Source: Oopsacas minuta (taxonomy: Eukaryota; Animalia; Porifera). From it: a stretch of DNA of 64,000 nucleotides. The stretch lies in the NCBI GenBank assembly GCA_024704765.1, contig JAKMXF010000334.1, positions 186,001 through 250,000 of the forward strand, written 5' to 3'. The notes below the pieces were generated by a model. It saw only the letters and a list, made by a program, of their open reading frames with translations, ran no database searches and was not told where the DNA came from. This document shows positions 1 to 64,000 of the stretch, piece by piece; positions within the stretch are counted from its first letter, which is position 1, and every line of letters begins with the position of its first letter. The position numbers and the translations under genes were made by a program.

Positions 1-426
1 ATTCCTAATTCAGTTAAAGCTTTTGATGATAGCAATAATTAAACTTTTGGGTCACAGGTTGATGAGGTCACTTGACCAGAAACAGAATCATTTAAATATT
101 GTCATATTTGTTCCAGTATTCTGGTCAACACCTTATTTCCATTCAATCAGATTAAATGGCTAGTGATGGCCAATAGCTTACTTTAATATTATTACACATC
201 TAACTAATACAACCTACAAATCTGTATGGTGCACGATGTATGTTTGTATATTCGAAATTGATTGAAAAACTGGCAGCCCCAGGGCTGATTATTGGAATAC
301 ATATAAGGATATTGTGGCCTAGCCAGGGCTCCGAGTTTGTGCGAGAATCACACTTGTAACGAAATTATGACTTATTTGTTTTTTATTTCGAATTCTATTT
401 TAATTCATTTACGAATTTGTTTGTAG

Positions 427-3400
427 GATAAAGGCAAACTTAAGCTAGAGCCTGACAGAGTCCTGTTCAAATATAGCAGGACAGGTAAGGTAGACAGTAT
501 AGCTGCTAGTGAGATTAAGCAGTCTAACTGGATGAAGGTAGCTAAGGGCTATGAAGTGAAGTTTATGCTGGAGTCTGGAGATGTACACAAGTTTGATGGA
601 TTTAACGAGTCTGTTAGTATTCTAATTTATGCGTGTTTTATGTGCCTCAGAGTTATTCAGGCAAATACGGCGCTCTGGCAGGCACATATAGTTCAGTAAA
701 GTCTAATATTTCAGCTATTACATACAGTAGAACTCGGATAAGACGTACACCTTCGTGAAACGGAAATTTATACAATGGAACCCTCGTTAATACGAATACC
801 AACGGACGGGTGTTCGCTTTATCCAGAATTCGTGTTAACCGGAGTAATACCAATTAAATAACTATTGTAAGGACCTGATTATGTGTTCGTCTTATCCGGA
901 AATTCGTATTAACCATCTTCGTATTAACGTTGTTCTACTGTGCTTTATCCGAATAAGGATTGTATTAACTGATTAAGAACTGAATTTTGGGTTTAAAAGA
1001 AGTACTGCAGTACGTATTAATCGAGTCACACATTCGATTATTAACTAACATTTATTGCTGCACTTATCTGCATCTCTGTGAGTTTGAGAAATATCTCTTA
1101 AATATTAGAAAGGTTTATAGATTTTCACATTCCTCAAAACTTGACATATTTTAGTTCCTCAATCAACTTGGCCAAATACAAAATACATCGAGTTTGAGTT
1201 TTTAAGATTTATTAATTCACTCCCCAGGATTACCCGAACTTATCTGAGTTTATCAGACACAATTACAACTTAGATTTGGAAGAAGTACCTCTCAATGTGA
1301 AAGGATGGAACTGGGGAAAAGTTAATATCACAGGTTTGTAATAACTGAGGCTAATAATCGAATATATATATATATATATATACGTATAAAGAACTATTTG
1401 AACTTTTTAACCTGTCCCAGAATTATCTAAATATTTCAGCATTTAGAATTTGAGGGCGAAAAATCTCACAAAATCTTGAATTATTATCATACGTTTTGTT
1501 GAAGGTTTAATACTTAAGAACGAATGCTCTAATGTTCGTTCGTTATGCATACGATTATTATTATTCGTTTCAGTCCTAGATTTTACCTTTTTTCATGCTT
1601 ACTTTGGATTTATACAATGTCGATATATTTCGCCTATTTTGCTGTGTATTTTTCGATCAGAGAACAAACAAGTTTTGACTGTAATTCTAAGATTGAGACG
1701 AGTTAATTATTAGTAATTATGGTCGCCGATATATAGGTAATAGAAATCCAGTGGAGTTTGTTTATTTGCAACTTGGGATTCGGTTCTCAAACAGTTGCTA
1801 ATATAGAAATATTGCTATTAATTAAGCGAGTTGCAAATCAGGAAACCCTCTGTACAATAGTCAACTTCATGTAAATAGCTTTTTCACTATATTTCTTAGG
1901 ATCACTTCTTGATTTCTCTGTTGAAGATAAAACTGCATTTGAGATACCACTCAGTCAAGTTAACAAGAGTACTCACACTAAGAATGAAATTACTTTAGAG
2001 TTCCATCAATCAGAAGAAGCTCCTGTCTGTCTCGTAGAGATGAGATTCCATATTCCTACTAACCCAGATAATGAGGAAGATACGGTTAAAGTACGTTACA
2101 CTACTGTTAATTGGAATACTAGTTCTCTGTGTAATGATAATATAATAAAGAATCAGATGATGAAATTTACAATGTCCATAATGCATTTTACTATTCTGTG
2201 TACAGTAGACTCGGATTTGGTAAGACGTATACTCGTTTAATTCGTAGTCACTTTTCAAACTCAAATATTTGTTCCTATTCACTTTGCTACAATTCTTATT
2301 CGGATAATCGTACACTCGTATACTACTAATATTTGTTTCACTAAGTAGTACGCTTATCTGAGTTATTATTCAAAAGAAAGCCATTCATTGTATTATTAAG
2401 ACGTTTATTGGTGTCCCAGTTTCCTATCCTGTTAATGATGAAGTAGATACTTCATTTGTACCTCTTATATTTGTATACAGACACGAAACTCCCATTATCA
2501 CAAAGTGATTATTTACTCCCTATAACTTATAACTCTATTCATAATATTTGATGTAATCCGTAACGAACACTATAATTATTAGATAGTAACAAAACTCTTT
2601 GTCCGTCTAGACCTCTTAGCTCTCCTCAGATTAACAGCTGTCCCTGCCTTACCCAGATGTATACTACTATGTCCTTTGTTACCCACAGCTCCAACAGTAG
2701 CCTTACAATCCTTATTGAACTCTCTCGTCTTTCCACTAGGCAGCTTTACTGTTACTATATCATCTTTCCGTTTTATGACTTTACAACAGACACCAGCACC
2801 TCGCCCTATCTTACCCCCGCCCCCCGGTGTAACTTCCAGGTTAAATATATCTATTCCGTCTGGTATGCTGCTAAGAGGATAGGTGTTACCGGGACGGGGG
2901 TCAAATTTTCTGACGTCAATCACTCCTTCTTCGGATGTATAAATAGGCGTATCTCCGACCTAATTAATAGAATATACTATATTAATCGGTTTATTGTGTG
3001 AGTACGTCAACACAGAAATTTTATAATTGGGATTACTTATATGTCCACGGCCGATATTATCCGCGAGATTTTTCATATTAAAAACCCTATCCCCTCAGAA
3101 TATATGTGACTTATAACTAATCCAGGGAAATGACCTTTCCCAATATTGAAAATCCATAGAAAAATCTCGCCGCCATATAAGGAAATTATTTCAGATTTCT
3201 ATTAAGTATTTAGAAATTGAAATCTTGAATTCCCTATGCACTGCTAAAATCTTGCTTTTCATGAAAACTCCAAACCGACAAATACTTGAGTTATCACTTA
3301 TCTGCTTTCTTAATTGTTCCGAAATTATGGAAAATACATGTACCATGTAGTACTAAATTATCCCATAAGTTATTCTTACCCTCACATTGTATTTGTTGAA

Positions 3401-6400
3401 AATTTGTCAATTTACATTTCTCCATATACAGCTGAATCGGTTTTTCTAATTTCCTTCATTTAGATTTTAGAGGTTAGAAATTGCAAAATTATCCAAAACA
3501 ATTATATTTAATTACTTTCATTTCTTCATTTGCCATAATCTGAAAAGTCTCTCTCCCTCTGGCTACTAATGCTACATAACCAGATCTCTTCACTGATTTC
3601 ATAAACTTTATGATTCTCACTCTAGGAACTTCTTCTAATGTCTCATCGTGTGGTGGAAATTCTCCAGTGGAAACCTGGAATAAATTTACAAAAATAATAT
3701 AGAATCATGTCCATGGTCCAGGGCTATATAATGTCGAATATAGTAACCATATTTATTGGAAAATATCAATTTGAAATTCTCGACTGTTTCCAGGAATATC
3801 GGTTTAAATAATTATATAATTTCCCGATTCTAAATTGTGGTGCAGATGTTAATACAAGGAACTTTTGTGGAAGGGACTTGCTCAGAGCTTGTAACCGATA
3901 ACCTGTACTTTACGTTTCGGACCCCTGCTTTGTTCAACACTGCCTTATGGATTCGTTAATTGAAGGCAGCTGGTATAAATCTCATTATACGTATGTAAAT
4001 AATTGATTTTCATAGTAAAGATGATAGAAAAGTACTAACATCAAACTATCAGTATTATAATTATATAAATGTAAAGCGATCTGTACTTTATAAATATGCT
4101 ATAGCTGTGAGAAGTTTGAATTAGGTAATATACTTCTTTCTCATCCCGCCCGTCACCGCCTTCCGTATATATTTTATTTATATTTTAACAAATGGAAGAA
4201 TAATTCTTAGATAAAGATTTCAAACAACAGATTTACATACATACTTACCTTTCTAACATAATGCGTATTATATATCTGTAGATTAGATGGTATCATAATA
4301 AGAGGTCTGATTGTATTAGATTGCAATAACATAGTAGTACCTCTGAGTAGAGATAGCATGTTAGCTAATTAATTTATAAATGTTAATACTAAAATAAAAT
4401 TATAGAATACTCCGTTTTTTTGGGATACGTCTATATTATGCGGATTAATATGGCTGTGGGATGGGTCAGACAAGTTCCCGATTATCTGGTATTGACTGTG
4501 AAGTTTATTATTACTTTAATCCCTATTTCTTAGAGTTTGAATGAGAAGATTCTCGCTAGAGCAGATGTATTACAAGCTACTGTAGATGCTTATGCTATTT
4601 TTGATGAAGTACCATGTCTCACTCCTAGGTAAATTAATTCATGCAATGTTCATAACAAAACGTAATTACATTCAAATAATAATTATCAAAAAGGGGATTA
4701 TACTATACTAGAGAATTGTACAGTCGACAACCGTATATTCGGACATATTTTTTCTCCGCGTGACAGTTTGAATTAACTGTTGTCTTGTTTACAACTAACA
4801 TTAGCAGCAGACTAGGAATTAGAAACAGAATTCTTATATACTATATATGTACCCAGCCCACGGGTAGGACTTGCGCTCTCCGTAGCTTGGTTACAATTCG
4901 ATTGAGCTTATACAAAATACTAGGATGTTGGACATGTGAGTACACTCAATTTTAGTAACTTATATCTGAACCTTAGCTCCTCATAACTAAATTTCCATAT
5001 AAGGAAATTTATCGAACTTGGAGGTGAGTTTCATATCTTAGGTAATTTTTCTAATTCGTAGAATTACATATTCAAATTTGACATAAATTAGTAATAAATA
5101 ATGTTTGAATACATCTGGTTAAAAGCTAAAATAAGAAAGATAGTAAGCTACAATATACTAATAAACTCATGCAAATCCTCTCAATAGCATCAACTGTGTG
5201 GAAGCTTCAGGAGACATCACCATTACTCCTCCATTAGTAACACATAAATCCGTCATACGAATACGAGTCAATCCCTTCAAATGCAATCTCTCCACCAATC
5301 CGTGCCCCGGCTTGAGTATGCATATAGCACTGCCTGCTGCTCCTACACATTTTGTATGAGAAGAAGTGTGAATGAGAATGTCACCTGTTGGGGTGAGATT
5401 CATGGATTTTATTGGATGTGGTAGTTCCCCTATTGCCATTTCACATAGAATTTCTCCACTCAGACTCAATACGAATAGTTTATTTACTTGAGAGCTAATT
5501 GTGTAGATACAGTCATTACCGTCAACAGCCAGGGATTTAGGTGAGGGTAGCAACGTATGTGGTTGATAGGAATGTTCCGCAAGTGCGACAGCAGTTGAGA
5601 GATCTTGTTGACAGAGTAGCAGACAATGTCTTGCTGTGTTTGCTATCACCAGCTGGTCTAGAGAAGTGTGTCCAATACCAAATGGATCAGATAATAGCTG
5701 TGATCCTATATGGGAGAGGGAGTGTTCGAGTTGTCCGTTCTTAAAGAATACTTTAAGAGTACCATCGTGTCTGCTAGTAACGTAGAACTTATCCTTGTGT
5801 GTATAGAATTGGTTGATGGGGGAGAGACGGATAGATCTATGCAGTGCTACAGTATGCAGTAATTCACCTTCGTGAGATATCAAGTGGATCAGTTTGCTCT
5901 TAGAATCGAGAAGATAGAAGTTGTTGTCAGTGCCAGGAGTTAATCGTATCTGCTCAGATATATCTCCAAAACCTATTTTACTGATTGAGCCGCTAGCTAG
6001 CACAGACTGTGATCTACGTATACAACCTACTATAGGTAATTCTGCTATAAAATGTGGGTCAATTTGAAATGCTATTTCTGCAGCTTGTCTAGTCAGAGAT
6101 CTCTTCTGATTATTCATGTGAATAGATTGATAGACATCTATTTCTTTTGATATATCTACATCATCATTATCTCCTTCCTAGAAATTACATTTATAAACTA
6201 CCTACTTTGAACCTTGCTAGTTTGTGCTGTACCTTAGATATCGATATTCCGAACTGAAACCTGAGATCGCTGTTCGGATTAGCAATGGTCTATTAAGCTA
6301 TTGTGTATACGTATATGTAAAATGTCCAAATCAAGGATTACGTACGTTTATAGTGTAATGTATTAATAACCACAAACTGGACTAGACAGTCGAACAGACT

Positions 6401-9400
6401 TTGTTTAGACTTTAGATGGCTATTATGCAGGGTTGCCGTGTGAATGGGATTCAGGTTTTTCTATGGGAAATACTGTAAGAATTTGAATTTCCGTTTCTGC
6501 GTTGCATTTTAGCGGGCAACGCTGCTGTTATGTTAATGTACAGGTGGCCGATAGCTAGATAGAGTAAGTTCTGACAAGTTCTAATGTAGTTATTTGACAA
6601 TTTACACTTCCTCAGACATTGCATCAGGATTATTTTGTAAAATTTTGGAATATCAATTCTAACTCCTCTATAAATGACTACCTGTATCAATTCTTGTAAT
6701 CTAGTGACGTCATTATTGATAGCTGTCTCAATGAAAGCTAGTTGCGATTCGATTTCTTCACTTATCTGAGTAAGAGTATTTAATAGAGAAGTCCTCCTGT
6801 CTTTTAGTGAACGAATCAAACTGTCAAATGTCTCTGTCACATTAATCTTTACACGTCTGTGTTGTTTGGTAGCTCTTAGCTTTAGTTTCTGGATATAGTT
6901 TTGTTCATTGAGCAACTCAGTGAGTAATTCTCCATTCTTGTCCGTTGACATTGTATTCTAAGAATTCGATTGTAAGATTTGCTAATGCGTAAAGTTGACA
7001 ATCATACACTGTTCGAACGAATAATTCATATATATTCTCTATATTATGAACATAGTTTGTAGTATGAATTGTTTGAAACTTTGAATAGTGTCATTTCTTT
7101 CAATATACGACAACTGTTGTTGTTGACATGTTATGCCTCAACACCTTTTTAATAAATAAAGTATTCTAATCTCTATTAACTATGGTAAGAGACAGTATTA
7201 TCATTTTTTTGTTGTTTCGTTACAACTACTTAACACAAATTTGTAACGGATATTAGGCAAAATTAACATAAAGAAATAAGTCATAATAAGGTGATTCTTT
7301 GAAGTATTGGAGGTTTTGTAGTAGTTTGAAATTTATTGTTTTGCAATTGCTTAAAAGGAATAATTCACGAAAAATAATTTTGGTTTATTAAAAACTCCAT
7401 GACAATTTGACGATTTTATTGTGCTAGCTTGTAATAGTTCCTCTATAATTGCAAATGGCCTTCAATCAATGAATATTCGTGCACAATACCACTGCTAATA
7501 TGCAAACTTCACTGTGGTTGATGTTTTCTTATTCCCTAAATATCAGCATTTACTATGGTTGATGTTTTCTTATTCCCTAAATATCAGCATTTACTATTTG
7601 GTGATTATCTTATAAAGATATAATTATATTTACAATTTATATATCTTTTTAATACTCTTCCATTTTGCCATATAAAGTCATATACTTGCTTATCATATCC
7701 GCTTGGGCAAATATTTGATGTATTATTATCGTTATAAAATAGATATTTGTAGATGACAAATGGCTCAACAGAGTTGCACAAGGACCGAAATTTGTAGCCG
7801 CGGCCCGCAATTTTAACAAATCCTGCCCACAGCCCCAAGAGGCCTACAAAAAACCAGTACAATTTGTATTGCCTCAATATTATTATCCATATATTGTACA
7901 TATTGACATGCCAATATGTGTGTTACTCGATTAATTCAATAAATTTAGAGAATGAATTGGGTCTAGCAGACTCCAGCTCGATAAGCAGAAGTAATGCGGG
8001 CTTTTGGGCAACCCGCGCCCACGTGCAGCTCTTGGGCTTAACTTGCATTATGCAGAGATTCATCCTTGCCTCCTCGATCTTGGATTTCTAGTTACGTCCC
8101 AGAGTAGGGCATTTCTCTATTTTAGCTGCATCAGAATATGCTATAAATTTAATATCAACTGTAAAATATTGGATAAATGAACTAGAAACTTGCAATGAGT
8201 AGTCAGGATTATAAGATACAACAAAAGTATTTCCTAATTTAGAGATGCCAATACATACCATATTGGCGAAGGAACTCTCCTCTCTTCTCTCCCTTACTTC
8301 CTATGGAGCGTATGAATTCTCCTGATTATGTGAATATCTTGATAGAGTAGTGGTTATAGTCACTTATGATAATATTACCAGCTAGGTCTAAACAGAAGAA
8401 GCCTGGACAACATAGCAAACTATTTTGTTCCTCTCCCAGAGAGAACAATAACTGAGATAGTCTCCATTTCTAGAAAATAAATGTGCACATTTAGAACTCC
8501 AGTCTAGCACCACTACACAATCTTGAGTAAGCTTAACATCATGAGGATGGTACAGCTGTTTAGTACCTAAGTTTGATTTGTACTGTAGAAGTGTAGAGAA
8601 GATGGAAACTCTGTGCTTGGCGCTATTCGCTACAAACACATCTCCATTTGTGTCTATACATAATCCATTAGGTGAGATTAACTGTTGTTCTTCTTCACAG
8701 TCTGTGTTATGAGTTCTGTTCCGAAGATAAAGTTTGTTTTCACAAAACTGAACACAGAGTTTTGTCTTCTGTCAGTTATGAAGATATATTCTTTGGTTAC
8801 TACTATCCCATATGGTCTCTTCAGGATATCTTGCCCGAAACTTGAAAGGAATTCTCCTTCAAATATCATAACTTGTACTCGGCCTATTCCAATAATCTGC
8901 TATGTATATTCTATCATTATCCTCATTAAGAAATAGACCGTAAGCATCAAGTTCATTCTTACCTTGCCTTCCTACCAGCTGTGAGAATAGGTACTTTATT
9001 CTGTGAATAGTCTGGTACCTTCCAGTCTAGTACCTCTCCAAATTCTGATATAGCTGATTTGAGTGTTTGTGGTGTGAGACATTGGAAGACAAGATGTTGG
9101 AGTTTTGTAGGGGCTTCCAGATCATGGATACCCTGAAGATACAACTGAGTAGCTTGTTTATGAATTGGAATGTTTGTATTTACTTTCAAATCTATTTCAT
9201 ACAATTGTTTCTTGGTTCTTTCAAGCCCTTGGTAGTGTAGTCCTCTCTGAGCTGAGACAGTTGGTGGAGGAGAGCATCCCTCCTCTCGATCAGCTGGGTA
9301 ATGAGAGGATTGAATACTTTTGGATTCTTGTAGCGACAGCATCGAATTGTGCCATCTTGTTGAGTCGTGGTCACATCAGTTGCCATTTCTGCGATTTGTA

Positions 9401-12400
9401 AAGTTTTATTCGAATGACATACATAATTCATCAAACTCTATCTTATACTTGTGCAACTTAAACATACCATGATACCTCAATGGTTGTTATGGAAATATTA
9501 TTTGGATAAAACGTAGGAGATATTTGGTAGTAATTATTTATTACTCATATTAAATTATTTATATTAATTTCGGGAATTCATGAATGTTTTCTGGCAAGAC
9601 TTTAAAGGGAAATCTCATTCAAATGTATCATGGTTTCACTTTAGTGTGAATTTGTTAGGTGGTTTTCTATAATTCTGAATTGAATTAAATTATTTATTAT
9701 ACAAGCACATGCTTCTATAATTATCACATTCCACACCCATGCCAAACTGGATTACTAATTTACACATATCTATATTTTGCTCTCTACTCAATATCCCTAC
9801 AATTCATTAGTAGAAAATCATGGATGGGAAGCAAGTAATATACTTTACATGACCTTATTTTTCTGTATTATTTAGGGGTAAATACACAGTAAAAGCTTAT
9901 CCAACCTTCTTCCAGTTACACGGCCAAACATTCAACTTCCCAATCCCATACAAAACAATTATACGATTATTCCTACTGGAGCATCCAGATGGCATTCATA
10001 TGTTCATTGTAAAGTGTCTGGATCCGCCTATAAGACATGGACAGACACGCTACAACTTTGTAATACAGAAATACACAAAAGAAGATATGTGTGAAATTAC
10101 ACTACATATATCACAGGAAGATTTAGAAACTAAATTTCAAGATAGGTAAGTTTGTTTGCTACAGCAATTGCAGACAAATTATAATGTTATGGAGAGACTG
10201 TATCTTTAATCATAAATCTTATATAATTTGATGAGAAATGAACTATTCCGAAAATTTCAAGCCACTACTATACTTGTTGCCACAGCATTTCTGATCAAAT
10301 TTCTACATTGAATTTCTGAAAAATAATCCTACTTGATTTCTGATCAAAATATTCAATCTCGTCCAACATACGTTAATTACCTTTTGACGAATAATATAAC
10401 TTTACATAGAGAGATCGAGGGAAATTGACGTGACGTAATTAGAAATATTTCTGAGATTTCCTAACCGGCAATATTTATTGCTAGGCGCCCCACACAGTAA
10501 TTTAATTTCTTACTACAACCACAGGGATTCTGGTTAGGAATTTCTTTTTGTACCTAAATTCGAAAATTTGGACCTCGAATGTTTCATTGATATAGCGGTT
10601 CCCAACCATTTTCACCCGTGGACCTCTATACAAATTATAACCCATTCTGTGGACCCCTGCTATCGTCAGTGGACCACTAAGGGGTTCATGGACCTCAAGT
10701 TTGAACCGCCGCATTAGTAGAATGGATTTGTTTTCGACTTAGCAGATTTCAACTACGTACGTATACTACAATACATCTTGAATACATTGTTACTCCTCCA
10801 AATGTAACTGCAGTAGACCTCGGATAAGACTTACCTCTTCGGGAAATATAAATTAATATATAACGTTCTGTCCAAGTCTACGTCTTAGAAAAAGAAGTAG
10901 TACTCATTAAGTGAATGTGTGTCTTAGCCGAGTTCTACTGCACCGACTATACTTTAGTATAAAGCTCAGTATTGATCTTATAGACTTTCTCGTACTATGA
11001 CTGGACCAACTTACGAAGTATACGCTCGAATCCTTAAGGAATTGGTAGGTAGGAAGATAACGATATCAAAGAACTATAAAACAAGGAATGGTGCTCATGC
11101 AATTAGCTGTGCTCTAAGAGCTAACCCAGGACTCTTGTATCCTCTAGAGAAAGCTTTTCTCTTTATACATAAACCGCCTGTGCTAGTTAGATTCGATGAA
11201 GTAGCCTGCGTTAATTTTGCACGAGTATTAGGAGGTAGCACTATCAAATCTTTTGATTTCGAAGTTGAAAATAGAAACGGGACTTCTTATACATTCAGTA
11301 ATATAGCCAGGTAATTCATTTTCATATCTACTACAGTGGAACCTGTATAACCCGGAAGACCTGATAATCCGACACGATTTTAATGTCCAAACGAGTGTCG
11401 GTTAATGCAGGTTCCATTGTTTATAAGATTATTAGAATATGGGTGATCGAGTTTTATTATTTAATTGTTTAGAGAAGATTATCCAAGTCTATCCGAGTTT
11501 GTTACTCAGAAGAAACTTGCTGTTAAGAATAAAGGACAGAGAGTAAGTATTCCATCTACAGTTACTATATTTCATTCAATGGCATCCCATTGATCCAATG
11601 TAAATCCTCACTCCAACAATTAGATGAGTGCCTCTAAATGACCTGATTCAACACATGTCTAGAACGAAATGTCGATTATGCGAATACATGCAAATACAAA
11701 ATGGAGCAATCATGGAAACTGAGTGACTAGTAATAAGATTCTATTATCAGTATCTAGGTGTATACGCAATAGTTCCAAATACTGTTCCAACTCCTCGCTG
11801 ATACTTTGAATTGTCTAATACTACTTTATCAACATTTTGCACAGAAATAGGATATACGTATAGTTAATTGCTGTACTGACTGTAGAATATCAGAGATACG
11901 ATTAATGAAGGAATGGATGACAGTGATAATGAGCCTGATCATTACTTAGAACAAATGAAGTTGGAAGGAGAAATGAAAGATTCTGAAGATGGTATATTAT
12001 TGTTAATAACATTCATATGATATTATCGCTATTCCGTAACAGGAATATAAATACAATGGAACCTCGTTAATACGAATTTCTGGATATTACGAACGAATAT
12101 TTTGACAAAATCAGGTCGCTATGATGGTTATCCGGTTGGAATTACTCCGGTTAAAGCTAACAAATTTTGACCTTATTAACGAGGTTCCACTGTACTATCA
12201 TACTAATATATATATAATTATGTAGCCATGTAGGTATAGTAGCATCTAAATGTAATTGTTGTAATTATGTTGTATGCAACAAATAACATACAATGAAACA
12301 TGCATAAAACCACACTTGTATAATCTGGATAATCCTACAGTGTTTCTGATCTGAAATAGCTTTCGACAATACAATTTCACCTGCATAATTCCACAATTTG

Positions 12401-15400
12401 ATGGGAAATGTCAAAATGTTCATTTCCCAACGAGTGTCGCTATATGTAGGTTCCACACGGAGCAGAATGTTGCGTAAATAATATTTATGTGGGAAATTGT
12501 CATGTCAGAGGAGATAGACCACGTACTATATCCATGCAATAAAGTTGCATAGAATAACCGACAATCTAAGTTTGTATCGTGCGTAGTGGGGTTAAGAGAT
12601 CATGATGCTTCTATTCTAGAGATATTCATCTAATAATACGTCTTACAATCCACCCTTTTGTGAATATGTATTGAAATAACGTTTGTAAACATTGCTGAAT
12701 TACATATTTCATGCAAGGTTTTGCTTTAGGTTGAACTAACTAGTAAATACCTCAGTAGTCTTGCTATAGTATATTCAGCATTACCTTTTCCAGAGGGTAT
12801 CTACCTGTCTGATCCTCTATTCTGCTATATTTTATTGTGTTCATTTCTCTAAGTCCGTACTCACAGGATAGTGATCCTGTTGAAAGACGTTTCCATAAAT
12901 ATAATCATGGATTACTTTTTAAGTTGTCATGAACTATTCTCAGAATTCCACAATTCATCGGCACCAAAATATCTGTGTTCTAAAAACTCACGGTTCTAAT
13001 TGTAAATTTTTTAATCTTAGGCACCTATCGATGGTTGTCGCCAGGTTCCCCAGTCCGGCGAATAGTTGGGAATGTATGGATGAATTGATAAGAATTTCCC
13101 CAAGTGTGGGGGCATTTGACATCTAGACTAATAACTTTACATAATTAAAGATCTTTTTGTTCCTAGTTAGCCACAAGCAGGGTTTCATACAGGTCTCAGG
13201 ACCATCCGTTTAGGAATGGATTCTATTTTATGCGCCTGTAGGCGCGCCACATACACCTAGATAATACCCTGGCCACAAGGATACCCTACATATAAAGATA
13301 TGGAGATTTTACATTTGAAATGCCCCAGGGGTAGTAAATTTGAAAAATCCTCGTATCAAATCCCCACCTGTGACCCATATAAGCCCGGACTTGGGGAGGT
13401 GGTAACAACCTTTGATAGTTGCATTAACAGTACATTTTGGTGCAGAGATACCAACTTTCACGAATGGTGAAACGCTTTGTTAGCATCTATTTGACCAACA
13501 TGCTCATGCCATAATCATGCCAGAAATTCAATGATATTTCAAAACTCATAAAGTAAAATGAATTAATACAAACATACCAATAACATAGCATACAGGTAAA
13601 CCTAAATATGACATACTTCCCAGATGCGGCACAAGCAGTTACTCAGATGCGGAATCTCGGAGGTTTACATGTATGACAAGTCTAAGTCAAAAATCAAAAT
13701 TTTATGGAATAATGATCATCCATTTTGTATGCGTCTACTGATTAAGTTATGGGCCTCAGTCTTCATACTAATCTGTTAAGCTAGCCCTTCGAATACGAAT
13801 ACCATTTACCGAATACTAATCCAATATATTGATTAAATTTGATTGTCAACTTTAAACTTTGAGTCGTAAGTTTTAGTATTTTCAATAATAAATATCCAAT
13901 GTTAATCCAAATTTATTCTACTTTAGAAGATTCAAGTTACGCAGCAGAATCTGAGAAAGATGATGATTTAGAGTGAGTGAAATTATCTATACTATCTATA
14001 CAACTTGTAATATTCTTTGCTCTATTCCAAGGTTGAAACCGATCCAACTGAATATCAGTATTCATGAATACCTGTCAAGCCGAATACAAATACTGATACT
14101 ATTTGGTTCTCTAACCGAATATGAATACTGATACTATTTGGTTCTCTAACCGAATATGAATACTGATACTATTTGGTTCTCTAACCGAATATGAATACTG
14201 ATACTATTCGGTTCTCTAAGTCATGACATTATTTTAACTATGTCCTAGATTATTATTAATTGCGTATTGCCGTATAGATTTGACTCACAAGCATCAATAT
14301 CAGATTCTGAAAATGAAGCAAACGCGAATACAGAAGAGCAGAGAGCTGAACCAAAACCTAAAAAGATAGAAAGATCGAGGAAAGAGAGCAAAAGCAACAG
14401 CAAATCCAAGAAGAAAGAAAAAACAGAGAAATCTTCTAAAGTAAGTTTAGTTTTCTACACAACTGTATGTATATTTGTTTCATTGAAATCATGGTTATAA
14501 TAGTATATATATTGTCACTAATGTGCTGGATTGTTCCTCTAAATTCCCCCGCTGATGAGGTTGGTTTTAATACAAATCATAGTTTCAAATAGTCTCCTGA
14601 TGATGCAGTCGAATCTGGTTAGGTACTAAAGTTCCAGAGTGGGCACTTGTCTACCCAAAATTTATCATTAGTATAGACAATAGAGTGTAGTCTATGACTA
14701 AATAATATCAGTATATTAATTCATAGAAAGCTCTGAAAAAGAGATTTCCCTCACACACAATAAATACGCGAACAATAATTAATATAATGAAATAAAGTCA
14801 GTCAGCAGTGACCTGTAGTTGGAATTAGAATAAGTTGATCCAAATGCTTCTTAGTTCCTTGTAGACCACTACTACCTTTGAGATCCTCAAAGAATAACTC
14901 AATTATTTCCTCTGTTACGTGTGGACACACTACTATGTGATACATATGTCCAAGATGAATATCGCTATGACAAGCAAACAATCCTTTTTAATTATTCCTT
15001 CTGTTAGTGTAGGAATACTAACTATCAGAGAAGCTAGGTAAATAACGTCTCAATATCCATAAATCCTTTCTTGACGACGAAAAAGAGACAAACAATTGAG
15101 ATTTAATAATATAGATTTCAAGGTTTCCATATTTTTTAATTAGATGGTGTTTCCGGGGTGGGACCAAATTTCCAATTTCCGTGGACATCACGTATAATAT
15201 GTTGTATCAGTCCCTGCTGTATTAATATTATTCAGATTACTAATTATTTATTAAACACACACAGAGTTAATTATACGAAATTAAATAGCAAATAAATATT
15301 CATATTTGCTATGTACACACACAAAATTATGCAAGCGATTGAACTAGCACGTATATCATTACTGTTCCCTTCTTACAGAATGGATCTCTTATGACAGAAG

Positions 15401-18400
15401 CTATTGGTATAGAACAAATACGTTTATTCTGATTTACACTGTCCCATGGTGTTTCATAGAAATTCCTTGCCAACTCAATTTCATCTCCGTGGAAGTAGAG
15501 TGACTCATCTTCTCTGTCCTGGTTTACTAGCATTACGATTGATTTTCCTCTGAAGGGCCATTTCGCATTTTTATCCCCCCCGGATTTTAGTGTGCTTACT
15601 TTAACATGCGCTTTAGCATCTTCTATACTTATAGAACATTTGAATATGTAGCCTTCCAATGAGAATGTTGGACTCTCATATAAAGTAGTGTCTGAAGCAA
15701 ATCCTGATATTTTCCAGCGTAATCTTGAACCTGCGAGTGATGTCATGAATACGTTATTCAAATGACGTATTTTGTTACTAAGCTTATTATTCTGTTTTGT
15801 GAGTTCTTCAATCTGTGCAGACCTGTGTTTATCAACTTCTTCAAGTTGACATATCCTCTCCATGATATCAGTCTGTGTCGAGGCTATGTACTCGCTTAAT
15901 AACGCTGTGTGTAATTCATTGTTTATTCTCATATGATCCTTCACTTCATCTTTCTTCAGTTGAATGGCACTACAGCCATATTGTGCGTATGTACAAGGCA
16001 ATGACCTTTCTGAGCATTCAGTTTTTAAGTGGAACTCCATGTTAATTTTCTTCACCTGCATGCCGCATGAATTACAATCCATTTTTGTGTTTTCACATTC
16101 ATTAAGATGCTGTATTAACAGGGTAGGGCTTACCAGTTTATCACAGAATTCACAATTTACAGGTCTCATAGTACATTCAATGTTGATGTGTTGCAAAGCG
16201 CTTTTTCTCTGATGAATTACTCCACAGTCTAGAGAACATTCTATCTGATAGCAAGGACATTCATCTACATGCTGCGAAATTTCACATATCTTCCCATTCC
16301 AATCACATCCTCTTTTTTGTAATGGACATTTCACGTTAAGTTCTAGAACTGATTTCCTTGCAGCAACTAAGTTCTGATAAGGATTTTGTGGATTTTCAAT
16401 ACACATAAAGCAAACCTGTAATAAACCTTCATTCGTAGAGCAAGCCTCCCGCATAATGCCTTTACACTTGTTACAGGCTAAAAAGCTATCTTCTATTGGT
16501 GTGAGCTGTGTAGTGAGTAGCTCCCTCTTGAACCCATTGAATCCGTCCTCTGTTTGTATGTAGAGGAGTTTCTCTCTTACATCAGGTTTTTGCATTCAAG
16601 CTAAGAATAAAATACAATAGATTGTATCATATACTATTTTAATGCCTGTAATACAAGTACAGGTAAACCATATAAGGCGTATCTTATTCCACCGAATTCC
16701 TATGGATTAATACACTGTACCTAACCTCCGAAATGAGGCACAAGCGGTCTCCCGATAAAGCTACACGTTGGATTATTACCTGTACTGATAATTTACAATA
16801 TACAAATACTAAAAGCTCTTAAACTCAGTCAATACTGCTTATATCGTTAAACAAAACCCATCCGAAGTGCGAATTTTGAAATTTGCGGACAGTCTAGTAC
16901 CTTCGCGAAACAATGTAGATAACAATCACATGTAAGTAGAATTTGATGTGTCCGAATTTTAAAACCCAAATTAGTATCAAATTTACGGGTCTGACTGAAT
17001 GGTGGAATTTCTGAATTTTCGTAGAAATGACTGATTGGTGAAAGTAGTGGAATTTCTAAAAGTGACTGAATAGTTTAAAATTGCTTATAATATGCTGCTG
17101 TTATTCATTTGTGCTTGTTTTGTTACCCCATTACCTAATTCCATGTGGTTCCACAATTTATATTATAAGCAATTTTTCACCATTCAGTCAGACCCAAATT
17201 TACTGATGCTATATCCTGAGATTATTGTTAAAATATTAATTTTGTGTATATTACCTTTTTTAATATTCATTATCTATACCTATGACATTTGTGAATATAT
17301 CCAAGGTAAGCTTACCATGGCCTTACCTTTGTAGGTTATAATACCGTACATATGGGTAACTTGTATGTAATTACCCAGGACAATGATTCTCAACTAGTCT
17401 GCTTTGGAATACTTGTATATTTTAAGGGCTGCTAGGATTGGCTTAGAATACTTAAATCACACTAGCGCTTTATTGATATACCTCTGAGCAGCTGCAATTT
17501 ATAATCGCTATCTACACTTCGTGCCTTGGATTGGGCTTATAATAAATGTACAGTCGACAACTGTTAATTCGAATTCCAATTCGTATTAGTCGGACAAATG
17601 ACAACATGCTAACTCGAACAAATGTAGCGCCCCCAACAATATTATTTATTTGAATATATATACCGAATCTGATTTTCACACTTTGGAATTGATCATATGT
17701 AAATTTATTTGGTTTTTTAGTGTGCTTTCTATATACTACTATTTTTGAATACAGTATATGGTAAATAAATAGAAATTTACGTGAGACTTGTTCTTAAATC
17801 CCACATTTACTGTATGTGATTTTGAAATTCCAACAATATGACACTTACGTCATAATTTGTCTGTGTAAATTTCGTCCAAGACTCGAATCTGTCCGGCTTA
17901 GGCCTAAATATCCTTAAAACATCCCCGGGCCTTCCATTTTCTTCAATCAATTCAATTTATACAAATTACTTACATGCATATTTACACATTTGTAGAAAGC
18001 GAAGAAGAAGAAAGACCCTGACTGCCCTAAAAAGCCAGTGAGTGCATACATGATTTGGTTCAATGAACAGAGGAAGAACATAATGGAGAAATATGAGACT
18101 AATTTTATTGAGACTAGTAAAAAAGGAGGTGAACTGTGGGGCTCTATGACTGGAGACGAGAAACAGGTAATTGAATATAAAATTATACTGAGTAATACCA
18201 TTCAAGGAGCTATCATAAATATCTCCTACGTAATTATTCAGGCATTTACTACTCATGTGACGCTTGTGGCACAAGTTACTTAAATATAACTTTTTCAATA
18301 TACTCAAAATGTTTTATGATTTGAAGTTTGATACAACACCTTACAAACCAAGTAAGAATAACAAATCATATGTTCTTACAGGTTTATGTGAAAAAATATG

Positions 18401-21400
18401 AAGCGTTGAAAGTGATATATCAAGAAGAAATGAAAGAGTATAAAGCTAAAGGAGGAGGAGCAGATTCTGTTACGAGGTTAGGATTAAATTTATTGAGCTA
18501 TAGCTAATCCAGAAATCGTAATCTGACCTTTTCTATCCTTATTTTATGAGAGAAGTCAATCCAATGATTTGAATCCTTTCCCGAAATAACTAGCCTCTCC
18601 TAACGACTTTTATCTATAAAATGATTCTATGAGTATGATATCTCTTGATAGGAAACATACATACAGTTAGTAAGAAAATTAACCTCAAATTTAGTTCCCT
18701 CAAAACTTTGAGAATATCTTTGATTACTACGAATTCCTGAAAAGAGAAACAAAGTCCCTTATTTTTGCATTGACAGGATTCTACCATACTTCATTATTTT
18801 GATTTTTCTAACTTTAGTCCGAAACAGAGCATATCAAAATCAGGGTCAAGCGTCACTTCAAAGAGTTCTAGAAAGCGCCACTCTCCGCAGAAGGGCACTC
18901 CAAATAAGAAATTCAAAAGTAAAGAATTTATCGATACAGAAGATGAATCTTCTTCTGCAGAAGACCAGCGTAAGAAGAAGCAGGGACCCAAACAGACTAA
19001 ATTATTTCAAAAAGTGAAGAAGGAGAACCCCCGTAAAGAATCCAGGTATACCAGTACCTCTATAAGTGGGGAGTACGGGGCAGGCGAAATTACTGATAAT
19101 TCCAATTACAATTATGGCTAAAACCACTTGCAGACAATTATAACTTTCGACCAACTATCTCCAACTACTGTTCCTTCCATGATTTAGGTTTCGAATAGGA
19201 CATCCAGTTGGCCCAACTAAAATATAATCCAAATTTCCTAATGATATTCATATGAACCTTTTGGATCAACTACCATGGAGTTACAGTGTAACGGGCATGG
19301 TCCACTGGAACCTCCGCAAGCGGAGTGCCAGGGCCGCTACCCCGTTTGTGGAGGTTCATTTGTATGGGACTTGGAATTCGCTCTTATTCATTTTTCACCC
19401 CGTTTTAGAATATCCACGTTCCACAGGCCCTGTTTTGGAGGTTACAGTGTATTGTTAATTTTGAATTATAAATTATGAGAACCGGGCAAATTCTGAGTAC
19501 AGGCACCCTCCAAATGGCAATGCCCTAAGATATATCCCATTTATGAATCATTGGTTGTTGCCTTTGATAATTTTTCATTATCAGCATCGGTATGATCAAT
19601 GGTAGGATGTGACAATATTACATATTTACAAAACAACTCACCAATGTAGGTTGATCTTCTATTCAATTATTCTCCTAGCAATATAACTGTAGAATTGAAA
19701 TACGTACATAGATAACTGCCAATAGTTCACTGAGCTTATTTATATAATTCCTTTATACAATTTGGTAATTTAATATTATTTGATTATACTTGTATAATAA
19801 TTATACAACTGTGAGGTATCCATTACAGACACGAATAACTCTTAGCTGCAGTATATCAAAACTATTGTTTCGTTTAGCGGAGAAGAGATGGACACTGGAG
19901 AACCTAAATCCAAACCCTTTCCAAAACCTACTTCATCTCGTGGTCGCTCAACACGATCTAGAGCTACTGAGGAAGAATTAGTGAGTTTACTTGATATGCC
20001 TACAAATATAATATTTGAATTATAATTAATTATTTAAAGAAAAGTGCTATCAAATTTGAATACTTTCCCGTTCTATTTCGAACATTTTTACGGTAGAACT
20101 CGGATAAGACCTACCCCATCGGGGAACAAAATTTGTACGTATGTATGTACGTTGTATGTACCTTACGTCTATCCGAATATGGAATGTTACAGGAATGGGA
20201 AAATGCTGTTAACAGCAACAATTTTCCAAGCAACCAACAGTTAAGCTTTGCAGTTTTCTGAGATTTTAAACAAATTATTGCAGCAATGGCATACTAGTTC
20301 TAACCGCTAACAACCAAATTGAGCTCTTATATGGATATACAGGCCATGACAAGCAGTTTTCAATTGTTCGAGTTGGCCTCTAAATATCTATGAGGCACCT
20401 AAGTTGTTCGGATTACTAATACAGTCCAAATGTTGGTTTTGTTGAAACCTGACCAGTCGAATCGCCTCCTATGACCATGAGATAGACAAATGGAAATTAT
20501 TAATAACGGCTCCTGGATTAGAGCGAATAACAATTAATATAAATTTGTGACTCCTGACAGATATATTGTACGTTGTGTAAATAGTAAATACTGAGTACGC
20601 GTAGTATTATAATTAAACCACAATTACTAATAAATATTAAGAAACAAGAGATATTTGAGATTAGAGCCTCTGTAGACAATTCTTCACCTACAGGTCTCCA
20701 ACTGTAATATAGCCAGAGTCTTCTATGAATATACGTAATCAAAAGGGACGGAATATTAGACACAGCCCATGTCATGTCTCACAAACTGTTTCGATTAAAT
20801 TTCCAAACGTGTCAAAAACTTTGATGGAATTATCCCAGAAATCGCATATGTAGATTCTCCCTTCATTTGTGATAGAATTATAGAACAGATTGAAGTGGTA
20901 TGCTCCTACTATCTGATCTTCTGTGAGTATGGATATTGTGTGTTTTCCTTGTAGAGAGAACAATTGGAGAGGAGAGGAAGATCCCGTGAAGAGACAGAAT
21001 ACACAAGGGCCAGCAACTTTCATTTCTTATAGCCATGGATACTTATTCCTCTTTTTGATATGCAGGACGGGATTGAGAGGATACTCATGTTCTACGCTGA
21101 GAGGATCTAGTTGCATACGGGTGAGACTTGCCTTGAGTATCCCAACATACAAATACTCATAGAAAGATGAAGTGCAACAAGCCTGTGGTATAGAGATGTT
21201 ATGTACAAGTTTAATGTCAGATATATTATCTTTCCACGTTAAGCTGAATTGTGCTAATTTACTTGAATAGCACACGAATACGAACGGTTCGAAGTATGTC
21301 AGTGAGACAGGGGTATTTGCTAAATGAGGATAATGATCCGATCCTATAGCTGCTAGATCATTAGCTCTGTAGAATGAGACGGAATCACCGTATCTATCCG

Positions 21401-23477
21401 CTACTATTATGTTATCCTCAACCACAATTACAGCAGCTGGAGTGTCTAATTGGAGTCCCTCAACTCCTCTATCAACACCTGATGCTACGGGGATGTTCCT
21501 CTCTTCTTTGGGTAGAGCAATCTTCATGGGATAGTACTAATGGTGATGGAAAATGAAGGATGTCTATCCTGTTGTCGAAATAGTGACGAATAGCTCTGAG
21601 CACGATGTCATATATTATCTTCAACAAGTTATCGTCCTTATTCTTCCTGACGAGATATTCTAATGACTTACCGTCTCTGTACAACATGGAAAGTAACATT
21701 CGTCTCAATTATTGCATACCTATCCTCTATCCATTTTCATTTCTCTTCTATATCATCAGCATTCCTTGATTCCAACCTATCTCTTGCTATTGCATATTCC
21801 ATATCGAGTCTGTTCATCCTAGTGTCATATCCCTGACGTGATACCCCCGGGAAACAGGTCTCTCAGACGGATTCACTGGTTTCATGCCTTCCTTTATTTC
21901 AGGATCTACATAGAAGATGAATTCTCCTTCAATTATGTGTGACATTCTCTTCTGCATCAAAATTGAACACCAAGGTTCTGGTATGGGATAGGTTCTCATT
22001 TTAGGATTCAGCCTTTAGTCGTTTTCTCAGAGATTCCTATCTCTTCACAATCACATCCTCGATCTGTTTTGAGAATTCAGAAATTCTGGAAAACACTCTG
22101 AATTACATTGATCTTATCTTCAGCTGTCTCCTTCCACATGATCAGGCCGTTTAGAGAGTATAAGGAATGTTCTGCTAGTGTCCTCTCTATGTAGAATAGG
22201 CTGTTTTTGATATCTATCAGGAGAATCTCATCAATGAAAAGTAAAGCTATAATCTGTAAATGCTGGTCGTATCGCTCGGTCAATGAATCTTTGGTAGGGA
22301 CAGGGAGTGTGCTCACTAGCGATTCTAATTTCAAACTCTTGGCATAAATGTGATAGATCTGCTAATAATTTGACTGTCAACTTTATATAATCTGAAGATA
22401 TTGATTCTATTTCATAGACTAAGTTACGTAATACAGCAGTCTCTTCTTCCAAATGCTCATCAGAAGTTATTGGTGTTTACTGACTCATGTTTGTTGCCAT
22501 TTCAAATATGCTTTTCTGTTAGTTTATATTTTAGGTAATATAGTTTGTAGTTGTTCTTTTTATAGAAATATCCTTTCATTATATTTTGTATGGTAATTGA
22601 GTTATAATTTCTATGTGAAGTAATGTGTTTAATAATATTAATCGATCGACACAATTAGAGACAGAATTACAGAAATGTTTCATTATAAAACTGAAAGATA
22701 GAAAAATGAAATTGATGGAAAAGTTTGAATTATCAGTTTCTGCGTCCATGTTTAGCCCTAATTATCAGCTAATCTAATCTCTAAGACTACAGTAGACTCC
22801 GTTTAATAGAGTCACACCGGGACCAGGCCACTTTGACCGATTAAGCGGAATAAAGGTGTTGGCCCGATACAACACATTTATTCCATGTTGTATCGAGACA
22901 ACCCAAGAGTACACGGTCTCTCTCTCTGACAAATTTTCAGTTAGAAAATCTATCCTATAACCTCGAAATTTTCCTCCTTCCCCTCTGGCCAAAAGCAAAT
23001 CTGTTCCGATTTCGGGCACCTTCTCATCTCGTTTTTGATAATTGCTAACACACATGCACGTACATATAATCAATTGTTATGTATTTGGCTATATGGCATG
23101 CTATGAAAATTAATACCAAATACTTGATAATATCGACTTTGTTAAGTTTCACTTATTAGTATAGCTAGATTTAACCATATTTTTTATCGTTATAGCAAGC
23201 GTTACCAAGCGGGAGTGACTACGAAGAGAGCATAGCTTCCCTGGATTCAGAAGACAAGAGTAGTAACTCAGATAGCTCTGATACAGATGGTAAGAGTGAC
23301 TGACAACTTCAAGCCTTAGTTCTCACTTCAAAGTTTAAATTAGTGCACTTTTTATGTCAAATTGTTCTTTCCATTCTAGATTGATTGTTTATTAATTAAT
23401 AGTGATTTGTCTTAAATTTTATTTTAATTAAATAATTGAATCTAATATTTCTAACTAACTGCCTCTCTGTAGGTTGA
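427..23477 (+). CDS. SSRP1: FACT complex subunit SSRP1, 16 visible exons, 5' exon(s) not identified in the window. Exons: 427-612, 1228-1333, 1900-2090, 4534-4628, 9876-10145, 10984-11310, 11473-11542, 11886-11991, 13927-13972, 14278-14440, 17996-18166, 18382-18476, 18818-19045, 19878-19980, 23196-23289, 23473-23477
   Basis: Hand-spliced with phase-compatible GT-AG junctions. Recognisable SSRP1 motifs: GKLKL..TGKVD..HKFDGF, KGWNWG, EMRFHIP, CLTPRGKY, LDPPIRHGQTRY, GLLYPLEKAFLFIHKP, HMG box KDPDCPKKPVSAYMIW, FKSKEFI, acidic tail ending SDTDG*. Confidence 0.95.
2579..3674 (-). CDS. MRPL2: Mitochondrial ribosomal protein uL2m (MRPL2), last two exons 3674-3516 and 2959-2579; upstream exon(s) unresolved (candidate ATG mini-exon 4259-4249). 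Nested antisense in an SSRP1 intron
   Basis: Spliced product ..RSGYVALVARGRETFQIMANEEMK/VGDT..GNTYPLSSIPDG..NLEVTPGGGGKIGRGAG..VKLPSG..CKATVGAVGN..LGKAG..KSFVTI* follows the uL2 C-terminal half and the short mitochondrial-type C-terminus; phase-0 GT-AG intron 3515-2960. Confidence 0.85.
5167..6951 (-). CDS. Coiled-coil + NHL/beta-propeller protein (TRIM-NHL-like, no RING/B-box), two exons 6951-6682 and 6177-5167
   Basis: Exon 1 is helical (FDSLIRSLKDRRTSLLNTL), donor CAG|gtagtc; acceptor ttctag|GAAGGA continues in frame into the 316-aa ORF with NHL-like blades (DPFGIGHTSLDQLVIANTARH, PKSLAVDGNDCIYT). Confidence 0.75.
7511..7598. repeat. 41-bp tandem duplication
   Basis: ACTRTGGTTGATGTTTTCTTATTCCCTAAATATCAGCATTT x2 plus a partial third copy. 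Confidence 0.9.
8170..9400 (-). pseudogene. Frameshifted coiled-coil + NHL-repeat pseudogene
   Basis: Consecutive fragments in different frames (9434-9192, 9342-8959, 8869-8678, 8639-8388) give the family pattern (LIERRDALLHQL; FGQDILKRPYGIV; VFVANSAKHRVSIF; HPHDVKLT); downstream CLDLAGNIIISDYNHYSIKIFT*SGEFIRSIG has an in-frame stop. Confidence 0.8.
12054..12192. mobile_element. pogo/Tigger-like MITE (family also at about 773-940, 11334-11419, 13593-13671, 23640-23812)
   Basis: TIR CARTGGAACCTCGTTAATA, TA flanks. Confidence 0.8.
14089..14219. repeat. 35-bp minisatellite, about 3.7 copies, in an SSRP1 intron
   Basis: Unit AATACTGATACTATTTGGTTCTCTAACCGAATATG; period confirmed by TACTGATACT at 14091 and 14161. 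Confidence 0.95.
15327..16595 (-). CDS. TRAF-like protein (degenerate RING, TRAF zinc fingers, coiled coil, MATH), single coding exon
   Basis: 422-aa ORF; CPLQKRGCDWNG, CPCYQIECSLDC, repeated C-x2-C..H..C fingers, MATH motifs WKISGF, YESPTFSLEGY, KWPFRG..LVNQ. Confidence 0.9.
   Translation of the reverse strand: MQKPDVREKLLYIQTEDGFNGFKRELLTTQLTPIEDSFLACNKCKGIMREACSTNEGLLQVCFMCIENPQNPYQNLVAARKSVLELNVKCPLQKRGCDWNGKICEISQHVDECPCYQIECSLDCGVIHQRKSALQHINIECTMRPVNCEFCDKLVSPTLLIQHLNECENTKMDCNSCGMQVKKINMEFHLKTECSERSLPCTYAQYGCSAIQLKKDEVKDHMRINNELHTALLSEYIASTQTDIMERICQLEEVDKHRSAQIEELTKQNNKLSNKIRHLNNVFMTSLAGSRLRWKISGFASDTTLYESPTFSLEGYIFKCSISIEDAKAHVKVSTLKSGGDKNAKWPFRGKSIVMLVNQDREDESLYFHGDEIELARNFYETPWDSVNQNKRICSIPIASVIRDPFCKKGTVMIYVLVQSLA
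20700..22500 (-). pseudogene. Heavily disrupted NHL-repeat pseudogene with a long N-terminal region
   Basis: ATG GCA ACA AAC ATG AGT CAG TAA early stop at about 22500, then at least six fragments in shifting frames; C-terminal fragments are NHL-like (LDTPAAVIVVEDNIIVADRYGDSVSFY; GRIYICDFWDNSIKVFDTFGNLI). Confidence 0.7.
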
Positions 23478-24620
23478 GGTGATTCACTTTGAAATATTTA
23501 CACCAAATCAGGTTGATTTTGCTCCGGATAAGAAGTACAAATTTCGAAGGTCCGCTCGTGTTCATATTAATTAACGAGGATCTACTGTATTTTGATGTTT
23601 CGCTTACATGAGAAAAAATTTAGAATTTTATTGGGTTAAGGTGGAACCTCCACAAGTGGGGTCTCTTGAATCGGGAATTACTTAACAGCGGAGGTAAATA
23701 TGGTTCAATCTCATTATTAATTATAAGCGAATTACCCTCTGTAGGCAGGGAATTGGGATGCGGGGTGCCAAATCTTGAGAACCCAACCTCCCCGCTTCGG
23801 GAGGTTCCACTATACAATAGTTCTGATTATTTCAGAGAAAACCGACTTATTTCAATTGTGATTTTGAAATTATCTTGAGATTCCAAATTGTATAGGAGCA
23901 TTTCAAAACGTTTGTTGCCTGAATATGAAATATCTAAGTGAAGTGTACTGTTTTGGGTGTTTCGTAGCCTTTAGTTCTTTTATTAACATATTTAAAATTA
24001 TTGTAATTTATTCAACACTTGGCTACCATGGCAAATATGAAAACTTTACTTAACAATTAATACCAGTCTTTGCTATTGTTTAGTTGTTTCCCTGCTGGTA
24101 ACTAGTGTATATTTAAATTGTTGGTTTAAGTAAACATGATAAGATCATTCCTTCCTATTGAATTGTGATCTCATTGCCTGCTTCCAGCTGCCTGGGGTAC
24201 GGATGAAATTCGTTTGTATTGTGTATGGGTTTAAGCGATAATCATTTCTTATTAATTCAAAGTCAAAGTTAAGATTCCTTTTGTTGTGATTGGCATATTT
24301 TATATTCATCCTATTGGAGATAGAGATATCAATTTTAGTATATTTCTTGTACTTTTCATTTAATCTGTATTATGTTTGAGTTTAACAATTTGGCACCAGA
24401 AATGGAGGTCTAATATTCTTTGTATTTCCCTTCAAATTGGCTTCTGGTTTGGATATCATCTAGCATTGTAGTAGAGCTAAATTCTTTGAATATTCTATGA
24501 TTAGAATTTCGATGATAAGAATGATGAGAATTACTGTGATAGAATTATTACGAGGTAAGAGTTTGTCTTCTCACGGTTATAATTCATTATTGAAAATTAA
24601 TGTAAATTAATAGAGATGTA

Positions 24621-25973
24621 CAGTGCCGGTCAAAAAGAATTGCTCAAAATGAATGTATACAGTATAGTAAATGTCAAATTGTATACACTGACCAGATAGT
24701 TGAATTCTTGCGAAACCATACTCAGCCGTATGTATTTTGACAAGTAACACACCAACACAGCTAATCCATTCATTATATTTGCACAACTTACAGTTTTTAT
24801 TTTGTATTCTTTTTTTTCCAATTTATCTGTTTTTATCGAATTTTCAATGCCTTCTAAACCCCGAATTTCCATTGAAAATCGAGCCAACCTGATCCTACTT
24901 TCAGAAAGTGGCCATACTCAGAGGGAGGTAGCTAAAATGGTTGGGTGTAGCCAAAAAAGTGTAGCCGAGATCCTTAAGAAACACAGGCTGACTGGCACGG
25001 TAAGAGACCTCGCTATTCCGGGTAGGCCTCGTGTCACAACCAAAAGGCAAGACAATTTATTGGTCAGAAAATGCAAAAAGGATCGATTTAAGACTGCTAC
25101 TCAGATCAAAGCTGAAGTGTTATCAGAATATTCGATAAAACTTTCCACTTCAACAGTTCAGAGAAGGTTACGAGGGGCTGGACTGTTCGGACGAAAACCG
25201 CGAAGGAAGCCCCGCCTTACTACCAAGCACAAAAGAGACCGACTTTCCTTCGCAAGATCGCACAAGAATTGGAATACTGAAGAATGGGAAAGAGTTGTGT
25301 TCAGTGACGAATCTAGGTTCCTTCTGTATACTAATGACGGGAGAGCCTACGTCAGGAGGATGAAAGGGGAGGAGTTCTCAGAGAGGTGTCTTCAAAAAAC
25401 TTGCAAGTTTGGTGGAGGTGGCATCATGGTTGGGGATGCTTTTGCTGGAGTGGCGTAGGACTCTTGTGGAAAGTATCCGGGAACCTCAAGACAAATTCCT
25501 ACATTGATATATTGGAAAATGCACTAATCCCAAGCGTTGATTTGCATTCTCTACATTCTGACTGGACCTTTCAGCAAGACAACGCCCCATGCCATAAGTC
25601 AAAGGGTACTAAGCAATGGTTTGGTGAGCAAAAAATAGAGGTTATGAATTGGCCTGCTCAGTCACCTGATCTAAATCCGATTGAGAATCTCTGGGATCAC
25701 ATTTCCCTCAGAATTCAAGAGAAAAGCCCATCCAACCACTCAGAGTTGTGGAATGCCATATTAAGCACTTGGGATAGCATCGACATTAACAGGCTCCATA
25801 CTCTAATTGAGAGTTGCCGCAAAGATGTAAAGCTGTAATTCAAGCAAGAGGAGGTACTACTAAATACTAACAACAATTTACTTGATTATAATAAAGCATT
25901 ATTGTTAAAATCAGTCATAGATATAAGAATTTGGGGTAAATTTATTCTGAGCAATTCTTTTTGACCGGCACTG
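24621..25973 (+). mobile_element. Tc1-family (DD34E) DNA transposon, full length (1353 bp)
   Basis: Perfect 26-bp TIRs CAGTGCCGGTCAAAAAGAATTGCTCA, TA on both sides, internal transposase. Confidence 0.97.
24847..25870 (+). pseudogene. Tc1 transposase with two 1-bp deletions (about 25431 and 25814)
   Basis: Paired-like HTH (GHTQREVAKMVGCSQKSV, GRPRVTT), FSDESRF, QQDNAPCH..SPDLNPIE (34 residues between D and E); adding one base at each site restores GGGIMVWGCF and ESMPQRCKAVIQARGGTTKY*. Confidence 0.92.
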
Positions 25974-27521
25974 TATACGTACGTTGAATTGTATTGCAAC
26001 TTCCAAGAGAACCGTCTCCAAGGTTCCTTTATTACACGTTATTCCCCACTTTCTTCATTGTCATATACGAGAGTGTACCATACTCTATGGCAACTTTGTC
26101 ACATGCAGCATGTTTTTAATGAAACTTGGCGATCTGAAAATAGAATTTGTTCTAATTTCCATGCGATTAGGAATATATCTATTTGAAGTTTGTTGAAATT
26201 CGGGCAATGGGGTGGGTTCCCAATGCTAAAAGGGGGGTGTGAAGGGTCCGTTAGAAAATCACTGAGAAATACAATAATTGAGTTATATGTGTGTGTAAGG
26301 AGATCAATACAGATCAAATAGTATTTTAATTACACAGCCAAAGCGACAAAAATACCGACAGACACAAAACAGTTTTACAAAAACTGTCAATAACAAAAGT
26401 TGCTGCTTATGCTTTGCTTGACTAGATATCCAAGCTATTGCGTTTCACTGCAACAATCTGATCTCCTTTACTGTATTTCAAACCATGATTTACACAATTA
26501 GATAATTCTCTGTTAGCCTACTAACATAGAAATACATACATACCGACCAAATGAAAGAAAACAGCAAGGGAAGGGGGCAGAAGGTTCTTTTTTATCAGGA
26601 CATGGGAAATGTTAGAGAGACGAAACATATTAGTTTAGCCTCGGCATAGCTTACTATGGTTTCGTTTCCCAAAAAGCTGGATAAACACTCTTTTAGCACT
26701 GTTTGGCACGCAAAAGTTGTCTGAAAAATCGGAACGTGCAGTTGGTAGTATGAAATTAATTGCATCCACTCTATGACACTCAATCATTGACTTAATCCTT
26801 TTGAAAAGCATTCACCCTATCCCTTATGCCACTCATTAATATTTTTGGGAATCTATATTATCCTTCAAATTGTGTCTTCATTAGTTCAGGGCCCCCGGCT
26901 AATGTTTTGCGAGTATTTCAAAAGAGAACGTGGGAAACTCGTCTTGAAATACATTATTGTTCCAGCAAAAAAGACAAGTTCAGTTGCTTGCACTGCTTCA
27001 CGGATATTGTAGTTGGTATTTAGTATAGTATAATCACATGTTTATACGATCTTCACACTTAAAAATAAATATTTTTGCAATTATTGCTGCCAAATATCCT
27101 TACAATCTCCGCACACTATTGTGGGATAAATTATAATTATTCTGGTGACTCCGCTCTGAATTTACCAATCATAAGCTCGCCTAATTATGATAGCAATAAT
27201 ATAATATACGCAAAAACTGGCTAGACTTTGCTGACTAAAACTCCTCCATGTCTGGTAAGAACGGATATCTCATGGCTCCACTTGAACTACCAATAGAATC
27301 AAAGAATGAATGACACACGAATCTATGTTTTCTACTTTTGTTTATTTCCCAAGAGAGCATTTGTAAACTCTGCTACCTACATGGCTATCTTCTATCAGAT
27401 TTACTATAAAATGGACTATATCGGTTTTACTAACAAGTTTTCGGAATAATACTAATAGTAATTCAGTACAGAGACAAGTTTCATTATCTGATTAACATTT
27501 ACAAGCAATTACAGGAATAGA

Positions 27522-28628
27522 ATGGCTTCACAATTGAAATCAGCATTTATCCTATTCACAGTAATAATATTACATATGTCTGTACTATCTGCCTTGCCTG
27601 TCAGTGCATCATCAGATCCCAGTATAAAGGTAGGAATAACCGGAGCGGATACAGCCCCAGAAACTTTGATTCAATCACACTCCAATTTAGTCAGTCTTCC
27701 CGTATCTGATGGAAATCTACACATCTATGCACTACCCGTAGGGAATGGAGATGCTAGCGTAATACAGTGTCCTCAGGGTGATATTATTATCCTAGACATG
27801 GGACAAATGAGTGACGAAGGTTGGCAACCTAGCCAAGTAAAATCATTCATGGCAAACAATCTTCACAGTCTAACAACTATTATAATCTCTCACCCGACTG
27901 AATCCCATTACATGATACTTACTGAACTGATAACTGCATACAGTCAGGTCCCTGCATTAACAAGAGTTATCCTAGCCGGACATTATTATGATTATGACAG
28001 ATACGAGATGATCTTCTGGATGAACAAGTTCCAGCCTATCATTGAATTTGTTAATTCAGGTTTTCCCTGTGTGAGTGACTGTAGTATCGAACCCCCATCA
28101 TGTAAAGGCAGTAACCATACTGTCTCGTTTAAAATACTGGCTGCCAACCTAGGTGAGTATAGGCAAGGTCGGAGTATCACGATGCATATCAAAACAGAGA
28201 AGCCTAACTTTCAGCTGTTCTGGCAGGGAGATGTCCGTGGTTTAGACATTGAGGATCAGATCGTGAATGAATGGCATGCGATGGGATACTCTCTAAACTC
28301 TACACACATGAAGATCGGGAATAGAGCTTCTAAATACGATGAGTCTAATTCTGAGACTTTATTGAGAGCAGTCACCCCTCAATTTGCCTTCTCATCCAAT
28401 CCCTACCCCGGGAAGTGGAATCTTAAGCCTGACTGTAGGACTATATTCAGACTGGTGGGTATTATGAGTATCGGTAAGAGATCACGATCTGGTAATTACG
28501 CTTGTCAGAATTATAACACATTAGAAGTGGAACAGTATGAGAACTGGTGCTACAACATATTCACGACCTCACCCTCTCCTAGTGACAAATCTGTGGTAGC
28601 AATCGATGTGGACTTAATTGCGGATTAA
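27522..28628 (+). CDS. Secreted ComEC/Rec2-like metallo-beta-lactamase-fold protein, single exon
   Basis: 368 aa; hydrophobic signal peptide; LHIYALPVGNGDASVIQCP..IILDMG..IIISHPTESH..FWQGD..HMKIG..AFSS follows the ComEC/Rec2 MBL motif order (VGQGD / LIDxG / THxDxDH / FTGD / KVxHHGS / HP). Confidence 0.7.
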   Translation: MASQLKSAFILFTVIILHMSVLSALPVSASSDPSIKVGITGADTAPETLIQSHSNLVSLPVSDGNLHIYALPVGNGDASVIQCPQGDIIILDMGQMSDEGWQPSQVKSFMANNLHSLTTIIISHPTESHYMILTELITAYSQVPALTRVILAGHYYDYDRYEMIFWMNKFQPIIEFVNSGFPCVSDCSIEPPSCKGSNHTVSFKILAANLGEYRQGRSITMHIKTEKPNFQLFWQGDVRGLDIEDQIVNEWHAMGYSLNSTHMKIGNRASKYDESNSETLLRAVTPQFAFSSNPYPGKWNLKPDCRTIFRLVGIMSIGKRSRSGNYACQNYNTLEVEQYENWCYNIFTTSPSPSDKSVVAIDVDLIAD

Positions 28629-31600
28629 CCTTCAGAAGGTCACAGTATATTTTAACCTTATTATTCAGCCTTAGTCTACTACTACAAAATATACTGTATT
28701 ATTTTCATGTACGTATATGCTATGCTGGTTATGTTGGAATATTTTTATACTATTATTCTGTGCTCGTATTATTTCAGTATAGCTATATTTAGTGAGGATT
28801 AAATTATACACATACACCAATGTTTCTTAACCTTTCCTAACTGCGGCTTTCAAAGGTCCGAAAACTAAGCCCTGACAGGATTTTAACAAATTTGATTCCT
28901 GCCAGTGACTTTTGGTGGCACACTTAACAACATTCTGAGTCACAAAATGTGTCACTGAACACAGTCACCAGTTGAGAACCACTGACATACCAGTTTTGAT
29001 ATTTTGTAGATTTATGTTCACCTCTGAGCGAACTGATAATATGTAGTATAAGTATTTTGTTGCAAAATCTAGTACACTAAACCCAAAAAAGATAATTCAA
29101 AAATTTCTCAGGTTTTATATTCCGGTGTATGACTCAGATGTTATTTGGTTATTTTAAATTCGTATATCAGTTGTAATTTCATAGTTTGGGGATTATTTCT
29201 TTAGTAATTGTTCTGTCTGATCTTTAGCAATAATAATGTACTTGATATCTATGATAGTGCATACGTAATTATTACAAAAGTCCACCATACACGATGCAAC
29301 TTTGTTGTATACAACAAGGCAAAGCAACATACACCAACAAAGTTGCGTGAAACAATACCATTTTCATGTGACTTTGTTGCAAGAAAATAGAACATGTTCT
29401 TATTTCCATGCAACAAGTTGCCTAAAACATTGCTGAACCCAACTCTTACGTTTACCATACACCAGTGTTTCCCACAAGATTTTAGTAAAACGCTTAATAT
29501 TTTGTTTGAGTGCAGCCTTCTCCACATATACTATATTATTTACTATATAGAGACTCCAAAATTTAACTCACCGAGATTAGCAGAGAGCGCCATTTAATGA
29601 CTTACGCGCGTTAAAGGGAGCGCTTACCGCGGTTTGTGAGAAACACTCCAGGGCTTTAGAAACTAACAGACAAATCATGTGAATTGCAGAATATTTATCA
29701 GATGAGTTCAATTTATATTAATGATATGTATTAAATTATTCACTATACTAGTTGACATTTCGAGATATACTTAGAGAGTTGCTCTCAACAGATATATAGG
29801 GGGTAATCAAGTACGCTGAATCCGAATAAGATATTTTAAACTACGTATTGTGAACATTTGTTATTTTTAGGTATTTGTTTAATTTATATTCATACAAACA
29901 ACAATAAATTTACATATGAGAAACTTGAAAATGCGAAATTCAGATTCAGCGTATTCTATCATATACCAGTGTAACCCAGTGTAATTGTTTGCTTTTTTCC
30001 TATATCGAAAAACAGTTACTTAAATTTGACATTATTTATTCTTTGTATTCTCAGGAACAATTGAAGAAATGTCAATATGTGAAACTTTAGCTCTATTTAG
30101 AGTAATATGGAATTACCTAAGTATTGTTTGGGCGTTAATCTGATATTTTAAATATTAAATTTATTATTTAAAATGCGTGACATCAAGGCTACCCTTGGAT
30201 TTAGGGTTATCTACTCCTGAATCCCGCGATTGGAAAACCTAATCTGATTCGCCTAATCGTTGTTTCAGTGTAAATCGTGGAAAACTCTTCAATTTTTCAA
30301 CATTTCTTGATATTGTCGTATGTAATATTGGGAAATTGGCAATGATATATCCCTGTAATGATATCCCTGTAATTTCTAATAGAGTTTGGTAAGTAAGAAA
30401 TATAATCTGGGAAGGAATGCTATGGGAACGAAAAATCCAAAAGGAATAGTCAGGATACGAAAATTATGGAGACAAAAGTCTTAGTACAGAGTTAATTAAT
30501 TGCTAAAGTCAATATTATTACTAATTACAGAATCTCGGGTTAACAGCCGCGATCATTCATTAATTATATGAACCAGTATTATCTCCTTAATTGTAATTAA
30601 CTATACAAATACCTTCAGACAATTCACCATATGTTTAACGCTGTGCTTTCCCTCTCTTAAACCATATAAACTTTCATTATTATTCTAATTAATCCAACAT
30701 ACTCGACCAATCTTGTATTGATTCTTACAATTGCTAGATTTGCATTGTTCCCATTTTAATCAATTGGAGCTAAACTGCACTCAGAACTGCCAACACCTGA
30801 TGGCATTCTAGTCAACTTCTATAGACTTTTCAGATTCTGAGAAACCTTGACGCTATATTTATTCAAGAATCTCTTTATCATTAAATAAGCTAAATTTCTA
30901 GAAACACGGTTTGTTGTACTGACTTTAATGAACAATTATTTATTTATCCAATAATTTAGTGCTGAATTGTGATTACTTTATTTCCCTGAATAAGTGTCGG
31001 GGGTACAAAAATGTCTCCAAAACTTGTGAATTAAATTTAACACCATCTTCTAGAAAAATCTTTTTGATGAAATTTACTTCTCATTTGACTATGCAACTAA
31101 TTAGGATAATTAGTTTCCCAAAATCTTTTCTATTTTCAAAAATTGTAACGAAGATACCAAAAAATGCCCACGAAAAGAATAAGCTCCCAGCCGCGTATTC
31201 AGGGAAATACGGTAAGAATTTACTAGCTGTCAGCTATATGGTTGCATATATGTAAAATAAGTCTATGTTATCGACATTTCACTTAAAGTTATATTAGAGG
31301 CAATAGAAGAGCTGGTTTTCCCAACCCATTGTAATTTGAACCACATAATCTTTGGTAAGGAAACATAGCTCTATTGGAAACCTGCGCTAATTTCAAATGT
31401 AATTACACTAAATTTCGTAAGATCTAATTTAATTATATTCCATTTATATAATATCTGTATTTGTGTATGTGATTATAACCTATAATTTAAGGTATATTAT
31501 CTTCCGCCAGAACAACACTGTTTGTTTATATTAGTACCTGATGTGTCTGAGTATATAAATCCACACTCTACAAAGGGAAATGTTGAAATGATACCAATAT

Positions 31601-32268
31601 ATATAGCGTATCATTTTAACCATTTGCCAAATTAATTGCTTTGTTTGCCAAAATAATTGAATTCATTTTGCCAAGTTACTGGCGCATCCCTAACTATATC
31701 ACACTAAAATCTAATTACTCTGATGTATAAATAACTATTAGTTTTAAACCAGAGAATGAGCCTGAACAAGATTCATTTATGTAAATTGACAGATATCGAT
31801 GTATAAGAATATCTTAGTTACATGGGCGAATAAGAATATAACGAAGTATTCGCAATTCTGAAATGGTCGAATACTTTGTCCTTTAACTGTATATATTGCT
31901 ATCGAGCATTCCTGCTAAAAGTGTGATCATAATAGGAGAAGTATAGCCATAATGTGGCACATGTAGCAAAGGGAATTCCAATAGTCAGCTGATTACCATT
32001 GATATTTAAATAATAAATTGAAATGTTTTATGTAGCATATCTTAGAATAACAATGCATATTTTTATCAGATTAATCAGAACAATCTAATTATTCATTTTC
32101 TCACCAAACCTAGTCGAATAGTTTCTTGAAATAATTATACCTTTATTATATAAAATTATAACTACTCATGCTAGCTTTATAAAAGCAGTATACAATTACT
32201 AATTATGCGCAGAATGCTATTTAACACTCCAAATATGAATTATTTATTATTACTAGATTGCTTGTATT

Positions 32269-33324
32269 ATGGAGTTAAAGTGGGGTATACTGAGTGCGGG
32301 CAAAATTTCGAATGATTTTGTATCCGCTATTAAAACGCTTCCATCAGCGGAACACCAGGTGGTGGCAGTAGCCGCAAGAGATAAGAAATCTGCTCAAGAA
32401 TTCGCGATTTTTCACACCATTCCTAAATTCTACGGTGGTTACCAGGGCCTATTCACAGATGAAGAAGTACAGATAGTGTATATTGGTAAGTTTGTCCCTT
32501 AATTTATAAACGAACATTTATCAACTGCTATTTTAGGAGTTACGAACCCACAACACCTAGAATGCGTGAGACAAGCCTTAATACACAAGAAACATGTGTT
32601 GTGTGAGAAACCCCTCGGGATTAACTGTCGAGAAGTAGAGGAGATGATTACAATAGCAAGAGCTAACAAGGTATTCTTTATGGAAGCATTATGGAGTAGA
32701 TTTCTACCCAGCACTACAGCATTAAGAGAGGAGTTAATTAAAGGTAGTATAGGAGAGATACGTTACATCCAAGCTGAAATAGGTATTCATCCTTTGCCTA
32801 TGCCTACTAGACTGAGTGACCCTGACTTAGGGGGTGGTTCAATACTAGACCTTGGTGTGTATGCGGTTAATATCGTGAGCATGGTGATGGGTAATAAACG
32901 TCCGTCTAAGATTTATGTAGCAGGATCAAGAAATGATAAGGGAGTAGATGAGTCAGCTTATTTCACTTTGGAGTATCCTGGAGACGTTGTAGCACAGTTG
33001 GCATGTAGTGTTGTAGTCGAAATGGGTAATGCTCTGAGCGTGTACGGTTCAAAAGGATTTCTGCGGTTGGTAGCACCTTTCGCTGCCACAGAAGAGCTAG
33101 AGACCAGTGATGGAGTCAGAGAATTTCCCTTTCCACCATCTGATGCTAAATTTAACTTCAGGGGTTCAGTTGCTCTGTGCTATGAAGCAGCTCACTGCAG
33201 AGAATGCATAATGCAAGGAAAGATAGAGAGTCCAATAATGCCTTTAGAAGATAGCTTGGTTGTGTGTGGTATACTGGACGAAGCTAGGAAACAATTAGGC
33301 GTCAAGTTCCCTCAGGACATCTGA
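32269..33324 (+). CDS. DHDH: Trans-1,2-dihydrobenzene-1,2-diol dehydrogenase / D-xylose 1-dehydrogenase (Gfo/Idh/MocA family); exons 32269-32485 and 32537-33324
   Basis: LKWGILSAGKISNDF, KHVLCEKP, FFMEALWSRF, GGGSILDLGVY; 51-bp GT-AG intron joins VYIG/VTNPQH in frame. Confidence 0.93.
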
Positions 33325-33433
33325 TAGTTACTATACATGTATAAGTATTTATATTTCTTATTTCTAATTTTTGGTTTATCACAAACCTGTATTCTCCTTA
33401 TGTCTGAATAAAATGAAGGGTTGCACATGAGTG

Positions 33434-33509
33434 CAGAGTTGGAATCGGGTTCAGGTACCTTGGGTCGCGTCGGGTCGGGTTCTGAAAAGTGGACCCAATT
33501 CCAACTCTG
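33434..33509. mobile_element. 76-bp hAT-type MITE
   Basis: TIR CAGAGTTGGAAT / ATTCCAACTCTG; perfect 8-bp TSD CATGAGTG on both sides. Confidence 0.85.
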
Positions 33510-33785
33510 CATGAGTGACATGACAAACTGAATTTAAGTTCGCTAATACACAGCAACATTAATATAGATTTGCAAGTTTATTAGTTATTTTAGTTATCAC
33601 ATGTAATTACATTGGAGTTGCAACAAACTTGATTCTCACTCAATTTCTTATTCTGTAAAATACATTAATTTATTGCTGCAACGAATTTAAATATCCTAAC
33701 CAATCAAATTTAAGTTCTGCGTTAGAAGCGATTGCTCTCACTATAAATACGTTAGGCTTAATTATATCTGAGATTAGTAATAGGA

Positions 33786-34841
33786 ATGGCGAATACATAT
33801 TTCGATACCCCTTTAAACCTTTCTGAAACATTACTAGTTAGTCTATGTCGTGGGAGCTATGGGGGATTCGATCCAGATTTATTTGCTGAAAAGTATGAAG
33901 ATCATATATGCGCTATTTGTTTGGGTATTTTACGTAATCCAGTCTGTACTAAATGCAAGCATTTTTTCTGTGAATCATGTTTTGGCTGCATAAGGGATAA
34001 TGAGGACTGTGCTAGATGTCCGATAGATAGAAACAAGTTATTGCCTCATGAGTACTATATAGCCCGGACAACGCAGAAAGAGATAGAATCCAAACTTATT
34101 CTCAAGTGCCCATGGTCCAGTGAAAGTTGTAAATGGTCAGGGAATTTAAAACAGCTTGTCACGCATATAGAAGATGATTGTGAATACGCGTTTATTAAGT
34201 GTAGAGAGTGTCCAAAAGAGATTCGACGAAAATTTATGGACAAACACGAGATAGAACATTGGAGAAGTAGATGTAGAAACCTATTGAGTTCTATTAAAAA
34301 CCGCACAAGTCCAGTATGGTTTATACAGAAAGATACATGGACAATATTAAACCAATCAAGAAAAGTTCTAGATAATTTCGTAACTCCATTTTACTGGGCT
34401 ATACCGGGTGTGGAATCTCTAATAGGGAGAAGATGTATACTGTTCTCACCCCCTATTCTAACTGATTACTACGGATACAGGTATCAAGTACGGATTAATA
34501 TGGGTGGATACGGGGATGGATATGGGCGGTTTATTTCTGCATATTTGTACCTCATGAATGGCCCGAATGATAAATCACTGCGATGGCCATTTGCAGCTAA
34601 TTTTCAGCTGACTTTGTTGGATCAACGTTTGAAGGAAGAAGATAGAGGTCAACATTTCGCGAAAACATTACAATTCCTTTCGCACCCAGCTCTATTCAAC
34701 TCTCCATTAGCAGGAGAGTCTAGGAATACTGGACTTGGTTGGGGACGATTTGCATCGTTTCAATTGTTACAGGATAATTACTGTGTTGAGGATACGATTG
34801 TAGTTTGTGTGGAATTAACGACGAAGTTTCAACCTTCTTAA
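33786..34841 (+). CDS. RING-TRAF zinc finger-MATH protein (TRAF4/6-like), single exon
   Basis: Intact C3HC4 RING (CAICLGILRNPVCTKCKHFFCESC..CPID), CPWSSESCKWSG, MATH (LFSPPILTDYYGYRYQVRINMGG, ISAYLYLMNGPNDKSLRWPF, GLGWGRF). Confidence 0.92.
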   Translation: MANTYFDTPLNLSETLLVSLCRGSYGGFDPDLFAEKYEDHICAICLGILRNPVCTKCKHFFCESCFGCIRDNEDCARCPIDRNKLLPHEYYIARTTQKEIESKLILKCPWSSESCKWSGNLKQLVTHIEDDCEYAFIKCRECPKEIRRKFMDKHEIEHWRSRCRNLLSSIKNRTSPVWFIQKDTWTILNQSRKVLDNFVTPFYWAIPGVESLIGRRCILFSPPILTDYYGYRYQVRINMGGYGDGYGRFISAYLYLMNGPNDKSLRWPFAANFQLTLLDQRLKEEDRGQHFAKTLQFLSHPALFNSPLAGESRNTGLGWGRFASFQLLQDNYCVEDTIVVCVELTTKFQPS

Positions 34842-35908
34842 TTTGTGGGATAACTAAATGGGTAGTCATTATATTAGCTTACAATAGCTTGGAATTGTTC
34901 TTATCAATCGTACTCATCCGCCGTTCAATGCTAGTTCTGAATATTATTATTTACATAATGTATATTGGATAATGTGTGCAATACCTGGAACTTGCTATGC
35001 TATATAGTTGTTATTATTCTATTTAATCCAATAAATTAAAATCATTTGGATATTCATGCCGTTGGAGACGGTCCCGTTGGTCGGGTTCAATCGGACCAAT
35101 TTTACATTGGTTAGTGCAGTGAGTATAGGGAAATCGGATAAACTTAGCAGGGATAGCATAGACAGTATAGTGGATAATTATAACCTGATCAATACAAATA
35201 AATATCCCTGCTAACGCTTATAAGATGAACAGATATTTTGTTATCTGGTTAGTGTGGAAATTTTGTTGAAGTACATACTAGAGCAGTACAACCGACTCTT
35301 GTTACACTAAGACGCATAAGGAGTGAGGAATACAAACTTTGATTCCCCCAGCTTAAAATATGGCGAAATATATCGTACAAACAAACTCTGTGCTAATTGC
35401 TATGGTTTATTACAAGTGCTTCATATGCATTGTAGAGAATAGGATTTGTATATATGTGGAATTTGTCAAATGTTGATTTTCCAAATGAACATCGAATATT
35501 CTTCTTAGGATTCTATAGAGAAGTCCAGTGTCTTTGTAATTTGTATTTGATGTTGGCCAGGGCATTTTATAGGTCCAACGTTTAATTTGGAAAAATATTG
35601 GTCCGATACAATTTCGAAAATTCGTTTAAGGCCTTAATAGAATTCTATGATAGTGGGATTGGTCGATTTATCACAAAGGATTCAGATTTACGCTAATTTT
35701 ATTGTGAATGATACGTATTCTAAACAGAATGAGGGGCGATTAATGTGTTAAAGATAATTAGGTGTATTAATAAATATCTAATAGATAGAATTACATAAAA
35801 TATGAAATATAAAATTATAGAAAGTATAAACACTTAGAAGTGATAAATGTTGAGTAAATACTATCCTATAGCTATAAGTCCTAAATATCTACTAGTAGTT
35901 ATTTCGAA

Positions 35909-37729
35909 TCAGATCATAAAGAGAGAGAAGACAAATGCCAGAAATATAACTGACATTGTCACTTGGAGGGAACTGCCATCAGAAGTACCAAAAGTACCCT
36001 CGATACAAATTGCTGGGTCACAAGGGGAACCTTCTAGAGTAAATGAATTCGCATTACTGGCACCTTTGACAGAAACGTAAATTGAGTATGTTACATTTTC
36101 AGTATCTCTTCTTGTAATGTTCACATCTTCTGAGAGAGGAGATATCACAAGTTCTTTGTATGTATCAGAGGATGAAATCTCTAAATCATTGTCATACTCG
36201 TATGGATGCGGAGTAACTCTAGAAGCATACAAGAAAGTCAGTCCTATTTCGTCAACAACTACTATCATTAAGTTCATATTATCTTGAACTTCGAATTGAT
36301 AATATTGGAATTCATCCTGCAAGACAACTCCTATAATTATAGAATTTATCGGGATGGGTTGTGATTCATAACACGTAGTAGCTGTGAGGGTACTTGCAAA
36401 ATCACTCAAATCTGTAAATGAATCAAGTATATAAATATGAGGAGGGGGAGAGGGAGAAGCTATCACATTCAATTGATTAATGTCATACCCCCCGATGCCT
36501 ACGACATAGATTATGATATTACTATCTCTGACATTCATAGCTGGGATTTCTACCGAATCGCCAGCTTTACCATCGGTCAGGACAATTAAAATCTTTGGAA
36601 GCCCCAGTGTATCTGGACGGAGGCCATTTAGTTCAGTAAATTGATCACCTTGTGTTAAGTTTAACGCACTTCCTAATTGTGTACCTCCCCCGATCTTTGT
36701 GATGTTATCGATAGCGTTGTCATAATCCTCTTTACTCTTATAAGATGATAAATAGAAGACGGTTGTATAGAAGGAACCGAAAAGAGAAAGTCCAAATCGA
36801 GTTCCATCCTCATCAGCTAGGTCTTCATCAGAAAAAGCGTTGATAATTCGGCTAATAAAATCTAAAGCAAGCGAGAAATCACTACTGCTGATACTCCCAG
36901 ATTGATCCAAAAGAAATACTACATCCACAGATCGAGTGCATACCTCTAGGACAGCACGGATGATATCTGCTTCATTATTTCTTCTCTTAAGGTCACCCCT
37001 CTGCTGAATTTCGGGGTTATTATAGAAATTCTCTAACTCATTAATAGCACCCTCCCAATCATTTTTGATGACTAAATTCCAGAACTTAGGGTACTCAGGG
37101 TAAGCTTCCGGCGTACCAAACTGAAACCATACGTCAGAAATAGCAGTCCTTATACCTCTAGGAAGTGATGCGAATTCCGGAAGGCCTGATCCGCGCTCAG
37201 CGTTATAAGTCGTTTGTACACTTTCCACAATGAGGTCTTTCACCTTAGTAGTCAGGTCTTTCGCTTCATCTAATGTCAAGGCTAAAGGATTTTCAATAAT
37301 CGCACAAGCAGCATCGTTCTGTGTAAGACCGAAGTATGGTTCTAATTGATTAATTACTGTTGCTTCTACACTAATGTCAGTGAAGTACTCACCGTTCTTA
37401 GATCCTAGATCCACTCCTCCTCCGATAGTAACACCACTCGTTCCTAGAACTTCTCCGTCATCAGAGTTGATTGGCACATATCCGCATTTAGTAAGTCCTT
37501 CGTGACATGTAACGAATTCGTTGTATATGAGAGGTAGGTCAGTGGATGTACCCTCTGGTATTCCAGCTTTCCAGCTAGTTGGACAAGAAAGCATCTCCAA
37601 TTTACAATCCGTTGGAACACGGGGATTATTGATGTACAGACGAGGTTTGTAAGGGGTAGTACAAACGAGTGCTGTGCATACAGCAAGCATAGAGAAGAAG
37701 GTGTAGAAGAAAATCTTCAACATTGCCAA
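35909..37729 (-). CDS. Signal peptide + pesticin-like (T4-lysozyme fold) muramidase + VWA + PPC-like beta-sandwich + putative GPI signal, single exon
   Basis: 606 aa; HEG..GYVP..SGVTIGGGVDLG pesticin-type motif; VWA with MIDAS (FLLDQSGS, GGTQLG, LTDG); C-terminal GTSDGSS + hydrophobic tail with no cytoplasmic segment. Confidence 0.85.
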   Translation of the reverse strand: MAMLKIFFYTFFSMLAVCTALVCTTPYKPRLYINNPRVPTDCKLEMLSCPTSWKAGIPEGTSTDLPLIYNEFVTCHEGLTKCGYVPINSDDGEVLGTSGVTIGGGVDLGSKNGEYFTDISVEATVINQLEPYFGLTQNDAACAIIENPLALTLDEAKDLTTKVKDLIVESVQTTYNAERGSGLPEFASLPRGIRTAISDVWFQFGTPEAYPEYPKFWNLVIKNDWEGAINELENFYNNPEIQQRGDLKRRNNEADIIRAVLEVCTRSVDVVFLLDQSGSISSSDFSLALDFISRIINAFSDEDLADEDGTRFGLSLFGSFYTTVFYLSSYKSKEDYDNAIDNITKIGGGTQLGSALNLTQGDQFTELNGLRPDTLGLPKILIVLTDGKAGDSVEIPAMNVRDSNIIIYVVGIGGYDINQLNVIASPSPPPHIYILDSFTDLSDFASTLTATTCYESQPIPINSIIIGVVLQDEFQYYQFEVQDNMNLMIVVVDEIGLTFLYASRVTPHPYEYDNDLEISSSDTYKELVISPLSEDVNITRRDTENVTYSIYVSVKGASNANSFTLEGSPCDPAICIEGTFGTSDGSSLQVTMSVIFLAFVFSLFMI

Positions 37730-39200
37730 TGAAAATACAAGATTTGTATCAAATAATTAGATAATAGAATTCGAAAGTGTAACTGAGTAATGTATTGCAG
37801 TTACATGTTTATATTTATAACACACTATAAATGTCATCAATACCAAGATGTGTAGAGCATAAAGCGATTGAGCCCATAAGATTCCATTCCATTCCTTTAT
37901 TGAATACACAATACGTAACCATTACTATTACACATTTCATTCATGATTTACTACTGATTGATTCAATTAGTGTAAACTGGAACAATTCGTGACTGATTCT
38001 ATTGGTTAATCTGAGATGTATTAATTAATCCATTTTCCGAAAATTATTTCTGCCACGGAAAGTCGTTCTGGATAGATAATCCTAATTTAGAAAACATACA
38101 TTCCATGGAATCCATTAGATCAGTGGTTCCCAGCCTGGGGTCTATGTACCCCTTGGTGGTCCATAGGATCTGTTAAAATTGATATTGGGGTTCACGGGTA
38201 AAAAATTTGACACCCGCTACATTAAATGATAAGAATTCCAAAGATGGATTAAAGTAAGCAACACACACTAATTAAATACAGTTAGGACTATATTTGGTAT
38301 CACCTGTAAATTTAGGCTTTATGCATAGGCGGCGTGTCATGCATAGTGGAGGATCCGGGAATTGCTAGTGGGGAAATATCATCCAGCTGGGGGCTTTGGG
38401 GCGTACCCTGGGTGGAGCCCATGGAAGACAATTCTATTTTCATTTTCCAATCACATTAGTTGCCTTTCTACTGTCAGCTGTATGTAATGCTGAATACTCA
38501 TAAAGCTTGAAAAATTTCGCGATTTACAATGAACCTAAATTACATCATTGTGTAGTTACTGTATTACATATAATATTTGGTCTATATTAGCACAGGGTAA
38601 CATTCAAAGAAATTAGCTACGTATAAATATTGTTTCTAATTAGACAATGGTATGATAAGCTAATATGTGTTGTCTTGTTCATAATAATAGTATATCCAAC
38701 AGTTAGGGAAACTTTCATCCGTAGGTATATACCTGGGGTTAAGGTATTTTAATATGATATCGAGATATGGTGACCAGAAGAGTTTTTACCAAACCTGCAC
38801 ATTATCAGGTTGTCAGAAAAAATGCTGGACCTCCCTGGATAAAACTTAGGAAAAACTAAGTATGCTATAAAAAGTAACAGTTATAAATTATCAATAGATT
38901 TATTCATGTACGTACTATATGCTGTGAAGGAAGCAAAAAACTCGCGCCAAGATATGTAAATATAGTGACGTGTTTACTAAGGTGAAGAAATTGGACAGCA
39001 AAAAACACTGGATAAACCATATATAAGTGGACATAACCAATTTGCTTCAAATAAAGGGCAATGGTAACTGTAAGATTCGAACGAAGCGAGGATAAAATTT
39101 AATGTTTGCTATTCGAGCTAGTGTTTCTATGTATTGACATAATTTTCGATACCACTATGATTCAATATCAAGTATAATTATCCTGGTGGTATCCCTACAC

Positions 39201-39324
39201 CAGTGGTTCTCAACCTGGGGTCCGCAGCCCTAAAATGTTTTCGTTATGTTTATTGGCAGGGGTCCGCGAACCCCATAAAATGGACCAAAGAGGTCCGCAG
39301 AAGAAAAAAGGTTGAGGACCAATG
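39201..39324. mobile_element. 124-bp hAT (Charlie-like) MITE; related ends at about 10593-10711, 28970-28985 and 38121
   Basis: TIR CAGTGGTTCTCAACC / GGTTGAGGACCAATG; perfect 8-bp TSD CCCTACAC. Confidence 0.85.
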
Positions 39325-40132
39325 CCCTACACCTTCAAATACATGAAATTTAAAGATCTGACTAGTTTGATACTCTATAACGATTACATTACATAAGGGG
39401 TCGATGTTGGAAAGGGCTGGTAGGGCACACTAACATTAGATTCATACCTGTGTCCCATCAATGGTGGCCCGCTAGCGCTAGCAACTCTCACGATTTCAGG
39501 TCTACAAATACTACAGAATCCCTGGTATTTTCATGAAAACAATAGTAAATAGCACATCTCACGATTTCCCTGTGAATGACACTATAGCCGCAATTAGGGC
39601 GATTTTGGGTCGGCATATGTCCACCCAAAATGCATAACCCTGAACTGCACTACCAGTCTGTAGGCTGGACATTTTTTGACCTTTTTTAGTCCACATCGGC
39701 CATAGGCGCCGAACGAGTATAATTCCCAAGGGGGCGGGAGCATTATGTAATTGTGTGGCTAATAATTCTCTTTATAAAGCAAATAATATAGTATATACAA
39801 TTATATATTAATTTTGACTCTGATTAACAGGGTCACATCGGGACTACACATTTTTTACCCGTTTAAGCGGAGCTATTTAATACACTGGTGACATATATTG
39901 TTACACTACAATATATATAGTAATTCTAAGGAATACACGAGGGGGGTAGCCCCTTGATCTTCGGCGCCCATGCATACTAATTTTCCCCTTTGATAGCCAA
40001 ACCGACATTTCGTCAACGAAAATTGTTTTCCTCACTGGCCTTTCGGATATTTAAACTTGTTCGCCCATTTCACTCGTAGTCTTTTATGATTCTCCGTTAA
40101 ATTATTGGATTAGTTTTCAATATAGCTTACAA

Positions 40133-41389
40133 ATGGCTACAGCTTCCCTTGATATCGAGAGAGAAGATAATTTCGAAATAGAAATCCAGAGAGTCAGAGA
40201 GAATATTCAAATTCAATTCATTCAAATAATCGATTGTTTAAAAGTTAGAGAGAATGTACTTTTGAAAGAATTAGATAATGTTTTAGCTTCTTATTACAAA
40301 TATCGGAATGAAATCAGAGAATTTGAATATAATTCACATAACCATGAGAATATACAAGTACAAACATCAAACCAATTACCGGTTCTATCTCCTGCCATTT
40401 CCTTACAAGATAACAGTTCAGAACGAATCAATGAAGTACAAGACTCAATTAAAACGCCTCAACAACCTCATATGGTTAAGTTTGTGTGTGATAACAGCAA
40501 GTTATTATCTGAAGCAGACAATTTGGGTAAGTTAGTGGAGAGTGTAGGGGATGTAATTAACTATACAATCAAGTCAAAACCTATAATTAGTGTATGTAAG
40601 GGAGGATATGAAATAGACCAGCTTTACCGACCACATGGTGTTACTTTTGATAGAAATAGCGGGAATATTTACGTAGCTGATTGTTATAATAATTGTGTAA
40701 AAGTATTTGATTGTGTTGGTAGATATATCTTTAAAATTGGAGACGATTATGGTGATGGAAAGATGAAATGGCCGAGAAGTTTAGCAATTTGTGGAGACAG
40801 AATCTTGATTACTCAAGGAGATGTTATTTCACAATCAACTCATAAAATATTTTCCTTTAGCCTTGATGGTATATTTGTTTGTAAGATAGGTAAACGTGGA
40901 ACAGGAGAACTCAAATTTATTTTGCCTACTGGTCTTACATTTGATGAATTTACAGAATACGTTTATGTTTGTGATTCAGGTAATAACCGGGTTCAAGTAT
41001 TGGCCAAAGACTTAACTTACATTTCCCAGTTTGGAAGAGAGATACTCTTCGAACCATGTGACGTCAAACTTTCAATAGAATACATTTTTGTTCTCGATAA
41101 TTTGGATCCTTGTCTCCATCTCTTTGATTATGATCATGTTCCAAAGAAGAGTGTTATTTCTCGGAAAACTGGATTACAAAATATTAATCCTTTCTATTTC
41201 TTCATTGATAAATATGATAACATTCTATTTTCAGAAAATGACTATAATTCTATTCTCATTTTTAATTCTGAATTCAATTTTGTACATCGCATCACCGTTT
41301 CAACTTCTCCAATGGGTATTGCAGTTGATCAACAAGGACGAGTTATTATAGTATGTCAAGCTAAAAATAACTGTTTACAGATATTTTAA
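40133..41389 (+). CDS. Coiled-coil + NHL-repeat protein, intact, single exon
   Basis: 418 aa; N-terminal helix (IIDCLKVRENVLLKELD), NHL blades (LYRPHGVTFD..GNIYVADCYNNCVKVFD; YVCDSGNNRVQV; PMGIAVDQQGRVI). Confidence 0.9.
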   Translation: MATASLDIEREDNFEIEIQRVRENIQIQFIQIIDCLKVRENVLLKELDNVLASYYKYRNEIREFEYNSHNHENIQVQTSNQLPVLSPAISLQDNSSERINEVQDSIKTPQQPHMVKFVCDNSKLLSEADNLGKLVESVGDVINYTIKSKPIISVCKGGYEIDQLYRPHGVTFDRNSGNIYVADCYNNCVKVFDCVGRYIFKIGDDYGDGKMKWPRSLAICGDRILITQGDVISQSTHKIFSFSLDGIFVCKIGKRGTGELKFILPTGLTFDEFTEYVYVCDSGNNRVQVLAKDLTYISQFGREILFEPCDVKLSIEYIFVLDNLDPCLHLFDYDHVPKKSVISRKTGLQNINPFYFFIDKYDNILFSENDYNSILIFNSEFNFVHRITVSTSPMGIAVDQQGRVIIVCQAKNNCLQIF

Positions 41390-42514
41390 GAACTACGCTC
41401 TGTATTATTAATGGACTGATTAAAGTCATTTGTATTACTGAGTAGTTCGTAGAATAAACTAGATTACATATCTTGAATTTGACAAAATTATAACAATTGC
41501 ATGTATTGTATTATCCATGGTTCGTATGTATTATAGAATAACCATTGTCTCCCCTAAGACTTACGGCGACACAATACTGGCTCCGCAGATTTCGAATATC
41601 AACCCGCCACATCTTGTCTCGAATGTTGCTCAATATTCCAAAATTTACTCGTTTCCCGAAATTATCCAATATACGTAGTTACTATGTGATTATTTACATA
41701 TACCGTATGATGCGTGTTCATAAACCTTATTGGTCAAAAATTTGACGTCAGGATATGTTAGATATGGAAGGGTACTTGTGATTCACATTTCAACCATTTT
41801 TCGATAAAAATTTGGAACTCATACATAATAGAAGATATAAACTAATATGTGCTATGCGTGTGGAATGTGATATATCTATAGCAAACTAAATTACAGCGAT
41901 ATATCAAAAAACTCTCTGAAATATCAAAATGTCTTGCCTGTCAGATATGAGAGTTTACGAATAAGGAAAATAATATATTATTAGATTTTAGGCTCTAACA
42001 AAGGTTAATTAGATTGCAATAATTAACAAATTGTTCCTATTTTTCAAATTATTCAAAAGCCAATTTATTAAACCTGTAACTAAGTTTGTGAATGTAATTA
42101 CTGTAATTAGAAATTATATTACCGCTTATAGTGAGTAGTTCAAATGTTAAGATATACTCAAGCGGTGAAAGACATGTAGACAAATTATTGATCAATTCCA
42201 TAAACATCTACCTAATTAGATTTTGTGTAACTAATGATTACTTTGTGGTCAATGTAATGCTATTATGAGACATGTAAATGATTGATATACATCTGTTCAA
42301 TAGTAAATAACAAAGAATACAGTGGGCACCCAAAGGGTGCCACGCGCGAACACAAAGTGTTCGCTTGTCGCGCAAAGCAAGTAAGCGTAGCTTCCTTGTT
42401 AATTATAATTAATTTAAAATCGGGGAAAAACAAATTTATTTTGTATAATCAATATCAGAATAATTCATTAATTCATGAATCAGTCAATTTATCCATAAAT
42501 TCATTCCTTGACAT

Positions 42515-42517
<3 letters not shown>

Positions 42518-42551
<34 letters not shown>

Positions 42552-42570
42552 TGACTGACAGACTGACGGA
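42518..42570. repeat. (GACA)n microsatellite, probably within a dispersed repeat
   Basis: Read directly; a similar downstream end (..AAACTAACAAA..TAATATAGA) recurs at about 61945-61990. Confidence 0.85.
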
Positions 42571-42850
42571 TAAACTAACAAAATTTGCAATTTCATAATA
42601 TAGACTTGCTGTATATGAATGTAATCATATTTGGAGCATCTTTTTGAGTTTGACATTTGGTTAATTCTTCTCACCGTGTTACGCTAACATTAATTATTCG
42701 AATTTATCAGTATGCATAGTGAGCTAGTATTGATAAGGATATAATAGAGTGCAAGTTTCATGGAGTAGAGTTCATCTTGTCATAGGAATTACCTACAAAT
42801 CAAGTACTAATTGTGGAAGCTTTATCTCAATCATCATTTCTCAAACGAAA

Positions 42851-43720
42851 ATGAATTTGAAAACCAATAAATTTATATTTTTAACGCTAATAATATTTAT
42901 ACTTAACAGTCTGTACCTATCATGGGATTATTTCAAACAACTTTGTTGTGAAGATTGTGTTACCAGTAATAATAACAAAAATGAGTCATACCTTTTGTTT
43001 ATTCTAATACCCACAGCTCCAAATAATTTTGCCAATCGTGAGGCTATTAGAAAAACATGGGGAAATACAATTAGCAAATATGATTCTATCAATTACGCTT
43101 TTATTGTTGGAAATATCGGAGTATCAATATCGGTAATGTCTGCTCTATTAGAAGAGAAAGATAAGTTTGGGGATATTGTGATATTGGATGGAGTGGAAGA
43201 GGAATTTTCTAAATTGACAAGAAAGGTACTGAAAGCTTTTACATGGGCCAGTGAACACATAGATTCTGTTTACTATTTCAAGGCTGATGATGACTGTTAT
43301 ATTGTGATTGACAATGTTTACAAAACTATAACGGATAGGAATTTCAGGACTGAGAAACTTATTTTTGGACACAAAATGGTTGGATCTGCAGTACTCCCTA
43401 AAGGGAGATGGGCGGAATTGGGGTGGTTTCTTTGTCCAAGAGTTTATCTTCCCTATCCATCTGGTATGGCGTATATCCTGACTAAAGATGTAGTTAAATT
43501 CTTGAATATTAATTCAGACAGATTAATGATTTACAATAACGAAGATGCTTCACTAGGGTCCTGGGTAGCCGGACTTAAACTCACTTTTGTGAATGATCCT
43601 AGGGTCATTATATCTGCTCATTCTTGTCTACCATCTGTATGGGCTATACACGGTTACGGCCATAAAAGATTTGCAGAAATTCATTCTTCTTTGTTGAGTG
43701 GCACTATACATTGTCCTTAA
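42851..43720 (+). CDS. B3GALT6: Beta-1,3-galactosyltransferase 6-like (GT31), type II membrane protein
   Basis: N-terminal TM; NFANREAIRKTW, KADDDCY, GRWAELGWFLC..YLPY, EDASLGSW..DPR. ATG at 42851 preferred over the upstream GTG in the ORF track. Confidence 0.85.
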   Translation: MNLKTNKFIFLTLIIFILNSLYLSWDYFKQLCCEDCVTSNNNKNESYLLFILIPTAPNNFANREAIRKTWGNTISKYDSINYAFIVGNIGVSISVMSALLEEKDKFGDIVILDGVEEEFSKLTRKVLKAFTWASEHIDSVYYFKADDDCYIVIDNVYKTITDRNFRTEKLIFGHKMVGSAVLPKGRWAELGWFLCPRVYLPYPSGMAYILTKDVVKFLNINSDRLMIYNNEDASLGSWVAGLKLTFVNDPRVIISAHSCLPSVWAIHGYGHKRFAEIHSSLLSGTIHCP

Positions 43721-43952
43721 CCACACAATATTTAATATTTTTATTATTTGCAAAACCTTATGTACCAACTAATTCTTCCAATTGAAATGTCGTTCAGTTT
43801 TGAATTAATACTTTTATACATACGAGCGCGCTTCGCTTGCTCTCGCTTACAAATGAGAAACTTGACAATGCGAAATTTGTATTAAGCATAGTTGATTACC
43901 CATGTATATCTGATGAGAGCAAATCTCTACGTATATTTCGAGATTAAAACTA

Positions 43953-44292
43953 CAGTCGAACCTCCGAGATCCGGACCTCCAAGATACGGGCACCTCCAAG
44001 ATACGGGCACCTCCAAGATACGGGCACCTCCCTCAACCGGGCACCCTTATTTTATATCAGTCCAACAGAATTTCACCATTTCATATAATTCTCCTCATAC
44101 TAACGGTGACTTCAGTTACTATATTTCATATTGGATTACGTTTGTATACAGTATGTAAACTTAATAACAGAATTAGATACCTAAGGGAACTCATATGTAC
44201 ATTATGTGTTGTAACTGCCATAGAGTTAATGATATTTCCGAGATCCGGGCACCCTCCGGTCCCACACTACCCGGATCTCGGAGGTTATACTG
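43953..44292. mobile_element. pogo/Tigger-like MITE with internal 17-bp tandem repeats (GGGCACCTCCAAGATAC)
   Basis: TIR CAGTCGAACCTCCGAGATCCGG / CCGGATCTCGGAGGTTATACTG; TA flanks. Confidence 0.8.
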
Positions 44293-44828
44293 TATTTGTT
44301 TACTTTATATTCATTAAAAACAACAACAAATATATTTACATGATTAATGACGCGCAAATGATTTGCAGTAAGAAGTCTGAAATGAACTTTAATATTGCTC
44401 AAAATTTGAATATTTGATATTTTCATTAGATTGTAATTTTTGACCATGGATGTATGCGTTTTCTACATTCTTTTAGAATAATATTCTCTGACTGCATTTT
44501 GTTGTTCAAATACAAAATCTGTGGGCAATTCAATCAATATTTTCTAGTTGAACTCTTGTTAGAGTCCCTCTGGTTGTTTTCTATCCACTAAATACGAATT
44601 TATATTTTTATAGAATTTATTGATGACTAATTATTAAGAGGTAATTCCAGATAAGGAGTACAAATTTGTACACTTTATCAGTCCCCTTCGATGTTTTTTC
44701 AATGTTAATTAGTTCGGATAAGGAGTAGGAATTTGGCAGTCCCATGTTGTACGTATTTTCGAGACTCTACTGTATGTGTAACCAATTCATGAATCAATTA
44801 GTGTATATTTTAGTAATTATATCGCGTC

Positions 44829-45449
44829 ATGGCAAAAAGGAAAGGGTTGTCACTAGATGATAAGAGACAGAAAATAATGCAGATATTTGCAGAAAAACAG
44901 GAATTCTTTCAACTGAAAGAAATAGAAGTTTTGGCCAAGAAAGAAAAAGGCCTGAATCCAATGCAAGTGAAAGATTTAGTCCAGTCATTAGTTGATGACG
45001 ATATGATAGATATGGAAAAGGTTGGTATATCTAGTTACTACTGGGCTTTCAGGAGTAAATTGTCAGCTAAAAAGAAATTGAAGTTAGACACTGTGAAAGG
45101 AAACCTGAAAGAATTGGAAGAAAAGGAAAAAATTTTGAAATCAAGGTTAGAATCATCAAAGATTAGTCGTGAAGAGTGTGAAGAGAGAGATAAAATATCG
45201 GAAGAAATCGAAGAGAAGTCTCTGAAGGTAGCTTCTATTCAGAAAGAATTGGAAGAATTGAAAGATTCTGATCCATCTTTATGGGAAGAGAGGGAGGAAG
45301 AGATAAAATTAGCTCTGACAGCAGCTAACAGATGGACTGACAATATATTCTCTCTGGTGAGTTGGTGTAAATCCAAGTTCAATATGGAAGAGAAGAGTTT
45401 AAATGACGCATTTGGTATTCCTGAAGATTTGGATTACGTAGAGAACTGA
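44829..45449 (+). CDS. MND1: Meiotic nuclear division protein 1, single exon
   Basis: 206 aa; KGLSLDDKRQKI, FFQLKEIE..KEKG..MQVKDLVQSLVDDDM, EKVGISSYYWAF, AANRWTDNIF, FGIPEDLDY. Confidence 0.96.
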   Translation: MAKRKGLSLDDKRQKIMQIFAEKQEFFQLKEIEVLAKKEKGLNPMQVKDLVQSLVDDDMIDMEKVGISSYYWAFRSKLSAKKKLKLDTVKGNLKELEEKEKILKSRLESSKISREECEERDKISEEIEEKSLKVASIQKELEELKDSDPSLWEEREEEIKLALTAANRWTDNIFSLVSWCKSKFNMEEKSLNDAFGIPEDLDYVEN

Positions 45450-45949
45450 TTATTTTGATTGGATTATTGGCATAACTTATCACTTTGAAACGAATCCTTG
45501 ATTTTTGATATTTCTTTATTATTTATGGGGGATTTTAATGTAAATAGCTGCTACATGTTCCAGACGTCCGTTAGTTTTAATATTTTCACTGCGGATCTGA
45601 ACCATCTCGTAGATTCCAAAAATGTAATCATATTATTTCATATTCATCCAAATTTTTGGCTGCGAATGGCTTATGAAATTTTAGGAATTTTGGCTGACTC
45701 TAATACTCCAATCGTCGGTGCATCTAGTTTCTAATCCTTTAAACTGAAAAGTAAGTAAATAGAATGTCAATATAATGAATATTGCGACTTTCAACAGCAT
45801 TCAAGTTATGCTATAGCAAAATCACTTCCGCTATGACTGTATCTTAAATGCTGATAAGAGGGAATAAACCTGTGAGGCAGAATCTTATGATTTAGGTGGG
45901 ATATCTTATAGTACACTTCCTTTACATTGAAATAGCTTTAATCTAATCC

Positions 45950-46276
45950 ATGGTTGTATTATCTATATTTAGCATGGTAGATCCTGAAACAGAATCTCAT
46001 AGAAGCATCTCTTCTCAGCCTGAACGTCCTTTTGATAGACTCCCGATAATTCCATCCATTTCCACTGACTTTTCCCCAGAAGATGAGATAACTACAGATT
46101 ACATGCTACATAACTTAATAAGGAAAGTTGAAAAAGAATGGCTATTCAATATAATTTTCATTATTCTTTTCATCCTAACATTTATATGCTTGTTTATATC
46201 TATTTTAATAGCTATTTGGGGAGACGAATGGTTTTCTAAAGTGAATTTCACGATAAATTGTGGATATACTAGTTGA
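45950..46276 (+). CDS. Small single-pass membrane protein of unknown function
   Basis: 108-aa ATG ORF with S/P/E-rich N-terminus and one strong hydrophobic segment (WLFNIIFIILFILTFICLFISILIAIW). No recognised family. Confidence 0.45.
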   Translation: MVVLSIFSMVDPETESHRSISSQPERPFDRLPIIPSISTDFSPEDEITTDYMLHNLIRKVEKEWLFNIIFIILFILTFICLFISILIAIWGDEWFSKVNFTINCGYTS

Positions 46277-46930
46277 TAATATATTATTCAAATGATATTG
46301 TTTTACCTTGTATTCTAAAGTAGACCTTAATAATCCGTACAGGGCATACAGCCCAATTCTACAGCGGATTAATACATACAGCGGATTAATACATACAGTA
46401 GAATTATATGTTGTTATGTACTGGGCTAAGATGTACAATCGGTTATTACCTCCTTTTCTCCAAAACGGTTTATCAATTCTTGTATAAAAATAAGAATATT
46501 CGAATATGATCAACTTGGGTTAGTACTTACTAATTTTTATTCTCCGAAGGGTTCTGTCTTGTCCGAGTTCTATTATAATACTATACTCCACATGTTGGCA
46601 GGCTTTTCATTGTTTTACAACATTCGCGAACCTGTAACACTCGATAAATAGTGTTACAATGCGACTGTAGCTAGCACTAATCCGAATTGTTTCATTAGTA
46701 CCGGGCTGCTTGAATTACGAGGGCAACTGTTTCCGTTTTATCTATCCATTCATGTTCTATCGATTACTTGCTTAACAAGCGAATAGTATCAGCTAGTGAG
46801 TACTCACGTAGAGTGTGTGTAATTTGTGAATATTCTAATTTCCATATTAGTATAATTATCAGTTTATCACTCAAGAATTACTCAGATGACGTAATCTGAA
46901 TTATAAAGAGAGCTAAGCTACTGATTGGTT

Positions 46931-47819
46931 NNNNNNNNNNNNNNNNNNNNNNNNNNNNNNNNNNNNNNNNNNNNNNNNNNNNNNNNNNNNNNNNNNNNNN
47001 NNNNNNNNNNNNNNNNNNNNNNNNNNNNNNNNNNNNNNNNNNNNNNNNNNNNNNNNNNNNNNNNNNNNNNNNNNNNNNNNNNNNNNNNNNNNNNNNNNNN
47101 NNNNNNNNNNNNNNNNNNNNNNNNNNNNNNNNNNNNNNNNNNNNNNNNNNNNNNNNNNNNNNNNNNNNNNNNNNNNNNNNNNNNNNNNNNNNNNNNNNNN
47201 NNNNNNNNNNNNNNNNNNNNNNNNNNNNNNNNNNNNNNNNNNNNNNNNNNNNNNNNNNNNNNNNNNNNNNNNNNNNNNNNNNNNNNNNNNNNNNNNNNNN
47301 NNNNNNNNNNNNNNNNNNNNNNNNNNNNNNNNNNNNNNNNNNNNNNNNNNNNNNNNNNNNNNNNNNNNNNNNNNNNNNNNNNNNNNNNNNNNNNNNNNNN
47401 NNNNNNNNNNNNNNNNNNNNNNNNNNNNNNNNNNNNNNNNNNNNNNNNNNNNNNNNNNNNNNNNNNNNNNNNNNNNNNNNNNNNNNNNNNNNNNNNNNNN
47501 NNNNNNNNNNNNNNNNNNNNNNNNNNNNNNNNNNNNNNNNNNNNNNNNNNNNNNNNNNNNNNNNNNNNNNNNNNNNNNNNNNNNNNNNNNNNNNNNNNNN
47601 NNNNNNNNNNNNNNNNNNNNNNNNNNNNNNNNNNNNNNNNNNNNNNNNNNNNNNNNNNNNNNNNNNNNNNNNNNNNNNNNNNNNNNNNNNNNNNNNNNNN
47701 NNNNNNNNNNNNNNNNNNNNNNNNNNNNNNNNNNNNNNNNNNNNNNNNNNNNNNNNNNNNNNNNNNNNNNNNNNNNNNNNNNNNNNNNNNNNNNNNNNNN
47801 NNNNNNNNNNNNNNNNNNN
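46931..47819. other. Assembly gap (N run)
   Basis: Run of N. Confidence 1.
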
Positions 47820-48671
47820 TGTGAGATTACTGTAGATCGTGTAGTAGACGCACACAAGGTAGAGACTGACAAGCATAAGTTTCGATTAGTCAGCATAACT
47901 TCAGATAATGGAGAATTACAATAACCTATTATCCACAGTTCTTAATCTTGTTGTTATTCCATGGAGTTGTATAATCACACTTATAATTTGAACTTTATAT
48001 ATTTTTCCAGTAATTGAACCGTGTCAGGACCCTCAGAGACCAATACAGTAGGCTCTCAATGATAAGTGTACCGTTGATATGTCTTACTCCTTACCGGCAA
48101 GGTATCCGATAAATATGGTTTTTCCCAAAATTGGAATCTATTATAGTACTCGAAAACCCTGACTATCCGTTCAAATGAAATTCCCAGCATCTTTTTGAAA
48201 TATGTTCCAAAATGTGTGAAAAATAGATTGATCATATGATATATCTGTGAATTTAAATACCCGCGGTGCAAATCTCCGACCCAAAATCTCTCTCTATATA
48301 TATCTAGTAGAATTCGGTTATTGACAATATTATTTTATTGTCAACCTATTTTCAAAATGTTCCCTTATTACGGCTGCGCTGATGGACGGAAGTCGCACAT
48401 CATAGATGTCATTAGGACATCTGATTCTCCCTATAGGGCCTGTGCTAAAATAGAACGTGTTAACAGTGTATAATATAATATCGGATACCGACAATTCGCA
48501 CCACGGCAATTCGCACCTAATTTGATTGGCCTACTGTATCCACTTGCCCAGCCTCAACAGATGCTCCTGGACTTTGAGAAGGGCCCGATTACCAGCTTTG
48601 AGCATGTCTGGCCTAACACAGTAGTGAAGTGCTGCTTCTTCCACCTCACACAGAATATCTGGCGACATGTG

Positions 48672-49201
48672 NNNNNNNNNNNNNNNNNNNNNNNNNNNNN
48701 NNNNNNNNNNNNNNNNNNNNNNNNNNNNNNNNNNNNNNNNNNNNNNNNNNNNNNNNNNNNNNNNNNNNNNNNNNNNNNNNNNNNNNNNNNNNNNNNNNNN
48801 NNNNNNNNNNNNNNNNNNNNNNNNNNNNNNNNNNNNNNNNNNNNNNNNNNNNNNNNNNNNNNNNNNNNNNNNNNNNNNNNNNNNNNNNNNNNNNNNNNNN
48901 NNNNNNNNNNNNNNNNNNNNNNNNNNNNNNNNNNNNNNNNNNNNNNNNNNNNNNNNNNNNNNNNNNNNNNNNNNNNNNNNNNNNNNNNNNNNNNNNNNNN
49001 NNNNNNNNNNNNNNNNNNNNNNNNNNNNNNNNNNNNNNNNNNNNNNNNNNNNNNNNNNNNNNNNNNNNNNNNNNNNNNNNNNNNNNNNNNNNNNNNNNNN
49101 NNNNNNNNNNNNNNNNNNNNNNNNNNNNNNNNNNNNNNNNNNNNNNNNNNNNNNNNNNNNNNNNNNNNNNNNNNNNNNNNNNNNNNNNNNNNNNNNNNNN
49201 N
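48672..49201. other. Assembly gap (N run) inside the left arm of the palindromic element
   Basis: Run of N. Confidence 1.
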
Positions 49202-49277
49202 CCGATTAACATGTTAATCTAAAGGATTATCTAGCCCTCAAATACATTGATTAGAGATAATCCTTTAGATTAACATG

Positions 49278-49988
49278 TTAATCGGCTCCCAGACTGAAAT
49301 GATGTGCTACACCCTGCAAGAACTCCATTTTAGAACGATCTTGAGAATAATATTCACGAACTAGAGTCTTCAACGCTTCCTCACTCTGTTGGGACCGCCT
49401 TCGCTTGGTTGGTGGCTTGCCAACGAGGTAGTTAGTATGCCGCACCTCCACTAGGCCCTGCTCACGCTTGAGGGCTAGGAGGAACTTCCATATGGTGGGG
49501 TGATGGCAGTCGACAGTGGCATTGAAGCTGTGGTGCCATGCCTCCACGGCGTTGGTTGTACGGGGGAGCCCGAAGGGCGTGCTGAGGTGGTAGTTCCACA
49601 GGTCGATGGGGAACGTCGCCGCTACATGGTATCCACTGGCTAGCGTGCGACCGATATACGTCCTCTCAAAGTAGTCGACTAGTTCGCCTATCTCAGACGT
49701 AAGGGGGAGGTCCATTGCCACTTGATCAAACAGATCGTGTACGTCTGCTGGTCGGGCAAAAGCAAGGGCTGGTATCCTCCGGATGCACATAGCCAACTCT
49801 TCGTCATGTGTGTAGGCAGACTGCAGCCCTACAGACTGCACATGTCGCCAGATATTCTGTGTGAGGTGGAAGAAGCAGCACTTCACTACTGTGTTAGGCC
49901 AGACATGCTCAAAGCTGGTAATCGGGCCCTTCTCAAAGTCCAGGAGCATCTGTTGAGGCTGGGCAAGTGGATACAGTAGGCCAATCAA
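49278..49988 (-). pseudogene. 3' half of a MULE (Mutator) transposase; mirrored copy begins at 48522 on +
   Basis: LLDFE, KCCFFHLTQNIWR (CxxH), YFERTYIG, RTTNAVEAWH, HPTIWKFL. No N-terminal half and no ATG at the start; the open frame begins directly after the 15-mer array. Confidence 0.85.
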
Positions 49989-49992
49989 ATTA

Positions 49993-50143
49993 GGTGCGAA
50001 TTGTCGTGGTGCGAATTGTCGCTGGTGCGAATTGTCGCGGTGCGAATTGTCGTGGTGCGAATTGTCGCGGTGCGAATTGTCGTGGTGCGAATTGTCGCGG
50101 TGCGAATTGTCGTGGTGCGAATTGTCGTGGTGCGAATTGTCGG
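49993..50143. repeat. Subterminal tandem array, 10 x 15-bp GGTGCGAATTGTCGY (2 units in the mirrored arm at about 48487-48517)
   Basis: Read directly; one unit has an extra base. Confidence 0.95.
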
Positions 50144-50301
50144 TATTCCGTATAATATGTATACGAATAGAAAATCTGTTTTGGAGAAAAGTCCCGATTG
50201 CAAGTGTTAAGCTTATTACGTATGCTAACCGAACTCTATTGTATATTATTCAGTGGATAACAGGCATCTATTGTATCCCGCTTCTATATTAGATTATTCT
50301 C

Positions 50302-53249
50302 ATGTCGAAAGCAAAACCCATTCAAGTGGTAATACTCTCTTCGTTTTCTCTTCCTTCCAATACTGCATCAAGTGAAGATGTCCTGAGTCAGTGGGATCGT
50401 CACCATAAACATTATATTCTATCGCTAAGACAGTATTTATCTCAGAACCTGGATAGAAGTAATCAAATATTTTTAGATTTAGAATTGAAAGATAATCCGA
50501 ATTGGCATATTAATCTAATCGGTCCTGAATCTACAGTGATAATTATATTGAGTAGCGGGCTATTGGAATTCTATAATAAACCTGATAGACGGCCAATTAC
50601 TGATAATGATAGACACACTTCTCTTGTTGTAAATCTTATCAAAGGGCTGGATGCGAATCATAATTGTACCAAAAAATACTTTTTCGTGATATTTGAAGAG
50701 AATTTACTCTCGATAATTCCAGTTATATGGCAAGGTTCAATTTGTCACGTGAAATCTGAGACTGATCATAGAAAGGTAATGACAATAATAAAGGATGAAC
50801 CTCAAAGCCAGCAGACATTTTCCACTTCCTTTGAACCCCTATCAATGATATACAATGATGATCAGGCTAAATTTATCAATTATTGGAAGGCAATCTATAG
50901 AGAAGACAAATCACATACAAATTTGAGTATGTATTATATTGAGCAGAAACTCACAAAGCAAGTAACTGATGATTCTCCAGATAATGTAAGTAATACCGGT
51001 GGGAGTGATGAGTTGATGACTGATCAGCTGTATGGTGATGCAAATGACTTGATGAATAAAATGATTGTAATTCAAGGAGCTAATGGATGTGGGAAGTCTG
51101 CACTCGCACAGATGCTCTGCCATCGATGGGGTAAGGGAGAAAGTTTGAAAATGTTCAGAGCTCTTGTTTTCATTGAACTAAATGAGGATAATATTCAAAA
51201 GCCTATGATAGAATTGATGAGATTCATTCCACACGAATCTGCCGCCAAGAAGGAAATTATTCTTAACGGGCTATCTGCAACTCAGGATGTACTGTTCATA
51301 TTGGATGTTGAAAACTATCCTTGGAGAAAATGCAAAAATTTTAAGTCCACTGAAATCGGACAGCTATTACTTCACCAAAGAACAGAAAGTCTACTCGTAT
51401 TAACGAATCAACTTGCCAGTAACGAAGATGATAAACGAATAATCGATGAAGCTGATATCATCTATGAATTGCAGAGTTTTGATCAAGATCAACTCAAACA
51501 TTTTTTTTGGAAAAGGACTTGTCCTATGGATATGAAATGTTCAGAAATATTTCAAGAATTGTGTAAGCTTCCCCTCTATGCCGTGATGATCCCCAGGAGT
51601 GAGGAAGTTGTTAAACATACTAATCTCACCGCGTTTTGTAAGGGCATTGTTGTCCAAATTCTGGCTAAAACCTTCCCAAAAGTTTGTTTAGAATCACTCG
51701 AACAATTTCTGAAGGAAAATAATACATTTAAGAACATCTGTAATTTAGCTTGGGACCTTATAAATGACCAAACTAACACAATACCAATAACTGATGTAAG
51801 AGCTAAAAATATCAACAGACAGGAAGGTGGATTGGGATTCCTGGATTTTATCACCAAACCGAATGACAAAAAAATTTGCACAGATTTCCTAGTTTTCCGT
51901 CTGAAGACGATTCAACATTTTTTGGCAGCTCTTCATTTCGTATATACAGTATGCACCCCTGAAATAGGGAGGGACTTTCTATTGACGTTAATGTCAGACC
52001 ATTCTATTCACAATGTTTGGAGATTTGTGACAGGTTTATTGAATGATAAGAAAAAAATACATTCTTTATTGAAGTCTCTCGGGTCCAATCATGCACCTCC
52101 CAAGCTTCTCTACGTACAAGCCATTTCTGAGAGTGAGATGAAATTCGATGAAATGGACACAGAGCTCAAAGAGATAGTATCTACCTGGATAAATTCTTTT
52201 AATTGGGAGAAGATTTCTTTATATCCTAGCGATTGTTTGGCTATCATAAAAACCCTCAATTACCTCGGAGAAAAGGAAAAGCGAAGGATTTTAGAAGAAG
52301 TTAAAGAGCTAAATTTTTCAAATTGTAATCTGGGTAATGAAGGTATGTTTCATTAAATTGAATGTCTGTCTATGCTCACAAATGTTAAGCTTATTAATAT
52401 GGGAGGAAATCCAAACTTTTTGAATCCTTTATCCAGGAATGGTTGCGTTGGATATTTGAAAGAAATACTAAAGAATAATTCTCGTACTTTAAAGCGATTA
52501 TATCTTGGATCTTCTGGCCTAAACTTTACAGGATTGCGTATTTTGAAGCCGACCCTCCTTAAGTTGACAGATCTAACTGAATTAGATTTATCTAGAAATA
52601 GCCATCTGGATTCTAAGGGTTGGAGCTTATTTGCAGATATTCTAAAGAACCTCAAAAACAAAGAACTCTTGAAACTATTCTTAGCTGATAACAATATTGA
52701 TTCTAACAGTTTCATAAGTATCCTAGAACAACTGAAGAAGTACCCGTTTCTTAAATATTTGAATTTTTGTGGCAATCACATAACTTCAAAAATAATGGAC
52801 AGTTTGATAGAAGTTCTAATGAGAATTAACATTAGGAGATTATTCCTTTCAAACTGCAGAATCAATAACAGTGTATTTACAATTCTATTGAATTTTATCC
52901 GTGAGAATGAAGCAAAATTAGATTCTCTTGTTTCCCTCAGTTTAGCCTTGAATGAATTTGATAACAATATCGTTGGAAAATGATGGATTCTCTGAAACTT
53001 ACCAAAAAGTTGCAAACTTTAGTTTTGAACCACAACAAAATTGGCGATAATTCGTCAATGCAGATTCTTTCTGATAGCTTGAAAGACATGCCTGCTATTG
53101 GTGCTATATGCGTATCTCATTGTGGGATCCAAGAAGAGGGAGCGATTATATTATGCAGTAATTCTCATAATGTTTCTGTGGATTTAAGGAAAAATAATAT
53201 TAGGAAGGATTCTGAAAAGTTTAAAAAGTTTGGTCATACTCTAATATAG
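50302..53249 (+). CDS. NLR-type protein: SEFIR-like domain + NACHT + LRR; probable intron 52343-52436 and two apparent 1-bp deletions in the LRR region
   Basis: NACHT: IVIQGANGCGKS..HRWGKG..FRALVFIEL, LFILD, FRLKTIQHFLAAL, VWRFVTGLL; ribonuclease-inhibitor-type LRRs (ELNFSNCNLGNEG, LTELDLSRN, LFLADNNI, LQTLVLNHNKIG); N-terminal about 165 aa with SEFIR-like pattern. Confidence 0.85.
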
Positions 53250-54279
53250 TTAATACGAAATTCTTCAGTTTGTACATTTATTTCTTTTTCCTACGTTTTT
53301 ATTAATTATCCCCGATGTGGGTTGTTGATTATTTTATCAAACATTTTATTCGATTTCTGCATGCAACGTATTATGCTCTATGTTTTATTTGTTGTTATAT
53401 TCTATCTTTTCTAGTTTCATTCAAGTTTGCCTTTTCATGTATGTAGAATTTATTAGTGTATATACAGTGTCAACAGGATAAGCCAACTGTTCCTGTTTTC
53501 GGATATGTATTGAGGTAAGGTCCCACTACGAGCTTTAATTGGCTCGCTTTTTGTAGTCCACTAATTCCAGTCTAATGTAACTGCTTCCCGCGATGCCTCG
53601 CTAAATTCCTACAGTCGAAATCGGATTAATTTTGATTATGTATGTGTGTACAACTGTACGTATTGTACAAATGAATTAGTGCATAAAATTGTGGCGTAAT
53701 ACACTGTTTGGTGGATTATCGGGGTGATACTGTATCCTGTAATTTGATACTGGGGGATGTTTGGGATCTTAAAGGTTAGCAGAGTTGAGTCTCCCTCACT
53801 ATTATTGTTATACTACTTTTCCAATAGAGATTAAGAGATGAAATACAAGAGAGGCACGTATTAATGTCCCAATATTATAGTAACAATAAACCTCAGGTTA
53901 TTTATTAACAATTATATTATTGATTTCTCTTGACTTTACTGCAATGGTTCTCAGTAAAAGTTATTTTGAGAATTATGCACCGTTTAGCCTTTATAGTTAT
54001 ACCATAACGTTAGCATGTACGAATAACGTATGACAATATCGCATCCATCCAGGTACCAGGTGACCAGCTTTTGACTATAAAACTAATGGGCCAATAATTC
54101 CAGCTCCAGGTTACATAATAACCAGCATTCACTCAAACGTAGTGGATAGGTTTTTATGACACAAAGCTTGAATATTCAAAGATGTTACTCAATATTAAAT
54201 TTATTATACTTGTATATTTTGTTTTATTACTTTATCAAATCTACTTATAGCAAGAGTCATACATAGAGCAGGATTCTAG

Positions 54280-57200
54280 ATGGATAGAGTGAAATCTTAC
54301 TTCACATCGCTATTCAAGAGTAAAAGTACAGACACAGCTGATCCGTTTAACATATTAGTTTTGTGTAATGAGTGTCTAAGTCCTGTTCATTCACCTGACC
54401 ACTACCATAGATGTGTTGAATGTCTTGAAGTTTATGATCTTTGTAATATTTGTATGACCCAAGGTAAAGGAAGCCAACACACAGAAATCCATGGCAAAGA
54501 ACATTACTTCTACTCTGAAAACAGACAATTAAATGATATACTCCAGGGTCTTAGTCAGACCAAATCTATAGAATCGCTATTCTTCTCTGCTTTTAAGGAA
54601 TTTTCTACTAAACCTGCATTTGGTAGCTATGATGTTCAGAAAAAAAAGTTCGTTTATATAACATTTGGAGAAGTGTTCAAAGAGATTGAGAGGTTCGCTT
54701 CTGGATTGTTAGCAATGGGAATCGTACGATGCAATTCTAAAGGCATTATTCCACATCAAATATTCGCTATTTGTTCAATTTCTCGAGCAGAATTTTTCAT
54801 AGCAGACGTGGCATTAATGTTCTTAGGTATAACATCTGCTCCTATTACAGCTTCTGATGATATAATTAATTTCAGAGCTATTCTCTTTCAGACAGAATCT
54901 GAGACTATTATATGTTCTAAACAAGTGCTATCTAAGGCGAGTAATCTTACTGGAGGTTTATAGCTTTATATAAAGCGCGAATACAATCGGATTCGAATAT
55001 GAATTTTCCGTAAAACAAATACGTATCTACTTTTTCAAAAATTTGTAAAATACAGTAAAGTTACAGAACAGTACGAGTGTTGGAGTAAGCATCGCGATGT
55101 AGCATCGAGTAATGAGCACAATTTAACACTTAATAACTGTCAATTTGCTACCTATTCACCTGGAACTTGTTGAGTACCTTCATTTTGTTTGGGGTTTTCT
55201 CATATAAATAATCTATCTGTATCAAACCTAATCATGCCACAATGACATTGCAAACTTTGTAATGCGAAATCTCCATAAAGGAATACAGAGTTATTAAGTG
55301 TTTAAGTTGTGCTTATTGCTCGCTGCTAACACCACGCTCATCAGAACAGTAGACTCTGCTTCATATAGCCATGTATGACTACCCTATTGTCCGAATACAG
55401 ATTGGCCTAGAGCAGCCAGATATAATCTTAACTGACTAAGAAATATTTATCTCATATTAATGAGAAACATTGTGCACATGCACTTTTCTGCCATGCAGGT
55501 TTAGCCATATCATAACTGTCTTTTTAATTGATAGGTTTTGACAGCTGTCAGTAATGAGAATGGAGGGAGTAAAGTCAGATATGTTATTTGTATGGATGAG
55601 ACCGGAGATACAGTATTATCTCATAAGTCTGTAAATCTGTTGGGTTGGAAACAAGTATGTGATGATGGAGAACAGCACTTAGTGGACATGGATTCATTCA
55701 AAAGTCAGTTGAATAAGAAAATTTCTGTATATATTCTGATGCATTCGAGTCTAGATAATTTTTCATTATACATCAGTGATCAGTAAAGACACCGAAATTT
55801 AACAAACATCCTTAAAATCCTTCAGAAATTTCATTATTGGCACATTTGAGGCCATTTTTCTAGAAAGAATTAGATTTGGAAAGTCAAACATTTCTGACCG
55901 CGCTCTATATGCGAACATTTATTGCCAAAGATTTTATAGAAAACCAATGGTATAGGGGGATAGGGAATTGTCAGGGCTATTGTATTAGCCTGTAGCTCCA
56001 AAATATAATGAGTTATGACAGTTTAAAGTTAGAGGATAGTGGAAAATTTGCTCATGTCAACTTGAAACGGTCATAACTCCGTCAATTTTGGAGCTCCATA
56101 GTAGGTTCATTCTCTAGTTGCTTTCCCAATCAAAACTATCGTTTTTCACTAATAAATATCAGCAAATAGTGCGAGATCAGTATTTTTTTAAATCAAAAAA
56201 TGTTTGGCATTTGGATTAAAATCCGCCAATAATGAAAATTTTGACTGATTTTAAGGATACCTGTCAAAGTTCGGTGATTTGCTGGTGCATACGTATCGAA
56301 TTTTATGGAATTGAATATTTTCCTATGGAAAACGATTAAGCCTGTATCCATTCATTTAATGATACAAGGATCATTCATGACTTTCAACTTTATCATTTGT
56401 TTAGCATCTAATGATAGTATTTTCACTTTGATATATACAAGTGGTACTACTGGTACCCCTAAGGGTTGCATATTCACCAGACAGTCATACTATGAATTGA
56501 TAAAAGGAACTCTGTCAATATCTTCTATCTGTGAGGTATGGTTAGCTTTTCATCCTCCTTCTCACCAAATGGAGAGGAGATCTGTTCTTTGTAACATGTG
56601 TTCTGGAATGAGAGTAGCGTTTTACAGGTAAATTTAATGTCCTCTCTGTTAGTACGCTCGATCCTGCGAAATGTAACTGTCCAGATAGATATTAAAATCG
56701 GTATATAACTAACATAAGGTATATACAGGATAGCTTTTAATATAATTTTGGATACTGAGTTTCCTATATTATACTAAGCACAAGAATTCTAGGCATACCA
56801 TACTAATATTCGTATTGTTTATCAGAATTATACGTATTATTCACTTAATTCTTATGCCGTAGAACCACTATAATTAGGGGAGGTCGGGGCGGCGAATCTC
56901 CTGGTAACCCTCCATCTTACCTTTATAATTTCGAGTGCAAATGTCTTACCAGAGATTTTTGTAGTCAATTTGTGTTACCACTTCCTCCAACGATTGTCTT
57001 TAAATGAATTTGATTATTATAATATGCCCTAAGGTCGTTGGTTGAATTGAAAATTTGTAATAATTTTTCTTCTGAGAAACACAACATTTCAATTCGTCAT
57101 AGCGAAAATATGTGGTTTTTTGCAGGTTTAGCACAAAAATTGATTATTCAAGAAAACTGATCGTAGATTTCCCCACTTATAGAGGTAAATTTCATCTAAG

Positions 57201-60200
57201 CAGGTGATCTAGTGCATCTGACGGGTCGTTTGCTATCTTGGATGCTCTGAAGGCTCTTGACTGATATGTGTTTTTGCACATCTCCCGCGGAGGGTGGTAG
57301 GACTGGTTGGCGGGATTGCTGTGTTATGGGCATTGGCGTAGCTGCAACAGGATTTTTGAGGGGGGCGCAGTCTCTAAAATATATCCAGTTTCCCACCATC
57401 CCTTGGTAAAATCATATTCAATAATTTTTGGAGGGGTCTACCGAGAAATTTGGGGGGTCAGGTCCCCCAGAGGTCCCCGGCGCTACACCATGGTCGTTAC
57501 AGGTTTGGCAGTTGTGGTTTTTGAATGTGTCGAGTAGGAGGGAAGACGGAAGGGCACCTAACCCACCTTCCCTAAATGAGAAGGAGTTACTTCTTTTAGT
57601 AGTTCCTGATTCCTGGATGGTGACTCGTCAGACCTCCATATTGATTTGGTGGTGTGTTGGGAGTGTTGTCAGTTTCTGCGTTGCATTGAGCGGTCCTTTC
57701 TTTGGGCATGTTTTATTAGAGGTTGAACTGCCGAAGTGCTTCCTTTCGTTCTTTGCTGTCCTGTCCCTTCCGCATTTAGCACAGATTGCAATTGCTTTGC
57801 AGACAGAAACTAGCTGAGAGTAGATGTTTGTTTGTTGATTTGTTTCCTTAATGCTAGTGGGAGTGTTTTTGAGTGCTCTTCTAGTGATTTAAACCGGGGT
57901 GGAATTGAAGTGTGTCTGTGTACTTTTTTCTGTTGTTGTTAGAATGGCGTTTGTAGTCAGATATTTGGCACAGGGATATTGGGTTGGGACAATAAGCTGC
58001 AAGATGAGGATTTTCTTGGGTTTTGCAGCTATTAGCAGTCGTTCACTTACTGATGCAGCATAGCTGTGTAGTTTTGGTCCCGTTTTCCTCTCTATGGGGC
58101 TAAATAATTCGCTATTGCGGATTTCTGTTTGTAGTAGGGTTGTGAGAAAGTTTCGGGCTATGGTATTTGTGTCTAAAGTGGAGGGCCTGCATTAGTGTTC
58201 TGTACGTGTGTGAGGGGAATTCTGGGAGGTTTAGTAGTGGTAGATAATTCTTTTGTAAAGTTGTTTTATTTTTGTTCCTTATTGTTCTTGGCTTTTGTCA
58301 CATACTGTATTCGTCGGGATGTCCAGTTCTAATTGTTCTAGTGTCGCGGCTGCAAGCAGCCTGATATAATATGTTTGAATTGCATGCGGTACAGAACATA
58401 CTAAATTATCAATTGCTTAGGAGATTGAGAGTTTCTGTGGAAATGTAAGCTTGTTTGGTTGTGGGTGTTCCAAGTAGAAGTATTCGTCACTGTTTAGGAT
58501 CTTGTATGCGTATGGAGGGCAGGTACGAGGGAGGTTAGTAAGGTAGCTACCATTGGTGGTTGCTGGGTCTGCTTGTGGGGTGGAGTTTGCAGGTGGTGTT
58601 GTAGGGGTGGCTATTGGTGGATCGTTTGGAGGTTTAGAGCTTGTAGGTTGTGAGGGTACATCAGGTCCTTGTGTCCCAGTCGTTATGCTGAAGTTTGATA
58701 TATTGGGAAACTCGTCGAAGAATTTAGAAAGCCGTGGCGATCTGTTAATTGGCGAGCCCGTTCTTGAGTTTGAAGGCTCGTTGGGTGTAGGGACATTTAG
58801 CAATGATCTCCTGATTTGTTCACTGGTGAGGTATTGTGCAGCTTTGGAGATCTGTAGTTTGCAGCTCCACTGGGAAGAATACTATGTCGTTTTCTTCTCG
58901 GGACCTGAAACTATTATACATACAGGGACATTTACTATATCAGAACGGCAATAATGTCTATACCCGACGGAATTCTGTTCGAAGAAATATGTGTGTTTCA
59001 GTTGGAAACAATTCGAAAACACTGCCTTAGGGAATCTCCCTATAGATACTGCACTAAAATGGAGTTTAGCATATAGATGATAAATACTTATTTGAAAGGA
59101 TAATTATATATTTCTTAGAGGAGACATGGGCTGTATCATGGAGGACATCTCTCTAGTAAGACCAACTTTGTTGGCCTGTACCCCCAGATTCTGGTCCAGT
59201 CTATATCAACATTACAGAATAATGGTGGATAAAGAGTACAGTTCTATATGTGAATCTTCTCTACAAAACTCAGAGAATGATATAGATGGAGTAAGACTAG
59301 CACTAGGAGATGTTCTGAATTCTGAAAATATTCCTATTCATGAAGAGGTGATATATTATTTTGCTATTTAGTCATACTACCTTATTCGATCTAATTCAGG
59401 CGCCATTCTAGGTTAAGCGCCGTCTAGAACCAATCATATTTATTTGGTTCAAAGCAGTGGCGGATTCTTTAAAAAATTCTGGGGAGCAAAATGGAACTTA
59501 TCAGAGCTAGTTTTGGATTTCATTATAGAAGACTACACAGTACGCCTACTAGATACATATAGCCTCACTTAAAGAAGTTAATTATGACCTCCAAAACCAT
59601 CGCTGTCAGCACTGCAACAGTCAAGAGAAGCTTTAGTGCTATGAATAGAATATTAAGTTGGGCTAGATTTAGCCTTGATAGCACTAGAGCAAGTGATTTG
59701 ATGACAATTTCCTTGAGTAGAGAAATTGTGAAAGCAATCAATTTAGATAATGTGTTGGAAAGGTGGATGATGTAAAAGAGGCGCGTGATTCCATTCTAGC
59801 TAATACGCCTTCTTTCTTGTAGAATTTCCAAAAAATTATATTCTTTCTTGTTTACTAATAAATTTCAGTTATTCTAATGTTGAAAACTGGGGGGGGGGGG
59901 CGATTGCCCCCTTGCCCCCCCGAAGAATCCGCTGTTGGTAAAAATATCCAGCCAACAGACTGGTAGTGCAGCTCAGTATTGTGTTTTTTGTTCTTTTCAA
60001 GTGGGCACCCCCCCCCTTGATACACCGTGTAAATTCCGAAATGCACCAGATCCCGACTGATTTTAGGCTCCTATATCTGATATATATTTCAGGATATTCA
60101 ATATTATTCGTCCCCTAATGAACTTCATTTTCTATCCTCAAATCTTGTGGTTAAAACTCTAAATAAATAAATAAATAACCCCCTGTCTAACATTTGAAAA

Positions 60201-62987
60201 GAAATCTCTTAGCATGATTTTGAATAAAATGCAAAATGGTATGAAATATGCAGTTTAGAAGACAATCATATCCGAGGAGCAAATCTCTGACCCAAAATGT
60301 ATTTGTGAACTATTTGAATTAGACTGCTAGATTTCGCACGGACGTTCTGACGTCGTACATCGTCCATGCCATTAGGGCATCTCCCTATAAGAGCTGCACT
60401 AAAAACGGAGCCTGAATTAGAGCGATTACGGAAGTGCTTATATGAAATTTATTTCGATTTTCGAAATTAGCAACTCCATTCTGGTATGAATATGTGATTA
60501 GGTGTAATAGAGATGAATTCTTAATCATTAGAACATCCTTTTTTTAGCAAACTTTACCTGAAATTCAAACTCCACCATCTAATAATGTAGAGCTGTCTAA
60601 TCAACTACGAGATATAGAAAATAAAGTAATAGAACAGTTTTCAGGAATTCTAGGAGGGAGATTACGTATCATCGTTACAGGAGGAGCTCCTACTTCTCCA
60701 GAAGTTTTCAAGTTTCTAAAAAGATGCTTCGACTGCTTTGTAAAGGAGAGTTATGGCGCTACTGAAGTAGGAGCTATAGCGTTAGGAGAGTTTGTGTCTC
60801 CAGGTAACAAACTCTAAAATAGTTTCAGTAATGATAAAAGAGTCATATAATAATAATAATGAATGTAATTATCAATTCCCAGAGCAGGTATAGTTTGAAA
60901 ATCGTTCAAATTGGCTATGATGACAAATCAAATTCAATACTGCTTGCACAACATTCGTGATTATGTACATGAGGCTTAATTCTAATGCATATGGAACAGT
61001 ACCGTTCTGATTAGCGAGGGTGTACTGTAATACAGACAATTTCTATAAATCTGATTGTTTTCGTAGGTGCAGAAGTGAAACTAGTTGATGTTCCTGAGAT
61101 GGGATATCTGGGGAGTGACGATCCTCCCCGAGGAGAGATTTGTGTCCGCACAACTAACATGGTTAAGGGATACTACAAAAATGAGAAAGAGACTGAAGAA
61201 AGATTCGTAGACGGTTTCTTCCGTACAGGAGATATCGGAATTATTGAGAAAAGTGGGAAAATTAAAATTATTGATAGAAAGAAGAATCTATTCAAACTTT
61301 CACAAGGTATTAACTGTTTATATAGTAATGTAATTGGATTCAATTTATTTGTGAACTTCATACACTATACAACACTGATTCAAGACATACTATGGGATCA
61401 TATGTTATTAGGACATGTACGTAAAGTAAATTTGATTGTTTCTCATCCATGATTTCTAGCAGACTGAAAACTGCGTTTTATTTTTAGCTACGAGCGTACT
61501 TCGCCTGCTAGTACTACGCGGTTGCGAACGCTTCGTGTCCACACTCAGGCCTATGGCCCTCGGGTATATAAACTCATAATCTTAACCGTAGCAAACATGA
61601 TACTGCCATAATCTATAAATCTGCTTACTTTATATCCCCAAAAGTGAACAAATATTTATGAAATGTTGTATACAATATCATATTAGGGCTCAATATATTC
61701 GATTATCTCAGTCGTTGAAAGTATGATTCTAACTCAATTTTGAAATTTGCTTACTTTATATTCATAAAAATAACAATAAATTTAAATATGATTAATCCAA
61801 AAGTGCAAAAATCGGATTTAGTATGTTAGATATATTTAGTGAAGTTTTATTGAATTCTATTTTAACTTCCTTGATAAACACGAAAAATACATAGTTATGC
61901 GACAATTTCAAAATTGCATACCGTAAATCCTTTCCTTGACAACGGACAAACTAACAAACAAACAACAATTAAGATTTAATAATATAGAATTTGTAAGGAT
62001 CCTCGGATATAGAGTAATTGGCAATTTGTAGGTAAATATCAGTAGTCCACCCGATAGATATTATTCAAGTAGCTTGGCGCATTTTCTTGCATTGGTATCT
62101 AATTATTGAATCGTACTTTGATGTTCATCATCTACATTCTTCAAATGTAAGGTATAAATAGGTTACTTAGCATCTTTAATCTTTGTAGGAGAGTTCGTTT
62201 CACCTGAGCGTATTGAAGGAATATTTTGCTCTAACTCTAACTATATTCAACAGATGTTTGTATACGGGGAATCCTTATGGAATAATCCTGTGTGTGTGGT
62301 AGTACCCAATAGAGAATACGTCATTAATTCAGCACTTGCTATGTCTCATCAAGAGTTATCATATTCCCAGCTGTGTACTACTACTGGATTATTAGACAAT
62401 ATACTCATGCAAGAGGTAAATGTACTATATTCTTCCAATATTATACATGTAAACTTTACTGTATTCTATTATTTGCAATCCATATATCAACAAATGATAC
62501 AGTTGTAGCCTCCACAAACGTTTCCACGTTTCTTCCAAATTTGGTGTTTATGGAGATTCATCTGTATGTGCATGGGACTATAGGATTCCCTCTACGTATA
62601 TTGTGGAAAATTTGTGGCTCAGATTGACATCAAAAGGCAGTGGAGATATCTAATTACTGTATCCGCGATAAAGTAATTAGATATGTCCATGACCGTTCAT
62701 TATTCGCGTTTGTAAAATATTTTCAGAATTGCTTGCTACGTTAACATTATTTCTAGATAAGACAAGTCTATTCTAAATCAGGCCTATCCCCCTGGGAGGT
62801 ACCAGTTGCAGTGTTAGTAGAAGAAAACGAGTTTACAGCTACCAACAATCTCCTCACAGCTACCTTCAAGCACTGTAGGCCTAGACTCAGTATCAAATAC
62901 CATGACAAGCTATCAGAACTACACACAGCAGCTGAAGCAAAATTATGTGCACTTACACAGAACAAAATGTTAGATGTTGTATCACAG
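54280..62987 (+). CDS. ZZ zinc finger + long-chain acyl-CoA synthetase/CAR-type adenylation enzyme, 3'-partial. Exons: 54280-54936, 55535-55703, 56405-56627, 59119-59347, 60548-60803, 61067-61306, 62189-62415, 62757-62987
   Basis: CNEC..HRCVECLEVYDLCNIC..H..H (ZZ); YTSGTTGTPKG, IIVTGGAP, ESYGATE, RGEICVR, FRTGDIG, IIDRKKNLFKLSQG/EFVSPERIE; phase-compatible junctions; last visible exon ends at a donor CAG|gtgtgt without a stop. Confidence 0.88.
57190..59030 (-). mobile_element. Decayed non-LTR retrotransposon ORF1 (gag-like) region in intron 3 of the adenylation gene, interrupted by a small GC-rich MITE-like insert (about 57331-57492)
   Basis: A/C-rich minus strand; P/S/T-rich ORF 58803-58417; knuckle remnants VCKAIAICAKCG..HFGSSTSNKTCP around 57800-57700; many stops. 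Boundaries approximate. Confidence 0.45.
59455..59937 (+). mobile_element. Internally deleted hAT element retaining a C-terminal dimerisation-domain fragment
   Basis: TIRs CAGTGGCGGATTCT / AGAATCCGCTGTTG; ORF 59584-59775 AVSTATVKRSFSAMNRI..R.SL..ASDLMTI resembles hATC; TSD degenerate. Confidence 0.7.
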
Positions 62988-64000
62988 GTGTGTTCAAATT
63001 GATAGATACAGGCTGTAGGTTGCGTACACGATATTCATTAGATTAGTTTTAAGTGCCGCTATTAATGCAAAATTAAACTTTCGGTTAATATGTACATTTC
63101 TCAGAAATGGATCACCAATTTTGTACAAATTATATAGGAAATATTCCGATAAGACATACTTCGGTTAATACGTTATACGTCTAGGTTAATCTCGAAATAG
63201 GAGATTTTGACATTTTTGGACTTGTACATATCGCATTATTATCTCAAGTATTATACAATTAGCTGATATTTCTCATTAACAATTCGAGAACTTCTGTTTT
63301 CATGCAAAATGTAAATTACAGAAATCAGCCCAATAGAATTACGTCACCAAAAATAGTAGATTGAACGTATAATACGTATTAAACAACTTAGCTATTTTTT
63401 GTCTCTCAAAGAATACATCTTATCCGAATTCTAATAATAACAAATTTTTCGAAATTCTATCTGAGAGCGAAGAGCATCTATGTGAGCGGCGGAGCTAGGC
63501 CCAGGTATACTCAGGCCTGGGTAATCATTAAACTCTAGCTACACCCTGATCTATGTAATACAAATATATCAGTATAATTCAAATATCTATTCAAACTCTT
63601 TTCACAACTAACATCATTGATGACTTAAAGTACAATGGAACCTCACTTAACAGCAGGTTGCCGTGGGGGTGGGATGGGAAATGATTCGATTCCTTACGAT
63701 GGGAAATCCTATTGAAGTTCATGCGTGGAAATCCCATATGGGAATCGCATGGAATTCCCAGATCCCCACAAGTTTCTCATGGGAATTCCTACCTATACAA
63801 GTAAGGGATGGTAAACCTATATTAGTCAAGCATATACCCCCCTGACCATAGGGAGTTTCGCGCCCCCATGATGGCACGTATTTATTTAATTAATTAATTG
63901 TACACTCAGGATTGATAAGAGAAACTGAAAGAACCCCAGGACTGATTTGGCATACAGGTCAATCCTAGTGTTCTACCTTTTACTTTTGTTTGTTTGAGAA

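What the first reader, a model, noticed from the sequence alone, without database searches (positions are those of the whole stretch)
35909..37729. Putative GPI-anchored pesticin-like muramidase-VWA surface protein
Seen: signal peptide, HEG..GYVP..SGVTIGGGVDLG, intact VWA MIDAS, a PPC-like sandwich and a hydrophobic C-terminal tail, with no introns. Knowledge: pesticin C-terminal domains are T4-lysozyme-fold peptidoglycan hydrolases of bacteria and phage with an E..T..D triad in which T and D are 6 apart; here T-IGGGV-D has that spacing and the Glu lies 24 residues upstream. Inference: a horizontally acquired lysozyme domain grafted onto an animal adhesion (VWA) module and tethered to the cell surface, able to capture and lyse or trim bacteria in a filter feeder (feeding, defence or symbiont control).
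Basis: partly seen in the sequence, partly recalled or inferred. Interest (0 to 1): 0.82.

Follow-up and report, generated by a model that had tools for sequence, protein, structure and literature searches.

The report
Membrane-tethered pesticin-type lysozyme-VWA protein of sponge
A glass sponge gene encodes a probably cell-surface-anchored enzyme that joins a bacterial-type cell-wall-cutting lysozyme to an adhesion domain; it belongs to a large family shared with corals that I found described in no searchable paper, although recent literature says early-branching animals have only goose-type lysozymes.

Summary
Window 35909-37723 (minus strand) is an intact, intronless 604-aa gene of the glass sponge Oopsacas minuta. 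It encodes a signal-peptide-like N-terminus, a Cys-rich extension and a Pesticin/T4-lysozyme-fold muramidase with the Glu-Thr-Asp triad. These are followed by a VWA domain with a complete MIDAS, a PPC-like beta-sandwich and a GPI-signal-like hydrophobic tail. One public run shows RNA-like coverage confined to the gene, with no splice joints.

This is not a sponge-specific graft. At least 120 sequence clusters share the same architecture. The named ones are octocorals (often in tandem arrays) and Acropora. One relative lies on a contig that looks like another glass sponge. Divergent three-domain relatives occur in Foraminifera and in the holozoan Syssomonas. Bacterial pesticin-like muramidases are the outgroup at 33-38% identity, so any bacterial acquisition and the fusion are ancient.

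My best reading is a membrane-tethered, possibly convertase-shed, bacteriolytic ecto-enzyme used in feeding or defence. Catalysis, the GPI anchor and the cell type are all untested. I found no paper describing animal pesticin-domain proteins.

The scan had noted this same stretch once before in an overlapping window (s1-239317), not on other DNA.

The parts
35909..37723 (-). Complete intronless CDS, 604 codons plus TGA stop at 35909-35911 (= P0001)
   Evidence: no joints in reads
37670..37723 (-). Signal-peptide-like N-terminus (aa 1-18: K3, hydrophobic core, C-T-A before the likely cleavage site)
   Evidence: hydropathy; low-pLDDT helix; heuristic only, no predictor was run
37532..37663 (-). 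Cys-rich N-terminal extension (aa 21-64: C21, C40, C47, SWK-G motif). It is shared with the coral, foram and Syssomonas relatives but not with bacterial or hemichordate pesticin domains
36974..37531 (-). Pesticin-type (T4-lysozyme-fold) muramidase domain, aa 65-250
   Evidence: Pfam E 2.6e-29; PDB pesticin E 7e-14; model vs 4epf_A Z 20.9, rmsd 2.6, 189 aa
37409..37501 (-). Catalytic triad codons: E75 (37499-37501), T99 (37427-37429), D105 (37409-37411)
   Evidence: alignment to pesticin E178/T201/D207; residues defined in PMC9620997; family conservation 116/117, 110/117, 116/118; codons checked
36371..36940 (-). VWA domain, aa 262-451, bracketed by C262 and C451 (120/120 and 119/119 residues present), with a complete MIDAS (D273, S275, S277, T348, D384)
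   Evidence: Pfam E 7e-40; collagen VI alpha3 N5 Z 26.3
35990..36370 (-). PPC-like / collagen-binding-domain-like beta-sandwich, aa 452-578, with conserved PHPY motif and the C568/C573 pair
   Evidence: model pLDDT 87.4; 5sv5 Z 11.5 and Foldseek E 3.8e-4; sequence signal only faint
36101..36121 (-). Disordered loop inside the sandwich (aa 535-541, N-I-T-R-R-D) carrying a dibasic site; candidate proprotein-convertase cut
   Evidence: pLDDT < 50; a dibasic pair in 104 of 114 homologues, full R-x-K/R-R in 33; cleavage itself is inferred
35912..35989 (-). GPI-attachment-signal-like C-terminus (aa 579-604): small residues G-T-S-D-G-S-S, a short spacer, then a hydrophobic stretch of ~15-17 residues that ends the protein
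   Evidence: 86 of 120 homologues have a hydrophobic extreme C-terminus (mean hydropathy of the last 15 residues > 1.5; many of the rest are truncated calls); a few carry a TM helix plus basic tail instead
35795..35908 (-). Probable 3' UTR; RNA-like coverage ends at about 35795
   Evidence: adapter-ended contig at 35795 and the depth drop in run X4
37724..37819 (-). Probable 5' UTR and core promoter, with TATAAATA at 37812-37819, 89-96 nt upstream of the ATG
   Evidence: sequence; RNA-like depth in X4 falls from about 3e4 to 24 beyond 37819

Best explanation
This is a real, transcribed, single-exon gene of the glass sponge Oopsacas minuta. Its product enters the secretory pathway and ends up on the outer face of the membrane, most likely on a GPI anchor.

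The chain has three folded modules:
1. A pesticin/T4-lysozyme-fold N-acetylmuramidase with an intact Glu75-Thr99-Asp105 triad. It would cut the glycan strands of bacterial peptidoglycan.
2. A VWA domain with a complete metal-ion-dependent adhesion site. It would bind a ligand (bacterial surface, host matrix or a partner protein) through a bound divalent cation.
3. A PPC-like beta-sandwich acting as a stalk or a second binding module. Its disordered loop carries a dibasic site, conserved across the family, that could let a proprotein convertase nick or shed the enzyme.

Because it is tethered to the plasma membrane, the enzyme would be carried into phagosomes together with captured bacteria. 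There, or at the cell surface, it would degrade their walls for feeding or defence.

Shown here: the gene, its domains, the catalytic and MIDAS residues, family-wide conservation, RNA-like coverage, and the wide phyletic spread. Inferred: signal-peptide cleavage, the GPI anchor, catalysis, the VWA ligand, convertase processing, and the cellular role.

Evolution: the gene is one member of an old eukaryotic Pesticin-VWA-sandwich family (glass sponges, anthozoans, Foraminifera, Syssomonas). The family's lysozyme domain is nested among bacterial pesticin-like muramidases, so a bacterial acquisition and the fusion happened once, long before this sponge.
For: Gene and host:
- ORF and gene call.
- Contig JAKMXF010000334.1 is Oopsacas minuta.
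- Animal neighbours include TRAF-like, NHL, galactosyltransferase and Mnd1 genes.
- DNA-like contigs of three runs span the gene and its flanks.

Domains:
- Pfam hits and PDB sequence hits.
- AlphaFold2 model with pLDDT 88.4 and pTM 0.84.
- Pesticin 4epf_A Z 20.9 and collagen VI VWA Z 26.3.
- PPC domain 5sv5 Z 11.5 and Foldseek E 3.8e-4.

Active sites:
- The triad aligns with pesticin E178/T201/D207, the residues shown by mutation to be the active site (PMC9620997).
- Across 120 homologues the triad residues are kept in 116/117, 110/117 and 116/118, and the MIDAS residues in 115-120 of 120.

Anchoring:
- Hydrophobic extreme C-terminus in 86/120 homologues. Some paralogues replace it with a TM helix plus a basic tail, which argues that membrane tethering is the selected property.

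Expression:
- Run X4 has summed depth of 6e4-1.8e5 only between about 35857 and 37819, against 0-24 in the flanks. A contig ends in adapter at 35795, and there are no joints in the gene.

Family and origin:
-.
Against: - No enzymatic, localisation or proteomic data exist.
- No dedicated signal-peptide or GPI predictor was available, so both calls are rule-of-thumb.
- Pesticin-type enzymes cannot reach the peptidoglycan of intact Gram-negative cells without help, so lysis would need partner factors or a phagosomal setting.
- The dibasic site of the sponge copy is only R-R, not a full furin motif.
- Run X4 is not on record as RNA, and contig depth is a poor measure of expression (tool caveat).
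- The closest glass-sponge-like relative (P0121, locus L016) lacks the VWA, sandwich and anchor. The tethered format is therefore not obligatory.
- O. minuta is described as a low-microbial-abundance sponge dominated by an archaeal symbiont that has no peptidoglycan (my own knowledge plus the data statement of PMC10280926). 'Symbiont control' is therefore not favoured.
Confidence: 0.6

Rival explanations
1. Peptidoglycan sensor or scavenger rather than killer. The tethered muramidase trims or holds peptidoglycan at the cell surface, either to generate muropeptide signals for a co-receptor or intracellular NLRs, or to remove them and damp immune activation, as catalytic PGRPs do in insects.
For: - There is no cytoplasmic domain, so any signalling would need a partner. 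A VWA with MIDAS is a typical protein-protein docking module.
- Hemichordates pair a pesticin domain with a PGRP-type Amidase_2 domain.
Against: - Near-perfect conservation of the full catalytic triad fits an enzyme but does not separate killing from trimming.
- The very strong RNA-like coverage and the tandem expansions in octocorals look more like an effector or digestive enzyme than a receptor.
- No signalling partner is identified.
Confidence: 0.2
2. Extracellular-matrix or skeletal protein. The VWA and PPC/collagen-binding-like modules anchor the protein in matrix. The lysozyme-fold domain acts on, or merely binds, an endogenous GlcNAc polymer such as chitin, which is reported in glass-sponge skeletons (my own knowledge).
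For: - The best VWA matches are matrix proteins: collagen VI alpha3 and mussel byssus PTMP1.
- The C-terminal fold matches the collagen-binding domains of clostridial collagenases at Z 10.3-10.7.
- Automatic names of the coral homologues are collagen-, matrilin- and vitrin-like.
Against: - The pesticin family is documented only as a peptidoglycan muramidase (PMC9620997 and PMC9927483).
- The membrane tail is conserved, which is odd for a matrix component.
- Bacterivorous or phagotrophic protists without such skeletons carry the same three-domain protein.
Confidence: 0.1
3. Secreted soluble lysozyme. The hydrophobic tail only serves transient anchoring, and cleavage at the dibasic loop releases the muramidase-VWA part into the water-canal lumen or mesohyl.
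For: - A dibasic motif in a disordered loop is conserved in 104 of 114 homologues.
- A pesticin-only secreted relative exists in a glass-sponge-like genome.
Against: - The loop lies inside the beta-sandwich, between strands, so a cut need not dissociate the halves.
- The sponge copy has only R-R.
- Anchors are conserved, and in some paralogues they are replaced by true TM segments.
Confidence: 0.08
4. Artefact: bacterial contamination of the assembly, or a very recent bacterium-to-sponge transfer.
For: The Pesticin domain is overwhelmingly bacterial: 1977 representatives at E < 1e-3, mostly short bacterial-type proteins.
Against: - The gene sits inside a 282-kb contig among animal genes, with flank GC of 34.5%.
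- It has a TATA box and RNA-like coverage.
- Independent DNA-like contigs bridge the gene to its neighbours.
- The best bacterial identity is only 33-38% over the domain.
- The VWA and sandwich domains occur only on the eukaryote side of the tree.
Confidence: 0.02

Closest known systems
C-terminal muramidase domain of Yersinia pestis pesticin, and pesticin-domain T6SS effectors (Vibrio fluvialis TssI2, V. cholerae VgrG3cp)
   Same: Same Pfam family (PF16754), same T4-lysozyme-like fold (4epf_A Z 20.9, 26% identity over 189 aligned residues) and the same Glu-Thr-Asp triad spacing.
   Different: - The sponge protein lacks the receptor-binding and translocation part of the bacteriocin; only chain residues 177-336 align.
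- It lacks any VgrG or T6SS carrier.
- Instead it has a eukaryotic signal peptide, a Cys-rich extension, a VWA, a PPC-like domain and a membrane-anchor signal.
- It is a host-encoded ecto-protein, not a toxin delivered between bacteria.
Uncharacterised anthozoan Pesticin-VWA proteins (e.g. Paramuricea clavata 'pesticin domain' and 'collagen alpha-6(VI) chain-like', Dendronephthya gigantea 'vitrin-like', Xenia LOC124443411, Acropora muricata uncharacterised protein)
   Same: Same full-length architecture at 42-54% identity over 92-100% of the length. They share the same Cys pattern, triad, MIDAS, PHPY motif, dibasic loop and hydrophobic tail, and they are also single uninterrupted ORFs in the contigs examined.
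   Different: - Different phylum. Octocorals carry many copies, partly in tandem arrays (two copies 2.2 kb apart in locus L019, starts 4 kb apart; up to 5-6 clusters per contig), while only one copy was seen for O. minuta.
- The sponge copy belongs to a separate, well-supported clade.
- None of these has been studied experimentally, as far as the paper library shows.
Phage-type (T4-like, GH24) lysozymes co-opted by bivalves through horizontal transfer (PMC5303276)
   Same: An animal host uses a lysozyme of the T4 superfold with bacterial or phage ancestry; a precedent for a domesticated foreign muramidase in a filter feeder.
   Different: - Different Pfam family: no Phage_lysozyme hit here at E <= 1.
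- Those are stand-alone enzymes, not fusion proteins.
- That transfer is restricted to two bivalve subclasses, whereas this family spans sponges, cnidarians and protists.
Goose-type (GH23) lysozymes of early-branching animals, e.g. placozoan PLys (PMC12855814)
   Same: A lysozyme of probable bacterial origin with an extra N-terminal Cys-rich part, proposed to serve digestion of bacteria in a non-bilaterian.
   Different: A different glycoside-hydrolase family and fold subtype, and it is soluble. That paper states that early-branching animals lack every other lysozyme family apart from one i-type report, which the present family contradicts.
Hemichordate pesticin-domain proteins (Saccoglossus, Glandiceps, Ptychodera)
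   Same: Animal proteins with PF16754 domains.
   Different: - Other architectures: 3-4 tandem Pesticin domains, Pesticin+WSC, Pesticin+Lipase+WSC, Pesticin+Amidase_2, VWA7_N+Pesticin+VWA_4.
- They lack the Cys-rich extension.
- In the careful tree they fall with the bacterial side of a 100/99 split. Union with the sponge and coral family is only weakly supported at 69/86.

Membership tests
Pesticin C-terminal-like muramidase (Pfam PF16754; T4-lysozyme superfold) | Profile match above the curated threshold | tested here: met
   102.6 bits against a cut-off of 25.8, covering profile positions 4-156 of 156
Pesticin C-terminal-like muramidase (Pfam PF16754; T4-lysozyme superfold) | T4-lysozyme-like fold | tested here: met
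   AlphaFold2 model (pLDDT about 90-97 in this region) vs pesticin 4epf_A: Z 20.9, rmsd 2.6 A, 189 residues
Pesticin C-terminal-like muramidase (Pfam PF16754; T4-lysozyme superfold) | Catalytic Glu, Thr and Asp (pesticin E178, T201, D207) | tested here: met
   E75, T99 and D105 align to them; residues defined by mutagenesis per PMC9620997; conserved across the family
Pesticin C-terminal-like muramidase (Pfam PF16754; T4-lysozyme superfold) | Hydrolysis of the MurNAc-GlcNAc bond of peptidoglycan | not testable with these tools
   Needs recombinant protein and a peptidoglycan digestion assay
Pesticin bacteriocin (whole protein) | N-terminal receptor-binding (FyuA) and translocation domains | tested here: not met
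   Only pesticin residues 177-336 align; the N-terminus here is a signal peptide plus a Cys-rich extension
VWA domain with MIDAS (PF00092; integrin I-domain / collagen VI type) | Profile match and Rossmann-like VWA fold | tested here: met
   137.5 bits against a cut-off of 23.8; collagen VI alpha3 N5 Z 26.3, rmsd 2.2, 192 of 193 residues
VWA domain with MIDAS (PF00092; integrin I-domain / collagen VI type) | Complete MIDAS: D-x-S-x-S, then Thr, then Asp | tested here: met
   D273-Q-S275-G-S277, T348 and D384 align with the alphaL I-domain D-G-S-M-S motif, its Thr and its Asp (alphaL numbering D137, S139, S141, T206, D239 from my own knowledge); codons checked; family conservation 115-120 of 120
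VWA domain with MIDAS (PF00092; integrin I-domain / collagen VI type) | Metal-dependent ligand binding | not testable with these tools
   The ligand is unknown
Bacterial pre-peptidase C-terminal (PPC, PF04151) / collagenase collagen-binding domain | Profile match above the threshold | tested here: not met
   No PPC hit for the sponge sequence. Only 2 of 25 family members reach E 0.13. The family profile against PDB finds only 5sv5, at E 0.25
Bacterial pre-peptidase C-terminal (PPC, PF04151) / collagenase collagen-binding domain | Beta-sandwich (jelly-roll) fold of PPC/CBD | tested here: met
   5sv5_A Z 11.5, rmsd 2.6, 100 of 105 residues; Foldseek E 3.8e-4, TM 0.75 by target; ColG CBD Z 10.7. 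Unrelated sandwiches (SID1, PliG, GOLD) score Z 9.3-10.7, so this is a fold-level likeness only
GPI-anchored surface proteins | N-terminal signal peptide | tested here: inconclusive
   Classic n/h/c pattern by eye and by hydropathy; no predictor was available
GPI-anchored surface proteins | C-terminal signal: small omega-region residues, a polar spacer, and a terminal hydrophobic stretch with nothing after it | tested here: met
   G579-T-S-D-G-S-S, a short spacer, then about 15-17 hydrophobic residues ending the chain. The pattern recurs in most homologues; a minority have a TM helix plus a basic tail. This is a rule-of-thumb test only
GPI-anchored surface proteins | Release by PI-PLC or lipid-anchor mass | not testable with these tools
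   Experiment needed
T4-type phage lysozyme (PF00959, GH24) as co-opted by bivalves | Profile match to Phage_lysozyme | tested here: not met
   Not among the Pfam hits at E <= 1. Some JGI records label homologues 'GH24 family phage-related lysozyme' automatically

The most novel reading that the evidence does not exclude
The Pesticin-VWA-sandwich proteins are an overlooked, pre-metazoan family of membrane-tethered lysozymes that arose from one ancient bacterial acquisition. They would be a major bacteriolytic enzyme of glass sponges and octocorals, where they have expanded into tandem arrays. Tethering lets a phagotroph carry the enzyme into the phagosome with its prey. If so, the current view that early-branching animals possess only goose-type lysozymes (PMC12855814) is wrong, and a second, older lysozyme system links protist phagotrophy to animal feeding and immunity.
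Probability: 0.35. Interest if true: 0.75.

Novelty: new variant of a known kind. Interest (0 to 1): 0.6.

Why it matters
Lysozymes are central to how animals eat and fight bacteria. A 2026 study states that sponges, cnidarians and placozoans have only goose-type lysozymes, apart from one doubtful i-type report (PMC12855814). Here is a second lysozyme family of the pesticin/T4 fold:
- It is intact and apparently strongly transcribed in a glass sponge.
- It is expanded in octocorals.
- It has relatives in Foraminifera and a unicellular relative of animals.

Its format is unlike any characterised animal lysozyme: a catalytic domain fused to a MIDAS adhesion domain and a membrane anchor. This suggests a concrete, testable mechanism, a surface-bound enzyme that travels with prey into the phagosome.

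It also offers a dated example of a bacterial weapon domain domesticated by eukaryotes. It gives coral and sponge immunologists a new effector gene family to follow in expression and disease studies.

Tried and rejected
1. Whole-model Foldseek against PDB returned only VWA hits. The lysozyme match appeared only with the exhaustive aligner, and the C-terminal domain had to be folded alone.
2. A domain-only word search found only fragments of the same family and no bacteria. Bacterial relatives needed pattern and profile searches.
3. Taxon labels for the unlabelled clade that holds the sponge copy could not be obtained.
   - Cluster look-ups gave no names, and the Atlas gave only 'Cnidaria' for one cluster.
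   - No synteny with the window was found within +/-10 kb of loci L001 and L015-L019.
   - The accession search found no paper for GCA_029782515 / JARPSL.
   - Only L016 could be tied to glass sponges, through a neighbouring DUF2039 gene whose only named relative is O. minuta at 65% identity.
   - GC content (42-46% in L015-L018 against 35% here) and ORF density were noted but are not decisive.
4. The run search found no run on record as RNA. Expression rests on the RNA-like profile of one unlabelled run.
5. NCBIfam gave nothing useful.
6. Literature searches combining pesticin with coral, cnidarian terms, sponge, metazoa, HGT or GH24 found no description of animal pesticin-domain proteins. 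The O. minuta and Aphrocallistes genome papers mention no lysozyme, pesticin or horizontal transfer.
7. Recent HGT or contamination was rejected (see rivals).
8. The sponge-specific fusion idea was rejected.
Full report
OBSERVATION. The open frame reported at 35909-37729 (minus strand) is there. The ORF lister starts it at a TTG. The ATG two codons later (37723) gives 604 residues, identical to the public gene call for this contig.
- The N-terminus is signal-peptide-like.
- The motifs HEG, GYVP and SGVTIGGGVDLG lie inside a strong Pfam Pesticin match: E 2.6e-29, 102.6 bits against a cut-off of 25.8.
- There is a VWA match at E 7e-40.
- A C-terminal beta domain is followed by a hydrophobic tail that ends the protein.
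- The frame is uninterrupted.
I verified the codons of all key residues directly.

WHOSE GENE. An exact look-up places the gene on GCA_024704765.1, contig JAKMXF010000334.1 (282,663 bp), at 220909-224723. JAKMXF is the whole-genome project of the glass sponge Oopsacas minuta (PMC10280926). Earlier scan notes had said so; this is my own check. The neighbours are animal genes: two TRAF-like RING/zf-TRAF/MATH proteins, an NHL propeller, a galactosyltransferase and Mnd1. The CDS has 40.1% GC against 34.5% in the flanks, which is normal for coding sequence in this genome. DNA-like contigs of three runs bridge the gene and both flanks. Contamination is therefore excluded.

STRUCTURE. An AlphaFold2 model built on 51 homologues is confident (pLDDT 88.4, pTM 0.84).
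- Residues 57-260 superpose on Yersinia pesticin: 4epf_A, Z 20.9, rmsd 2.6 A, 189 residues, 26% identity.
- Residues 263-479 superpose on the collagen VI alpha3 N5 VWA domain at Z 26.3.
- In the sequence alignment to pesticin, E75, T99 and D105 fall on E178, T201 and D207. Mutational work identifies these three as the active site (PMC9620997).
- The MIDAS is complete: D273-x-S275-x-S277, T348, D384.
- The C-terminal domain, folded alone (pLDDT 87.4), is a beta-sandwich. Its best match by two methods is the pre-peptidase C-terminal domain of the Bacillus anthracis collagenase: 5sv5, Z 11.5, Foldseek E 3.8e-4. The collagen-binding domains of clostridial collagenases follow.
- At sequence level this likeness is only faint, and other sandwiches score nearly as well. 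'PPC-like fold' is justified; membership of the PPC family is not.

A FAMILY, NOT A ONE-OFF. A word-based search returned 141 proteins, the best 120 of which were listed, essentially all with the same Pesticin+VWA architecture. They show 42-56% identity, mostly over 90-100% of the length.
- Every named hit is an anthozoan: Paramuricea clavata (many copies), Dendronephthya gigantea, Xenia sp. and Acropora muricata.
- Many unnamed hits share a contig, and locus L019 shows two copies 2.2 kb apart (starts 4 kb apart), so these are tandem arrays.
- The residues that matter are almost invariant across 120 homologues: catalytic Glu 116/117, Thr 110/117, Asp 116/118; MIDAS residues 115-120 of 120; ten cysteines, including the C262/C451 pair that brackets the VWA.
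- 86 of the 120 homologues have a hydrophobic extreme C-terminus (mean hydropathy of the last 15 residues > 1.5), in most preceded by small residues.
- A few paralogues instead have a transmembrane helix followed by a short basic tail, for example tails ending W-R-K-C-K-K or R-R-I-Y-K-K.
- Swapping one kind of anchor for another argues that membrane tethering itself is under selection.

The only disordered loop of the sandwich (aa 535-541 here, pLDDT < 50) carries a dibasic pair in 104 of 114 homologues and a full R-x-K/R-R motif in 33. This is a candidate proprotein-convertase site. The sponge copy has only R-R.

WIDER RELATIVES AND ORIGIN. A profile of the lysozyme domain found 1977 representatives at E < 1e-3.
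- After the family itself, scores drop sharply to a broad set of mostly short proteins that match only the core of the profile, without the Cys-rich N-terminal extension.
- Named examples of that set are bacterial: 'pesticin C-terminus-like muramidase' of Acetobacter, and Pectobacterium, Iodidimonas, Thalassobaculum, Marivibrio and a Verrucomicrobia genome at 33-38% identity.
- Other eukaryotes also appear. Hemichordates have quite different architectures: 3-4 tandem Pesticin domains, or Pesticin with WSC, Lipase, Amidase_2 or VWA_4.
- The Foraminifera Bolivina and Nonionella and the holozoan Syssomonas have Pesticin+VWA.
- HMMs of the family's VWA and C-terminal domains hit only proteins on the family side: the foram and Syssomonas proteins and a few unlabelled ones. 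No bacterial-type representative was hit.
- One Bolivina protein even ends in a hydrophobic tail.

TREES. In a careful maximum-likelihood tree of the lysozyme domain, a 100/99 branch separates the Pesticin-VWA group (family, forams, Syssomonas) from bacteria plus hemichordates. In the best tree all eukaryote sequences lie on one side of a branch, but with weak support of 69/86. The fusion therefore arose once among eukaryotes. The lysozyme domain has bacterial affinities. Whether hemichordates share that acquisition is open.

WHERE THE SPONGE COPY SITS. In a full-length tree the Oopsacas protein pairs with P0121 (100/96). It then joins P0004/P0008 (100/98), inside an 18-sequence clade of unlabelled sequences (100/96) that excludes every labelled cnidarian.
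- P0121 lies on a 279-kb contig. A neighbouring DUF2039 gene on that contig has O. minuta as its only named relative, at 65% identity. That contig is thus probably another glass sponge.
- There the gene encodes only a signal peptide plus the lysozyme domain, 255 aa.
- I could not name the organisms behind the other unlabelled contigs.
- The topology fits old vertical descent in sponges and cnidarians with many losses elsewhere. It does not fit a recent transfer into this sponge.

EXPRESSION. No run is on record as RNA. Of four runs from one sample, three behave like DNA, with flat depth and contigs spanning genes and spacers. The fourth (X4) behaves differently:
- Its summed depth is 6e4-1.8e5 only between about 35857 and 37819, and 0-24 on both sides.
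- One of its contigs ends in sequencing adapter at 35795, 114 nt past the stop codon.
- The neighbouring convergent TRAF-like gene likewise ends in adapter at 34923.
- No joint lies inside the gene.
This is the pattern of an RNA library with a strongly represented, unspliced transcript. Its 5' limit fits a TATAAATA box at 37812-37819. The tool warns that contig depth is a poor measure of level, so I claim transcription, not rank.

MECHANISM. Established knowledge covers the pesticin domain (a periplasm-acting N-acetylmuramidase), MIDAS VWA domains (cation-dependent ligand binding) and C-terminal GPI signals. Putting these together, the best-supported reading is a membrane-tethered bacteriolytic ecto-enzyme that binds something through its VWA, possibly nicked or shed at the dibasic loop. 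A plasma-membrane tether would deliver the enzyme into phagosomes with captured bacteria. That would also get round the inability of this enzyme class to pass an intact outer membrane on its own. The occurrence of the same protein in phagotrophic protists, a bacterivorous sponge and suspension-feeding corals fits a feeding or defence role. Catalysis, anchor, ligand, processing and cell type are all inferred. Rivals are a peptidoglycan sensor or scavenger, a matrix or chitin-related protein, and a shed soluble enzyme; they are listed with their tests.

COMPARISON WITH WHAT IS KNOWN. The protein is a member of the Pesticin muramidase domain family and of the MIDAS VWA family; all testable defining features were met. 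It is not a pesticin bacteriocin, since it has no receptor or translocation part. It is not a demonstrable PPC family member and not a T4/GH24 Phage_lysozyme family member.
- The nearest precedents for a domesticated foreign lysozyme in animals are the bivalve phage-type lysozymes (PMC5303276) and the goose-type lysozymes of early-branching animals (PMC12855814).
- The latter paper states that early-branching animals lack every other lysozyme family, which this family contradicts.
- I found no paper that mentions pesticin domains in sponges, corals or animals generally. The two glass-sponge genome papers are silent on it.
- Databases, however, already hold the coral proteins under automatic names, one of them 'pesticin domain'.

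VERDICT. The gene is a new, intact, transcribed glass-sponge member of a widespread Pesticin-VWA-sandwich surface-protein family for which I found no description. The format, a tethered adhesion-domain lysozyme, is a new variant of the known theme of animal lysozymes with bacterial ancestry. Interest is 0.6. It is not a sponge invention and the domains are individually well known. But the family fills a stated gap in early-animal lysozyme biology and suggests a clear, testable mechanism.

Noticed in passing
window 33786-34841 (+), 15327-16595 (-), 50302-53249 (+): The lysozyme-VWA gene lies in a stretch rich in immune-type genes: two TRAF-like RING/zf-TRAF/MATH genes and the NACHT-LRR gene noted by an earlier agent. 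This may be an immune gene neighbourhood or just the density of such families in this genome.
   Followed up: partly
window 36101-36121 (aa 535-541), and alignment A3: A conserved dibasic or furin-like motif sits in the one disordered loop of the C-terminal sandwich, in 104 of 114 family members. It is a possible convertase processing or shedding site within a folded domain.
   Followed up: partly
L016:10001-10768 with neighbours 9062-9766 and 10946-11674: On a probable second glass-sponge contig, the closest relative (63% identity in BLASTP; 62-65% in the tree alignments) is a secreted lysozyme-domain-only protein of 255 aa. It has lost the conserved Cys of the A-A-C-A motif. It is flanked by two paralogous secreted proteins of 234 and 242 aa with no Pfam hit for the one scanned.
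   Followed up: partly
P0144, P0145, P0157, P0158, P0162 (hemichordates): Saccoglossus, Glandiceps and Ptychodera encode pesticin domains in unusual combinations: 3-4 tandem copies, or fusions with WSC, pancreatic-type Lipase, PGRP-type Amidase_2, or VWA7_N plus VWA_4 plus a hemicentin-like domain. This is a second, apparently unstudied set of animal pesticin-domain proteins.
   Followed up: partly
P0155, P0159, P0160 (Bolivina, Nonionella), P0214/P0294 (Syssomonas): Transcriptome proteins of two benthic Foraminifera and of a unicellular relative of animals carry the same Pesticin + VWA + C-terminal sandwich order, and one has a hydrophobic tail. They are very divergent, so simple contamination by coral or sponge RNA is unlikely, but contamination by another eukaryote was not excluded.
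   Followed up: partly
window 46001-48000: A 2-kb block with only 18.5% GC carries long overlapping ORFs on both strands (46878-47896). It is probably an AT-rich low-complexity repeat, not genes.
   Followed up: no
window 39201-39298: All four runs pile up many short, high-depth contigs with diverse loose ends here, and two runs show a 44-base skip at 39225-39270 with non-canonical ends (AG..GA). This looks like a dispersed short repeat, not an intron.
   Followed up: no
L019:10001-11812 and 14012-15823: An octocoral-type contig (36% GC) holds two 603-aa family members in tandem in the same orientation, 2.2 kb apart (starts 4 kb apart). Other contigs hold 5-6 clusters, which points to lineage-specific expansion.
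   Followed up: partly

Follow-up and report, generated by a model that had tools for sequence, protein, structure and literature searches.

SEFIR domains are the signalling modules of the interleukin-17 receptors and of Act1. NLR proteins are devices for ligand-induced oligomerisation, and they are classified by their N-terminal effector domain, which sets the downstream pathway. Architectures that combine a STIR domain with a STAND module are well known in plants and bacteria. Bacterial TIR defence proteins and SARM1 cleave NAD+, and the TIR NADases have an invariant catalytic glutamate in helix alpha-C. In sponges, a survey of 11 genomes distinguished the NLR classes NLRC, NLRD and NLRX, and its architecture table for D. 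avara is without a SEFIR-NLR. Immune surveys of sponges, ctenophores and placozoans have tallied SEFIR and NACHT separately. In Pezizomycotina fungi, NLR N-termini were described as having 'partially resembled' the SEFIR of the TIR clan (PMC9815663).

We analysed a locus in a stretch of 64,000 nucleotides of Oopsacas minuta (contig JAKMXF010000334.1, positions 186,001 to 250,000), referred to here as the window. An earlier sequence-only reading had proposed that the locus encodes a SEFIR-like domain followed by NACHT and LRRs, and had named no described animal protein of this kind. Full-text searches of the open-access literature likewise returned no description of an animal SEFIR-NACHT-LRR, the fungal report above being the nearest. 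The architecture is correct, namely that of an NLR with a STIR-clan head, and the family is confined to one lineage. Our main reading is that the locus belongs to a small family of intronless NLR genes, restricted to one animal lineage, with products of about 980 aa that consist of a divergent SEFIR domain (about 165 aa), a linker, a NACHT with its helical region and about 11 LRRs. We give this reading, taken jointly with the mechanism proposed below and with a disabled window copy, a probability of roughly 0.65. A SEFIR-headed NLR would join two arms of animal innate immunity that are usually separate, the cytosolic NACHT sensors and the IL-17R/Act1/TRAF6 axis.

Layout of the locus and state of the window copy

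Three successive ORFs were found on the forward strand within 50302-53249, at 50302-52356 (684 aa), at 52372-52983 in the same frame, and at 52980-53249 with the frame shifted by one base. All N-terminal residues quoted in the sequence-only reading are located in the translation of 50302-52353 (+). The 684-aa ORF lies in DNA of 35% GC and has relatives that are conserved and under purifying selection, and a chance origin is far exceeded. NACHT and LRRs were indeed detected behind the N-terminal domain, as had been read from the letters (Table 1). The window protein has both a NACHT with Walker A and B and ribonuclease-inhibitor-type C-terminal LRRs, two of the features by which an NLR is recognised, and Pfam LRR families matched both of the downstream ORF pieces. 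The third feature, an unbroken CDS, is lacking in the window copy and present in its relatives P0002-P0007 and P0014, which are described below; the LRR region of the ortholog comprises about 11 repeats. The linker had a pLDDT below 50 in a full-length model and a member-to-member identity of 29-54%. The 15-bp tandem repeat upstream of the gene had a read depth 10-100x that of the NLR gene, and is probably the end of an adjoining MULE element, outside the gene. Genes in the window are strikingly poor in introns, with Mnd1, the TRAFs and the NLR each forming a single ORF.

Table 1. Features of the NLR locus, in window coordinates.
Feature	Position	Strand	Remarks
15-bp tandem repeat x9.9	49993-50142		160 bp 5' of ATG; multi-copy in reads
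SEFIR-like N-terminal domain, aa 1-165	50302-50796	+	predicted: 5 strands alternating with helices
Invariant DRH(T/S) motif, aa 103-106	50608-50619	+	within the N-terminal domain
Linker, aa 166-253	50797-51060	+	low-confidence helix predictions; lowest conservation within the protein
NACHT NTPase domain, aa 254-404	51061-51513	+	Pfam NACHT E 1.3e-12, 48.3 bits against a cut-off of 26.7
Walker A, GANGCGKS	51076-51099	+	intact
Walker B-like, LFILDVE	51292-51312	+	intact
NACHT-associated helical and winged-helix region, aa 405-660	51514-52281	+	
Ribonuclease-inhibitor-type LRR region, from about aa 661	52282-53246	+	broken in the window copy
Premature in-frame TAA, codon 685	52354-52356	+	Leu in 6/6 close homologs
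1-nt frameshift of the assembly	52974-52979	+	inside an LRR (LALNEFDNNIVGK / MMDSLKLTKKLQTL)
Terminal stop TAG	53247-53249	+	matches the position of the homologs' C-terminus, ...HT(L/I)(I/V)*

The sequence-only reading had treated the locus as an intact gene. On this point it did not hold, and we confirmed a premature stop ahead of most of the LRRs; the assembly has a frameshift as well. The TAA splits the sequence NEGMFH*IECLS. An intron spanning this codon was considered and rejected: the sole GT...AG pair around it (52343-52389) encloses 47 nt, splicing it leads to an immediate stop, and the homologs run uninterrupted with Leu at this position.

We then compared the assembly with Logan contigs from four runs, placed on 49900-53600. 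The TAA was present in the spanning contigs of X1 (a single difference, at 52458) and X2 (zero differences), and the nonsense codon is therefore real in the sampled material. At the frameshift, an extra A after 52973 was carried by all of the depth in X1 (68.7/68.7), by half of it in X2 (47.4/86.8) and by two-thirds in X3 (283.7/428.9), so that the frameshift either belongs to one allele out of two or arose as an error of the assembly. The allele with the extra A restores the frame (NNIVWKMMDSLK), and the length then equals that of the homologs. Deletions of 1 nt were seen in other contigs at 52769, 51591 and 51657/8.

The depth in X3 was 270-480 over the gene as compared to 21-65 in the flanks (about 10x), whereas the depth in X1 and X2 was even. 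By this measure X3 resembles RNA, and the locus seems to be transcribed; the basis of this is the depth profile alone, as the kinds of run are unrecorded. No poly(A) or leader that would mark the Logan contigs L002 and L009 as transcripts was seen.

Two lines of comparison bear on how long the copy has been broken. The divergence of the window copy from outgroups was, region by region, no greater than that of P0002 and P0003, also after the stop, where the LRR sequence retained 59-63% identity and was conserved like the orthologs. Since the LRRs behind the stop are still conserved, the stop is recent, and an established truncation is not indicated. A search for relaxed constraint on the window lineage gave no post-stop acceleration in the regional identities, with dS against the closest relatives being saturated, and these results fit recent inactivation only. 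The observations point to a recent nonsense mutation that was followed by segregating indels.

Alternatively, the window copy could be alive, and the 684-aa SEFIR-NACHT protein that ends at the TAA would then function without LRRs, for instance as a constitutive adaptor, a helper or a regulator. The 684 upstream codons are intact with the Walker motifs kept, the raised X3 depth over the gene suggests transcription, and no region of the copy has diverged beyond its relatives. However, some contigs have 1-nt deletions both in the upstream ORF (at 51591 and 51657/8) and beyond it (at 52769 and 52973), as is expected when constraint lapses, the LRRs are kept in 7/7 relatives, and the identity behind the stop speaks for a recent event. 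We regard a functional truncated product as unlikely. Most likely, the window copy is an allele or pseudogene that lost its function recently, and its product would at best be an LRR-less SEFIR-NACHT protein of 684 aa. As the copy is broken, no function can be claimed for it, and the mode of action proposed below applies to the intact members of the family.

Intact relatives and the identity of the N-terminal domain

With a word-indexed search of 5.8 billion proteins we identified six full-length relatives (P0002-P0007) and one fragment of 573 aa (P0008). The six proteins, which come from six different ENA assemblies, are 981-998 aa long, share 47-62% identity with the window copy and are each encoded by one uninterrupted ORF. 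A distant member from a Logan run (P0014, 1046 aa as called, about 30% identical) is also a single ORF and has the same architecture, as read from its sequence and a NACHT match. Pairwise dN/dS values (Nei-Gojobori), determined for P0002/P0003 and for the pairs among P0004, P0005 and P0006, were 0.10-0.27 overall and 0.09-0.32 in the N-terminal domain, and lay at 0.1-0.3 in every domain for the four measurable pairs. The single ORFs together with the low dN/dS indicate that the family encodes real proteins and that the N-terminal domain is under purifying selection.

Downstream of P0002 lies the same CAR-like gene as in the window, with its orientation kept, and P0002 is read as the ortholog of the window copy by position; the nearest homolog of the window Mnd1 (82% identical) is from the same assembly as P0002. 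The named proteins matched by Mnd1 were all from animals, with 41-50% identity, and an Mnd1 tree put the window clade on a long branch that it did not resolve; for the TRAF-like protein of the window no named relative was obtained. The nearest relatives of the NACHT (P0009-P0013) are ordinary NLRX-type proteins with short unassigned N-termini, in which SEFIR is absent. When the N-terminal profile was searched exhaustively by HMM against 1.84 billion cluster representatives, the domain was detected in no protein outside the family and P0014 and in no other architecture, and no canonical SEFIR or TIR protein was reached.

When aa 1-183 of the window protein were scanned alone against Pfam, SEFIR (PF08357) was the sole match, with an E-value of 3.8e-4 and 21.2 bits against a gathering cut-off of 23. 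SEFIR was also the sole family match in six of the seven close members (the window copy and P0002-P0007), scoring above the cut-off in P0003 (25.1 bits) and below it in P0005 (21.8), P0002 (20.2), P0004 (18.1) and P0006 (14.0); P0007 and P0014 gave no SEFIR match. TIR, TIR_2 or any other Pfam family of the STIR clan was not matched by any member at E-values up to 1. Sequence comparison of the N-terminal domain with the PDB, by profile and by single sequence, yielded only matches at chance level (E about 1).

An AF2 model of the N-terminal domain, computed from a seven-sequence alignment, had a pLDDT of 72.9 and a pTM of 0.74, and its five strands alternate with helices. The predicted five-stranded parallel sheet superposes on solved SEFIR domains. 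Foldseek placed an IL-17RA/RB/ACT1 assembly (9ot1) and the IL-17RA SEFIR (4nux) on top in the PDB, and a C. elegans ACT1-like protein, IL-17RD/RC and TRAF3IP2 on top in Swiss-Prot. Chain E of 9ot1 is read as ACT1, based on its residue numbers (402-560) and the constructs of the corresponding paper. The best structural match was the SEFIR of ACT1, which led every NADase TIR by 3 Z units. In the ESM Atlas, shape search gave SEFIR clusters with TM-scores of 0.67-0.68 over 148 aa, as compared to 0.54-0.57 over 125-131 aa for clusters with TIR_2 only, and the matching AFDB clusters were mostly SEFIR-named entries. The language-model neighbours were CIKS-like SEFIR clusters with a score of 0.88, which we use as a lead only. 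SEFIR structures were thus on top in every fold search, but with TM-scores of only 0.5-0.68 and with TIR domains close behind.

These values leave room for the view that the domain is a generic TIR/STIR domain or a lineage-specific flavodoxin-like domain and owes its SEFIR label to weak scores, given that the window score is below the threshold, that two members have no match and that the exhaustive HMM search reached no canonical SEFIR protein. Against this, SEFIR came first with five independent methods (Pfam HMM, Foldseek, VIA-align, shape search of the ESM Atlas, and language-model features), no member matched a TIR family, and the SEFIR alignments were about 20 residues longer than the TIR alignments. 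We consider a generic or flavodoxin-like domain very unlikely. For bacterial SEFIR proteins the criterion has been that SEFIR scores above the TIR families (10.1101/2022.05.11.491447), and the same was found here, as the TIR families of Pfam had no match and SEFIR structures outranked all TIRs. The N-terminal domain is best assigned as a divergent SEFIR, or as a SEFIR-like member of the STIR clan, on which the sequence and modelling methods agree at the level of remote homology. The sequence-only reading, which had called the N-terminus SEFIR-type as opposed to a plain TIR, a death fold or nothing recognisable, is supported by both the Pfam scan and the structural matches.

A possible mode of action of the intact proteins

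In the ACT1 signalosome a double-stranded SEFIR helix has the receptor SEFIRs as its base, and raising the local SEFIR concentration by means of a flexible linker suffices to set off ACT1 oligomerisation, which in turn recruits TRAF6 (bioRxiv 10.64898/2025.12.02.691943). By analogy, sensing of a ligand by the LRRs of the intact proteins might release NACHT-driven oligomerisation, and the NACHT oligomer would gather the N-terminal SEFIR domains. Much as happens in the IL-17RA/RB/ACT1 signalosome, the gathered domains could then nucleate the homotypic assembly of SEFIR adaptors, which would be Act1-like or SEFIR-death proteins. These adaptors may relay the signal further, to TRAF/NF-kB or to death pathways. 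In that case the protein would be a cytosolic sensor that feeds SEFIR signalling directly, without an IL-17-type receptor. The full-length AF2 model of P0002, made from seven sequences, had low confidence in its NACHT part, and was used for the LRR and helical part only.

The two TRAF genes in the window lie 15-35 kb from the NLR gene, and neither has a counterpart in the 8 kb flanking the P0002 locus. Given this distance and this absence, the proximity of the TRAF genes gives no support to the proposed relay.

The N-terminal domain might instead be an enzyme that on oligomerisation cleaves NAD+, or another nucleotide, and thereby causes metabolic arrest or produces a signal molecule. Bacterial SEFIR defence proteins deplete NAD+ via an N-terminal SEFIR domain, many of the AFDB and Atlas neighbours are bacterial proteins of about 1000 aa with an N-terminal SEFIR, some of them with an AAA-type ATPase, and the invariant DRH(T/S) motif is a candidate active or binding site. 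However, the position that corresponds to the catalytic glutamate in alpha-C, matched by sequence and secondary structure only, reads E, E, E, D, D, D, S and D in eight members, with E89 as the acidic position in the predicted alpha-C of the window protein. A PADLOC scan of seven members returned nothing relevant, none of its defence models, bacterial SEFIR included, matching any of them, and NCBIfam gave chance-level matches only. Moreover, the ACT1 SEFIR that was the best structural match, ahead of every NADase TIR, is non-enzymatic. The E/D/S variation at the alpha-C position and the lack of a defence-model match lean against an NADase, as far as this can be judged from the sequences, and we find such an activity quite unlikely.

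Clustering of SEFIR domains that seeds an Act1-like helical assembly, rather than cleavage of NAD+, is in our opinion the most economical reading, and we infer it by analogy with the ACT1 system. The wider proposal, that in this early-branching or fast-evolving animal lineage a cytosolic NLR drives SEFIR signalling without an IL-17-type receptor, by a NACHT oligomer that seeds an Act1-type SEFIR helix (or through a SEFIR enzyme), is tentative. If it is true, SEFIR would join the death-fold, BIR and TIR domains as the fourth effector class of animal NLRs, and this would suggest that SEFIR signalosomes are older than, or independent in origin from, the IL-17 receptors. As local SEFIR concentration alone can seed the ACT1 helix, the idea is directly testable with a small intronless gene.

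Comparison with known systems

The SEFIR-resembling NLRs of fungi (PMC9815663) had no detectable sequence relationship to the window family in the exhaustive HMM search. Plant TIR-NLRs and the bacterial TIR/SEFIR-STAND defence proteins likewise combine a head of the STIR superfamily with a STAND NTPase and a repeat sensor. They have NB-ARC or another STAND module and a catalytic glutamate, whereas the window family has a NACHT, an unconserved candidate glutamate position and no counterpart among the PADLOC models.

The SEFIRs of ACT1/CIKS (TRAF3IP2) and the IL-17 receptors share only 13-19% sequence identity with the domain of the window family, and the two groups are not directly linkable by HMMER. 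In ACT1 and the receptors the SEFIR is C-terminal to a U-box adaptor or a receptor ectodomain, respectively, whereas in the window family it is N-terminal to NACHT-LRR, and in contrast to ACT1/IL-17R no SEFEX-type extension or TRAF-binding motif was identified in the window family.

The animal NLRs, both the NLRC, NLRD and NLRX proteins of sponges and cnidarians and the vertebrate NLRP3, NOD2 and NLRC4, have NACHT, helical domains and ribonuclease-inhibitor-type LRRs in common with the window family, and by sequence its NACHT is nearest to NACHT-LRR proteins of the NLRX type. With a SEFIR score below the threshold, the window family would be classed as NLRX by standard pipelines, and part of this large class, which is without a recognised N-terminal domain in early-branching animals, may conceal effector domains that are recognisable but score below the threshold. 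The known animal NLRs carry CARD, DEATH, DED, PYD or BIR domains at their N-termini, whereas the N-terminus of the window family is SEFIR-like.

Gene neighbourhood and synteny

The features flanking the NLR gene are listed below. The region is very intron-poor by animal standards, and four of its other genes are single ORFs, among them a RING-MATH TRAF-like protein for which no named relatives were found at E 1e-8.

Features around the NLR gene (window positions unless a locus is named)
Feature	Position	Strand	Remarks
zf-TRAF/MATH protein	15327-16595	-	single ORF
RING-MATH TRAF-like protein	33786-34841	+	single ORF
Pesticin-lysozyme + VWA protein	35909-37729	-	single ORF
Mnd1	44829-45449	+	single ORF, intronless
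N runs (gaps or masked sequence)	46931-47819; 48672-49201		between Mnd1 and NLR
15-bp tandem repeat GGTGCGAATTGTCGT	49993-50142		9.9 copies; immediately 5' of NLR start
CAR/NRPS-like gene, first exon	54280-54963; L003 16093-16755		downstream of NLR

Exon 1 of the CAR/NRPS-like gene showed 66% protein identity between the window and L003, a locus of a related assembly in which its position is unchanged, and the NLR and the CAR-like gene are a pair conserved between species. The neighbourhood of the intact relative P0004 is unlike that of the window, as an mTOR gene lies approximately 4.8 kb downstream of its NLR (L005 13782-14970). Additionally, a 370-nt stretch with 86% identity was common to window 59560-59912 and two loci of another assembly (L007/L008 14038-14400), and this stretch is probably a transposable element.

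Upstream flank and possible transcript 5' end

Read depth over the tandem repeat was 10-100 times that of the NLR gene, indicating that the repeat is a multi-copy element. It is probably the end of the adjoining MULE transposon (~48482-50150), and the second N run lies within the MULE palindrome. In contigs of X3, a read run with an RNA-like depth profile, the match to the window ended at 50291, 11 nt 5' of the NLR ATG, and further upstream the contig sequence (AAAAAACTTAC) departed from the window. Transcription may begin at this break, or the diverging sequence may be a spliced leader.

P0014 start codon and the DRH(T/S) motif

For the relative P0014, carried by a Logan contig (L009 183-3323), the start as called was an upstream TTG. 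The family alignment points instead to a Met located 24 codons downstream (MNQYSIVILSS) as the likely initiation site, which would give a protein of approximately 1022 aa. In the SEFIR-like domain, the DRH(T/S) motif (aa 103-106, window 50608-50619) was not explained by any SEFIR or TIR motif that could be tested; all eight members of the family share it without variation, even P0014 at 30% identity.
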